DNA of 64,000 nt, from contig NC_091471.1 of the NCBI RefSeq assembly GCF_036971445.1, positions 260,462,001 through 260,526,000 on the forward strand, given 5' to 3'. A program made the position numbers and the translations under genes. This DNA is from Narcine bancroftii. Taxonomy: Eukaryota. This document shows positions 1 to 64,000 of the stretch, one piece after another. Each line of letters opens with the position of its first letter. The stretch's first letter is position 1. A model generated the notes under the pieces. The model was given only the letters and a program-made list of their open reading frames with translations. It was not told the origin of the DNA and ran no database searches.

Positions 1-33
1 ACAGTGGCATTTGAGGGGACTGTAGGCTGGGAG
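1..33 (-). CDS. FKBP8: FKBP8-like coding exon 4 (partial, continues off window)
   Basis: Acceptor tcatcttccaccag|C TCC CAG CCT ACA GTC CCC TCA AAT GCC ACT GT. Phase matches the previous exon (GGC AG|C), giving YGCLGSSQPTVPSNAT, comparable to human FKBP8 YGPQGSRSPYIPPHAA. Confidence 0.75.
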
Positions 34-249
34 CTGGTGGAAGATGAGTGACAGTACAGTAAAAAGAGTGCATGACCTCCACTTCACCGGCTTGTTCCTT
101 TAAAAGAAAAGTCAGTGCTCATACTGGGATAATCCTGTATTAAAACCAAACTTGACTGTGTTGGCTATAGCACTTCAAAATCTAATATGATTCAAATTAA
201 CCTCCCTATGGACAAACCCCACTAAAAACTAAATAAATCAACCAAATGA

Positions 250-1180
250 TTTTTAAAAAATATTTTATTTAAATTCCACACATGCATTAATTCACATACA
301 CATAATATCAATCATATACCACATAATTATAATACAGTACAACTCCAATTATCTGAAATGGTCGGGACCAGGCCTAATTTGGATAAACGTTTTTTTTGTA
401 GAACTGGTCATTTTTTAAAAACAGAGCAGTAGCAACAGCAAATCACTTGAAACTATATTTAAACAAGGAAGAAACAACAAGAGAAGGCTTTTTACACATT
501 AAAATAATGTTTAATTCTCACCAAAAAAAATGCTGGCCATGCTGATCTCCGACACTTCCCTACCATACCAGGATCCCGCTTCTGCCCAGGTGCTTGAGGT
601 CCCCAATGCCACCACTGGGAGCCCGAGGTTCCCACTGCTTCCCAGAGCCCAAGGTTCGCTGCTGCCGCTGGGAGCCTGAGATCCCCGGTCAGTTTGGCTC
701 CAAAATAATTTTGGATAAATGGGGATTCCTGATTTGTTTCAGATATCCTCATTTATCTGAAATTTTTAGAGGACTTCAGAGAATCCAATTTTGGATAATA
801 TGGGTTGTACTGTACATCTTTTATATGTATAAACCCCACCCCCCCCACCATATCCTTCCCCCAGTACCTATAATTTATAAGTATGGACACCAAATTTTCA
901 AGAATGAATCATATGTTTCTTAAATTAAATGAATCTTCTCGAGAGGTAGACAACTACGAATTTCAGCGTGCCATCTATCCAATCCCAAATGCAAATTTGA
1001 TTTCCATGTCACTGCTATACATTTTCTTGCAACTGCTAATGTAATTTTCACAAATTCTTTTTGAAACAAATTAAATTTTCATTTCTGGTCTTATCCCAGA
1101 TTCCCTTATAGGAAAAATATAGGATCTCAAGGGAATTTAACTCCTGTAACCCATTCTAAAAATGTTCCTAGTTCCATCAA
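250..1180 (-). mobile_element. Decayed L1 3' fragment (ORF2 C-terminus and 3'UTR), interrupted by a MITE
   Basis: Minus strand reads like KFVKITLAVARKCIAVTWK...CLPLEKI...KIWCPY, homologous to the L1 ORF2 end at 50414-50656. A G-rich tract and A-rich tail follow. Confidence 0.65.
335..812. mobile_element. Tc1/mariner-superfamily (Tigger/pogo-type) MITE
   Basis: Flanked by TA (333-334, 813-814). Imperfect TIRs: CAGTACAACTCCAATTATCTGAAAT versus reverse complement of right end CAGTACAACCCATATTATCCAAAAT. Confidence 0.75.
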
Positions 1181-1269
1181 GTCAGCTGAGTTGTGAAAAT
1201 GAGTTCTACTCTGTTTCTTTTATGTTAATTTATTGACAGAGGACAATGGGGCCAGGTTTTACTGCCTAA

Positions 1270-1900
1270 CAATAACTGTGTTTGAAAAGGTGGCAGTGAA
1301 TTTCCAACTTGAATTTCTGTAATCCCTTCTGGTGTAGGGTTTAGTCCCAACAACAATGAAAAGCTGGCAACACATTCTTCTAATGGTAGGGTGTGTGATT
1401 GGTGGGAAGCTGCAGTTGCCGATGTTCCTGCTTTCCTGATGCCCTTGATGGTGAAGGTCACATATTTGGAAGATGGTGGAGGGGGAGAATATTTAGGGAG
1501 ATGGCCAGAATCTCAAATCAGGCAAGCTGTTCTCTTTTGCATGTTGTTTAAGTTCCCGAGTGCTGTGGAACTGAACTCATCCAGGGTCAGTATTTCATCA
1601 CACCACTGATTTGCTCCAGTAACTATTGGGAAAGGTTTTGGGTAGACAGGTCGTTGAACTATTTGTGACAGGATGCTCATTCTCTGATTTGGCTGGTCTA
1701 GTCTCTGGTGAATGGGAAATGTTTCAGGGTAGATAGACTGTCTCATTGGAGATGGCCATTGCCTTGCAGTTGTGTGCATGAACGTTCATTGCTACTTAAC
1801 CTCTCATGCCCGAAGACAGCCCAGCTCCATGGAAAGAAATGAATTTGTTCCTTTGAACCTTTAGTCCAGGAACTTAACCATTGCAACACCATCCCCTTTT
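1270..1900 (-). mobile_element. Old decayed LINE RT fragment (CR1/L2 group, uncertain)
   Basis: Remnant peptide STALGNLNNMQKRTACLI resembles the post-RT region of CR1/L2-type LINEs. Heavily degraded. Confidence 0.35.
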
Positions 1901-2004
1901 GATGGGACTGCATGGAAGAACTTTACTCTCGGTGGTATTAATGGTTCTGAGAGATCTGCATTCATGGGAAGAAATAGAGGTGAAGCAGCACAGTGAAAGA
2001 CATA

Positions 2005-2300
2005 CAGTAGCTGTCCTAAAATCCAGACGGCTTAGGGACTGGGTTGGTCCAGATTTTCTGGATTCTCAGGCAGTATTTTTAAAATTCAAATTTAAGGAAG
2101 AATAAAGAGATGAACATGAAAGTTTTGATAGCTTATTAATGAAACATTTTCATATAAAATGCAAAGTACCAAAAAAAGCATATTTATTTGTTCACTTCTG
2201 CTTCTGTTGGTGCTTGTGTATGCAACCCACTAAATTTTAAAAGTTTGAGAGTTTTTGAAAAGTCCTGAATTCTGGCATTCGGATTTTTGGACTTTTACTG
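2005..2300. mobile_element. Tc1/mariner-type MITE
   Basis: TA|CAGTAGCTGTCCTAAAATCC ... GGATTTTTGGACTTTTACTG|TA: imperfect TIRs and TA target duplication. Confidence 0.65.
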
Positions 2301-2302
2301 TA

Positions 2303-2773
2303 GTTTACACAAAAATGTTAGAGAAACTCAGGGTTCCTTATTGAGCAAAGATAAAGGTACATAACCAATGTTTTGGACCAGAGGCCTTCATCAAGGGTAA
2401 AATGCAGAGAGGCACCTGAATAAAATGGTGGATGGAAGGGTACAGGGTCACAAGCAGGTCATAGGCAGATATGGGAAGGAGGGCACAAAAGGAAAAAAAA
2501 GCTGAGGAGTGATGGGGGAGGGAATAGCTCTCTGAATGGAGAGGGAAGGTGGTGGAGAGCTGGAGCAAAGGAGACAGACCCTGGGCCCCTCTCCCCACAA
2601 TTTTATTTAGGCGCCTGCTTGCTTTTTGTTCATCCCTTAATGAAGGGTTCAAGCCCAAAACATTGATTAGGTATACTTATCTTTGTTGCAAAAAGAACAC
2701 TGCGCGACTTGCCGAGTTTCTCCAACATTTTTGTGCAAACTCCAATCACAGTGCCTGTAGATTTGCTTGTTGA
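2303..2773. mobile_element. Penelope-derived repeat as an inverted pair (minus copy ~2303-2578, plus copy ~2580-2773)
   Basis: tttacacaaaaatgttagagaaactcag (left) versus ccgagtttctccaacatttttgtgcaaa (right). Both arms carry the TGATGAAGG..(G/A)AAAC motif also found downstream of the GIY-YIG remnants at 8720-9290. Confidence 0.65.
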
Positions 2774-2838
2774 ACAGTGAAAGACATAGTCCATTGTTTC
2801 CAATGGTTCAGCTTTAATGAGAGGCTCTCGGGACCTAC

Positions 2839-2927
2839 CTGCCCAAACAGCCATAGGCATACTTGGCATCAGAGATAATTAATGCCACTTCCCCTGGGTC
2901 CATCAACTGGATGCAAAGATCCAATGC
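2839..2927 (-). CDS. FKBP8: FKBP8-like coding exon 3 (FKBP domain; ALDLCIQLMDPGEVALIISDAKYAYGCLG)
   Basis: Acceptor (ct)n-cag|GCA and donor GGCAG|gtaggt; 89 nt; typical FKBP 'M..GE.A......YAYG' motif. Confidence 0.92.
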
Positions 2928-3017
2928 CTGAGAGAGAGAGATGGACATTGAAACAAATTCCTCAAAAAACCTGCACCTGCAAAGACACAAAGGTACCAAC
3001 TGCTTACCAGCACCAAC

Positions 3018-3187
3018 CTGGATAACATCCCCATCCCCCACTGTGAAAGTGAGGGAGGGATCGTCCTCTACCTCTGTTCCATCCTCCAGTGTCATCTTCA
3101 GCCACACTGTTACATTCTGTCCTTTTTGTGGTCTTGGCTCCTGATTCTGACCTGCTATCAGAACTTTCTTCCTCAGCAGCTCATTCC
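3018..3187 (-). CDS. FKBP8: FKBP8-like coding exon 2 (GNELLRKKVL...RPQKGQNVTV...FTVGDGDVIQ)
   Basis: Acceptor ttttactgcag|GG AAT and donor ATC CAG|gttggt; 170 nt. Matches human FKBP8 GNGLLRKK..RPVKGQVVTV..FTLGDCDVIQ as recalled. Confidence 0.92.
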
Positions 3188-3371
3188 CTGCAGTAAAACA
3201 CATACATCAATCCCATGACGTATCTATTCTGTAAGACATGCTGGCTTAAAGATAAGTGGAGAGAGTCAAGCTTTTTTTTAATATACAAGAATGTCCACAG
3301 ATGCTGTGGCCATAGTGCAATGAACAAGAGTGCCTGGAGAAACCCAGTAAGTCAAGCAGCATCCATAGAAA

Positions 3372-3625
3372 GGGTGGCACAGCGTAGCGATTAACATGAT
3401 TCTGTTACAACGCCAGAGACCTGGATTCAAATCTCGCGCTGTCTGTAAGAAGTTTGTACGTCATCCCCATGTCTGCATGCGTTTCCTCCCACCGTTTAAA
3501 AAAATGTACCAGGGGGGTGGGTGTTATAGGTCAATTGGGTGTAATTAGGTGGCATGGGCTTCTGAGCTGACAGGGCCTGTTACTGTGTTGTGTGTCTAAA
3601 ATTAAATTAAAAAAATTAAAATTTA
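3372..3625 (+). mobile_element. tRNA-derived V-SINE (HE1-like)
   Basis: GGGTGGCACAG start, B-box-like GATTCAAATC, V-core-like tttgtacgt..ccccatgtctgc..gtttcctcc, TAAA-rich tail. Homologous copies occur elsewhere in the window. Confidence 0.7.
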
Positions 3626-3671
3626 AAGCAAAGATCAATGTTTTGGGCCTGAGCCCCTCGTCAAAGTAGAG

Positions 3672-3904
3672 CAGTCATTCTCAACCTTTTTTTGGGGGCT
3701 ATGACACCCTTAGGACTCTGCTCAAAGTTTAAGTGCCCCCTTCCTTGTGAAGTAATCATGTTTTGGCTTCTTCAATACGTTTCTCCTACTGACTAGATAA
3801 AAAATATTTAAATTATGTGAAGTGGAACGAAATCAAGGTTTTTACTTCAATGTGCTGTGCCCCCTCCACCAATGAGGCTGTAGGGCCCCCATTGAGAATG
3901 GCTG
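3672..3904. mobile_element. hAT (Charlie/MER5-like) MITE
   Basis: TIRs CAGTCATTCTCAA / TTGAGAATGGCTG; degenerate 8-bp TSD aagtagag / aggtacag. Confidence 0.6.
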
Positions 3905-5047
3905 AGGTACAGCATTTAGCTTTTTGACTCTAGCTTTTAAGGATGATTCTCTGGCTCCAGTTTAACTTTTTCTAACCAATCCCCATACCCCTGAATGTCC
4001 AAAGTTCTACTGTCTCTGTCTGGGATACACTGAACTTTCACAGCCCACTGGAAGGCTATGAAAAGAAATCGCTCTCTTTTCGGTCCCAAATTTGAGTGCC
4101 CCTTCCTTTGTTCTAGATTCTCCGGAGAAGAAAGAGCTTCTCCACATCCAACATGTCACCCCCCCCCCCCCTCAAAATCATACGCATCATCACCTCTCAT
4201 TCACAACTCCAGTGAGAGTCTGCTGAGCTTCCCCAAATGCTCTTCATTTAGAAATCAGCACTGCACTGTGGTTTGACAAAATCCAGTGCAATCTCAGCAA
4301 AACATCTTTCCTCCTGAACACCAACCCTTTGCAATAAAAAGACCAAATACACCACTTGCTGCAGAGTAACTTTTTCCACATCTCAACTCCTTATCCACTA
4401 ACATTTACTGGGTTATGCAGAACTTCATTTCCCATATTGTCCTCTATCTGTCACTTTCTTGGTCAATTCCTTTGACAATCATATTCTTTTGCAGACTGCG
4501 TTCTTCTTACTGCTCACTTTCCATGGGACTGCTATCATGCTCTTGAATCAAACAGAATTCTGACCACTCAACGCCAGGATGTACATACTGCACAAAGGGA
4601 AATTGTATGGGATTGTTGCAGAACCTCAGCCTGTGTAAAAAGGGAAAACCCCAGCAGAAACATTTTAATGTCGGGATTGTTAAAACTTAAAAGCATTATG
4701 CTTATAATCACAAATTAAAAACAGCAGAGGTAGCCTCAGTTCAAGACAATACTTTTGACAATGCAGCCTTCTGGCAATCTCAGTCCTATGAACAGGACAC
4801 TCCATTAAAACCCCTGTTATCCTCAATTCAAACAAATGGCAAAAAACAAATAACAGAAAATAAATAGGTAAAAAAATAAGGGTATTTAAAACTGATGTGC
4901 CCTGCCGATAGTTCGCCAATCATGCAACATCAAGCAACTGGAAATTTTCACTTATCCAGCATCTATTAATCCCAATAGGTGCTGGATACGAGGGGTTTTA
5001 CTGTACTTCAGGAAGGCCAGTTGTGTGTAAGGATAGATGTGCCGTAC

Positions 5048-5366
5048 CAAGAACCTGCATCCATTCCTCATCAGGTTTGTGGGAACTGTCCAGGCTTCTT
5101 GCTTCATCTTGTGCCTCACCGCTGTTGGGTTCTGAACTTTTCTGATCATCACCCAGGACCTCAGGCTCCTCGGAGAACCCAATGTCTTCCAGAGATGGGG
5201 GATCATTAGAATCGTCCTCATCTGTGTCACCATTAGGGCTCTCGATGTCATCGTCACTTGCGAGGAGCGAAGAAGGCGTGAGTGGAGGGTCACTCTGCTT
5301 GATCCCTGGTGCTTGCAGATTTGTATCTCCGGCGGCTTCCTGAGATCCCCAGCTCATCTCATCCAT
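5048..5366 (-). CDS. FKBP8: FKBP8-like first coding exon (acidic N-terminus to EEWMQVLG); exon starts at 5379
   Basis: Acceptor aaattgcag|gttttgatcaagaATG with an in-frame TGA just upstream of the ATG. PPSLEDIG matches human LPPLEDMG and EEWMQVLG matches EEWLDILG. Donor CTT G|gtacgg is phase 1, matching the next exon. Confidence 0.88.
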
Positions 5367-5916
5367 TCTTGATCAAAACCTGCAATTTAAAAATTATTCA
5401 TATCTCTCTCGATCATCATGTCTCATACTCCTTCCATGCCCATTAACTCCATCCATCCTCTCCCTCCCATATAAAATTGCTTTCCATCTTTACCTCCCTT
5501 AACCTCCTCAACCCATGTTTCTCCCTCTTTTCCCCACTCCCATCTCATTTCCACTCTGCAAATCCATCCTATCTCTTCCCTTCTGCCTCCCGTCTCTCTC
5601 TGCCTTTCTCCTTGGTCTTTATCTCCCATTCTCGATCACACCTCTCCTCCACCAATTCTTACTCTATCCCTGTTTCTCACTTCCCTCTGAAAACCTCTTC
5701 TTTCCTTATATCCCCATCTCTCTATCACTTACATCTCTCCTTCCATCACTCTGCTCCTTCTCACCCTGTACCATCTGGTTCTCCATCTCCTCTGTCCCCT
5801 TTCCTCCCCTGTCCCTCTCTTTATATCCCCTATCATATCCACTCATTCCTCCCTTTCTCTCCAACCCTCTCCTTTCAATTATTCAGCCCACCTTCCTCCC
5901 TCTCACCTGCTCTTCC

Positions 5917-6678
5917 TCTCCCCCCTCGCCGCCCCTCCCCCCTCGCCGCCCCTCCCCCCTCGCCACCCCTCCCCCTCGCCGCCCCTCCCCCCTCGCCGCC
6001 CCTCCCCCCTCGCCGCCCCTCCCCCCTCGCCGCCCCTCCCCCCTCGCCGCCCCTCCCCCCTCGCCGCCCCTCCCCCCTCGCCGCCCCTCCCCCCTCGCCG
6101 CCCCTCCCCCCTCGCCGCCCCTCCCCCCTCGCCGCCCCTCCCCCCTCGCCGCCCCTCCCCCCTCGCCGCCCCTCCCCCCTCGCCGCCCCTCCCCCCTCGC
6201 CGCCCCTCCCCCCTCGCCGCCCCTCCCCCCTCGCCGCCCCTCCCCCCTCGCCGCCCCTCCCCCCTCGCCGCCCCTCCCCCCTCGCCGCCCCTCCCCCCTC
6301 GCCGCCCCTCCCCCCTCGCCGCCCCTCCCCCCTCGCCGCCCCTCCCCCCTCGCCGCCCCTCCCCCCTCGCCGCCCCTCCCCCCTCGCCGCCCCTCCCCCT
6401 CGCCGCCCCTCCCCCCTCGCCGCCCCTCCCCCTCGCCGCCCCTCCCCCTCGCCGCCCCTCCCCCCTCGCCGCCCCTCCCCCTCGCCGCCCCTCCCCCCTC
6501 GCCGCCCCTCCCCCCTCGCCGCCCCTCCCCCCTCGCCGCCCCTCCCCCTCGCCGCCCCTCCCCCTCGCCGCCCCTCCCCCCTCGCCGCCCCTCCCCCCTC
6601 GCCGCCCCTCCCCCTCGCCGCCCCTCCCCCCTCGCCGCCCCTCCCCCTCGCCGCCCCTCCCCCCTCGCCGCCCCTCCC
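5917..6678. repeat. GC-rich minisatellite, unit ~CCCCCTCGCCGCCCCTC (16-18 bp, variable C-run), roughly 44 copies
   Basis: Directly visible. It sits within a ~1.9 kb pyrimidine-rich tract (5400-7250) and produces the spurious Pro-rich and Gly/Arg-rich ORFs. Confidence 0.97.
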
Positions 6679-7143
6679 TCTCTCCAGCCCTTCCTTCAGA
6701 CCCCCTCTCTTCCTCAATCCCACTCCCACCTTTCCTGACCCTCTTCCTCCTTCACTGTCCCCCACCCCATGTCCCTCCTCTCTCCCTTTGTCCCTCACTC
6801 CCTGCCTCTTTCTGTCTCACTCTTCTTCCATACCCTCCCTCTCCTTCCTTGTGTTTCCCCCTCTCACCCTTTCCACCTGTTGCCCCCACCCCATCTCTCT
6901 CAGGGCATATCCCTCCCCTTTGCTTCGTTGTCCACCTTTTTCTATAAACCTTGCTCACCTCTCTCTCTCTCTCTCCTCCCTTCTACCCCTCCCATGTACC
7001 ACCCTTTGACCCACCTTCCCACTTTCTCTGTTCCTCCCTCTCTCATTTGATCCTCCCCTTCCCTTTCTCCCATACCCTTCCCTGTCTCTCTTCGTCCTTG
7101 TGCCCTTCCCTCTCCTTCTCTCTCCCTCCATTTACACCCCCTT

Positions 7144-7145
<2 letters not shown>

Positions 7146-7177
<32 letters not shown>
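7146..7177. repeat. (CT)n microsatellite
   Basis: Directly visible. Confidence 0.9.
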
Positions 7178-7181
<4 letters not shown>

Positions 7182-7249
7182 CTCCTTCCTTCCTTCCCTC
7201 CCTCTATTCTACTTCCTCGCCTCGCCTTCTCTCCATCTCTCGCCCACCC

Positions 7250-7410
7250 TGGATGCTGCCCGATCCGCTGAGTTTCCGCTCGGGGTCTCCACGCCACACA
7301 CTTTGACATCCCTCACCCTCCTCGGTTCCGCTCCTCACTCAAAGGGACCCGCCTCCCCCGAGCAGGTCAGAGGTGTAGATTGCGCATTCCTCGTGGTGAT
7401 TGGTCACTCT
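7250..7410 (-). promoter_or_regulatory. Candidate CpG-rich FKBP8 promoter / non-coding first exon
   Basis: Local CpG enrichment, CCAAT (7399-7403), GC-box-like GGAGGCGGG (7348-7356), two CGGAA motifs, and a minus-strand donor AGG|GTGAGG at 7317/7316. Confidence 0.4.
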
Positions 7411-7488
7411 GGCTGTCAATCAGATCGTTTTCCGCTTCCTTGAATCCTTCGATGGGGAAGAGCAGTGGGACTCGTCTGGAGTGGAGTG

Positions 7489-7602
7489 GTGCACGCCTGG
7501 CCCGTGCACGCCTGGCCCGTGCACGCCTGGCCCGTGCACGCCTGGCCCGTGCACGCCTGGCCCGTGCACGCCTGGCCCGTGCACGCCTGGCCCGTGCACG
7601 CC
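7489..7602. repeat. Perfect 15-bp tandem repeat (GTGCACGCCTGGCCC) x7.6
   Basis: Seven full identical units plus a 9-nt partial unit. Confidence 0.97.
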
Positions 7603-7891
7603 AGACCTGGCCAGTGCATACCTCTCCCACTTCCATCCGCATCACTCCACTCCCCTTGTACCTGATGCATGGCTCCTCCTAACGGTGGACCTTCCACCTC
7701 CCACCCCCGCTCTCATTTTAAAACCTTGAATGTATGTCTATGTGCAAACCAACCCAGATTCAGAGGTACAACCCTGATTCTTTTTCCTAAGGAGTAGGCT
7801 GAATTACTACTTATTGATAGTACATAACCTACAAGTAATCAAATAAAGGAATATAAGCAAACTGCAATACAGAGAGAAAAAAGTCAATAAA

Positions 7892-8715
7892 GGGCACACA
7901 AAACTCAAAACGGTCAACCAGTTTACCTATCTTGGCTGCACCATTTCATCAGATGCAAGGATCGACAACGAGATAGACAACAGACTCGCCAAGGCAAATA
8001 GCGCCTTTGGAAGACTACACAAAAGGGTCTGGAAAAACAACCAACTGAAAAACCTCACAAAGATAAGCGTATACAGAGCCGTTGTCATACCCACACTCCT
8101 GTTCGGCTCCGAATCATGGGTCCTCTACCGGCATCACCTACGGCTCCTAGAACGCTTCCACCAGCATTGTCTCTGCTCCATCCTCAACATTCATTGGAGA
8201 GCCTTCATCCCTAACGTCGAAGTACTCGAGATGGCAGAGGCCGACAGCATCGAGTCCACGCTGCTGAAGATCCAGCTGCGCTGGGTGGGTCACGTCTCCA
8301 GAATGGAGGACCATCGCCTTCCCAAGATCGTGTTATATGGCGAGCTCTCCACTGGCCACCGTGACAGAGGTGCACCAAAGAAGAGGTACAAGGACTGCCT
8401 AAAGAAATCTCTTGGTGCCTGCCACATTGACCACCGCCAGTGGGCTGATATCGCCTCAAACCATGCATCTTGGTGCCTCACAGTTCGGCGGGCAGCAACT
8501 TCCTTTGAAGAAGACCGCAGAGCCCACCTCACTGACAAAAGACAAAGGAGGAAAAACCCAACACCCAACCCCAACAAACCAATTTTCCCCTGCAACCGCT
8601 GCAACCGTGTCTGCCTGTCCCGCATCGGACTTGTCAGCCACAAACGAGCCTGCAGCTGACATGGACATTTACCCCCTCCATAAATCTTCATCTGCGAAGC
8701 CAAGCCAAAGAAGAA
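7892..8715 (+). mobile_element. RTE-clade LINE, 5'-truncated, young
   Basis: Uninterrupted frame 7892-8659 (FTYLG, KANSAFGRL, QLRWVGHVSRM, C-terminal CxxC..SRIGLVSH..C), short 3'UTR ending GCGAAGCCAAGCCAAAGAAGAA. Confidence 0.9.
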
Positions 8716-8719
8716 ATGA

Positions 8720-9290
8720 GTTTGCGATCCAGAGGACTTATTTATTGCATCCTTTGTGGCATTCTCTACATCAGAGAGACTGGACACTGACTGGGAGATC
8801 ACTTCGCTCTCCGTCCACAACTACAGTGACCTCCCAGTGGCCAACCACTTCAATCCTGGGTCACAGTCCTGCATTCACATGTCTGTCCATGGCCTGATGT
8901 ACTGTCCCACCCAGACCACTTGCAGTTTGGAGGAACAACACGTTATTTTCCATCTGGGCACCCTCCAGCCATATGTCATGAACATTAACCATTGCTTTCC
9001 ATTAAACCTGCTTGCCTTTTCTTCCCCCCCCCCACCCCCTTTCCATTTCCTGCCTTTCCAGTTCTTTCAACTACACATAGCCCTGCCTTTCCATCGCCCC
9101 TCAGTGCTACTGTCCCCCTTCTCCACCTATCATCTCCTTCCCCCTCCCACTCTGACACTCACCAGCATTTTCTCATACTTTGCTGAAGGGCTCAAGACTG
9201 AAACGTCAGTTATGTATCTCTGCCTTTGCGACATACAAACAGGACACTGACCTGCTGAGTCTTTCCAGCATTGTGTGTTTTTACTTCAAC
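8720..9290 (+). mobile_element. Penelope-like element 3' fragment (GIY-YIG endonuclease remnant and tail)
   Basis: Remnants LYIRETGH..DLPVANHFN..MSVHGL..LEEQHVIFHLGTLQP typical of PLE GIY-YIG, followed by a pyrimidine-rich UTR and a hammerhead-like motif at 9177-9210. Confidence 0.75.
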
Positions 9291-9294
9291 CGGG

Positions 9295-10290
9295 GATCCA
9301 CATAATTCTGTGTTTTCCCCCTGATTGAGTTTGTTGTTGGAGGGGTAGCATATGCCTCTTTCCTGATGGCAGGAGCGAAAACAGAGCTTGATGATGGCTA
9401 TTACTCTCTGATGGCAGCGTTCCCTGTAGATGTTCTCGACGGTGCACCTGTGATGTCCTGGGGTGTGCCCATTACTTATTGCAGGGCTTTGCACTCAGGA
9501 GTATTGGTATCCCCATACCAGACCGCAATGCAGCCAGTCAGCACACTTTCCGCCGGACATCTACAGAAATTTCCCAGGGTTTCTGATGACATACCAAACC
9601 TCTGCAAACTCTGAGGAAGTAGAGGTGCTGTCGTGCTTCTGGTGAATCTGGGCTAACCCACTGGGCCAACCTAATGCTTTATTTCCCGCTTATCAGCAGT
9701 GTTAGATTTAGGCACCATTGGACAAATATACACAAAACTCTCTTTCCTTGTATGCATCAACCCTGCAAATTTCAGCCTCAACATTACCCCCATTTCAAAA
9801 TAAATAAAAATAGTGCAAGAAAAGACAAAGTGTTTGTGTCTGTGGTTTATTGTTCATTCAGGAATTTGATGGCAATGGGGAAGAAGCTGTCCTTGTGCTG
9901 AGTGCTCATCCAGCACCTGCACCTTCTGGGAGCAGAATGAAGAGGGCATGGCTGGATGATGGGGGTCCTTGAGGATAGAGGCTGCTTTCTTAAGACACCA
10001 ATCTCCTCAATGGAGTGAAGTCTGGTGCCTTTGATGTCACAGGCTGAATTAGCAACCCCCTGGAGTTATTTCTTGTCCTGAGCATTAACACCATTGTACC
10101 AGACAGTGATGCAACCACCAGAAGGCTCTCCATGATACACCTGTAGAAATTTTTGAGTGTTCAGTGATCTCCTCAAACTCCTCAAGAAGTATAACCGTTT
10201 GCAAGTTGCCTTCATCGACATGGAGGCTCCAGGACAGATCCTTGGAGATGTTGACACCAATGAATTTGAAGTTCATATTCCTGGGTGTCA
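9295..10290 (-). mobile_element. Two Rex1/Babar-type LINE 3' fragments
   Basis: FKFIGVNISKDLSWS, KRLYFLRSLRR and CITVWYNG motifs of the Rex/Babar RT C-terminus. Confidence 0.7.
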
Positions 10291-10339
10291 ACATAGTTAA
10301 TGTAATAACTATATCTGATTCCACCATTTTTCCTTTCAC

Positions 10340-11170
10340 CTTTCAAGATATCTTTCTGTACAAAAACCCTTTAAAACCTTTTCCTCTTACCTTAAATCTA
10401 TGGTCTCTTGTTTTTGATAGCCTTAGCATGGAAAAAAAGTTTCTGACTATACCATATTTTATGTATCTCTATCCAGTCACCACTCAGACTCCTTGGCTCC
10501 AAGGAAAAGCCATATAACCATTTACAGCACAGAAACAGGCCAGTTTGGCCTTACTAGTCCATGTAGACTCATCTCCGACCGATCAATGGGACTCGTTGAT
10601 CCACATTTGGCCCATAACCCTCTATACCTCTCCTGTCCACATACCTATCCAACCTATCCTTGAATTTAACATTGATCTCGCCTCTACCATCATTGCCAGA
10701 AGTTCATTCCATACCCCCACCACTCTCTGTGTGAAGAAATTTCCCCTTTTCTCCCCTTTTACTCTCAATCCATGGCCTCTTGTTTGAATCTCCCCCACTC
10801 TCAGTGGAAAAAGCCTAACCACATTGACTCTATCTATCCCCCTTATAATTTTGAATACCTCTATCCCCTCAACCTTCTACAGTCCAGAGAATAAAGTCCC
10901 AACCTGCTCAACCATTCCCTGTAACTCAAACCCTGAAACCCCGGCAACATATTCATAAATCTCCTTTGTACTCTCTCTGTGCTGTAATTCATGCTGTCCA
11001 AACTCTCCCCATAACTCAAGTCCTTCATTTGTGGCACCATCCAAGTGAATCTCATCTACATTCTCTCCAGTGCAGACACATCCTTCCCATAATGTAGGAA
11101 GCACAAATCCACGCAATACTCCTCCGGCAGACTAATCAATGTATTGTAAAGTTGCAACATAACGTCCCAA
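10340..11170 (-). mobile_element. CR1-type LINE 3' fragments (nested)
   Basis: ERVQRRF..MLPG..GLSYRE.L.RLGLYSL, TRGHGLRV and FFTQRVVGVWNEL motifs. Confidence 0.8.
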
Positions 11171-13369
11171 TATTTTTATTTTATGGAGAAACACAAAAGA
11201 TGTTGGAATTTTGAGCAAAGAATTACTGGAGGAACAACTGGTCAAAGAGCATCCATGGGTAGAATGGCCAGTCAATGTTTCAGATCAGGACTCTTTATCA
11301 AGACTGAGGTAGTGAAAAAGTAAAAAGATGAAATATATAGACATATACACGTGAAATAGTTGAATTTTGTGGATCAATTTTTAGGATAAAATGTAGGAGG
11401 TCATCTTTTACATGCATACTACACATCCTTTTAACCATGTAAGTGCCTGCGTCACTCAAGGCATCAGGAACTTGGGTGGATGGTGACATGTATAAGCCCA
11501 CGTTTGAGCCATGGGGAGCTCGAATAGATGGATGGCCAAAGCGATGGTCAGCAGTTGGGGTGTCAGGAGCTCTGGTGGGTGAGCGGCCGGGGTGAGGGTC
11601 CACGTTCAAGTTGTGGGGTGCTTGGATGGGTGGACGGCCGGGTGAGGATCCATGGTCAGAGTGTCGGGAGATCGGATGAACAGGCAACCAGGACACGGTA
11701 TCGACTATTACACATGTACATATGGCATATAAAGGGGGAAAGAAGCTGGGAGAGGGCCTCAGAAGAGGTGTGAGGAGAGGCAGGTACATGGAGAGATCAC
11801 AAGGGAAGGGGAGGAGGGTCATCAATCTGCTTAGTTAATGCTGTAAAAATCTCAATTAAATAAGTGAGGCAAGATTTCCTCCACACAATAACATGCTAGT
11901 TGGATAGAGAATAACAGAGGAGAAGGGATAAGGGGAATGAGTATCTCAATGTGTAGAGGAGTGTAAATACCAGTGGATAGTGAAGGTGGCAAATTCGTGC
12001 TGTTCCTCCTATTTTGTCAGCTTTCTGACCTTTGCCCTTCTCGACCTCTTCCCTCAGACTTTCTCAGAACTGAGTATTATCTGCTTAATGATAACAACTC
12101 ACCTCTGCCCCAGTCTAATTATTCACACTCATACCCTCCCACAGGTAAGCCCAGCTGTGAGGAGACACATTCTACATCTGTCTATGGCTACAAAGGTTTG
12201 CTCTTCCTCTGATGTTCTCAGTGTGAATAAGGCTCCAGCCAGTGAATAAATATCCAGCCAGAGATCAGCTTTGAACTGTACAATTGCGACCAGTTTTTGT
12301 GTCCTTTCCAGCTGCCACTTCATAGTATGAATTATTGCTCACAGAAGGGGGTGCAGAAGAGGCTCATAGAGGGCTAAAAAGACTTTGTCATCCAGAAGGT
12401 TACAAACAGCAGCTTTTACTGGTGCATGGATCCAACAGACATCAACTGTTACCGACTGAGGTATTGGTTCTGCAACTGCTGACTTCCAGTGGATTATATG
12501 GCTAAGCTTTTAATTTTTAATTTAGACATAAAGCAGGGTAACAGGCTACTTCAGCCCACCCCTGGCACATACTCGTGGACCGAAATGGCCGATGTCCAAA
12601 TTAAAAATTAAAAGGTTGGCCATCCCTGGATTATATTGTAGTTCCAGTAACCCTCACTGAGTTTCAGTTCCACAAACTCCAATAATCGATGCTGATATAT
12701 AGATATGAGATATTACATCTGAATTTGTATATTGGTTATAGCTTTGAAATGACAATAGCATGCAATTGGTAAATCTACATGGCAACATGTAGTATATACC
12801 ACACAGTAATCTCGCCCCTGATCTGAAAGCCTTGGCATTATCCATGTCTACCGCTAGATGGCAATGTATTAACATTTTTCTGTTTCAGGTCAATTTTTTT
12901 TATCCCTGAGCTGAACTACTTCACTTTAAAAGCGATCAAATTACTCTGTAGTTCGTGCTTGTTGCATCGATGAGTTGCTTTTGGTTAACATTTTGAAAAC
13001 GTTCTTCGTCAGGGATTAAATCAGAGATCCACAGTGAAGCACATGGAGCCAGTGGATTTGTTCTTGGGAAATTTATAATTAATGTGCCAGCGCCAGGTCT
13101 ATTAATGTTGGACTCGCCTCTTCCCAAATTAATCGTCAGTAGTTGTATGACTATCTTTTAATCTGTCAAAGATTAATGGCCTGTCCTGTTCTGTGCAAAG
13201 GCACAACTTGATCATTGGTGGCAACATTGGAAATTTGGACTTAATTGACAATTCACATGCAGAACTAACTGATACTTTGAATGAACAAAGTATTTATTGC
13301 GGGAAAATGCTCATAGTCAACAATGACAACCCCTTTCAAGCACATCAAGAAACAATTTAAAACACTTGC

Positions 13370-13675
13370 CTCCGTCGCCATTTTTGATACGGGCTAATCT
13401 GACCAACCTGAAGCGACTAAAAGTGGAGGAGGGCTGAATTGGTCGGCGCCATGTTTGTAGCAGGCGTGCTTGCCTGCCCCATCTCCCCCCTCTTTTTTTT
13501 TCAGGCCAACGCCATCTTTGTGACGGGCGAGGGAAATGACCTCCTGATTGGCTCAGCGTCATGTTTGTTGCTGGCGGGCCGCGCCGGCCTCCTGGTTGTG
13601 CGCGCGGGGAGGGGGCGGAGAAGAGGAGGAGGGGGGAGGGGGGTGGGGGGAAAAGCAGCGCGAGGGAAGATGGCG
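13370..13675. promoter_or_regulatory. CpG-island promoter of ELL, probably bidirectional
   Basis: CpG-rich; ATTGG at 13547-13551; GC box GGGGCGGAG at 13612-13620. YY1-type AANATGGCG motifs on the minus strand (13376-84, 13447-55, 13510-18) and on the plus strand over the ELL ATG (13667-75). Confidence 0.75.
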
Positions 13676-13804
13676 ACGCTGAAGGAGAAGCAGAGCTACG
13701 GGCTCTCCTGTGGCAAACTCAGCTCGGGCAGCAAGGTTTCGGTGCTTCACGTCAAACTCACCGACAGCGCGCTGCGCGCTCTCGAGGCCTATCAGAACTG
13801 TAAG
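13670..13804 (+). CDS. ELL: RNA polymerase II elongation factor ELL, coding exon 1 (45 aa)
   Basis: MATLKEKQSYGLSCGKLSSGSKVSVLHVKLTDSALRALEAYQNCK versus human ELL MAALKEDRSYGLSCGRVSDGSKVSVFHVKLTDSALRAF. Kozak AAGATGG; donor AAG|gtgagt. ELL is favoured over ELL2, but the paralog is not formally tested. Confidence 0.92.
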
Positions 13805-16439
13805 GTGAGTGGAGGAGGGGGGGGGGGGAAGAGAGAGAAAAGTGGGGGGGGGGGGGGGTCAGCGGTCCGAACTCCCCCTCTGCGTTCACGGCCACTGGTC
13901 CCGAAGCCCCGGATTTCAGGGGGTCATTCCCTGCTAATGTCGTGTCTACATTAATTGTCTCCCCCGTGGGTGCCTTAACTGTTTGGCAGTAACAGCTTAT
14001 TTATGGCACCTGGTTAGGGACTGCTTACTCTTTATTGCTCACTCCTTTCACCCGACGATACTTAAAACCCAAGGTTCCCTTGAGTGCACCCCTGAATCCC
14101 CCTTCCTCCCTTGACCAAGACTCCTTCCACCCTGGGTTACCCGAAACACCAGCCCCATACATATTCCAAAGCTCAATCTGAACCTATCCCCTCTGTTTTC
14201 CCCTTCAAGATGCACACGTTCTGGTGGTTTATTCCTTGAACTCTCTCTTGTTTACCACTCTTCTTTCTCCCCCCCCCCCCCCCTTTCTGGAATTCCATGT
14301 CCCCCATTTCCTTTCCCTCCACCCTCCATCTAAACACTCATTCTGCAGTGCCCCATTACCTCCCCCCCCTGCCGATCACTGGTTCCTTTTGCCATGGCTG
14401 CAGTTCCTTTCAAGTAAATTTTCTCAGGAATTGACACTGAAATTTTGTCACAAGAGTTTGTGGCTGAATGAGCTATTGTATCCCCATTTGCAATATTCAT
14501 ATTCAAACTATTTCTCTCATCTATGAATTTTAGTGGGTACCTTTTGATCTTAAAAGTCAAATGCTCTTCTGATTTTTCATGGGGTGACAGTCATTTGGAA
14601 TTGATTAATATTCTAACGTTTCATCAGTTTGTGGGTATTGGGATTATAATATATCTTATGTATTTATGCTGTTTACCATTGCTTTTAATGAAATTGTGTT
14701 TGCAAGTCCAAAGGGTGACTGCAGATGTGCTCAACTGAAGGATTTAGACAATTATTTAATTGTATTTGTCTATTAATTGCTGCTTAGTTTTTAATTATTG
14801 AGATTAAGATTTTATGGAACATAGGAGTTTAATCTGATGAGTGGCCTTGTAAATTATGATGGGTGTTGTAAGGTAGACAGTGAACACTTATGAATGAGAC
14901 AACAACTTGTACATTAATATCAGGTAATCTCAGTTAAATGCAAGGTTTATCCCTAGAAATTCAGCAACAAATTCAGGAGAGGCTTTTTTTTCCCAAAGAA
15001 TGGTGTCGATGTGAAAATTATTACTGTAGGGAGTGGTTCAGGTTTTTAGCTACTATTGTTTTCAAGACAAAACTAACAAATAAGGGAGAGGAGTAGAAGA
15101 AAATGGTGATAAGGTGCCATAATGCTTGAAGGCTCATTTTGGATCATTAATGATGGCATAGGTCAGCTAGTCCAAGCAGCCTCATAATTCTATATAGAAA
15201 TGGAAAATAATTGATGAGTAATAAACCATAGGTGAAGCTATTAGGTCCATGCTCCTCAACAGACCTCTCTGCATGCCACTAGATGTAAATTTCCATAGAA
15301 ATAAAAGGATGTGATACATTTAGAAACTTCCTGAAATGGATTTGAAATGCTCTTCACTGACACTCCTATGGGAATCTTGCAGTTGTAAATCATATTCATA
15401 AATGTGCCAAAACTTTATATGACCGGAAAGCTGTCTTTCTCTTCTGAACACTTTGCTTCTAGAAAATGAGGAGGGAACAATAGTTTGGAATTGTTTCTGG
15501 AAGAGACTCTTGTCAGTTATAACTTGGCTGGATCCTGATTTGCTGGAGTATGGATTCTGAATGCATTCCACTCATTTGATTTAATTTCCACTGTGCTGTT
15601 TAATCTGAGCAGTTTTAAAACAGATTTTAGCAATCGCTCTCGATTGATATTAGAACTGCTTTTTGCCTTCTGAAATTCGGGAATTAGCTTGACATTGTTG
15701 CTTTCCAATTGCCTTTGAAATATTTTCAACGGTCCTACTGGTACTTAATAATAGGTTGGTCTTAAAAAATGTGTTTTTTATTAGAAGCAATGACTTGGGT
15801 TTGTCCCTTCATGGGTTAAAAGCTTGATGCTGCAACATTAATTCTCATAGTAAGTTGGTTTTTCACATTTGTAGGAAGGAAATGGATTTGTATGGCCACG
15901 TATCCCTGGTCAAACAATAATACATTTATGCAGGATCTCTATATTAATAATATTTAACAAGAATGTTATCAACAAAATGTTTTTAGGGACAAATGAGACA
16001 CAGAGAGGGAAAAGGGTTAGGGCAAGATTTCCAGTGTACAAGGCCAGATTTTGAAGAGTATACCAGGATTTGGCTACTTAGCTGCTTGCCAATTTATTAT
16101 CAGTAAACCTACTCCTGTGACTACAGCAGAATTGAACGCAAGCGAGTATTTCAAGAAGAATTCCTCTAGTCTAAGGCAGAGTACAGTGGATGGTGATTTT
16201 TAAAAAAAGTTTGTCTGCAGATCACTTCCTTTCTGAATTTTGTCCTAATTTGAAGCAAACGGTTACTGTAGATGTACAAATACTAGCTTTGTTATCTCTG
16301 AGCCCAGGTTCTCTTATTTAATTGAATTGTTTGTCATGAATACTGAGATTCACTGAATGACTATTTGCAGGTTTGTGTGCCATTCAGGTAAATCGACCTA
16401 TATGTAGTAAGAATAAAAGGTGCAAAGGATAATGTTTCA

Positions 16440-17085
16440 ATATAACAAAGGTGTAAGGCATCATATTTCACTCATTTGAGGTCCATGCCAGAACCTGATA
16501 ACAGCTGGAAAGACTGTCCTTGCTTCTGGAGATGAATATTGTGCACCTTCTGCTTTACAAGAGTAGGAGAAGAGATATGACTGGGGTGGAACATGTCCTT
16601 TAATACATTTGGTGCTTTCTGGAGGAAGTGGGAGGTGAAGATGGATTTGATGCAGGGAGGGGTAGTCTTTGTGATGGCCCAAGCTACTTTTACAACTATA
16701 GTTTCTTTCAGTCTTGGGTGGAGCAGTTCCCATACCAAACAGTGAGGTATCTGGGCAAGATACTGTCTGTTGTGTATCTATAAGAATAAGTGAGAGGAAC
16801 TCACAACATGCCAAATTTCCAAAGGCTTCTGAGGAATTAGAGGTGTTGGTGAGGTTGATTGTAGTATCAATTTGGATCAGGGCAGGTTGTTGATCATGTT
16901 TATGCTTAAAAAAAATAGGTTCTTAACTATCTCTAATTCAGCCCTGTTGATACAGATGGGTGTGTGCTCCTCCCTATTTCTTGAAGTCCATGACGAGTTC
17001 CTCCAATTTGCTGACATTGAGGGAGAAGTTATTGTTCTGACACCATGCCACTAGATTCTCTCATTGTTGTTTGAAATCTGGCCTA
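16440..17085 (-). mobile_element. Decayed Rex/Babar LINE fragment
   Basis: Same motif set as other copies (LKDMFHPSH.., FPAVIRF). Confidence 0.6.
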
Positions 17086-19141
17086 CAATGAAGATTATTA
17101 CCCACTGGAATTGGACACCATAATTGCCACACGAATGTTGGCCTTGCCATCAATGCTCACATCCTGAATAATAAATGCAAAGCAGAAATTATTAAATTCA
17201 GTCCAAATCTGGAGGTTACCTAGTGGAGTAGATTGACATGGGTTGAGCTGTGAATATAGCTGAATACTACTGTTGAAAACTTGTTCCTGATCTGATGATG
17301 GGGGAACGTCATTGGTGATTAAGCTGGTGATGTCCAGATGAAGGTAAATTCCCCAATGAGCCCCTGTGGATCATCATGTGGCTTGAGCCAATCATCTACC
17401 TTTAAGACCTGAGATCTGAAGTCTTCTCACATTGACCATCCCTGGTATTTTGGGAGATTGTTATTACTGGAGTCCATCCAATATTTTGTCAAGCCCACCT
17501 TGGGAGTACATAACATAATTAGCAGGAGTCAACCTTTTGGACCACTCCATTTTTCCTACTATGTCATTTTCGTTTATCTGCAAATTCCCCATAACCCCCT
17601 GATTTTTTTTTTCATATTTATTTCTGCTTTTGAATGAAGTTGATGACTGCAGCCCTGAGTGGAAAAAGTTGCTTCTCCTAAATCAAGACTGTACCCTGGT
17701 TCTAGATACCTTAACCAGGCACTGTGGCAACATTTCCACCGCTTCTATGTTTTTAAAACAATTGTAGAGTCATCTGTACGATCACTTTTATTTTTATAAA
17801 CTAAACGAATTGACTTGATCTCTCAAAACATAAATCTATCCATCCTAGGAACTAGTCTGGTGAATGTTTGACTACCTCAAAGGTGAGCATATCCCTTTTT
17901 AAGTGAAGGAGCTCAAACTGGTGTGTAAATTTTCAGGTAGCATAGGGTATCTCTTATTTTTGTGCTCATGTCTTGTAGCAAGGTGAGTATATTATTTTCT
18001 TTTTGGTCATTAACCCTGTATGTTGGCTTTCAGTGACCTATACAAGGAAACCCAAGTCCCTTTGACTTGCCTTCATTTTGCAATCCTTCATTTATTTATT
18101 TTTTTTTGTTTTGCACAGTGAATTAATTTTGTTTTTTTCTGTATATCCAATCTGCCGTGTTCTTGTTCATTCCCATGGAAACCTTTATTATCTCCACTGT
18201 ACTGATAATCCCATCTACGTTTCTATCATCAGCCAATTCATATGTGCACAGTAGTTTATTAATTGCTGGAATCAAAGTGCTGAATCTTGAGATGCTCCAC
18301 TTTTTATGTGTAACAAACTGGGTAAGTTTAACTGCATGTATTTACTCTGTGCCAGTAAATTGCCCCAAATGTGCTCTCTTCCCATTGACCAATAATCTCT
18401 TTAGTACAAATGTATCAAACATTTGAAGATCCGAGTCCAAATGCCCATAAACCATGTGCTCATCATTATTACAGCATTTACATATTTTTTAAAACTAAAT
18501 TAGTTGATCAATCATAAATCCATGCTGTCATTGTTCAGTCATAATCTTTTCAAGGTATTCTGTTATTGCATTTTGTCATTGTAGATTCCAGGATTTTCCC
18601 TTCAATAGAGACCAAAATGAAAATTGATGAGCAGGTCAAGTATAACTTGAAGATACAGATAACTCTCCTCTCCGTTGTTTAAGGGATGGATTGGAGAGGC
18701 TGTCAGTCTTGTAATTGGGTTAAATTCATCCATTTGGTGTATAGGACATACCTTGGCAGACTTTCACATTGCCAGAGAGTTGGTTGATACATTTTCTCCT
18801 TGCTTGGTGAGAATCAAAGGGCCCAGTGTGTGTACTTGGATCATGAATGTCAGGAAGATTTTGGAATTTAACTTGAACTTAAGCATTGAAGCTTGAGTAG
18901 ATTGCTATAGTAGCAATGCCATTTTGTACAACAGTTGATACCTGATAGTCCAATAAAATTGCCAGTTTTTTTCTCTCTAATTCTAAAGACATTTATTATG
19001 CTTATTCACTTTGGATAACAGTTTGCTTTATTGCAACCACTTTTCTGGATTGTTTCATTTTCCACATTGTCGTAATGGTATCTTTTGATTTACTTTTGTC
19101 TGGGCCAATTTTTTTCTTTTATGTCACCATTGTAAAACATT

Positions 19142-19782
19142 AATTTGGAACCTTGCCCATTAATTGCTTTGCTTGGTTTTTCTCGTGATCCAGATAAACA
19201 TATCGGCATCTCACGAAAAAGTTTTAGCTTTTGCCGCGTTGATAGCTAGACGAGCAATCTTATTGAAATGGAAAGATGATTCATCCTCTCTTCATACACA
19301 GTGGTTATATGATGTAATGTCCTGTTAAGTTTAGAAAAAAATAAATATAATTTTAAAGATGGAAAGTTTCAATTTACGAAATTGTGGGGCCCATTCTTAG
19401 AATTTTTTTTATAATTGGAAGAATTAACAATTATTGTATGTTCAGGTGGTTCATTGCCTGTTCTCCAGGGGTCGCCAGTGATCTCATATTATTGATTTTT
19501 TGATAGAGGAAGGGGATAGATTAGATTTAGTTTTAGATTTTAGGTTTTTTTTTCTTTTCCTTTATTTTATTCAAGTTTTCAATAAACGGGTTTAACATGG
19601 TTGCATAGATAATTTCAATCAAATGTTTTTGAGGTAATAACAATTATTGATGTAGTTTTATCTACTTTTTTTCCTCATTGGCTTTTTTTAATGTGCGCTT
19701 GCTTGTATACAAATGAATTATGTAATTGTCAATTCTGCATTTATGCTTATGTTAAACTCAATAAAAATATTTTAAAAAGAAA
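19142..19782 (+). mobile_element. 5'-truncated L1-clade element of a second family
   Basis: LAFAALIARRAILLKWKD..QWLYDVMSC..LEKI remnants, AATAAA and A-rich tail, 10-bp TSD GTAAAACATT (19132-41 / 19783-92). Confidence 0.75.
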
Positions 19783-20627
19783 GTAAAACATTGCAAGATG
19801 CTTCATGGAATGATTAGTCAAAATTTTGGACAGAACCACATCATTTGGTTTAATCGTGTCTTAAGGGAGGTAGGAGAAGTTTTAAAAAAACCCAGCTTTG
19901 CTCAGAGAATATCAAAACTTGAAACCTAGCAATTGAAAGACTGACAATGACCTGCTGAGTATCTCCAGAAGAGATGTTTTGTTCCAGAGTCGACCATCTG
20001 CAGTCTCCTGTGTGTCTGGAGTAATGGTGGTGACTATGCATAAGACTTTGAAAATCTTTGGAGTGGAGGCTGTAGAATTGTAGACTCACTGTCAATACCA
20101 CCAAACTTAGTGAATGTCATACAAGTTGAGGTCAGTAAATTACACACCTATTGCTGCATAGTGTTCCCACATCCCTCTTGTACTCTTCCTGTGATTAGAG
20201 AGATTGCTCATTTACTTAAATCCTCATTTATTGTTTGGGCCTGCATGGCAGCAATTTGCATTGATTCCATGTCTCTAATTTAGGAAAACATTCCAAGCTA
20301 CTTGACGTGTACAGTCAGGGAACTGGCAATATAGTTGTTACTGAGGAAGATCCTAGCCTTGCCATTCCTGATTGCCCATACAGGTGCATTATCAGTACTG
20401 ATAAGCAGTGAAACCTTGAATATTTTTTGCTTCCATAGCCAGTCATATGGAGGTCAGTATGTTGATAGTCACTTAATTGAGATCAACGGACTCAGCAGAA
20501 TCAAACCCGGCATTGTTCCACTCTAGTGACTAACTCCAGAGCAATATGTCAACTTTTGGATGAGATTTTAAACCATTTGCATTTAAATTGTAGCCAAAAA
20601 AAATCTCATGTCCCCCTTTCAAAGGAG

Positions 20628-20822
20628 GACGTGACATAAATCCACTGTGTAAAAGCACCAAAATGCTGGAGGAACTCAGCAGTCTTGCAATGTCGATAAG
20701 TATCTTGAAAAAAATACATATCTTGCCTCCTGTGGATGCTGTGAGACCTGCTGAGCTCCCTCCTCCAGCACTTTTGTGTTTTTACCACAATCACAGCATC
20801 TGCAGACTTTTGTCTTTCACTC
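20628..20822. mobile_element. Fold-back (inverted) pair of Penelope-derived tails
   Basis: aaaatgctggaggaactcagcagtcttgca is complementary to tgtgagacctgctgagct..ctccagcactttt. Confidence 0.6.
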
Positions 20823-21746
20823 CATTTGCTTTGTTTTGGTTCACACTTGAATGAGTGCGTAATCTTAGCAAACAGTGAAGGAATGTTAGAAATACTTGAC
20901 ATTATTATGGTGTCAGCTTAGTGATTCAACCAATATTACTAAAACACATGGTATATAAAAAAAAATAAAATACTGGAAATAATGGACCTCAGAAATAAAA
21001 ACAGGAAATGGAGGAAATACATGAGCCTATATTTGCAGAGAAAAATAGTTAATCAAAGAACGTCAACTGCAGAGGCAAAGTCTCATTGTCTCCACCAATG
21101 ACTTAGAAATCCAAACATGTTTTCAGTTGGGTTACTTCCACACTGCATACTAATGTTATTTTCTTGATCATTGGTGCCATTATTTAGACAACTGATTCTT
21201 TTAAAATATTATTCTAATGTAATTTGTGCACTTTTACATGCAGTGGTGTTGGAAATGCTTATGGATATGTATTTTAATGTGTGATATGCCCCCATCATTA
21301 GATGCCAGGTGTCTTGTCCCATCTTCTGATTTCCCTCATTGTCAAGTTTTTTGTTACCTGATTGGACAAGTACAACCCGACAAAACATTGTTCTTCGGTC
21401 CTCGGTGCAAAACACGCAGACGCACAACCAGACACAACACCAATACATGCAGGACAAGTAATCCCATGTGCAAATACATAAGTATTGTTTCATGAATATG
21501 AGAGTCTCGGATGGTAAGTGTAAGCTGATCCTGTGGCTGTTCAGTATTCTCACTACTCATGGGAAGGAGCTGTTCGTCAGCCTGGTGGTGCTGTCTCTGA
21601 TACTCTTCCATCTTCTTCCCCAACGGGAGCAGCTGAAAGATGTGTGGAAGGGGTTCTTGATGATTTTGTATGCCCTCTTCAGACAATGATCTTGATAGAG
21701 CATGTTGATTGGGGAGAAAGGAGACTCCAGTGATCCCCTCTGCCAC

Positions 21747-21750
<4 letters not shown>

Positions 21751-21784
<34 letters not shown>

Positions 21785-24192
21785 TATTTTTCACACCATA
21801 AATCACATTAGCCATGATATACACTATTTCTTTTCACACATATACAGTGACTTTTTCTCCCCCCCCCCCTTTCCTCCCAAACCACCCCCCCACCCCCCCC
21901 TCTCATCCATTTTAGGTATACAATCTAGGTTGCATTAATCCAGTCAGACAATGTTGTCATTCAACAAAATTACACCAGAAATTCTACTGAGTCCATTCTT
22001 TTCTTTCCTTCTCCTTCCATCAACTTAGGTAATGTTTGTCCCCGGTAGGTTTTCGCTATTGTATTTAATGTAAGGCTCCTATACTTGTTCGAATATTTCA
22101 ATATTATTTCTTAACCAATATGTTATTTTTTTCTAATGGAATACATTTATTCATTTAAATTTGGTAGTTTCTTCCTTTTAATTTGGTTATGTATTCCATT
22201 AATATTTAAAGACATATAGTTCAGCGTAGCCCTTTTATATTTTGTTTATCTTCTCTTTCCGTTTTTCCATCATTACCTTTCCTCCTTTTCCATTTCTGTT
22301 TTCTTATTTTCAACTCTTCATAAGACAACATTCCTACAACATCTAACATTTTCCTTATTCTCCTATTTCTATCTTATTTATCCCCAATCTCCCCTTCACC
22401 TCCTGAGTTGTCCTTTATCCCTTGTCGGACAACCACATCTCCCCTCTCCATTTGGATTTGCGAATCCACTCGCAAGCGTCAACTGATTGTGCAGTGACCG
22501 CTATTTCCCCCCACCCCGCCTCCCCCAGAAAAGATTTCACTTTTCATATGTCACAAAGGTCCCTCTTTTAATTCCCTCCTTATTCTCTCTATTCCATTAC
22601 CTTCCCTTATTAATTCTTATCTATACTATCTATATTTTCCTCTAAGTACAGATACATTCATGTATGCTCATTGTCTCTATTCACTCTTATACCTCTTTAC
22701 CTGCATACATATCAATCGTGATCATTTTTACTCTCATTACCCGTCTTCATCCCTCAGTCTATTTTTGTCTTTACCCACATACATATCAGTCGTGATCATT
22801 TTAACTCTCATTACCCGTCTTCCTCCCTCAGTCTATTTTTGTAATTGTTCTGCAAATTTTCGTGCTTCTTCTGGATCCGAGAATAGTCTGTTTTGCTGTC
22901 CTGGAATAAATATTTTCAATACCGCTGGATGCTTTAGTATAAATTTATACCCTTTCTTCCATAAAATCGCCTTTGCTGTATTGAACTCTTTTCTCTTCTT
23001 TAGGAGTTCAAAACTTATATCTGGATAAATGAAGATTTTTTGCCCTTTATACTCCAGTGGTTTGTTGCCCTCTTTTACTTTTTCCATTGTCTTCTCCAGT
23101 ACCTTTTCTCTTGTAGTATATCTTAGGAATTTTACTACAATAGATCTTGGTTTTTGTTGTGGTTGTGGTTTAGAGGCCAATACTCTATGTGCCCTTTCTA
23201 TTTCCATTTCATGCTGTAGTTTTGGACATCCTAGGGTCTTAGGGATCCACTCTTTTATAAACTCCCTCATATTCTTGCCTTCTTCATCTTCCTTAAGGCC
23301 CACTATCTTTATGTTATTTCTTCTGTTATGGTTTTCCATTGTATCTATTTTTTGAGCTAGTAGTTCTTGTGTCTCTTTAGTTTTTTTTATTAGATTTCTC
23401 CAATTTCTTTTTTAAGTCTTCTACCTCCATTTCTGCTGCTACTGCCCGCTCTTCCATCTTGTCCATTTTTTTTCCCATTTCTGTTAAGGTCATCTCCATT
23501 TTAATTATTTTCTCCTCTGTGTTGTTTATTCTTTTTCTTAAATCCTTAAATTCCTGTGTTTGCCATTCTTTAAATGATTCCATGTATCCTCTAATAAGAG
23601 CAAGTATATCCTTTACCTTGCCTCTCTTTTCTTCTTCTATTTCACCATACTCTTCCTCTTCTTCTTCCTCTGGGTTGACCATCTGTTGTTTCTTTGTTGC
23701 CCTTTCCTCCTCTTCTATCTTGTTTCTATTGTCTTCTGTGGTCTCTTCTTGCTGCAGGTGTTCTGCAGCTGTCGTTGCCGGCTGTGGAGATCGACTCCCC
23801 AGCTGGTCCCCCCTCCCGTCGGTGTGTTTTTTTTCATTCGCATCGCGCATGCGCGAAGTTTCGCGCATGCGCGGTTGCGCACTTTTGTTCGGCTCTGCGA
23901 GCCATTTTTGTAGTCCATTATTTACCGACCTGAGGGAGCGGGTTTCTCTCTCCGCAGCGGGCCTCTTCGGACAGGTAAGGCCTTCACCTTTTTCCTCCTT
24001 TGTCTTCTCTTCCTCTCTTCTTACCGTTGCTTTCGACTTTTCTTTTTTTGTCGCCATCTTCTTTCCACCTTTATACTCACTTTTCTGTAACTTTTATTTC
24101 TGTGCCTTTGTGTTTTCTCTTGTTTTTCCCGACTTTTCTGGAGAGGGCTGGAGTTCACCGTCCGGCCACTACTCCATCACGTGACTCCTCCC
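21751..24192 (-). mobile_element. ORF1-only, internally deleted L1 ('half-L1'/HAL1-like), 2.44 kb
   Basis: 16-bp TSD CCCCTCTGCCACTCTT (21735-50 / 24193-208), poly(A), same 5' end as the L1 at 44973, ORF1, spacer, then the ORF2 start joined to the ORF2 end at ~22156. Confidence 0.92.
22833..24057 (-). CDS. L1 ORF1p (coiled coil, RRM, CTD), ~407 aa with one frameshift in an A-run near 23385
   Basis: ENHNRRNNIKIVGLKE, EIERAHR, IYPDIS and KRKEF motifs. Removing one A joins ORFs 23377-24057 and 22833-23339. Confidence 0.85.
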
Positions 24193-27169
24193 CCCCTCTG
24201 CCACTCTTGTGGTCCTGTGGATTGACCTCCAATCCATTTCTCTGCAGCAACCGTACCTCACTGTGATGCAGCCAGCCTAGGCACTCTCGTTTGATAGAGC
24301 TCCTGTGGAAGGTTGACATGATGGTGGCCAGTAGCCTTCCCCACTTTAGTCTTCTCAGGAAGTGTAATCTCTGTGGCACCTTCCTTACAAGTGAAGAGAT
24401 GTTGAGTGTCCACGATAGGTCACTAGTTAAGTGAACTCCAAAGAATTTGATGCCCTCTGTCCTCCACTACAGAGTTGTTGATATGTAGTGGAGTGTGATT
24501 GTTCCTCATCCTTCTGAAGATCACGATCATCTCCTTCATCTTGTCCACGTTGAGACTCTTGGACCATCTCATGAGATTTTTCACCTCTTTGTAGTATGTT
24601 TTACCTCTGCATGAATTGAATATGGGCAGATATGATATCTCATCTCTTGATTGAACGCACAAGATTTTTGTTGGGGATGTGAGGGTTGGAGGTAAGGATA
24701 TGGCCCAAATTCAGTTGTCTGAGCACAGCTTGAAAGCTTTGACTGTCCAGTATTCTAGCTCATTCATCTGTTAACATTAACCTGTCAGCCCAGTAAGTCA
24801 GAAGGTTTCTTCATTTGTCACCAAGCCAGATAAGTGCCTTCCCGTAATTGGTCTGTGGGTCCTTTGAATAATAGTTATGCTAAGTTCATTGTGTTTCTAT
24901 AAATTATTAGTTCATGGCTGTTAATATGTCAAGTAAGTGCCTGTTATGAATTTCATCCTCCCTCAAGCCATATCTATATGCTGTATTTTGGTCCATGATC
25001 AAGGTTTTCGGTGCATAATTTTAGCTGACACTGGGAGTTGAGGCTTTGCATATTGTATTTGTTCCCTTAAGCCCCTGCATTTCTCATTCTTTTAAGATGT
25101 CTGTTAAAACCTACTTTGAACATTTTCTTTCACTTGCACCTTGTGAGACTCTTTATCAAATTTTGTTTGATAACCCTCCTGTTCCACACCATATTACATC
25201 TATTATATTTAATTATTATTAGTGTTATATACATGCACTTATGTGCTGCATTTTTAGCTTTGGATGAACTATTACGCACTGAAGACCTGGTCAGGTGGAT
25301 TGTAAATATTCCCAGAGAACCATTGCAAGAAAAACAGCAAATTTTTCTATTGTCCTGAGTGGTACTTTTTTCCTTCAGCTTGTTTGTGTAAGCTATTGTA
25401 GGCAAATTGGCTGCTCTATTTACTCACATTAATTATTTCACTGCTATGTAATTCATTATATTTGAAACATTTCAGAATGTTTCCGTGAGGCAAAATAAAA
25501 GTGATGTATAAATTGGTCCCAACTCCCTCCTGTCTGGTTTTCTGCCATCCTGCAGTTGATTTTGCAGCCTGAAATTGATCCCAGGCTCTCTCATAGTACG
25601 TTAAGAAAGTATTGTGGATAATTTCAATTTGGTTCTTATCCAATGCACAGAGCCAACATTCCAGCAGACAGTGGCATAGGCACCTTTCGTTGCTTTCATT
25701 GGTGAGATTATTTTAAATGTTAATCATAATTCCTTTCCATTTTATCCTTCACAAATTTCCCAATATTGATTAGTGACCAGGACATAGCGAATGGTCTGGC
25801 AAGATATCACCACACTGCCTCTGGTTTCTCTGAGCATTATCCAGGCAGGTATATTCAATGGAAACCTTCCATTGATGAACCTGATGGCTGCATTGGTGGT
25901 GTGCAGGATGTGAAACTCACCTTCTGAATGCAGACCCATAAATCCTACATGCTGAACAATGGTCTTGTGTGCATTGTGCTATGATGCGCATGGCGATAAT
26001 CTTTCCTTTGGAAATGTAATGGACTGGAGATGACACCTTCCTAATTTAAATCAACTTGGAGCAAAAATAAATCAGTGCCTGAAAAGTGAATGATGTCAGT
26101 TGGCTTGTAATTCTCAGAATTCAATATTCAGAATTCTGAGTTGCTTCAACCAATTTTATGTAAGCAGACAATTTTGGACGGAGAACCGTGTTTCATTTTA
26201 GTGTGTAGGTACTCCTCATATAATTGGTCCTGTGCCAGCTTATTGGAATTAGATGGACAGATCTTTCAGTGCCATAGCCTGTGCCCCTTTCATTTTTTAC
26301 CATTCTTTGTTGTATTTGGTTCCACTGTCCTTTTTGGCAATGCATTCACCTCATAGCTTGACTAAACAAATTTCTTCTCATCCAATTGAACTGGGGTTCA
26401 AAAACTAGACCTCCATTTATGAATGGACTGAACTGTTTTGTCAATATTGGGCAAAGATGAAGAGAAGTGAAGCTTGAATTTTGATATTAACGCAGCAATA
26501 CGCAGAGAATGTTTCAGTTGAAGTATATCTTGGCTGCGTCTTTATACAAATATGGTTTCCTATTAAATTCTGAAATACCAGATCAAGCAATCTAGCCAGC
26601 TTCCCATAGACATCATGGCTCCATTCTCAGTTTGTGGCCGAAGAAAAATAACAGCTTGCATTTAACTGTAACTAGTTTGAAAATCCTATAGCTGCAGAGC
26701 TACAGTTTGAAACATAATGTTTCATAATGCATTACGTTCTCTCAGTCTGGTGTTACATTTTGGCATTAAGGTAACATTTCTCAGACTTGTCTGAATCCTG
26801 AGCCTGATATTTTCAGATCTCCCATGGCAGATTTATTGTTCATCATGTCTCCCTCCTGTTTTTTTCTACCATCCTGCAGCTGATTTTTTTCCCAACCTCA
26901 AGTGTTCTCAAAGTTCAGTGAAGAAGCATCATGGACAATCTTGATTTGGTGCTTATCACTTGAATGGGGGCACTTTCCAGCAGACATTGGGATGGGCAGT
27001 TAGAAATGTATTCTTGCCCCTGGCTTCCACTCCCACCACTCTTTGTACATTGTCCAAAGATATTTGATCATCTTTTACATGCCTGATGGTGGCCACCAAC
27101 TCTGCTTCATCTCTTTTACATCTACACTTTTGCTGAGCTCAAAATGACATACAGCTTGAAAGCATTCTG

Positions 27170-27655
27170 TATGCCACTGGACTCTTGGAAAATCTCTACA
27201 GATGTAATGTGGAGAGCATTCTGGCTGGTAACATCACTGTATGGTATGGTACGGAGGTGCCAACGATCAATACAGGAGTAAGCTCCAGGGGGTTGTGAAC
27301 TCGGCCTTTGATATTGCGGGCACCAGCCTTCTTTTCCATCGAGGACATCTACAAGAGGCAGTGTCATAAGAAAGCAGTCTCTATCTTCAAGGACCCTCAC
27401 CACCCAGGCCATGCCGCCTTCATTCTGCTGCCATCAGGGAAAAAGGTACAGGAACCCGGAGACGAGCACTCAGCAGCATAAAGACAGCTTCTTCCCCTCT
27501 TCCATCAGATTCCTGAATGAACAATGAACCACAGGCACCGCCTTTCTTTGTCTTTTTCTGTTTCGTGCACTATTATTTATTATGTAGATGCTTGTAATGT
27601 GACGCTGAAGCAAAACAACGAATTTGGTGGCATGTTCATGACAATAAATTCTGAT
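27170..27655 (+). mobile_element. Rex/Babar LINE 3' fragment
   Basis: ESILAGNITVW.., KDPHHPGHAAFILLPSG remnants; tail ending aataaattctgat. Confidence 0.75.
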
Positions 27656-28204
27656 CAGTCCCTTTGGACCACTACGTTTGTGCCTGCTGACAACCTGCCC
27701 CCCCCCCCATTTACACTAATCTTGCATTAATCCTATTATTTTATTCTTCACATCAGTTTGCCCAGATCCTGTTGGGCATCTACATGCTAGAGAAACATTG
27801 TCATGGGCACTTACTTAACCTGCACATATTTGGGATATGGGAGGCAACTGGAGCACGTGGAGGAAACCCACGTTGTCAGAGAAGAATGTGCCAACACCAA
27901 AGAGCACGTCTGATGTTAGGATCAAATCTGGTTTCCTGAAGCTATGTAGTATTGCTCAACTTGCTTCATCACTGTTCCATCCCAAATTATACACACGTTG
28001 GTTATTCTGCTGAGCCTGCTGCTCTCACAAGAGTTGTTATCTAACATTGAAAGAGCAACCATTTCCTGAAGCCAGACATTAAAACCACAGCAAACTTGAT
28101 GGGTCAATGCCTGAGGCTGAACAGCCTGTTTGAAACTTTGATCTATTTGAACTTCACCAGCAAAACCATCCATGCCTACCTCAGTAATATTGCTAAACTC
28201 TACC

Positions 28205-29862
28205 ATTTTTTTGGGAAAATTTTATGTAGTTGTATCATGACAGAAAAAAATCAATGAATAAAACATGAATCAAATACCCATATCCAATGATACAAAAAAT
28301 TCTCTTATTTTTTTCTCCCCAACCCCCTTCCCACACAAAAATAAGAAAAAGAAAGAAAAGAAAAAGAAAACATTTAATGTACAATAATACTAGCATATAC
28401 AATTATTAATTATTATTAACATTTCTGATAGAGGAGTGGATAAGGTAGAAAAGGTGGATGGAAAATTATTCATAAAATCCATATATGGTTTCCAAATACT
28501 ATTAAAAAAAATTCAGCTCATTTCCTTGAACTGTTATTTTTTCCGAAGGTGTACAGTTTTGCTTCTCATCTTTTCATTTCTTTGCAATTGCTATTGCAAT
28601 ACTTTAAAAAAAATTTTTGCTATTTATCCAATATAAATTTTGTATCCTTTTCATATATATCACAAGTAAAAATATTCTTGATCCTTTATCTTCATAATTT
28701 GTCCTAATAATAAACTCAATTCATTCCAAAACATTTCTACATCGAAAGCACTTATTTGAGTAATTGAAATTAAGTCCCTATTTAACGTATGGTGTATAAT
28801 ATAATTGGTGAAGAAAATGACATTGTACCATTTGATATCTAATGATTACTGTATTCATAACACTTTCTTGATGTAATTTTGACCAAATCTCCTCCTGAAT
28901 TTGTATATTTAAATCTTTCTCCCATCGCATTTTGGATTTATATAAATCTTTTTTCTTTGTAGTTTCTTGTAATTTTATGTACGTGTTAGTAATAAATTTC
29001 TTAACATGTACCTATTATATCTTCAAATTGACTTTGTTTAGGGAGTCTCAAATCTGCTCCCAATTTCTTTTATAAATACATTTTTAATAATATGCAAAAA
29101 TTATATTATGTATATTATCTTTTTTAATTGATCAAAAGTTTTTTTTAAAAAATCCTAAAAACATCTTTACCAATTGTCAAATAAAGAACTTTTCAAAGTT
29201 AAAGGAAGAAGTTGATTTTGTTTTAAGAACATTTTTGGTAACTGATAATTTTTAATTCCCCTCTCAATATGAATTCTGTTCCATATTTCTAATATATGCT
29301 TTAATACTGATAAATCTTTAGTTCCTTTAAACAACTCACTATTCTATTTATACAAAATTTTCTCTGGAATAGTTTCACCAATTTTATTCATTTCTATTTG
29401 AACCCAAGCTGGTTTTTCACCCCTTTGATAATAGGAGGACAAAAATCTCAATTGAACTGTTTACAATAATTTTTAAAATTTGGTAATCTTAGTCCACCCT
29501 GATCAAATTTCCACATTAATTTTTCTTAACCAATTCTTGACATCCTACCTTTCCAAAGAAACACGAGTACTATTTTATTCAAACTTCAAAAAAAGGATTC
29601 TGATACATGAATGGGCAATGATCGAAAGAAATATTGCATTCTTGGAAAAATGTTCATTTTAATACAATTCACTTGTCCTATTAACGTTATTGGTAAATCT
29701 TTCCATCTTTTCAAATCCTCTTCCAATTTTTTTTTTAACAATGGCAAATAATTTAACTTAAACAAATTATTTATATTTCTATTAATTTTAATTCCTAAAT
29801 ATTGGATTGTTTCATTTTTATATTTAAATTTTGTCAATCTTTTACATTGAGAGTAATTCATA
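28205..29862 (-). mobile_element. Decayed 5'-truncated L1
   Basis: IQYLGIKIN..EDLKRWKDLPITLIGQVNCIKMNIFPR, homologous to 49150-49330. Confidence 0.8.
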
Positions 29863-32351
29863 TCCAGACTCTATCCATCTTTGATTGGCTGCAATAACCT
29901 ACACAATCATTCACCAAGGCTGTTAGTTATTCTGCTGTTTGTGTAAAATCCTGTCTGTTTTGCCAGCATTGACATTTTTGCTCATTTACCCTCTTCCCCC
30001 CCCCCCCAAAAGAAAACCCTGATTTATAATGAACAAGTCCTAGTACAAGGGATCACTGGTGTCGGATATGTGAATTTTATGGTTGACTGAGACCCAATGC
30101 CTTACTAATACACCTGCATTAAGAATACACAATTTAAAAAAAGACAGTGCAAAAAGTAAAATAATTTTTAAGAAAATCTTAAAATTTTAGTCTTTATTTA
30201 TGTAAAGTTCACTTTAATCAGGTAATTCCCATAACTTGCAATATAAATTTGAACCCCAGACGCTGGTGCTATAACAGTGTTGCGCTAGCCGCTACACTAA
30301 CCGTGCATAATTTACCCCCCTCCCCAAGTTTACAGATAAAGCCTTACTAATATACCTAATACTAATAAAGATAAAAACACTTATTTGGAATAAGGGATAG
30401 GGAAGACTCAATACCACTGCCATCTTTCCCCCTTCATATTCCTGTCCCCATCCCACAGGTTCCAACTTGAGTGTCCTGGTCAGACCCTGGGTGAACTCTA
30501 CCACCTTCCTTGTGTTGACAACCCAACTTGCCTCCACACAAGCGGCGACAGTGAAAAGAAATCATGCACATTAGGGGGCATTGCTAATTCAGCGGGGCAA
30601 ACTTGCACATGTCCAACGAAGTCTCAGCGCTCCCCTGTCGGGTCCATTTGCCCAGTCTTGTTTGTTTGTTTGAATTTTATTTCCTTTTTTTGCCGAATGT
30701 TTTTAGTTTCTAGTTGATTGAATTCCTGATAATGGGGATTCTACTGTATTTGAATTCCTAAATGGCAACATTGCAGCTGTTTCTGTTGTCATTTGTGTAC
30801 TTATTTCCCTCATCCAAAAACTCATCACCTCATAAACAAGAAGATTTTTCTTAAGCCCAGTTCTTTCAGCTTTAAATCTCAGCGGTATTTATTTTTTTTT
30901 CTAAATTGAATGCGCTTGTTGGTACAAGTCATTGATGTTGGATTAATTTTCAAATTCCATTTAACATTTGTGTACTGTTTAGTTGATTCATGTCCTCGAG
31001 CTATAGATGATCATTTTTAAATGGGAATTCTTATGTGTATCTAGCACTTCTTAAATTAATTAGTTAAGTTGCTGTTTAATGATCTCATTATAAAACTCCC
31101 ATGTAGTAAATGTAGGATTGCAATGCAATTACTTTATGGTAGTTAAACTCTTCTTGGTTGCACGAGATTTAAGATTAACTGAAATCAGGTTAGAGGTCAA
31201 ATACGTAAATGTAGTTCAGTCCCAATTTAAAGATAGAGATATACTGTCCTTGTTTATTTCCCTTCAGTAAAATCTTCTGTTTAAATATGTGAATTGCAAC
31301 TCATTTTTTTTTCCCCAAATGAAGAGCGTGGAGGTGATGTGCTGAAGTAGAAAAAAATGACAAATAAATTGTTTAGGAATTGTCATAATTTTATTTTGCT
31401 TTGTCCTCTAACCTCTACTTTAAATATATTGAGCATGCATCTCCTTGTGGAAGGCATCTAAGATGTCAGTGCTAGGTGATGTGGAATTGCAACACAGGGC
31501 AAATTCCTGCCCTGGGATGTGATCACCCCCTCCCCCGGACTGACATTCTGGTGTATGCACAGGCAAGGTCTTCAATGGCAAAAGAGGCATAGACTGGCAC
31601 TGCTTTCTCTGGAGGCTGAGGGTGACCTTATGGAGGTTTACAAAATAATAAGGCACAGATAAGGTGGATGATTTCCAAAGAAAGCAGTCTTTTTTTAAGG
31701 GTAGGAGAGGAAAATTTAAGAGGGACCTGAGAGTTATGTTTTACCACAGAGGGTGGGCGGTTTGTAAATGGAATGGGATGACAGAGTGGGTGTGCAAATT
31801 TTCAAAAACTCTTTGGAAGTGCTGTTCTTTTTTCCTGATCTAGAAAATAACACCGGGTTTGCACATGGAACGGGCTCTAAAACATGATAATATTTTCAGA
31901 TACTGTTGGTTATGACAATAAAGGGATACATTTTAGTCACAATACCAGAGAGAAAGCCCACTTTCTCTGAATATGATTTGGGATTATTAGGATGGATTAT
32001 GTGCTCAAAATTGCAATCTTTTGACTCAACCACTTTTAGCCACAACTGTATTTCCACAGGTACCCTCCACTTTATTACTGATGGTAAGTAGCTATCTACT
32101 AACTTCAGAAAATGGACAATTAACCTATTTTATCACATTCCAGATGAAATAGCCTCCAGTGGGGGATTGTCAGCAGGTGAATGAACTCTCATTCCTCTTG
32201 CGCAGAGAAGCTGGAGGGACTCAGCAGGCTATGCAGCATTCACAGAGACAAATGGGCAGATAATGTTTTGTGTTGGGATCTTTTTATCATTCCTCTTGTA
32301 ATGGCTGAAGCTCTTTGCCCTTCTCTTCCTTCTTCCCCAGCACCCATCATA

Positions 32352-32587
32352 GGGTGGCACAGTTAGCATGGTGGTGAGCACAATGCTGTTACAGTGTCAG
32401 CGATCAGGACCGGTGTTCGAATCCTGTGATGTCTGAGGAGTTGGTACATTCTCCCCGTATCTGCGTGGGTTTACCCTGGGGGCTCCGGTTTCATCCCCAC
32501 CCTTCGAAACGTACTGGGGGGGGGGGGGGGGGGGTTGGTAGGTGACATGGACTGAAAGGGCCTGTTGCAGTATGTCTAAATTTAAAA
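32352..32587 (+). mobile_element. V-SINE (HE1-like)
   Basis: GGGTGGCACAGTTAGC start, GTTCGAATCC B box, V-core ttctccccgtatctgcgtgggttt..ctccggtttc. Confidence 0.75.
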
Positions 32588-33777
32588 CTTCCACAACAGC
32601 TAACAGTGCAAACGAAATTGAACCTAGTACACATCTCATCTTTTGTTGTGTAACACTTAATTAGTTACTGCAGAACTGAACTTTCTCAGATGAGAAACAT
32701 CTTTAATGTGTTACCTGAAAGTTTTGATGATTGTGGAGACTTTAAAAATGTCTATCACTGATTTGTTGTTGTCAGATTGGAGCAACAGTATTTGATAATG
32801 TTTGGCACAATGGTGCCAGTTTGTTGCAGATGACTATTTTAATCACATAATATCATGTATGCTCAGAGATATACTAACGTAAGTATATTTTCGTAAATTT
32901 TCTCTTTGCAGCCACTGGAACTGCTTAGTCTATTCAATTGAATTTATGATCACAAACCAGGTAGTTACGAAAGAGCTTGTCAATTTGTTCTGTCTGACTG
33001 TTCTAACTTTTGTTATAGATTGTTTGCAGATCAGACATAACTGGTTTGACATATTTCAACTGAGGCTTCACACCAAGACAAGAATCTTTCAGACTGTAAC
33101 AGTTTGGTAATCAGTAGTGAAAAAAAATCATTTTATATGTATATTACTGCTTTGAATGAAAATGACGTACACCCTGATTAAAATAGCCTAAATCTGCAGT
33201 TTACAGTCTCCCTCACCCTTCACCTTTAAATAAAACACTGCTGAATGCAAGATCAACACTGGATCTTGTTCAGAATGGGCCTACAACAGGCCTTTACAAA
33301 AATAGATGGCAAAATAGGAGTTGATTGAGTTTTCCTCATTCTTCACCCCCACAAAAGGTGCATGGCATTCTGTTCCAACTCTATAAATTATTAGTCCGAT
33401 CTCCACTGAAGAAATGTGCAGTTCTGCACACCACATTATAGAAAATGTGATAGTGGTGAAAAGAGTGCAGAGGAAATACACCAGAATGTTGCCTGGGATG
33501 GATCTCTTCAGCTATAAGGAGAGACTAGTGAGGCTAGGTCCTTCTCCTGGAGGAGGCTAATGGTATAAATATGTGGTTGACCAATTGTCCATTTTATTCC
33601 CAGTTTGATTTTTTTTTTGGTAAATTAATTCTTCACTGTTCCAGTAGGTTTTTTTTTGGTGATTTATAAAGATATTATTTACAGCGTGAGCCAAGTGGAG
33701 ATGGACATCATGATGAACTTCAAATATGGGGCCCTTTTAGACTTACCAAAAGGAACTTTCCCATGGTTAAGGTGCTT

Positions 33778-34148
33778 CAATCCACTTTCACACTTGCATC
33801 CCACTAAATTGGCCATTCAGTGTCCTGGTATAGGAATGGGGGTTTGGCTTTTCATACTTGACCACTCCTAACTGGGACATTGAACGCTTTCACACCCTGC
33901 AAGGAGCCATCCCTGGGGTTAGGACTGTTCTACCTTCTACTGGTTCAATTACCCATTTCACACTTGCCTGATTGCAACGCAGGTGTCTACAGACACCAGG
34001 GATTCTACTAGGGTTAGAGGCAGTCAATCTCCGGCATGAGATGACATCATCTGACACTGACGTTGAGCTGATTTTGCTTTCACACTTTTCACTTTAAAGG
34101 CCGATTGGCATTTGACTTCTGGGATCACTTGCAAGTGTGAAAGGGGTT
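33778..34148. mobile_element. Possible PIF/Harbinger-type MITE
   Basis: Inverted termini CTTTCACACTTGCA / TGCAAGTGTGAAAG with internal TTTCACAC repeats. Confidence 0.45.
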
Positions 34149-34149
34149 T

Positions 34150-34700
34150 AAGATTGAGGTATACCATAGATAGGGCAGACAACAGCAAACTTTTCTCCTT
34201 ATCAGTGATGAATAAAATGGAGGATGCATTCAGGGAAAGGGCAAAGAGATTTAGAGGGCATCTGAGGAGGACTTTTTCACTCAGAAAGTGGAGAACATAT
34301 ATAATATAGTGCCAGAGAGCGTGGTGGAAGCACAGTTGCTGATGGCATCTTAAGTGTTGAGTTGCCAAGGGATTGAAGGCTGTGGGCTAAGTGCTGAAGA
34401 TTGGATTAATATGCATGAGTACTATTGAACCTTAGAACATGGTAGCACAGAAACAGGCCTCTTTAGCCCTTCTAGTCTGTGCTGAACCATTTTTTTGCCC
34501 AGTTCCATTGACTTTGACCCAGTTCATAGCCCTCCATACCTTTCCCATCCATGTACCTGTCCAAATTCTCCTTAAATGTTAAAATTGAGCCCCTGTTGAC
34601 TACTTCAGCTGGTAGCTTATTCCACACTCCCACCACTCTGTGCCCTCTGCTTGGTGTGGATATAGAGGGCCAAATAGCCTTTTTCCATGGTGTAAGGCTC
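34150..34700. mobile_element. CR1 3' fragments (plus copy with a nested minus copy)
   Basis: FRGHLRRTF on plus; HRVVGVWNKLPAEVV..FKENLDRYMD on minus. Confidence 0.65.
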
Positions 34701-35949
34701 TCCAATGTTTGTACAGTGGAATTATATTGAGTAGGGGTCTTATTAAAACACAGTGACAAGTTTTCAGGATAGCAACAAATTGAGATATGATGAATATGTA
34801 TTGAGACCATAGGCCGCTCCACTGTTTACCGAAATTACACAGAGATCTGACTTGTCAAATTAAAAGTCTTCAATACCAACAAAAGTATTTATTGTTCACA
34901 AGGGAATCATGAAAGAGCTGTTGTTGATGTGAGAGGCCAGCTGTGTTTGTATAGAGGTGCAGATATCTAGGAATGATTTGCATTGAATTTTGTGTGAATG
35001 GGGCACTTTTGGGGAAAAATGGAGAGCCCGAGTTATGGCAGCATTCGGGGTCATTGAAGACAATACTGAAATGATGTACAAGCCATTTGTCTGAAGATGT
35101 TTCAGGTACATCACTTAGTACCAGAGAAGTTTTACTTGTTCATCTTTCTTAGTCACCTACTGTTTTTCATTGTCACTCGCCAATGAAAGTGGGTTTCATT
35201 GTAAAAGATTTCAATATTGTCAGAGTGACTGATGTAATCTTAAGCTCATAGAGCATGCCATTTGGTTTGTTTTTGTTGGGTTTTTGAAGGATCTATTTAT
35301 TCAGTTGGTCTCACTGGTCTATTCCTCTCTCATTGGCCCTGCATATTTTTCATGTTCAAGAATAGTTAGTTTCAGACAGTGCATTCTTTGGAGAAAACTT
35401 GTATTTCATTATGTCCTTTGCAGTTGTCATTAATAAGGTTGCTGGGATTTTCAGTGCATCTTATTAGAGGAAATATTTCTGAACTTGCTCCTGCAACCCT
35501 CTCTTGCCCGTGTAACCCAAACTATTACACTATTTTTACAGTACAAATACAAGCTGTTAGTTAAACAGATGGCTTTCCAGAATTTACACCAAAGTGTGTA
35601 CTTGTGGACTGCAGCTGGTTACTGAGAAGGCGGAGTATTATCTTGGGTTAACTAAGGTCAGCAATAATGTGGCAATGTGCCAGTGTTGACCCCCATCCTG
35701 CTGAGATTTTTGAGGGATCTTTAACCTGAAATGTCCATTTTATTTCTCGTTCTACAGATGCTGTGGGACCTGTTGAGGTTTTAGAACTTTTTTATGTGTA
35801 ATATTTCCTGATTTTTGGCCCAGTTTCTTCGTACAAAGTTATAACTTTGGAAACTTTTAAATTTATTGATCATTGCTGAGTTATCTTACTTTCCTGTATG
35901 CATCTAGAGATCATTAACTTTTAAGCCACTGGAGGAATCACACCCAGTC

Positions 35950-36270
35950 TAAGTAAATCACGAAAATCTGTAGACACTGTAGTTAAATAAAAACTCAAAA
36001 TGCTGGAGAAGCTCAGCAGGTCAAGGAGTGTCCTTAATGTAGCAAAGGTAAAGATACAGAACCAACGTTTCAGGCTTGAGCCCTTCATCAAGGTGTGAGA
36101 AAATACTGGCAGGTGTCCGAACAAAAGATAGGGGGGGGGGAGGGAGGTGGTAAAGGCAGGAGATGATAGGTGGAGAAATGAGGGAGGGGACAGCAGCGAT
36201 TGGGGCAAGAGGTTGCCTGGGTGGAGAAGGGAGGGGAGATCTGTAAAAATTGGAAAGGGGGGTGGGGAAT
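35950..36270 (-). mobile_element. Penelope-derived tail element
   Basis: Homologous to 9000-9290; contains the best-preserved hammerhead-like motif. Confidence 0.7.
36061..36094 (-). ncRNA. Minimal type I hammerhead-ribozyme-like motif (U3 variant, probably decayed)
   Basis: ACC-TTGATGA-A-GGGC-TCAA-GCCT-GAAA-CGTT-GGT: core boxes, 4-bp stem II, palindromic helix III, 3-bp stem I. Confidence 0.5.
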
Positions 36271-36319
36271 CTATGGATCTAATTCATCCATAAGATGAAT
36301 TAAGGATAATTGAGTGAGT

Positions 36320-36630
36320 AGACAAGTCCATCAAGGACATCTATAACAGGCAGTGTCTTAAGAAGCCTCTATCCCCGAAGACCCCCATCATCCAGGCCAT
36401 GCTCTCTGAAGAAGGTGCTTGAAGTCAGGCACTCAGCGACACAAGGTCAGCTTCTTCCCCTCTGTCGTCAGATTTCTGAATGAACAATGAACCACAGACA
36501 CTACCTTTGTCTTTCTTTGCACTATTTTTGTTTAGTAATATTTTAAATACCATAATAAATGCTTGGACTGTGATGCTGCCACAGATCAAAGAATTTTGTG
36601 ACGTATTCCTGACAAAAAAAATCTGATTCT
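36320..36630 (+). mobile_element. Rex/Babar 3' fragment
   Basis: Homologous to 27330-27655. Confidence 0.65.
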
Positions 36631-37734
36631 AATGGGATGATAGTCCAAGACCTATGCCAGATTGTGGCTAATTGTGGAATGCTGAGATAGGGCAGTTTAA
36701 AGCAGGAGAAACCTTGAACTTTCTGTCTACATGAGTCAAGTCACATAGGTTGTAATCCTTGGGTGTTGCTCGAATATTTTTTCTCTTAACAAAACATCTT
36801 CAAATTGGCTGGTGAATGAATAAGACTGCTATTTTGATGGTTCCGCTCCAAGGTTACACGAATACAGTGTCTCTAACCAGCTGGAACTGTCAGAATGAAA
36901 CGTGCAGAATACTGTGCAGTGGCTAATATCATTTTGCCTAGTGACAGTAGAGTTGCTCATTTTAATTGTGCCAACTGCATTGGTGTTAGCTGCATTGACA
37001 CCACTTCACAATAGCTGTAATATTTAAAATGTTCCTAGAATAGAATATTGGTTTGGAGTAAAACCCACCCTGGCTGTATGGAATAAAAAGTAGTGTTGAA
37101 TTCTGAAGGATAGCTTTCAGTACAGTAAAGAATATAAATCTGTTTTTATTAGAATAATGTAGTTAAAGCTGAATCTGACTTCTTTTGTTAAATCAGATAT
37201 TTTTATTCAGTTGTTCATCTTTAAAGGGAACCATACAGACCAAACACACTTGGATCTGAGTACGAGAGATATTTTGAGGATTTCATTTGTTTAAACACTA
37301 TGCAGTATTCCCAGAGTGCATGGTCAACTCCTATTACACCAATATGATTCGCTCAGTGAAGTTTCAGTTGGATGTTTGGTCAAGATGGTTAGGCTGATTT
37401 TATAGTTTTTGACTCCACCTTTAAATTACCCCCCCCCCCCAAAGGCAGATGGAAGCTGGAGCGTATTCCAGCAGTCTGTCCACCTTCGGACCTTTTATAG
37501 AGGGAAGTACAGCGATGGAGAATCAGAGTTTACATTCTCCATTAAAAAGGCCTTTAGATAGCCATTTGGCCCATCATGTTTATGCTGTCTCTGAGAGCAC
37601 CCCCATCAATCCATTTCCCCTGCTTATTTGCCAATTCTCTCTGATCTTTCTTAAATGAGGCTCTACTTCTCGTAAAAATAATAATAATTAAAAAAAAAGG
37701 ATGGTTAGGCTGATGTGTTGGATGAATACATTCA

Positions 37735-38360
37735 ATGGCCTTCAGGAAGGTGAAACCAGGAGATCACAAACCAGTCAGCAGGGTAAAGAACTTCAAATTT
37801 CTGGATGTCAACATCTCTGAAGATCTATCTTGGGGCCTTCATATTGAAGCAATAATGAAGAAGACTTGGCAGTGGCTATATGTTGTTATGAGTTTGAGGA
37901 GATTTGGAATGTCACAAATTTCTTCAGGTGTACTGAGGAGAGCATTCTGACTGGCTGCATCAATGTCTGGTGTGGAGGTACCAATGTGCCGGACAGAAAG
38001 AGGCTTCAGAGAGTTGTGAACTTGGCCAGCAACATCATAGGCATTAGGACATTAAGGACATCTACAAGAGGTGGTGTTTCAAGAAAATAGCCTTTATCAT
38101 CAAGGATCCTCACCATCCAGGCCATGCTTTCTTCTCAGTGCTCCATCAGGAAAGAGGTACAGGAGCCTGAAGATGAACACCCAACAGTACAAACACAGCT
38201 TCTTCCTTTCTGCCTTCAGATTTCTAAATGGACCATGAACCACAGACTCAACCTCAATTTTTCTTTTTGCATTAATTAAAAATATAATTTATAACAATTG
38301 CTGTACACTGCTGCCAAACAATGAATTTTGTGATACATGCTCATGGCAATAAAAATCCTG
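37735..38360 (+). mobile_element. Rex/Babar 3' fragment
   Basis: VKNFKFLDVNISEDLSWG, ESILTGCINVWCGG..DRKRLQRVV. Confidence 0.8.
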
Positions 38361-40329
38361 GTTCTTTGGAACCCTCTAGTCAGAATCCTGGGAGCTGGCA
38401 TGTTTTATTGTTTTTCCTGAAAGTTGAGAACTTTGAAAGTGGAGCATTTCTCTTTGCTCTCAAATATTTGCCCTGATTCTGTATCCAAAGTGGAATTCAC
38501 ACCCTCAACCTTCGGGCTAAAGCATCAGTGTTGAGTTTCAGTTGAGTTGTCTTGTACAGAGGACATCTGGGACAGATGAGGCAAATATTGAATGGTGGGG
38601 CAGGCTTCAGAGGTGGTCTTTTTTTTTATTCTACTCTTATGACTGAAATCTACAGAATGAGGATTTCACGAGGTAGAACCTTGAGTAAAGAAAAAAGGGT
38701 GAAGTGGCTGTTTGCATTTGGTTAGATTTTGGAAATTATACCAATTAGATAACTGGAAACAAGAACTAAGACTAGATGAGACTTTATTAATGTGGTCTTG
38801 TGGGTTGAATAGACTTTTCTGGTTGGAAAAACTGATGGCGAAATTAAGAAATGCTATTTTTATACAAAGGTTTTTAAAAAATTTCTTATGATCATTGCTT
38901 GCACAGCCATCTTTTATTGTAGATTCCTAGCTGACTGATGGTGTTTGGTTATTTCCTATTTGATTTTGTTGAAGCAGGTTTAATGTGATAAGTTTGCTTG
39001 TGCAGTTAATGTGGGACTGCCATCACATGCAGACTTCTTCAAGGAAGAACAGTGAAATTCTTTTCCTGAGGGATATTGCGCCAGTGGGTCATGAATCCAG
39101 CATTCATAAATATTGATATTAGCTTTTGATTCCACGTATTTTAAAACTGAAGTCAAATTCTCAAACTGCTCTTAAGGGATTTGAGCAACTATTTACTTAT
39201 CTGGTGATGTAACTGCTATAATCAGTATATCCGTAGCAATATGTGATGTTTTTCTCAGATGATCTCATTTGAAAGTGAAAATTATGGAGCAGAAGGACAT
39301 CTAGATCATTCTCAATAAAGAGTTTCTGCTTGAAATGTTGACCTGCTGATTTCCCCCAGCATATTGTTCAGCTTCACATTCCAGCGTCTGGTCCTCTGTG
39401 TTTCTCCAGATAGCTAGATCATATTTTTCACTTGTGATACTAATTGAAAATACTAAAGGATAACCAGCTGTTTAGGTCCAGTTTTTTAAAATATTATAAA
39501 TTAATTGCTCAATCTCAACTCTCTACTTCAAGTGAATACTCCGCAAACTAATCTCTGGTATGTAACGTCACTGAAGAACATGGTACACATTTGATGTTCT
39601 TGGGATCGTGTGATCTTTATTGTATCTACATAACTGCAACCACATGGAATGAAATGGTGGAAAAATTAAATATAATGTTGAGTTAAATCTTTTTGGTACC
39701 CAAGTGTGGAGATCACTATGCTTACTTCAACATATTCTTCCACCCCCCCACATGTACTTAATTGAAATAGGATTGAGTTATTAGAAGTAGGTAATGTTAA
39801 TACACTTCACACTTAAGCCATCTGCTTACGTTTAATGTTATTTACCTCTGATGACGTTGGGTATCTGGTTGAACTGTTGAGTGTGGCTCTTGATGTGTAT
39901 GAAATTCCATACTGTTTCCTTGGGATAGATGCAGAGAACAACTCTAAATGGTATTCTCCTGACTGCCTTGATTGTAGAGATTTTTATTTTAATTAATTGC
40001 TGGGATGTGGAAGATGAATGTATTGACCATCACTTGACAGTTTTGCCTGACTATTTCAGGTGAATTAATTCAGTCACATTGTTATATGCCTGCAGTCAGA
40101 TTTACCCCAGGCAGACCTCCTTCCTTAAAATATGCTAATGAGCCAGTTTGGATTCAAACTTCGCTTATTGTCAAAGTGGCACCTACAGCTTAGCTTCCTC
40201 ACCAATAAAGAGTCTCTTCAGAAACCCAGAGTCCAGATTTGTCTCCTGCTTTCCCAGAATCTCTCCCACCACATGCCTCCTGTTCCAGCAGTGAACCTGA
40301 GCTCCTCATTCTGAAACTCTAATATGATC

Positions 40330-40900
40330 AGAAACCTGGGGACCTTTGCGAGGGAGCCTTTCTTTACGTCGACACCCTTACAAACTGCAAACCCAATACC
40401 TGGTTCTCACGGGTCTGACTCCATTAACCCAACCCATTCTTTGCTGACATGTCTGTCCATGGTCTCATGCACTGCCAGTCCAAGGCTACCTCCAAATGGG
40501 TGGCCTTGATATCGACTTCTCTGGTTTCCATTAGCCACCCCCACATCCCATCTTTGCCGGTCTCCTTTAGCTCTTTCTCTCTCCCCTTTTCCCTCTACCT
40601 CCATTCACAGAGCCAAAATCTGCCACCTCCCTCGATCAGTTCTCACCTTTCCTCACCTGTCCTCCTCATATCCAATTAACACCTTTGTCTGTTGGTCTGT
40701 ACTCCTCCCCTTTCCATTCTTCCCTTTCCCCCAGCCTTTTAATCTGCCTGCTTTTGACTCGTAACTTGAGGAAGGACTCGGGCCTCAAATGTTGGTTATA
40801 GATCTATCTCCTGTGGATGCTGTGAGACCTGCTGAGTTCCTCCAGCATTTCTGTTTTTTACTACAATCACAACTTCTGCAGACTTCTGTGTTTCACCTTC
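40330..40900 (+). mobile_element. Penelope-like 3' fragment
   Basis: MSVHGLMHCQ remnant and tail homologous to 8870-9290. Confidence 0.65.
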
Positions 40901-42999
40901 ATCAGCCCACAGTCTGGTGTGAGTCCTTTGGCTTTCGAGCCCCTCACTGGTCTGCTGCAGTGGGTTGCCTAACCTGCAGTTTCATAATCATTGTTACCAA
41001 CATTTAGTTTCTTATTCCAAATTTTATTTTATTTTGAATAACCAAATTCTCCAGATTTACTGGTGAAACTAATCACCCACTACTACCTCAGCATTATTTT
41101 TAATTCATAGGATTCCATTCAGTACACAACATTTCACAGATAAGTGCTCTGATATTCTTTAGCAGCAGTCTCCGAAAAGTAACTAGGATGGAAACTGAAG
41201 TTCAAATTAGAGCAGAATCCCATTGCTGCCAAGGTTTTTGGTTTCTGGTTTCTTTTCTGCTGATCTTTTTGGTTTTCTTGCGTCATTAAATTGACTCATT
41301 CTTGATATTGTGCAAGAGTAACATGTTTACACTTATTTTCTGCTGTCTTGGAACTGATTATAATGCATGTGCCAAAGCTCTCAATTTCATTATCTTGCTT
41401 GTACTTCATGGTCAACTTGGCTGCTGACTCCATTTTGTTTTTTGTTTTGTTCTCGGCACCTTAACAGAACTCAGTGTACACTGCTCCTCAACCTGCAAAA
41501 CTATTCTAAGTATAAAAGTGAAGTTGTCATGCAGATACCTGTCATGTTTGAACAGGTACCTTGCTCAGCATCTCCTCCTGCAGATGCCAAAACAAAATTT
41601 GTAAATCTATTTGTGAAGCCGGTAGACTCAAAATTCCTCAATGGTTTTGTCACCTCTTATCAGTTTGTTTTTAGTTGAGATCCATGAAACATTGGCCCAA
41701 GATATCAAAGATGTCATTAAATCAGGAAGTGGTTAGATTACATCAAGAGCAAAAAAGAGATGCAAGTTCCGCACTTAGAACTCAGTGTGTTGGAATGTTA
41801 CAGTGCAAGAAGATGGAAGTCTATTTGCAATGTACTCATTTAGATATTTTCACAGTGAAATTTTTAAAAAATGCTGCAGAGGGAGAACATCTAAAATAAA
41901 ACAGAAAATGGTGGAAATATTCAGCAGGTCAGATACTTATCTGTGGCTAACTGATCTAGTACTGGATGTGGACCAACTAATTTTTAAACATAAATTCCTA
42001 CCATTATATTTAATCAATTTTCATGATTAAAATAATAAAAATAACTGGATGGTGGATATCAGAAATAAAGCAGAAAATTTTGTGGAAATGTTTAACAGAT
42101 CAGAATCTGTGGAGAAAAAAACAAAATTAATACTTCAGTTTGAAGACTTGGTGAAAACTGGGGATGTTTTTTATGAATGCTATCTGACTGTTGAACACAA
42201 GATTGAGAACCCTAACAATGCAAAGATGGCACACATTCCTTCCTCAGCCAAAATGGATAAAATCATCTCAGTGCATCTCAATTGCTGTCTCATTGCATTT
42301 CTCTGGTAGTGTATGAAGTGCTTTGAAACTTTCCTTTATATTAAAGGAATTAGTGATGGAAGTTGTATTAAGGTAAGTAATTTCATCTCCAGCAAAACCC
42401 TGCAATTTGTTTGTTCTCAAATCCCAGTTTTACCTGTGCCACTGCAAACATTCTTGTTGGTCAGTGTGAACTTGATTATTGATTAAAGTTGCATGGTCAC
42501 AATTTCAAATGTTTGTGATGCCTGTGGAATTCATGCCCTCACTAAGGAAGCAGCAGTTTTGATGTAAAATGGTATTGACAAAATTTTTTTTTTAAAAGAA
42601 CATTATTTTATCCCAATTTAGGGAGGTGAGGTGGTGGGCTCCGTGCTGGTCCGGTGAGTGTTGTTTGCATTGGGACATGGGACCCTCTGACTGAGTGGGC
42701 TGGTTCCTTTCCAACCCATGTCAGGTTGGCTGCATCATTGGGTGCATTCAAGGCCGAGATTGATAGGTTCCTGATTAGTCATTTTATCAAAGGTTATGGG
42801 AAGAAGGCAGGGCAGTAGGGCTGAGTGGAAGAATGGGTCATGACATGGCCAGAGATGGGCTGAATGGCCTATTTCTGCTCCCATGTCTCTTGGTCTTGCA
42901 TGGCATAGCGTGACTTCAGGTCTTCACCCGTCCAATATAGTAACGACAAGCATTTAAAAAAAAAAAAAAAAATTAGACATTTTAAATTTAAACTTTTTA

Positions 43000-43532
43000 A
43001 ACCACACTTGGAGTATTATATTGAGTTCTGGTGACCTCATGAGAGGAAGGATATGGAAGCTTTGGAGAAGAGTAGAGTAGATTTACCAGGATGTTGCCGG
43101 GATTGGAGAATGTGCCTTATGAGGCAAAGCAGCACTTTGGCTTTTCTCTTTGGAGTGTAGAAGGATGAGAGGAGACTTGATAGAGGCCCACAAGAGTAGG
43201 GGAGGCATAGATAAGGTGGGCAGCCAGTGCCGGAATAGTAAGCACCAGACAAGATGTGTACAAAGTGAAGTTTAGGGGAGAGAAGTTTAGGGAAGACATC
43301 AGGTGTAATTTTTTTTTTTTTTTTTTTTTTACACAGAGTTGTGGTTGCCTGGAATGCCCTGCCAAGGATGGTGGTAGAGGCTGAAACATTACGCCCTTTT
43401 AAGAGACTCTTATACAGAAAAATAGAGGGTTACGGGTTGAGGAGGATTTAATGGTTTTTAAGGAATATATAGGTCAGCACAACATAAGAGGGCTGAATGG
43501 CCTGTACTGTGCTGCAGTCTTCTGTGTTCTAC
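43000..43532 (+). mobile_element. CR1 3' fragment
   Basis: HLEYYIEFW, RFTRMLPGLEN and FFTQ remnants; CR1 tail gggctgaatggcctgtactgtgctg..ttcta. Confidence 0.75.
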
Positions 43533-45102
43533 ATGTATACATTTCCTTTTCACTGAATGGACAACATTTTTCACTCATTTTGTACAAGCTGCACCAAATG
43601 TTAAATGATTTGTAAATTAATCCTTCAGCTCTCTGCTTGAACATGTAGCCCACACAAGCCAGTACTTGTGTATATTACTACATCTTGACTCAGATGTATG
43701 CTCAGTTTCCCTTGCATTTTAATGTTTTAGCCCAGTCCCAAAAATGCAGCTTCCACCCAAAATGTAAAATTACAATTGCAGAAAAAAATGTAAACCCAAC
43801 TTTTTTCTCATACCGTTTGAATTTTACTAGTTCTGTTGAAGAAACACTGCAGGGTTCAACTTCTTACTGCCGATGATAGTTATTCAGAGAGCATGAATAA
43901 GGTATCTTGTGAGTAATTTTGGGGACTATACTAATGATGTGAAGACATCAGTCTATGTGGAATTTAAATTCTGATAATTTTTTTAAAAATTGCACTATTA
44001 GAAAGAACTGTGAGACTAGCTTATTGTTCATGTTGCCTCTGTATGCTAAAGAGTTTGTAGGTTCAGAGGTTTAGAAATTCTTCCCAGTCTCATTTATAGT
44101 CTTGTGATCTATTTTCAATCTTTGCAAAAATGGTGCATGATGGGACTGATTTGGGAGGCCATGGAATTTATGAAAACATTCCAAATTTTTCTTACACTTT
44201 AGTTGAAAAATGCAAAAGAATTTCCCGTGATGCATCTCATGAATATTGTAGTTTGGATGTTGGTTTTTTAAACTCTCCTTGTGGTATACAGCTATTGCAT
44301 TTGAGTTTGATTCCTATCCTCAGACTGGCTTCTTCTGGACTTCCAAGCAAGTACCTTGGAATGTTGGTTAAGTGATTGGTCAATTGAATTGGGGGTCGAT
44401 GTCAATCTATGGATGCTGCTTGTTGAGTTTCTCCAAAACATTTGAGTTGCATCATGCTTGTCTTGTCCATTTTGTTCCATTCGTGGTTCTTTCCCCATAA
44501 CCATGTTCTATGAGTATTTATGAGTTACTCTTCTAATTTCAGTTTTCATGAGCCATGCATACACTTGTTTGTTTCACCTATCATTGTTCTTTGGCCAAAG
44601 GTCTTAAATCTACTCACTAATATTGATGGAGCAGTTATTTTTATTATTTATATTATCAAACCCTTTATAATTTTGAAAACCTCTATGACAATTTTTTTTA
44701 CTCTTTTGGTGAGTATGGGAGATGTTAACATTTGGACCAAGACATTTGGGTATAGTCAAGAAACATTTCTTCAAAAAAAGGTGGTGGAATTGAAAGTGGA
44801 ATACTTGTAATATATTGTGCAGCTGAGGGGACAATTTAAAATTTCAGACAGTCACTGAGAGGTAATTGGTATGTAATGATGTTGTGGATTACAAACTGAT
44901 AGGTATCTTGAGCTGTTGCAGATTAGGTCTGATCTAATTATATAGTTGATCGGCTTCAAGATCTCCCTTCTGGAGAGGAGTCGCGTGATGAAGTAGTGGC
45001 TGGTAGGGGAACTCCAGCCCTCTCCAGAAAAGTAAAAAAAAGATAGAGAAAAAAACAAAGGCACAAACATAGAAACCATAACAAAGTGAAAGTGTGGAGA
45101 AA

Positions 45103-46400
45103 ATGGCAGCGAAGAAAGAAAAACCAAAAACAACGGGAAGAAAAGAAGGAAGGACATCGGAGGAGGAAGGTGAAGGCCTTACCGGTACGAGGAGGCCCGC
45201 TGTAGAGAGAGAAGCCCGCTCCCTGAGGTCAGTGGAAACATTGAACTCAGGACTACAAAAATGGCTCACGGAGCCAAACAAAAGTGCGCAACCGCGCATG
45301 TGCAAGACAAAAATAACACTGACGGGAAACAGACAACTACAACACAACAGCAAGACTCTCAACAGGAAAACATAGAAAATAACGAGATCAAGAAGGAAGA
45401 GAATAAAAATAAGAAATCAAAGAAACAACAGATGACCAACCCAGAGGAAGAAGACCAACACCAAGACACTTTTAATAAAAATAAGAAGACCAAGAATACC
45501 CAACAAAATAAAACAAACAACCCAACAAGAAAACCAGAAGAGACAGAGGTAAAGGACACAGATCCTGGAGTGGACTCAGAAGAAGAGGAGGAAGAACACA
45601 GAGAAATGGAAGATGAAGGGAAGGGCAAGTACATGGATTTTTTTTTAAAGAATATATGGAAACAGTAAAAGAATGGCAGTCACAAGAATTCAGTGAAATA
45701 AAAAGAAGAATAAAAAGTACAGAAGAAAAAGTGAATAGATTAGAGATGGTCATGTCAGATATAGGAAAAAGAGTAGACAAGGTGGAAGAATGAGAAACAG
45801 CCATAGAAATGGAAGTAGAAGAATCTGATAAAAAAGTTAAAGAGACACAGGAGCCGTTAGCTCAGAAGATAGATATAATGGAAAATTATAATAGAAGAAA
45901 CAATATAAAGATAGTGGGCCTTAAGGAAGATGAAGAAAGCAAAAATATAAAAGAATTTATAAAAGAATGGATCCCCAGCGTCCTAGGAAGACCAGAATTA
46001 CAGGAAGAAATGGAAATAGAAAGGGCACACAGAACATTAGCCCCTAAACCACAACCACAACAAAAAACCAAGATCCATTCTAGTAAAATTCCTAAGATAT
46101 ACAACAAGAGAAAATATATTGGAGAAGGCAATGAAAAAAATAAGAGAAGACAAAAAACCACTGGAATACAAGGGTCAAAAAAATTTTTTCTATCCAGATA
46201 TAAGTTTTGAACTCCTGAAGAAGAGGAAGGAGTTCAATGCAGCAAAAACGACCATATGGAAAAAAGGTTATAAATTTATGGTAAAATGCCCAGCGGTACT
46301 TAAAATAGTTATTTCGGGGCAGCAAAGCAAACTATTCTCGGATCCGGAAGAAGCACGAAAATTTGCACAACAACTACAAAACAGACAGATGAAGAGATGT
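45103..46400 (+). pseudogene. L1 ORF1 (several frameshifts, one stop)
   Basis: MAAKKEK..., ENYNRRNNIKIVGLKE, EIERAHR and FYPDISF distributed over several frames. Confidence 0.85.
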
Positions 46401-46427
46401 AAAAAGAACAAAAATGACAACAAACTA

Positions 46428-46489
<62 letters not shown>
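46428..46489. repeat. (GT)n(AT)n microsatellite in the L1 inter-ORF spacer
   Basis: Directly visible. Confidence 0.9.
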
Positions 46490-46495
<6 letters not shown>

Positions 46496-46877
46496 GTATA
46501 GATAAGAACTAAGAAGGGAAAGAAAGGAAATAAGGAGAGAATTAAGAGAGTGACCTTTGTTATATATGAAGATTAAAATCTTTTCTGGGGGGGCTGGGTG
46601 GGGAAGAATAACGGTCACTGTGAAATCAGTTGACGCTTGCGAGCGGATTCGCAAATCTAAATGGAGAGGGGAGATGTGGTTGCCCAACAAGGGACAAAGG
46701 GCAACTCAGAAAAGGGAGGGACTATTGGGGTTAAAGGAATTTTAGATATGAGAATAGTGGAAATATTTTATGTTTTAGAAATGTTGTCTTATAATGTGTT
46801 CAAAAAAAGAAAGCAGAAATGGATAAGAAGGGAAGGTGGTGATGAGGAAATGGAAAGGAAAGATAAACAAAGTATTA

Positions 46878-49800
46878 AATGAGTATGTTGAACTATGACT
46901 TTAAATATTAATGGAATACATAACCAAATCAAAAGGAAGAAACTGCTAAATTTACTGAAAAAAGAAAAAAATTGATATAGGATTCGTACAAGAAACACAT
47001 TTAACTGAAGTGGAACACAAGAAATTAAAGAGAGATTGGATAGGACATGTAACAGCAACATCATATAATTCAAAAGCCAGAGGAGTAGCTATATTAATCA
47101 ATAAAAATATACCAATCAAAATAGAAGAGGAAATAATAGATCCAGCAGGGAGATATGTAATGATAAAATGTCAGATATATTCAGAATTTTGGAATTTACT
47201 CAATGTATATTGACCTAATGAAGAAGATCAAAAATTTATGCAAGATATCTTTTTGAAGATAGTAGATACGCAAGGAAACATACTAATAGGAGGGGATTTT
47301 AACCTTAATTTGGACTCAAACATGGATAAAACTGGAAAAAAAACTAGCAGAAAGAACAAAGTAACCAAATTTATAATTAAATCGATGCAAAAAATGCAAT
47401 TTTTGGATATATGGAGGAAACAACACCCAAAGGAAAAAGAATATTCATATTATTCGGGTAAACATAAAACATACTCAAGGATAGACCTATTCCTGTTATC
47501 AGCCCACATTCAAGGGAAGAAGGTTAGGAAAACGGAATATAAAGCCAGACTATTATCGGACCACTTACCCCTGTTATTGGCCATAGAGCTAGAGGATATC
47601 CCACCAAAAATGTATAGATGGAGATTAAACTCCATGCTACTTAAGAGACAGGATTTTAGAGAATTAATTGAATGACAAATTAAAATGTACTTTGAAATAA
47701 ATACGGAATCAGTGAAAGATAAGTTTATACTATGGGACGCAATGAAAGCGTTCATCAGAGGGCAAATAATAAGTTATGTAACTAAGATGAAGAAGGACTA
47801 CAATCGGGAAACAGAACAGTTGGAAAGGGAAATAACAAATATAGAAAAAGAATTATCAATAAAGGAAGATGCAACTAAAAGAAGAGAATTGGCAGATAAA
47901 AAAATAAAATATGAAACACTACAAACATATAAGGTGGAGAAGAACATAATGAAGACAAAACAGAACTATTATGAGCTAGGAGAAAAAACGCACAAAATTC
48001 TAGCGTGGCAGCTTAAGACAGAACAAACTAAAAGAATGGTATTGGCATTAAGGAAAAAGGACAAACAAATTACATATAATCCAACGGAGATCAATGAAAA
48101 CTTCAGGGAATTCTACGAGCAACTATATCAAACTGAAAACAAAGGGAAAAAAGACAAAAAAGATCAATTTCTAACTAAAATTGAACTACCGAAATTACAA
48201 ACAGAGGAACAAAATAAATTAACAGAACCATTTGAAATGGAAGAAATACAAGAGATAATTAAAAAAACTACCGAATAATAAAACACCAGGAGAGGATGGA
48301 TTCCCAATAGAATTCTATAAAACATTTAAAGACTTATTAATTCCTCCCCTGCTGGAAGTAATCAACCAGACTGATAAAACACAAAGCATACCAGATTCAT
48401 GGAAAACAGCAATAATTACAGTAATACCAAAGACAGGGAAAGATCCACTTGCACCAGCGTCATATAGACCAATATCTCTACTTAACACAGATTATAAGAT
48501 AATAGCTAAACTATTAGCAAACGGATTGGCCGACTATGTACCAAAAATAGTAAATCTAGACCAAACTGGATTTATTAAAAAAAGACGAACAGCAGACAAT
48601 ATCTGTAAATTTATTAACTTAATTCATGCAGTAGAAGGAAATAAAACTCCAACAGTCGCGGTTGCTTTAGACGCAGAGAAGGTCTTTGACAGAGTAGAAT
48701 GGAATTATTTATTCAAAGTACTACAAAAATTCAGCCTACCAGAGAAATATATTAATTGGATTAAAGTATTATATAAGGGGCTATTGGCGAAAGTGACAGT
48801 AAATGGATATATATCGAAACAATTTAATTTAAGCAGATCAACAAGGCAGGGATGTCCACTATCTCCCTCACTGTTCGCGTTAGCTATAGAACCACTAGCA
48901 GAACTGATAAGAACAGAAAATAAAATAAGAGGGATAAAAATAAAAGAGAAGGAATATAAAATCAGTCTATTTGCAGATGACGTTATAATATACTTAACAG
49001 AACTAGAAATATCAATAAAAGAATTACATAGGAAATTGAAGGAATATGGAGAAGTATCGGGGTACAAGATCAACGCAAATAAAAGTGAAGCAATGCCAAT
49101 GAATAATGCGGATTTCACAAAGTTTAAGAAAGAATCACCATTTAGATGGCAAACACAAACAATGCGATACCTAGGTATACAACTAAATAAAAACCTCGGC
49201 CATCTATATAACTAAATTACCATCCATTAATGAAAAAATTACAAGACGACTTAGAGCATTGGAAAGACTTACCACTAACAGGATAAACTGTATTAAAATG
49301 AACATTTTCCCAAGGATACAATACCTATTTCAGTCATTACCAATATACCTAACAGAGAAATTCTTCAAGGAGTTAAAGAAAATAATAAGGAAATTCTTAT
49401 GGAAAGGGGGGAAACCGAGGATAGCACTAGATAAATTAACAGAATGGTATAAACAAGGAGGCTTACAACTACCAAACTTTAAAAATTATCATAGAGCCGC
49501 ACAATTAAGATACCTATCAAACAAGGGAAAAACCAGATTGGACTAGATTAGAACTAGATAAAATAGGGGAGAAGATACCTGAACATTTCCTATATAAATG
49601 GGATGAAAAATTGGTGTAACGTAGGAATTCACTGGTATTGCATCATCTGCTCAATATTTGGAAGAAGATTCATGTAGAAAGGAATAAAACAAATTACCAA
49701 CTACCAAAACTAATTCTGATGCAAAATCAGCTAATCCCTTTCACAATAGATAACCTTTCCTTTAGAGAATGGGAGAGAAAAGGGATCAAAAGAATAGAAA

Positions 49801-50657
49801 ATTGTTTTTCGGGAAATAAATTATTATCCTTTGAACAAATGAAGGATAAATATAATATAACTCACGATACAATGTTTGCATACTACCAACTGAAAACCTA
49901 CTTGAAGGACAAATTGGGAAACAGTCTGAGGTTACCAGAAGGAAGAAATTTTGAATATGTGATTACAGACACAATGATAATTTAAAAATTTGTAACAAAC
50001 ATGTACATCAAACTGCAAGAAAAGGAGAACGAGGAAACAAACGGTAAACCTAAACAAAAATGGGAACAAGATCTAAACATAAAGATAAAGAATGAAACAT
50101 GGGAGAAGCTATGCTCCGGATCTATGAGAAATACAATAAACATGAGGTTACGCATGATACAATATAACTGGATTCACAGGCTATACATCACACCTCAAAA
50201 GTTAAATAAATGGGACCCAACAGTATCAGACAGATGTTTTTGCTGTAAAAAGGAAATGGGAACAACAATTCATGCAATTTGGACATGTGAGAAAGTGGAA
50301 AAATTTGAGAAGATCTAAACCAGATATTAAATAAAATCACTAAAAGCAATATACCAAAAAACCCAGAGATCTTCCTCCTAAGTAATATAAGAAACAAAGA
50401 ATTTGGACTCGATTTGGATGGAGCACAAAAAAGATTTGTTATGATAGCCCTAGCTGTAGCCAAAAAATGTATTATTTCAACCTGGAAATTAGAAGACAAC
50501 TTGAGAATACAACAATGGTATATAGAAATGAACAAATGTATTCCATTAGAAAAAATAACCTATAATTTAAGAAATAACATTACAATATTTGAACAAATAT
50601 GGGAGCCATACATGAAACACAATAGAGAAATCCTACCGTGGACTTCCACCACCTAAA
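46878..50657 (+). pseudogene. L1 ORF2 (APE endonuclease, RT, CCHC), disrupted
   Basis: QETH, GGDFN, SRIDLF and SDH (EN); DAEKVFDRVEW, RQGCPLSP and LFADD (RT); CFCC..IHAIWTC. Multiple stops and frameshifts. Confidence 0.93.
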
Positions 50658-51417
50658 ATGACAGAAGGAGAAGATAACGAAAAGAACTGACTCAGTAAAA
50701 TTTCTTGTTTATTTTTATTAAGTGACAACATTGTTTAACGGGTTTAATGTATCTTATAGATGGAACTTCAAATAAATGGGGAAGGGGGTGAGGGAGGGAG
50801 GGAAGGGAGGGGGGAAAAGGGAGAAAACAACACTATATTTAAGAAGAAAAATGTCTGTATGTATCTTGGTCAATATGGTTTATAGTGTGAAAAATAAAAA
50901 AAAATTAAAAAAAAAGATCTCCCTTCTGAGATCTTCCAGGAAAGATGGGGTTTGTTGCTTTATAAAGGGGTTTGGCTGAATATGTGGGAAGATTTTAAAA
51001 CATAATAGTATATTTAGCAAAAAAAAGATGAAGTAGATCTCATCTTGGCTTCCATGCCCAGACTTTCAGATACAACTGAGGTATGTTTGTCTGCATGAAT
51101 ACACCTTCCTACCAACAAAGAGCTTCCAAATCCATGCAGCTAAACTAAGATCCACAGGCTCCTCCTTTCCATGGCTGGGAAAATAGTATGTCAGTCCTTC
51201 CTGTCTTCACACTAGCAGCAATTTAAGGGAACCAAATTGGGGTGTTGATTATTTTTTTCCTCTCTGTTGTAAATGTCAGAGTATAACCACTGACTTCCTT
51301 TCCAGTTTGCTTGTACATTCCATGTTTCTATTGTTGGTAAAGTTGCTGAACATTAACAATAAAAATATCAATAATGAATCAACTGGGGAATTTGGAAGGA
51401 CTTCTGTTCTCTTTGAA

Positions 51418-51617
51418 NNNNNNNNNNNNNNNNNNNNNNNNNNNNNNNNNNNNNNNNNNNNNNNNNNNNNNNNNNNNNNNNNNNNNNNNNNNNNNNNNNN
51501 NNNNNNNNNNNNNNNNNNNNNNNNNNNNNNNNNNNNNNNNNNNNNNNNNNNNNNNNNNNNNNNNNNNNNNNNNNNNNNNNNNNNNNNNNNNNNNNNNNNN
51601 NNNNNNNNNNNNNNNNN
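51418..51617. other. Assembly gap (200 N)
   Basis: Run of N. Confidence 1.
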
Positions 51618-53805
51618 TTGGTTTGCCTATTATCCTCAAACCATGGCCCCGGGTTCTGGATTTTCCCATCATTGGAAACATCCCATCTGCATCCATTCTG
51701 CCCAGTCCTGCCAGAATTTTATAGGTCTCTATGAGATCCCTTCTCAATCTTCTAAACTCCAGCGAGTACAATCCCAATTTGCGCAATCTTTCCTCATAAG
51801 TCATTCCTGCCATTCCAGGTATCAGCCTGGTGAATCGCCTCTGCACTCCCTCCATTGCAAGAACATCCTTCCTTAGATAAGGTGACCAAAACTGCACACA
51901 ATACTCCAGGTGGGGTCTCACCAAGGCCCTGTACAGCTGCAGTAAGGTATCGTTGTTCCTATACTCAAACCCTCTTGATATGAAGGCCAACATACCATTT
52001 GCCTTTTTAACCGCCTGCTGTACCTGCATGCTCGCCTTCAGAGACTGGTGTACAAGTACCCCTAGGGCTCTCTGCACTTCCCCATCTCTTAATCTATTGC
52101 CATTCAAATAGTAATCTGCCCTCCGGTTTGTATTACCAAAGTGGATAACCTCACATTTATCCACATTGTAGTGCATTTGCCATGTATCTGCCCAGTCCCT
52201 CAATTTATCCAAATCACACTGGAACTTCCTGACCCCCTCTTCCGTGCACACAACCCCTCCTAGCTTAGTGTCATCTGCAAATTTGGAGATATTACATCCA
52301 ATCCCCTCATCCAGATCATTAATGTAAATTGTGAACAGCTGGGGTCCCAGTACAGATCCCTGTGGCACCCCACTAGTCATCGCCTGCCACTCAGAAAATG
52401 AGCCATTTATCCCAACTCTGTCTTCTACCTGCCAGCCAGTTCTCAATCCACATCAATACTTTGCCCCCAATCCATGAGCCTTGATTTTGGAAGCCATTCG
52501 TTTATGCAGGACCTTATCGAAGGCCTTTTGGAAGTCCAGGTACACCACATCCACGGCTCTCCCCCATCTATTTTACCTGTCACCATCTCAAAGAATTCCA
52601 ATAGATTTGTCAAGCACGATTTACCTTTTGTAAATCCATGTTGACTCTGTCCGATCCCTTCTCTGCTAGTCGTATGCTCCGCTATTACATCCTTAATAAT
52701 GGATTCTATCATTTTGCCCACTACTGATGTAAGGCTCACTGGCCTATAATTCCCCGCTTTTTCTCTACCCCCCTTTTTTAAATAGTGGGGTAACATTAGC
52801 TACCCTCCAATCCATGGGTACTGATCCTGAGTCTATCGAGTTCTGAAAAATAATTCTTAAAGCATCTGCTATCTGAATGGCCACTTCCTTGTGTACCCTA
52901 GGATATAGATTATCAGGCCCTTGGGATTTATCTGCCTTCAATCCCATCAATTTCCCCAAGACCATGTCCTTAGAGATACTGATTTCTTTCAGTTCCTCCC
53001 TTGCATTAGTCTCTATGTTTCCCAACATCCTTGGGAGGTTATTTGTATCCTCTCTTGTAAAAACAGAACTAAAGTAAGAATTTAATTGGTCTGCCATTTC
53101 CTTATTCCCCATTATATATTTCCCTGATTCCGACTGCAAAGGACCTACTCTGGATTTCACCAGTCTTTTCCTCTTGACATATTTATAAAAGCTTTTGCAG
53201 TTGGTTTTCATATTTGCCGCAAGCTTAATTTCGTAATTTATTTTTGCTCTCTTGATTAATCCCTTTGTCCTCCTTTGGTGCATCTTGAACTGCTCCCAGT
53301 CTTCGGTTGTGGTACTTTTTTTGGCCAATTGATATACTCTCTCTTTGGACCTAATGCTGTCTCTAATTTCCCTTGTTATCCACGGTTGAGTCACCTTTTT
53401 TGGTTTATTTTTATGCCAAACCGGTATAAATGATTTTTGCAATTTCTCCATTAGATCTGTGAATGCTTTCCATTATCTATCCACAGTCAACTCCCCCATA
53501 AACACCACCCAATCAATCTTACTCAACTCCCGTCTCATACCATCATAATTCCCTTTATTTAAATTCAGGACCTTAGTCTCGGTTTTAATTTCATCACTCT
53601 CCATGTCGAGTGAGAATTCGATCATATTGTGATCGCTCCTACCCAAAGGGCCTCGTACAACAAGATTGTTGATTAGCCCCTTATCATTGTATAATACCCA
53701 ATCTAAAATGGCCTGCTCCCGAGTTGGTTCCTCGACATATTGGTCTAGATAACCGTCCCGTAAACATTCAAGGAATTCCTCCTCCTCAGTATTTTTACTA
53801 ATTTT
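51618..53805 (-). mobile_element. CR1-clade LINE ORF2 (end of EN plus RT), 5'-truncated; 3' end lost in the gap
   Basis: LGRSDHNMI, NYRPVSLTSVVGK, SQHGF.KGKSCLTNL, SGVPQGSVLGP, KFADDTKLGG, RPHLEYCVQFWSP; few frameshifts. Confidence 0.93.
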
Positions 53806-54109
53806 CAGAACAAGACTGCAAACAATTAATCAGACAAACAAAACATATGCACAGTACTTGTACACAAATATTAAAAAATAAATATGATTGTTAAATGGTA
53901 AAATCCCTGGTATCTGACACCTACAGGGATTGGTAAATGCTGGATAAGTGAATTTCCCGGTTGCTTGAGACTGTGCATTGCACAAGGAGGGTGCCAATTT
54001 TAAACTTCTTTATTGATTTGCCCATTTATCTTCCTCAATTTCTTTTGCTGGTTGCTTGATTTTACTGTAAATGGTTGAGTCACACAGGGTTTGTATGAGC
54101 AGTTCATCT

Positions 54110-55195
54110 GTCATTAAGCATCTGTCATTAAGCCTGCAGGGAGAAGCTGTTTCTCAGCCTGGTAGTTCTGGGACTGATACTCCTGTATCTCTTTCCTGAC
54201 TGGAGTAGCTGAAAGATACTCTGTAAGGGTGGTAGGAGCCCTCACTGATTTTTGCCGGCCCATCTTTAGACTGTGATCCCAGTAAATCCCATCAGTGGGG
54301 AGAGGGAGACCCAAGTGATCCTCTCTGCTGCTTTTCTAGTTCTGTGGATTGAGTTGCTCCTGGCTTGGTATAGGCAGTGCATTGAGTCAGAATCAGAATT
54401 TCTTGTCATGAATAAGTCATGAAATTTGGTGTTTTGCGGCAGCATCGTAGAGCAAACATACATATTATAACCATCTTATAACATTAATGTAAAAAAATAA
54501 AAACAATGGGATATGAAAATTAAGGTATTGTCTTTGGTTCATTGATTATTCAAGAATTTGATGGCAGCAGAGAAGATGCCCTTGTGCCATTGAGTGCTCG
54601 TGTTTAGGCTCCTGAACCCTTTCCCGATGGTAGCAGAGTGAAGAGGACATGGACTGCGTGAGTGGTGGAGGTCTTTGAGGATAGATGCTGCTTTTTTCAG
54701 ACACTCCCTTATGTAGATGTCCTTGATGAAATGGTCTGATGTCGATGATGTTGCAGGTCAAGTTAACAACCCTCTGGAGTTCATTCTTGTCCTGAGAATT
54801 GATGCCTCCATATCAGCCAGAATGCTCTCCACAGTACACCTGTAAAAGTTTGAGCATCTTCAGTGAGATACTGAATCTCCTCAGACACCTCACAAAGTAT
54901 AGCAGCTGGCAAGCATCCTTTGTGAGGCTCCAGGACAGAACCTTGGAGATGTTGACAATCAGGAGTTTAAAGTTCTTGACCCTCTCCACTACTGAGGTCT
55001 CAATGAGTACTGGATCGTGTTTCCCCCCTGCCATCCCCCCCCCCCCCCGACTTCAGTCTGCATTCGTCTCCTTGGTTTTGCTGACATTGAGCCCAAGGTT
55101 GTCATTACATAATTCAACGAGCTGACCTGTCTCTCTCCTGGACGCTTCCTCATTTCTGCTCGTGATTCTGTCAACAACTGTGGTGTCATTGGCGT
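54110..55195 (-). mobile_element. Rex/Babar fragments (two pieces)
   Basis: SVVERVKNFKLL..LYFVRCLRRF; tail with (GATTCT) repeats at ~54385. Confidence 0.75.
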
Positions 55196-55296
55196 CTGGG
55201 AGTCTTCAAGTGTGGCAGGTATTTAGTATACTGGTGTTCTGTTTGATAGTTGAGAGTTTTAGAGTATGTTTAATTTTGTTTCTATTCTCCCTTTAG

Positions 55297-55344
55297 GGCA
55301 ATTTTTCCTGCCAGCCAGCTATACGCTTTGAAGGAAACCAAGGG
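55297..55344 (+). CDS. ELL: ELL coding exon 2 (GNFSCQPAIRFEGNQG, 48 nt)
   Basis: Polypyrimidine tract ttctccctttag| and donor GGG|gtaagt; phase 0/0. Matches human DSVSLRPSIRFQGSQG in length and motif. Confidence 0.9.
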
Positions 55345-57001
55345 GTAAGTCTTTGGAATCATTCTATTTTTCTATGATCTGAAGTAACTATTCTCAACTG
55401 GGACCCTCCCCTGGGAGCCACAGCACATACAAGTAAAAGCCTTGTTTTCTTTTCACCTCACATAACAATTTTTTGAATGTAGTCAGTAGGAGAAAAGTAC
55501 AGAAGAAACTAAAACTTGACTGCTTCACAGGGGAGGAAGCCCATAAACTTTGAGCAGAGTTCTTAAGGGGTCATACCAAAAAGCGGTTGAGGATTGGCTG
55601 ATCTAAAGAACTGATTGTTGGTTCACAGTTGTCAATTATTTTTCTTTTCCTTTTGTTAATGAAGTCTTTAACATGTTTTTGGGTAATCTTCTGGAGGCAC
55701 ATGATTGAACTGCATCCAAGAAGCAGTTTAGATTGAGTAGAGAACTGTTATTTGATCAAAGATCAAAGAATGAACAGGTTATTATAGCAAGAATGGCAGC
55801 TCTGAAATAGGAACAGATCTTCCAATTGTGGATTCTGTTCTGCCACTCATTTAGATCATGGCTGATTGATGCCTTGATTCCATTCATCTATAAAGGTTTA
55901 TAACCTTTAATTAATTTGCTTAATAAATAGATATCCATCACCATTTTGATTTTTCAAGTGCACACTATTGCTTTTCAATTTTTTTTCCTTACATGAAAAT
56001 ATATCTTCAGCTTTGTTCCAGATGGGTTGGCTCAATATGGATCTTGATGCAGTAATTCTTTGAATTTTCTGTTAGCTTCATTAATCTGTAGAAGGAGCTG
56101 GTGGATGTTTTTAATACATTGGTGAACTCAGAAGTTCGTGTCCAAGGTGATGTTGCCCATGCTTGGCCCCAAACTATGTAGGTTGCAGGGTCTGGTGAAT
56201 CAACGAACTGGTAGAGGACACCAGATCAGGAGAACACAGATCTGCCAAGGAAAAGCCTGGGAGGGAACTCTACAGGGAAGGTGACCACAGAGGTTGGTGA
56301 TAACTAGATATTGTGACTGGGATTTGTGAGGATCCCAATGCTAAATGCTCCCAAAAGGCCTTCAACAGTTTCCTCAGAATGTTGGCAATTTGGAACTAGA
56401 AGTTCAGGTTCACTGTGTGAATGAACAGGAGACCTTGGTGTTGCTCAAAGGATTCTCTATTGTTTCTCTTTTTCATATTGGCTAGTGACGCCTTTATAGC
56501 AAACAAAAGTTAACAAATTTTGTGCATTAATACATGATATTAAAGGAATTTTGAATCTTAATGTCCTTAACATCTAAATTAGATTGAACCTATATTCTAT
56601 AATGGATGGACAGCACATCTGATCTAAACTATCTATTCATGTAAAATTTTTTGATCCAGTATTATTCTGATATGCTGGATACCCTTTCAAAGCCTTTCTG
56701 GGTTCTTGTGCCTAAACTTGAACCCAATTTTACTGGAGTTGTGACCAGAACCTGTCTCAATACTCAAGAGGGCTGTTCTCATGATGGAACCTAGTACTCC
56801 AGAGTTAAATCAACACATTGTGAAGTCCAAAAAGGCTTTGTTGCCATTCCTGCCTCCTTGAGATGATGTAATTTCAAGAATGTTTTATGGCAGCAGAAGC
56901 TTTCACTACATCTGCTAACTCCATAGGCCATTAGAAAGCATGTGTCCATAATCCAATGAGTTGTGATAACTATTGGTTATGTAGGTTCAGTGAGTTAGGA
57001 T

Positions 57002-57116
57002 GATCCAGTACTCATTGAGACCTCAGTAGTGGAGAGGGTCAAGAACTTTAAACTCCTGAGTGTCAACATCTCCAAGGATCTGTCCTGGAGCCTCACAAAG
57101 GATGCTTGCCAACTGC
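57002..57116 (+). repeat. Inverted copy of 54902-55016 (Rex/Babar-derived)
   Basis: 112/115 identity to the reverse complement, by manual comparison. Confidence 0.93.
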
Positions 57117-57759
57117 ACTGATGATGCAGTTTCAGAAGAGTACTGCACTGTTTGTAGATGCTGTCCTTCATCTAGTGGGAGAATGAAGTCGTTTTCCTTG
57201 GTCTCCTGGCTAATGCTGATCATCGTCACTCTGTGGAAGTGTTCTTCACGTACAATGACTGCTTATGTTTGATTCCTTAACAGTTAGCACATTTCAGTTA
57301 TTAAATTATAGGTGAGATGTTGCAGCAACACAAGGCTCTTTAATCAAAATGTGTCTCTAAAATGGGAGAAAATTGTGAGCTTTGACTCAAAGGGTGGCTT
57401 CCTGAACCCATAATTCTTGGAGATTCTCAGTGCAGTAGTTTAGAATTCTATCACATTAAAGAAAATGATATTACTAAAAATACTACGGGACATGATGAGT
57501 ACAGAAGAGTGCAGCAAACTCAATGGCACATTTCAATTGAGACCCTACACAAACATGCCATTTTTCCTGGGGCTAAAAGTTCAAACGGCACATACTTGGA
57601 GAGGTACATGAATTCTGTTTTGTACAGTCGAATCATTGAACAGTACAACATTTATTTCATCAGGATATGTACTGACTTCAAGTTTATTTATCATATTATA
57701 CCTGACACAATGAGAAGGATTCTTCTGCAAGTGGTCTAACAGGCCGCCATTTGCATTTA

Positions 57760-58270
57760 TACAGCTGTACATAATAGGACAAAAGCACAATTACAGAATA
57801 TAGAGTACATGAGGAAAACAAAATAAATGCAGAATAAGAACACTGTTGTTGTGGGGTTCATTCAGGAACCTGATGGCTGCAAAGAAGAAAATGTCTTTAA
57901 GCCTGTGATGGGTGATTTCACCCTTCGGATGGAAGGTGGGAGAAGAATGTTTGTGCAGGATGTGATGGGCCCTTCAGTTTGAGGACTGCATTTCCTCGGG
58001 AGGATGAGATAGAGATAGTGATCGTGGAGGGGAGGGAAGTTTGCGTGATGTTCTGAGCTATGTTTGTCACTTTCTGAAGTGTCCTCAAATCTTGGGCAGA
58101 GTACCTCCTTTATTACAGTGCGATACATAATGCAAATACTCTTTCCATGGTGCACCTGTAGAAGTTATGGAGGGACAAGAGGAACATGCTGACCTTCCTT
58201 AGCCTTTTAACAAAATAGAGGATTTAGTGTGCTTTCTTATCTGCTGCATTAACTTGGCTCATCCAGGTGA
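57760..58270 (-). mobile_element. Decayed Rex/Babar fragment
   Basis: LLPPSIRRVKS..LKTFSSLQPSGS remnant. Confidence 0.55.
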
Positions 58271-58719
58271 GGGGAATGGGGCTGCTTTCTTAATATTTTA
58301 TTTAATCAACATAAATAGTATCATAATAACAAACAATAGTAAATCATAATATTACAATGTTAACAAATATATGCTGAAAATATATAGAAAAAAACTTAAA
58401 AACTAAAAAAAAACCTCTAAATCCCTCCTTCCCGCTCCAAACCTAATCTAATCCAGTAACTAACATACATAATATCATTACTGATTCGTATCGCATCAGA
58501 TGACACTTCAGGATCCCAAAAATATTAGCTATTATTCAGATAATGGAGGCTGTTTACTCCCAAATGTTAACTTGGTAGACCCTGAGAGGGCAGAGTTTGG
58601 ATATATGGTTGTTTCTCTGGTTGGCAATCAACATTTAATGATGTGCTGCAAGGATCAGAGCTGGTCTCATAAATGCTCACAATAGACATGAATAACTTGG
58701 AGGGCTAAGTGCAGCATTT

Positions 58720-58912
58720 GGGGCAGCGTGGCTAATGTAGCAGTTAATGGAGCACTGTTATAGCGCCAGCGACCGGGTCTTGAATTCGGTACTGTCTGTA
58801 AGGAATTTGAACATTCTCCCCATGTCTGCAAGGGTTTTCTCCCACCCTTCAAAAGATAGGTTAATTGGGCAGCGTGGGCTAATGGCTGGAAGGACCTGTT
58901 ACCATGCTTTGC
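58720..58912 (+). mobile_element. V-SINE (HE1-like)
   Basis: Homologous to the 32352 copy. Confidence 0.7.
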
Positions 58913-58929
58913 CTTTTTAAAAAAAATCA

Positions 58930-59712
58930 AAGTTTGCTGATGACACTAAATTAAGTGGAAAAGCAAATTGCATAAAAGACACAGAGTATGCAGAGAGAAA
59001 GCTTTAGAGAATAGGTAAGGGTCTGGCAGATGAAGTACAACATTGATAAATGTGAGGTGGTGGAAAGTTGAAAGGATGTCGTGAATGAAGTTCAAAAAGT
59101 TATTTTGCATTCACAGCAGGAAAATGGGATGTTGGCCTTCGTTGCTAGGGATGTGAACTAAAGAGGCTCTGTTCCATCTGCACAGTGTACTGGTGAGACA
59201 TCACCTCGGCTACCATGCACAAATCTGGTCTTGCTTGAGACAGGATATACAGAATTGTCTTTGGAAGTGGTGCATAGGAAGTTCACCAGGTTGATTCCAG
59301 AAATAAGAGGGTTAGTTTTTGAGGAGCGATTAAGTAGCCTGGGACTAGACTCAATGAAGTTTAAAAGAATGAAAGCAATCTTAATAGAGACATAAAATTA
59401 GGAAAGGAATAGATAAAATAGAAGCAGGGAGGTTGATTTTTCTGGCAGGTGAGACCAGAACTAGGGGATAAGCCTCAAGAATAAAGGGAGTAAATTTATG
59501 ACGAGGAGATGCTTCTCCCAGAGAATATTAAATTTGCAGAATTCTCTGGCCATTGAAGCAGCAGAGGCTGCCTCATTAAACATTTGACAGATCCTTGAAT
59601 AATAAGGATATAGAAAGCGAGCAGGTAAATAGAGCTGATTCCACAGCCACATCAGTCATGAATGGTGGAGCAGCCTCAACAGGCCAGATGGTTTGCTACT
59701 GCTCCTGTTTCT
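58930..59712 (+). mobile_element. Decayed CR1 RT-to-3' fragment
   Basis: aagtttgctgatgacactaaa (KFADDTK); CR1 3' tail. Confidence 0.75.
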
Positions 59713-62203
59713 TTTATTCTTGTGAAGCTATCAACTCTCTCCACTTGAGTGCCATTGCAACTCTCAATTCTTTCTTTGTATTCCCACAATTTTTTTTCCT
59801 GATTAATCCAGTTCCCTTAAAGTGGGGCATGTATTTATGTCGTGACCAACACAGTTTATATAAAAAAAAACAAATCTCATTGTTATTACATTATTACTTT
59901 TGAGGTTTTTCTGTAATAAAATGATTGCAGTGGTTCTGGCATTACAGACTTGATTTCCCTTCAAAATTCCATTATTGATTTGAAAGAAAATTAATTTGAC
60001 ATGTTATCAGATTGTCAGGAGTTAAAGTTGAGTTTAGATGTTTTTACAGTAGGGTCAGAGCTCAAGATTGCTTTAAATCTGGAACAAGTTCCAATGGCAA
60101 ATAGGCATCACCAATACCTTTGGACTTTGATTTAGACTATTGTTTCTACTAAATGCAGCAAGTTACTCCACAAGCTTTCTATAGGAACTATTTCAGTAGA
60201 ACCAGACTTCCATGGCTAAACCTAAAATGCAGGAGTTTTGCAATTAGAACTTGCCACAACTATAAATCTAAGCAATCCACCTGCAAGTGTTTAGGCTTCA
60301 CATTGCTATACTTTCTATTTTTCTGTTAGGACAGTTGCCATCCTTTGAAACCTCATCTTTGTCCATTATTGAAGTGTGAATCTGGGCATCATCTGTGAGG
60401 TGCCAGGTCTAGTATTCATTCTTGCATATACTAAACGTGTACTCTCATCATGCCCCCACTGGATATTTCCATGAATAAAACAAACTGGCTGTTGTCCTTC
60501 CACTAACCAGATGACCCAAACAAATTGCTCAGTCCCCACTGATGTTGTCAATTCACCTATTTGGAACTGGAGCATGTATGTGTTCATCCGATTTTCTTAG
60601 TAAAGCTACTGCTCAAGCCATTAAAACAACCCCCCTCCTGGGACTATATCATAGAGCGCATATCATAGAGAAAACAGTTTCTCAATAACTGCAGTTCCAG
60701 ACTTTTTAGTTCAAATACATGTAAAATCCAACTTTGTCATAGCTATTTCCAGTTCACTTCTTCCTCAATGTAATCATCCTGCTTCTCCCATGTTATTTAT
60801 TTTCTCTCTCCCTATCCTCCCCTCCCCAACCCCCAGAACCATTACCCAGTTGTAAATTATGATGAGGATTGCTTCCAAATACTTGAATAGACCTTCGTGC
60901 CCCACCACTGTGTCAAATTTGACAATGTGCTGATCAGTGTTTGCAATCACTACCATGTGATTTTTCAAATGCTTTCAAAGTAGCAATTACAACAACAAAA
61001 ATAGAATCGACTGCAATGCACAATGATGCTATGGGATTGAGTTTGATTGCTGTGGCACCACGGAGATGCAGTTGCTCAAGCTAGTGGGTCATCTTTAAAA
61101 GATAAACTAGCCTAGGTTTCTGTTCTTATTTTAAAAAGTCTCTTGAACTCTTTTATAGAAATCAAAAACTTGAATGCAAAGCTATTCATAGACTAAAACA
61201 ATTGTATCTTCTGGTCTTAAGCTATCTGTTTGAGGAACAGTAACTCCACTTACTGCAAAATATTTTGTAAATGTATACTCTGCAATGACATAGTTCAAAT
61301 GCAATGCAGTGTAAAGTAGCAGTTACAGCTTCTCATGTTTCTTCTGTTTAATTTTAATTTTTAAAAACCTATTTCACAACATCTGATGTATAACTAAGCT
61401 CCACAAATCTGAGTAACATAAATTTGATTGGTTGAACTTTTTCTGAGTTCCTGATCTGGATTTTCATCCAGCGATCTAGATGAGCAACAAATAAACTTGT
61501 CTAATGCGTAACTACTGAATTGGGTATCTGCCCATCAACTTGCAATTGATTATTTCTGTTGATGTTTACTTCTGAAGCTCCGAGATCTTTGTTTGAATGA
61601 GTTAATGGAGAGCAGCTGTAGATGAGGTGAGCATCTTCCCAAACTGTACTCTGTATAGGACCCTGTCCAGCAGAGCAAGTCTTTAGAATCAAGATAGCCA
61701 ATCTATTACCTGTTAATGTCTACATTTCTGCAGCTATTTCCATTAGATAAGTATTAGAAACAAATTGACAAGAGACTGGTTTTAGAAGTGGCTCAAGTAT
61801 TACACACAATTAAAGGATGATACAATGAATAGAGTTTTTGCGCTAATAAATGCCACAGCCATCTTTTAGATAAGGATGTTTTGAACAAGCACATCATTTG
61901 ATGGAATTACTCATGGTCAGGGCTCTGGCTGATTTCTCTGGAAATCATTTGGCATGTTTAGGCCAAAAACAACTCAAGCTGTTCTACTGTCTATACTTTG
62001 TAAAAACATTTTGTACCTGCTAATAATGGTGTTGTCTTGTCTCTCCTGTTGTGAACCATCTGCTATCCTTGCTGTCTTCAGCTATAATTTTTTAGTGATG
62101 AGTGGAGAGTGAGTTGCATTTGGCACTGATAGCCAAGAATGGGGGTGGAGGCTGTAGGATGCTGCTTTCTCTACCCCAACCTCTGCTCCATGACTACACA
62201 TCT

Positions 62204-62442
62204 TTAAATTTAAAAAAAATTAGACATACAGCACAGTAACAGGCTCTTTCGGCCGATGAGCTTATACTGGCCAATTACACCCAATTGTTCTCCAACCCCC
62301 AGTACGTTTTGAACAAAGGGAGGAAACTGGAGCACCTGGAGGCAGGCATGGGAAAATGCACAAACTCCTTATGGACACCGCAGGATTCGAACTCTGTTGC
62401 TGTAACAGCGTTGCGCTAACTGCTACTCTAACCGTGCTGCCC
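62204..62442 (-). mobile_element. V-SINE (HE1-like)
   Basis: Reverse complement starts GGGCAGCACGGTTAG, has a GTTCGAATCC B box and gtgctccagtttcctccc core. Confidence 0.75.
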
Positions 62443-62974
62443 TATCTTAATCATAGGAAGTATAGTTTCAGCAGTTGATCTGATCCAACCCTGAAAAAAT
62501 GTCACCCTGCACACCAAATGAATGCTACTTGTTGGCAAGGAAGGCGGCTGATTCCCAAAAATCTCCAAGGGCAGGCCGTCACACACATCAGTTTTCTGTC
62601 TGGATGGTGGCCCATGATCGGTGTACTCTCCCTTGAACACCCACTATCACCTCTCCCTCCTCCCCTCAAATTGTGAAAAGTGATTATACTTTATTATTCT
62701 AAGGAAGGTGTTAAAACAAAGATGAAAGATGCTTCCATGAGAATTTCCTTTACATTCAGTCAATGATCGGCTTCCAATAATTGCAACCATTAATATAACT
62801 TGAGGCTTTTATTGGATACAACTTGATCATTAAAGCTTTTTGCTTTGATTTCCAATGATTCCAATTTGTTTGAGCCACACTGCACTCAGTCAAATGCTGC
62901 AGTGATGTCAAAAGAAAGAGCACTTGCCTCTGTACTAGCATTCAAACCTTCTGCTCAATCAAGGCAGTGGAAGA

Positions 62975-63470
62975 TTATTGGGACATCCTGAAGTCAGCAC
63001 ATTGAGGCAATCATGAAGAAGCCACACCAATGGTTCAACTTTCCAACAAGTCTGAGGAGATTTAGCATGTCATCACTACTCCATTAAACTTGTTACAGTA
63101 CCTTGATGAAGGGCTCAAGCCTGAAACATTGGCGATGTACCTTTATCTTTGCCATATAAAGTACCTGCTGAGTTTCTCCAGCATTGTGTTTTTACTCCAT
63201 CAAACTTCGACAAGTAAACTGTGGAAAGTATATTGATTGGTTGCATCATGGTTTGGTTTGATCACTCAAATGTTCAGGAATGCAGAGGCTGCAGAAAGTA
63301 GCAAACACTGCCAAATTCATTGAAGATGTTTAAGTGGACACTTCCTCAAGAAGGTAAGTCAACATCATAAAAGGTCCCATCACCCTAGTCTTAACTGCTA
63401 TCTTTTCACTGGTACATTTAGGAAGAAGGTACAGAAGCCTGAAGTCTGCTGGGTCCCACAGCTACCATGC
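62975..63470 (+). mobile_element. Rex/Babar fragment containing a ~100-bp Penelope-tail insertion (63092-63192)
   Basis: ESILIGCIMVWF remnant; insert flanked by TACTCCAT(T/C)AAACTT. Confidence 0.65.
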
Positions 63471-63603
63471 CCTTGAAACTCCTTTTACTACCCTAATCAC
63501 GTACTACTTTGGCCTCATAAAAATGTCTTCATATCTGTACCATTGGAATGGCTCTGGGAAAATTAATTATCTATCCTTTGCATTTATTATTAGTTTCTGC
63601 ATA

Positions 63604-63851
63604 CAGGTACACAATCCTTTATCTGGAACCTTTGAGGGACAGTGTGTTCCGAATTTCGGATTTTTCCGGATTTCGGAAAGCCAGATTTAAGCCCACCTGA
63701 ATTGTGCTGCCATATCCACCCCCACCCCCTTCCAGTCGCGCTGCCTGTCTCCCGCCCGCCTGACCTGTGCTGCCGGTCTCCCGGCCTCCCCACTTGCCAG
63801 TTTTTGGAGTTTTCTGAATTTTAGATGTCCGGATAAAGGATTGTGTACCTA
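63604..63851. mobile_element. Tc1/mariner-type MITE
   Basis: TA-flanked; ~24-bp TIR CAGGTACACAATCCTTTATC(T/C)GGA. Confidence 0.8.
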
Positions 63852-64000
63852 TAGTAATTTAATGTATATGACTGGAGTTTTTGTTAAACATGCTGTTTGG
63901 CTGCAGCAAGTAAGATTTATCATGAAACCATTCAAGGGGGTGGAAATAGGTGCTGAAGAAATTAGAAGAACATGGAACATAGAACTTTACAGCACAGTAT

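Follow-up and report, generated by a model that had tools for sequence, protein, structure and literature searches.

HAL1 elements are ORF1-only, non-autonomous derivatives of L1 retrotransposons that, in the papers that treat them (PMC5753468, PMC5786205, PMC13756887), are elements of mammals, with their description being credited to Smit 1999 and Bao and Jurka 2010 (as cited in PMC5753468 and PMC5786205). They encode ORF1p only, originated independently by internal deletion, and keep the L1 5′ and 3′ ends, poly(A) and target-site duplication (TSD), as does the family that we describe here from a ray. According to PMC11260458, an engineered human HAL1 mimic, ORF1mneoI, is mobilized by ORF2p in trans and requires its own functional ORF1p; together with rat HAL1 (PMC8535693), it resembles the ray family in the retained 5′ promoter region and, probably, in the use of ORF2p in trans, and differs from it in that the likely cis need for ORF1p in the ray family is deduced from sequence. 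HeT-A and Ag-Sponge, the ORF1-bearing bipartite LINEs of PMC5786205, are likewise ORF1-only and rely on an autonomous partner, but belong to the Jockey and CR1 clades rather than to L1. In the titles and opening abstracts that we searched, we found neither an L1-derived HAL1 from outside the mammals nor a transfer of sequence from a HAL1 to an L1.

Within the window, i.e., the whole 64-kb stretch of DNA that was analyzed, a retroelement lies on the minus strand at 24192–21751 (hereinafter half-L1), flanked by 16-bp TSD copies on its 5′ (24193–24208) and 3′ (21735–21750) sides, whose sequence is present exactly twice in the entire window and has the median TSD length of the family, 16 bp. Reading along the minus strand, it begins with a 5′ UTR of ~135 nt with a G-rich start (24058–24192), in which we infer an internal promoter; 67 of 79 copies start within 5 nt of the same point, and the G-rich end of the TSD may overlap the G-rich start of the element by a few bases. 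This is followed by ORF1 (22833–24057), which encodes 407 aa in intact sisters, namely a charged N-terminal part, a coiled coil, an RRM and a CTD, and is frameshifted in the window copy. ORF1 contains a CpG-rich palindrome with a 14-bp stem and a 2-nt loop (23844–23873), which is a hotspot of deletion and micro-inversion, and the A8 run that is the sole ORF1 frameshift of this copy (23381–23388, minus strand). A 74-bp tandem duplication at the end of ORF1 (22694–22842), also present in most parents of the family (see below), reaches into an inter-ORF spacer of ~600 nt (22234–22832). Beyond the spacer are the 5′ remnant of ORF2 (22157–22233), whose first ATG reads AGG, the deletion junction (22156/22157) and a 3′ remnant comprising the last ~43 codons of ORF2 (22025–22156), followed by a 3′ UTR with a G-rich tract (21776–22024) and the poly(A) tail (21751–21775, with T's read at 21749–21775 on the forward strand). 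The copy is antisense within intron 1 of a host gene of the ELL family, of which exon 1 lies at 13670–13799 on the plus strand (PF10390 match) and a candidate for exon 2, 48 nt long and bounded by AG..GT, at 55297–55344 on the plus strand, the latter matching a short amino-acid pattern. It is inserted into an older repeat, and with this repeat on both flanks no empty, pre-insertion allele of the locus was found among the joints listed. Elsewhere in the window, we note a GC-rich minisatellite with a ~17-bp unit at ~5900–6720 that yields long ORFs in each of the six reading frames, the one frame scanned giving no Pfam match, and a further reverse transcriptase-bearing LINE fragment at 51382–53829 on the minus strand, adjoining an assembly gap (51418–51617).

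This anatomy bears out what an earlier note on this DNA had reported, namely the TSD, the poly(A), the L1 5′ end and a single frameshift in an A homopolymer. The run, A8 in the window copy, is A7 in 50 of 54 readable copies, 14 of the 68 copies having been left out as their sequence did not match the search pattern. The extra A may be either a true mutation or a slip of the assembly, as the individual loci of a multi-copy family are not told apart by contigs. The proposed comparison with a long L1 of the same window fared unevenly. That element (44971–50915, plus strand) does lie in the same intron, between ELL exon 1 and the 48-nt exon 2 candidate, and the junction at ~22156 does join the equivalents of its positions ~46953 and ~50526. 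However, it is a decayed, older full-length L1 of a related family, only ~81% identical to the half-L1, and is not its parent: the two differ at 353 of 1,820 columns, as against 129 of 2,313 between the half-L1 and a copy of what we term family A.

Family A is a young, intact L1 family, ~94% identical to the half-L1, 6.0 kb long and with an ORF2 of 1,265 aa, which we identify as the parent; both ORFs are intact in 8 of its 40 sampled members. Measured against it, the missing part of ORF2, given earlier as ~3.57 kb, is a deletion of 3,590 bp, the ends of which share 1 nt of microhomology and lack a GT donor. It joins the remnants out of frame, leaving ~210 nt of ORF2 without the endonuclease/reverse transcriptase region. 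The better preservation of ORF1 and CpGs relative to the long L1 was also seen again (CpG observed/expected over the first 500 nt of 0.95 in the half-L1 of the window and 0.62 in the long L1), but the long L1 is the wrong yardstick, as the difference reflects the ages of the two elements; four young parents give 0.75–0.85.

The junction is not unique to this locus. A looser pattern matched 3,317 times across the genome, and two exact junction variants gave 1,243 and 1,832 matches (reversed controls, 0), as compared to 2,727 matches for undeleted family-A copies reaching the start of ORF2. For closer analysis we took the first 80 young-type and the first 40 older-type junction matches on contig C1, which is not a random sample; one young copy (L058) was left out as being the same copy as L028, leaving 79. 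Full-length copies make up 67 of the 79 young and 33 of the 40 older ones, and TSDs of at least 9 bp, at distinct sites, were found in 66/79 and 34/40, respectively (100/119 together). ORF1 is intact in 49 of the 67 young full-length copies (open frames of 401–409 aa) and in 6 of the 33 older ones. Two copies, L031 and L043, show no difference across 2,313 columns although they occupy separate sites, and a neighbor within 0.1% exists for 12 of 68 copies; such identical or near-identical copies indicate recent activity. Contigs of the sequencing runs X5, X9 and X10, which bear three organism labels, contain the same 3,590-bp joint, which is not listed among the contigs of run X11. With 3,317 junctions a one-off deletion is rejected, as is segmental duplication as the source of the copies, since their TSDs differ. 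Some copies of the elements have head-to-tail neighbors within a few kb (L065/L066, L185, L248/L249).

The phylogeny, computed without 5′-truncated copies and without one old copy lacking its 3′ end, places 99 of 100 deleted copies in a single ladder-like clade beside the ladder of the parent (FastTree support 0.93). The first ATG of ORF2 has become AGG in 99/100 deleted copies and in none of 32 parents, all of which have ATG. These patterns fit a single origin of the half-L1 followed by its own propagation, in agreement with the earlier suggestion of an independently evolved HAL1-type family. Both half-L1 and family A have a median TSD of 16 bp, and show YY|AA at the target (56/99 half-L1 copies and 17/31 parents) with C-A-T-Y favored upstream of the cut and AA downstream. 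The human L1 target site is T-rich; by comparison, the sites of the half-L1 and family A are richer in C. A common target preference is expected if the ORF2p of family A does the copying, and the trans-mobilization that the earlier note had surmised is thus likely.

The ORF1 product is recognizably that of an L1: in a PDB search, residues 195–402 of the intact sister L033 match human ORF1p (2ykp) with E 5e-13, covering the coiled coil, RRM and CTD. A Pfam scan of the two halves of ORF1 of the window copy gave no match, and the Pfam Transposase_22 match in an intact sister is below the cut-off. The closest named proteins, at 88–91% identity, are from Narcine bancroftii, in keeping with the cartilaginous-fish host proposed earlier and pointing to a probable electric ray. 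The long N-terminus recurs in a relative of 400 aa (69% identity), an argument for the first ATG being genuine. L1 ORF1 sequences also appear under host-gene names in ray proteomes (P0002, P0003 and P0004, labeled FAM122B, GrpE-like and tRNA adenosine deaminase), which may be gene-model fusions or exonization; for annotation, this means that ORF1s of the half-L1 type turn up inside mis-named host gene models.

The earlier note had further surmised that ORF1 is kept under selection, which stands in part. Differences along the half-L1 lineage were counted column by column, since recombination distorts tree-based comparison of nonsynonymous and synonymous changes, and with exclusion of L183, a chimera outside the clade. 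Outside the palindrome, 28 missense and 8 silent changes give a dN/dS of 1.14, i.e., not below 1, and the tree-based comparison of internal with terminal branches found no significant difference (p = 0.31). Nevertheless, the changes are not distributed neutrally. Only 4 of the 28 lineage missense changes fall in the RRM/CTD, whereas 43 of the 101 private changes do (p = 0.007), the parent having 5/32; the RRM/CTD rate of 0.51 is, by itself, not significantly under the neutral yardstick (p = 0.27). The N-terminal half of ORF1 evolves fast in the half-L1, as in the parent, with rates in the N-terminal and acidic/coiled-coil parts that are ~2.3-fold the pooled neutral one (p = 0.04 and 0.02, respectively, without correction). 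Replacements on the lineage are more conservative than private ones (mean BLOSUM62 0.48 vs. −0.20, p = 0.017). Stops or frameshifts occur in 44 of 100 copies, and only three of these have the same lesion in their nearest neighbor, in each case a 31-bp deletion at the CpG-rich palindrome; behind codon 125, none of the lesions is common to nearest neighbors among the 100 copies. The lack of fixed lesions has P = 0.02–0.22 on the main lineage, depending on the yardstick, which is weak alone, and P = 0.0002–0.05 over all internal branches, a count inflated by recombination. Thus, simple purifying selection on ORF1 is not shown, and what stands of the claim is the RRM/CTD depletion, the conservative replacements and the absence of an inherited core lesion.

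The palindrome carries indels in 20/31 older and 9/68 young half-L1 copies, and in 11/32 parents, marking it as a hotspot whose damage rises with the age of the copy. The 31-bp frameshift is found in nine old copies and leaves a 284-aa ORF from an internal Met; the same 31-bp skip is seen in runs X9 and X11, and in X11 accounts for the greater part of the read depth at the site. In both lineages the stem is kept while the loop flips between inverted forms. Each arm resembles an NRF1 site.

Taken together, we consider it probable that the window copy is one of a young HAL1-type family of over 3,000 copies, founded by a single 3,590-bp ORF2 deletion in a still-intact L1, likely copied in trans by the ORF2 protein of that L1 and likely needing its own ORF1 protein. 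Under this model, the retained 5′ end would drive transcription; the RNA would be translated into ORF1p that coats the same RNA in cis; and the resulting particle would recruit ORF2p from helper RNA via the poly(A) tail and be inserted by target-primed reverse transcription. Such a short RNA would often be copied through to its 5′ end, which would account for the many full-length, promoter-bearing copies. A continual remaking of the short form from full-length L1s, through splicing or repeated template jumps, would draw on the 3′ breakpoint lying directly after an AG and on the spliced L1 insertions known as SpIREs (PMC5860796), which likewise are L1s missing an internal part. However, the skipped stretch starts with AC and not GT (its ends are AC..AG, or CT..GA with a 1-nt shift), so that a SpIRE-like splicing origin is rejected. 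Moreover, the deleted copies make up a separate ladder and have derived alleles of their own to either side of the junction, and the young half-L1 allele is found beside undeleted ORF2 in only three matches, as against 1,243 on the deleted form. Recurrent remaking is therefore largely refuted and highly improbable. It is also unlikely, though less extremely so, that the ORF1 protein is dispensable, with the half-L1 being a passive poly(A) RNA whose frame is still open because of its youth or an overlap with the promoter. The dN/dS near 1 speaks for this, as does the neutral change of only ~2% on the lineage, on account of which few lesions are expected, and a possible counter-example to the need for ORF1: L189 and L171 have in common the 31-bp frameshift and three further alleles, two of them exclusive and one also in L172, such that one frameshifted source may have produced both. 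Against it stand the missense depletion, which affects the RRM/CTD at a distance from the 5′ end and matches the autonomous parent whereas private changes are evenly spread, the conservative replacements, and the finding that, of the 44 lesion-bearing copies among 100, only three have their lesion in common with the nearest neighbor, all at the hotspot. A cis need for the half-L1's own ORF1p thus appears likely from the pattern of substitutions and lesions, in agreement with the human ORF1mneoI assay; Bao and Jurka reportedly argued the same for HAL1 ORF1p, again from sequence.

The relationship of the half-L1 to its helper appears to extend to an exchange of sequence. In two intact parents, L213 and L225, the alleles around ORF1 codons 129–150 are of the half-L1 type, and single deleted copies, L044 and L172, carry parent-type tracts as reverse chimeras. 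A 52-nt pattern for the chimera matched 34 times genome-wide; 29 of 30 examined matches are undeleted L1s at different sites, with one not readable, and 27 of them have a 407-aa ORF1, while the tract reaches codons 111–114 in 14. As this pattern selects for the tract itself, the informative part is the remainder, which is parent-type at the other diagnostic sites save for isolated positions here and there and one more short tract, in L305. The tract alleles, a silent change among them, were gained one after another along the half-L1 ladder and are found together in the helper, and a transfer from the half-L1 to the helper appears to be the simplest reading. Accounts in which the shared tract reflects convergence at mutable sites, or the gift of a third, unsampled L1 lineage, leave the family itself real, and we regard them as a serious if somewhat less favored possibility. 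They gain from the shortness of the tract (~codons 129–150, longer in some), which is part of an acidic, A/G-rich stretch where homoplasy is frequent, and from the existence of other helper sublineages (L226, L243), with 32 parents in the tree; the synonymous change among the shared alleles, their stepwise versus joint appearance, the parent-type remainder and the reverse chimeras all count against them. If the transfer reading is right, the half-L1 and the helper would swap short tracts in both directions, by template switching or gene conversion. Residues 117, 155, 186 and 189 show parallel changes in both lineages. In the youngest parent clade (L217–L223), a block of reversals at ORF1 codons ~131–153 that includes two indels is an apparent second tract replacement.

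A second, independent ORF2-deletion family has emerged from the same parent (L234, L235, L251–L280), with 54 junction matches, eight of which belong to a tandem array of ~17 kb on C1. Here the loss of ~3.2 kb is in-frame and leaves a mini-ORF2 of 192 aa; of 30 loci chosen, 24 were read and 15 of these have the mini-ORF open at 186–192 aa. One element, L313, has the junction of the second family and, at the start of ORF2, alleles of the first, and is thus a chimera of the two deletion families.

The ray family is a real, young HAL1-type family of independent origin: it derives from the L1 clade, codes for ORF1, has lost ORF2, and has spread as a TSD- and poly(A)-bearing family. It differs from the mammalian HAL1s, from none of which it descends, in being very young, with some copies identical, in having a known and intact parent and a junction readable to the base, and in its cartilaginous-fish host and the tracts apparently exchanged with its helper. 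From the SpIREs (PMC5860796) it is set apart by the absence of a GT donor and by forming a lineage of its own. A parallel to its mode of evolution is that of mammalian L1 as outlined by Boissinot and Sookdeo 2016 (PMC5381506), with a ladder-like succession, thousands of copies and fast change in the N-terminal/coiled-coil part of ORF1. In the same paper, the L1s of lizard, frog and zebrafish have few copies per family and are without sign of adaptive ORF1 change; compared with these, the ray pair is more mammal-like, though several L1 families coexist in the ray. A rough extrapolation from the one-contig samples suggests about 1,000 half-L1 copies with intact ORF1 and some 500 intact helpers.

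Such a natural, young pair of half-L1 and helper opens the cis need for ORF1p, the competition for ORF2p and the way in which cis preference is evaded to direct tests. More tentatively, at slightly less than even chances, we posit that this is an active non-mammalian half-L1, as numerous as its helper, with its ORF1 under the same pressures and acting as a reservoir of ORF1 variants, from which a tract entered the full-length L1 that founded a spreading autonomous subfamily; parasite and helper would then draw on a common pool of ORF1 genes, and a ray would be host to an arms race of the mammalian kind. If true, the flow of sequence from a non-autonomous element to its helper and the fast change of the ORF1 N-terminus outside mammals would extend the present picture of how L1s evolve.

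What the first reader, a model, noticed from the sequence alone, without database searches (positions are those of the whole stretch)
23844..23980. ORF0-like antisense ORF and phase-0 donor in the L1 family, in frame with ELL exon 2
Seen: on the L1-antisense (ELL-sense) strand there is a CpG-rich patch, ATGs at 23849 and 23867, a 42-codon open frame (MREVSRMRGCALLFGSASHFCSPLFTDLRERVSLSAAGLFGQ) and a strong donor CAG|GTAAGG at 23974/23975 in phase 0. The full-length copy keeps the same open antisense frame (MRGCALLFGSVSHFCSP...) and donor CCG|GTAAGG (45183/45182). ELL exon 2 is phase 0, so splicing would replace ELL's first 45 aa with an L1 peptide. Known: primate L1 has an antisense promoter and ORF0 that splices to neighbouring exons, and MLL-ELL fusions join ELL at this exon boundary (as recalled). 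Inference: a convergent ORF0/antisense-promoter system. An acceptor tttctctctccgcag| at 23957 could alternatively create a 17-nt frameshifting micro-exon.
Basis: partly seen in the sequence, partly recalled or inferred. Interest (0 to 1): 0.7.

Follow-up and report, generated by a model that had tools for sequence, protein, structure and literature searches.

The report
Cryptic antisense exon in ray LINE-1
A jumping gene inside the ELL gene of an electric ray carries usable-looking splice signals on its reverse strand, but the proposed extra protein is most likely a by-product of the element's normal gene, and the ELL messages seen here skip it.

Summary
The letters are as reported; the ORF0 reading is mostly unsupported. 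The 42 codons are a slice of a 267-codon stop-free frame lying antisense over L1 ORF1 codons 28-70, not the 5'UTR. In this register wobble positions coincide with ORF1's, and the frame stays open in 62-73% of synonymous ORF1 recodings. Both ATGs are centres of GCGCATGCGC (NRF1-type) palindromes in weak Kozak context, and the first is missing from other copies. The full-length copy's donor faces away from ELL exon 2. All 5 RefSeq ELL isoforms found (Narcine bancroftii), and the exon-1 junctions shown in probable-RNA contigs, join exon 1 to exon 2; the contig tables were heavily truncated. That fits exonization from a host promoter, known for mouse L1. In ELL that cassette (217 nt) or the 17-nt micro-exon would break the frame. 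A mouse-like antisense promoter inside ORF1 is untested, not excluded. Side finding: this copy is a 2.4-kb ORF1-only element, possibly a half-L1 family.

The parts
21749..24193 (-). L1 copy A, about 2.45 kb, antisense to ELL in intron 1: 5'UTR, ORF1, inter-ORF region, first ~20 codons of ORF2 joined directly to the ORF2 end, 3'UTR, poly(A); flanked by a target-site duplication of about 16 nt
22833..24057 (-). L1 ORF1, broken by a 1-nt slip near 23381; an intact relative is 401 aa (P0009, 97% identical over the N-terminal piece)
   Evidence: (table 4)
23845..23872 (.). two GCGCATGCGC palindromes (23845, 23863), the only two in the window; each supplies one antisense ATG and ORF1 R-M-R; NRF1 consensus
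   Evidence: PMC10810270 abstract
23972..23980 (+). cryptic 5' splice site CAG|GTAAGG (8 of 9 consensus); the reverse complement of ORF1 codons Gly26-Leu27-Thr28-Cys29; overlaps an AGGCCT (ZFX-type) hexamer 216 nt from the element's 5' end
23935..23957 (+). weaker acceptor (12 of 20 pyrimidines) giving the proposed 17-nt micro-exon; no use seen
13670..13804 (+). ELL coding exon 1 (45 codons)
55297..55344 (+). ELL exon 2 (48 nt, phase 0 start); its letters follow exon 1 in a contig of run X5
44973..50916 (+). L1 copy B, full length (5.94 kb), decayed, about 78-85% identical to A; same orientation as ELL, so its antisense donor (45183/2) points away from ELL exon 2

Best explanation
The feature is the reverse strand of the first 70-100 codons of an electric-ray L1 ORF1. 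That stretch probably doubles as the downstream part of the element's short internal promoter (CpG-rich, with E-box, YY1-, ZFX- and NRF1-type motifs; inferred). The antisense open frame and its look of conservation follow from ORF1 coding (shown by simulation and register). The ATGs follow from the palindromes (shown). The purine-rich sense strand gives a pyrimidine-rich antisense strand with a cryptic acceptor (23757) and a strong cryptic donor (23974). When a copy sits antisense in a host intron these can be spliced in as a cassette exon from the host promoter (inferred from one gene model). In ELL the cassette is normally skipped; if included it is out of frame and would be a decay substrate (frame shown, decay inferred). 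No dedicated ORF0 protein is made or selected.
For: Frame register is Iyengar's 'frame 1' (64 of 192 stop-overlapping dicodons excluded; PMC11266595 section 6); PMC4182739 (abstract) reports automatic protection of one reverse frame, which I take to be this one. P(open 42 codons given ORF1 protein) 0.62-0.73 in 20000 recodings per model; only 2 positions could make a stop. The same register has only 2 stops in the 181 C-terminal ORF1 codons, expected 2.5-4.1. The donor GT is fixed by Thr28 in all recodings. A vs B changes in the block: 6 of 41 third positions vs 8 of 82 first/second (P 0.55), against 46 of 178 vs 40 of 356 in the ORF1 C-terminus (P 3e-5), so no protein-type signal in either frame. 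The 17-nt identical run over the donor is ordinary: 8 runs of 13-33 nt in the C-terminus, 7 in the inter-ORF region. The duplication that supplies the first ATG is absent from P0009 and P0004, present in P0001 and P0002. Both ATGs have C at -3 and +4. 5 of 5 ELL isoforms in the cluster are canonical at exons 1-2. X5 shows exon 2 letters after exon 1; X7 has one 3332-nt contig leaving at the exon 1 donor. P0005 (XP_069779284.1) holds a 70-residue L1-antisense block whose likeness starts at the 23757 acceptor and stops at the donor. Mouse precedent: commonest antisense donor is 52 nt into ORF1; 43 of 52 exonizations antisense (PMC2176070 section 6).
Against: The exact G|GTAAG arises in only about 4% of recodings at that site, and ATG plus open frame plus donor in 0.4% (site chosen after the fact). 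GEGLT is invariant in 5 of 5 ORF1 N-termini. The whole N-terminal piece has 0 stops where 1.6-2.1 are expected (P 0.07-0.13). Third-position change in the block is lower than in the rest of ORF1 (P 0.06). The RNA test is weak: contigs only, 15 of 279 joints and 24 of 2193 loose ends shown, and the X5 exon-1 contig stops at the donor, so a second branch exists there whose target was not shown. P0005 is a single predicted model whose transcript support I could not see; its next residue after the block (V) is also what unspliced reading gives, so a 5'-truncated copy is an alternative for that end.
Confidence: 0.7

Rival explanations
1. Mouse-like antisense promoter inside ORF1: the CpG patch with symmetric NRF1 sites fires both ways, transcripts start near 23750-23850 and splice from 23974 to downstream host exons (at this locus ELL exon 2, in frame). 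The peptide is incidental; the transcripts are rare or tissue-limited.
For: Mouse L1 has an antisense promoter in ORF1 with two main donors and over 100 fusion transcripts (PMC3985663, passages). Palindromic NRF1 sites, a YY1-type motif at 23901 and high CpG retention. Substitution pattern fits DNA-level constraint. The family is abundant in the three probable-RNA runs, strand unknown.
Against: The motifs sit at +38 to +350 from the element's 5' end, where a sense promoter needs them; a lizard L1 group starts with a similar GCGCATGC motif (PMC5381506 section 9). No protein beginning with this peptide among 1.84 billion representatives (1 relevant hit of 4, internal), though fusions could hide in host clusters. 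No ELL isoform with it.
Confidence: 0.2
2. Convergent ORF0: a selected 36-42 residue antisense peptide, translated alone or fused to host exons, replacing ELL's first 45 residues.
For: Phase-0 donor, in-frame ATG and open frame in both window copies; Met codon behind the second ATG in 5 of 5 ORF1 N-termini; longest in-phase upstream frame of any strong donor in the intron.
Against: Every frame property is explained by ORF1; no excess of third-position change; weak Kozak; first ATG polymorphic; 0 of 5 ELL isoforms; some contigs in X5 and X6 replace the palindrome region (tables 5 and 5c).
Confidence: 0.05
3. Poison exon of ELL: the 17-nt micro-exon or the 217-nt cassette is included at a regulated level and lowers ELL output.
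For: Both are bounded by AG and a strong GT and both shift the frame. RefSeq proteins would not show decay-bound isoforms. The X5 graph branches at the exon 1 donor.
Against: Both acceptors are weaker than the true exon 2 acceptor (12 and 15 vs 18 of 20 pyrimidines); X7's contig runs unbranched across the junction; the insertion is young, so a tuned role is unlikely (inference).
Confidence: 0.05

Closest known systems
Antisense splice sites and exonization of mouse L1 (PMC2176070; abstract and sections 6, 9 read)
   Same: Family-conserved GT/AG sites on the antisense strand; the commonest donor lies just inside ORF1 (+52; here +83); antisense-derived exons can code.
   Different: Here in a cartilaginous fish, with both acceptor and donor inside ORF1; use rests on one predicted model, not cDNAs.
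Mouse L1 antisense promoter in ORF1 (PMC3985663; passages read)
   Same: Location antisense to ORF1, donors that lead out of the 5' end, ATGs in the antisense sequence.
   Different: No promoter activity or start site shown here.
Primate L1 ORF0 and antisense promoter (PMC4908685 and PMC7746726, passages read; Denli 2015 not seen)
   Same: Antisense ATG, open frame and donor near the L1 5' end, with possible fusion to a host exon.
   Different: ORF0 lies within the 5'UTR of L1HS and L1PA2-8 and is shown to be translated; this frame overlies ORF1, has no stop before the element's end, weak ATG context and no evidence of translation.
Shadow antisense ORFs in frame 1 (PMC11266595, abstract and section 6; PMC4182739, abstract)
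   Same: Same register; stops are depleted and apparent conservation comes free with the sense protein.
   Different: Nothing essential.
HAL1, half-L1 (PMC5753468, passages; Bao and Jurka 2010 not seen)
   Same: Copy A encodes ORF1 only, with L1 ends, poly(A) and target-site duplication.
   Different: Described there for mammals; whether the deletion is shared by the ray family is only indirectly indicated.

Membership tests
Primate-type ORF0 | Antisense ORF contained in the 5'UTR, not over ORF1 | tested here: not met
   Overlies ORF1 codons 28-70; the 5'UTR is only 24058-24193
Primate-type ORF0 | Driven by an antisense promoter with mapped start sites | not testable with these tools
   Only unstranded contigs were available
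Primate-type ORF0 | Family-wide start codon in strong context (strong context recalled from Denli 2015) | tested here: not met
   C at -3 and +4 for both ATGs; duplication giving the first ATG absent in 2 of 4 other copies with an N-terminus
Primate-type ORF0 | Donor splices the ORF's own start to host exons | tested here: inconclusive
   0 of 5 ELL isoforms; none among truncated contig tables; the one model with the block has it internally
Primate-type ORF0 | Translated product | not testable with these tools
   No ribosome or proteomic data
Primate-type ORF0 | Frame kept beyond what neighbouring constraints impose | tested here: not met
   P(open) 0.62-0.73 under ORF1 alone; no third-position bias; two DNA copies only
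Primate-type ORF0 | Sequence relationship to ORF0p | tested here: inconclusive
   4 hits in 1.84 billion representatives, none a primate protein by name or look; no direct comparison with ORF0p was run
Mouse-type antisense promoter in ORF1 | Promoter-like DNA and donor antisense to the ORF1 5' part | tested here: met
   CpG o/e 1.18, motifs and donor at +83 of ORF1
Mouse-type antisense promoter in ORF1 | Antisense Pol II starts and fusion transcripts | not testable with these tools
   No stranded raw reads listed
Antisense L1 exonization | Canonical acceptor and donor on the antisense strand, shared by copies | tested here: met
   Acceptor 23757, donor 23974; donor also in copy B
Antisense L1 exonization | Inclusion in a host transcript | tested here: inconclusive
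   One RefSeq model with both borders at these sites; transcript support not visible
HAL1 (half-L1) | ORF1 present, ORF2 absent, L1 ends with poly(A) and target-site duplication | tested here: met
HAL1 (half-L1) | Many copies share the same deletion | tested here: inconclusive
   Flat DNA contig depth across the 2.4 kb and no listed loose end where the 5' part would run on into ORF2, but no bridging contig was displayed

The most novel reading that the evidence does not exclude
An L1 family in electric rays has its own antisense promoter inside ORF1, built on palindromic NRF1 sites, that makes a 36-residue leader spliced in phase 0 to host exons across many loci, including an ELL isoform lacking the same 45 residues that MLL fusions remove; it is spread by a high-copy ORF1-only element. 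This would be an independent origin of an ORF0-like system outside mammals.
Probability: 0.07. Interest if true: 0.65.

Novelty: new member of a known kind. Interest (0 to 1): 0.22.

Why it matters
As it most likely stands, it is one more case of antisense L1 splice signals, and a clear example of how a frame-1 shadow ORF mimics a conserved peptide. It would matter more if the antisense promoter proved real, since L1 antisense promoters and fusion transcripts are described from human, mouse and pig in the papers read, and my searches found none for sharks or rays. A high-copy element with a ready-made phase-0 donor could then supply alternative starts to many genes. The possible half-L1 family is a separate lead (no paper held HAL1 together with shark).

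Tried and rejected
No whole genome was held, so copies could not be aligned genome-wide. Two metagenome scans for ORF1 relatives: 587 pattern matches each, none confirmed. Word-based protein search with the 42 residues for longer proteins: 0 of 30 candidates; it missed P0005, so it is no evidence. Of the 4 exhaustive-search hits I set aside P0006, P0007 and P0008 as repetitive, unrelated proteins. Run search: no holder on record as RNA and no raw reads listed, which is no evidence on expression; I laid 4 of the 17 listed runs. Absence of a 23974 loose end or a 13804-23758/23958 joint is weak because most rows were hidden. Donor positions are not among the 40 variant rows shown, but 29 rows were hidden. 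The host part of P0005 gave only generic coiled-coil look-alikes. A spliced origin for copy A's ORF2 deletion was rejected: copy B shows no GT at the 5' break. Special conservation of the donor block was rejected. Earlier findings of the scan: none in three look-ups. Donor strength was scored by consensus matches only, without a trained model. Bao and Jurka 2010 was not held; Denli 2015 was not read; no supplements were read, and those of PMC2176070 and PMC3985663 may list more sites.

Full report
Setting. The window holds an FKBP-type gene on the minus strand and ELL on the plus strand. ELL exon 1 matches RefSeq ELL of the electric ray Narcine bancroftii at 100%, and the L1 ORF1 piece has 4 relatives among 434 candidates, all N. 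bancroftii models. Intron 1 (13805-55296) holds two related L1s. Copy A (21749-24193, minus strand, 2.45 kb) has a target-site duplication and poly(A) but lacks nearly all of ORF2. Copy B (44973-50916, plus strand, 5.94 kb) is full length and decayed.

Observation. The ATGs, translation, donor, acceptor and phases are as reported, and the CpG patch is real (o/e 1.18 vs 0.27 for the intron). Three things change the reading. First, the frame has no stop from 23381 to 24181, has an earlier ATG at 23582 and runs through the donor. Second, it overlies ORF1 codons 28-70, whereas primate ORF0 is contained in the 5'UTR (PMC4908685, passages). Third, copy B lies in ELL's own direction, so its antisense donor cannot reach ELL exon 2.

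Is the frame more than chance? No. Its codons take ORF1 positions 2, 1 and 3, so wobble sites coincide. This is the register in which 64 of 192 stop-overlapping dicodons are forbidden, the one most likely to stay open (PMC11266595, section 6). ORF1 is 45% A and 16% T. Only 2 positions in the 42 codons could give a stop, and the frame stayed open in 73% (ORF1 codon usage) and 62% (uniform) of 20000 synonymous recodings each. The same register has 2 stops in the 181 C-terminal codons (expected 2.5-4.1) and 0 in the 225 N-terminal ones (expected 1.6-2.1, P 0.07-0.13). A selected antisense peptide in this register would show excess third-position change. Between A and B the block shows none (6 of 41 vs 8 of 82, P 0.55), while the ORF1 C-terminus does (46 of 178 vs 40 of 356, P 3e-5). 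This rests on two copies, one decayed, so power is low.

The ATGs. Each is the centre of a perfect GCGCATGCGC palindrome, the only two in 64 kb, which is the NRF1 consensus (PMC10810270, abstract). A palindrome puts ATG on both strands, so ORF1's R-M-R gives an antisense ATG for free. Both have C at -3 and +4, whereas ELL and ORF1 have A and G. The 18-nt duplication that supplies the first ATG is missing in the intact 401-residue ORF1 P0009 and in P0004, present in P0001 and P0002. Nearby are an E-box at 24178, YY1-type motifs at 23901 and 24053 (motif names recalled) and AGGCCT at +216 from the 5' end, overlapping the donor; ZFX binds that hexamer about 240 nt downstream of CpG-island starts (PMC5848610, abstract and passages). 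Fish and frog L1s have 5'UTRs of about 0.15 kb, and one lizard group begins with a similar GCGCATGC motif (PMC5381506, passages and section 9). I infer that the CpG patch is the downstream part of the sense promoter. Its direction was not tested.

The donor. It is the reverse complement of ORF1 Gly-Leu-Thr-Cys. GT is fixed by Thr28; the fuller G|GTAAG appears in about 4% of recodings, and ATG, open frame and donor together in 0.4%, at a site chosen after the fact. It is one of 5 sites with at least 8 of 9 consensus matches on the plus strand of the intron, and 14 of 33 sites with at least 7 of 9 have an in-phase ATG upstream. The 17-nt identical run across it in A and B is matched by 15 runs of 12-33 nt in the C-terminus and inter-ORF region. 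GEGLT is invariant in 5 of 5 N-termini. So the donor is family-typical and strong but not shown to be selected as a donor.

Is it used? An exhaustive search with the 42 residues gave 4 hits in 1.84 billion representatives. Three are unrelated repetitive proteins. The fourth, P0005 (XP_069779284.1, N. bancroftii, uncharacterized, 219 aa), holds a 70-residue L1-antisense block after 123 non-L1 residues. That is the pattern of a cassette exon transcribed from a host promoter. Caveats: it is one predicted model, its transcript support was not visible, and its first residue after the block is also what unspliced reading gives. Fusions hidden inside host-protein clusters would be missed.

At ELL. 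All 5 isoforms in the N. bancroftii ELL cluster carry exon 1 joined to exon 2 with no L1 peptide. I laid 4 of 17 listed runs on 13500-24300; all are contigs, three guessed to be RNA. X5 has a contig with exon 2 letters after exon 1, which also shows it holds spliced RNA. X7 has a 3332-nt contig that leaves at the exon 1 donor without a break; its further letters were not displayed. No joint to 23758 or 23958 and no loose end at 23974 was shown, but only 15 of 279 joints and 24 of 2193 loose ends were displayed, and one X5 contig stops exactly at the exon 1 donor, so a minor branch is not excluded. In ELL the cassette is 217 nt and meets a stop; the 17-nt micro-exon also shifts the frame. Human MLL-ELL fusions do mostly join exon 2 (PMC4779576, passages), but this only reflects the phase-0 intron.

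Comparison. The nearest known case is mouse L1, whose commonest antisense donor lies 52 nt into ORF1 and where 43 of 52 exonizations were antisense (PMC2176070, sections 6 and 9); here the donor is 83 nt into ORF1. Mouse L1 also has an antisense promoter inside ORF1 with fusion transcripts (PMC3985663, passages), so overlap with ORF1 does not rule out a promoter; pig L1 has weak antisense activity too (PMC6501411, passages). The element fails ORF0 membership on location, start context and independent constraint; promoter and translation could not be tested. I found no paper on an antisense promoter or ORF0 in sharks or rays: none of the 15 listed of 117 papers mentions elasmobranchs, and searches list mammalian work. 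The library lacks most subscription papers. PMC3192792 and PMC4182739 were seen as abstracts, PMC7746726 and PMC5753468 as passages; no supplements were read.

Verdict. Shadow frame plus cryptic antisense exon, normally skipped in ELL: 0.70. Mouse-like antisense promoter with incidental peptide: 0.20. Selected ORF0-like peptide: 0.05. Regulated poison exon: 0.05. Interest 0.22. The side observation that copy A may belong to a high-copy ORF1-only family deserves its own check: DNA contig depth is fairly flat from the 5' end to the 3' end (about 0.4-0.75 million against 0.87 million summed; the tool warns this is no copy number), 18 contigs show the 3' end continuing into ORF2, and no listed loose end shows the 5' part doing so.

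Noticed in passing
window 21749-24193 (-), junction at 22156/22157: Copy A is an ORF1-only L1 with about 3.56 kb of ORF2 missing, yet has both ends, poly(A) and a target-site duplication. Flat contig depth and near-identical intact ORF1s (P0009) suggest a high-copy half-L1 (HAL1-like) family; no paper held HAL1 with shark.
   Followed up: partly
window 22833-24057 (-): ORF1 of this family is about 401 aa, longer than the 780-1059 nt given for fish L1; the extra N-terminus is CpG-rich, carries promoter-type motifs and shows no third-position bias, as if promoter DNA had been taken into the ORF.
   Followed up: partly
proteins P0001, P0002, P0009: RefSeq names these L1 ORF1 products 'GrpE-like', 'PPP1R1B-like' and 'transcription elongation factor, mitochondrial isoform X1': annotation artefacts.
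   Followed up: no
proteins P0001 and P0004: Both start with ORF1 and end in non-L1 tails, suggesting sense-strand L1-to-host chimeric models.
   Followed up: no
ELL isoforms P0065, P0010, P0068: 3 of 5 isoforms have a 26-residue insertion between exons 2 and 3 that is absent from the two other elasmobranch ELLs read; its DNA was not located in the window.
   Followed up: no
window 54902-55016 and 57002-57116: A 115-nt inverted repeat at 97% identity flanks ELL exon 2 and could pair in the pre-mRNA.
   Followed up: no
window 45183/45182 (-): Copy B's antisense donor points in the direction of the FKBP-type gene on the minus strand about 40 kb away, across the ELL start; use not tested.
   Followed up: no
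window 22694-22842; 5915-6694; 51418-51617: A 74-nt tandem duplication in copy A's inter-ORF region, a long C-rich tandem array, and a 200-base assembly gap.
   Followed up: no
window 13785: ELL exon 1 also carries an AGGCCT hexamer, and its start codon sits in the same YY1-type context as the L1 ORF1 start.
   Followed up: no
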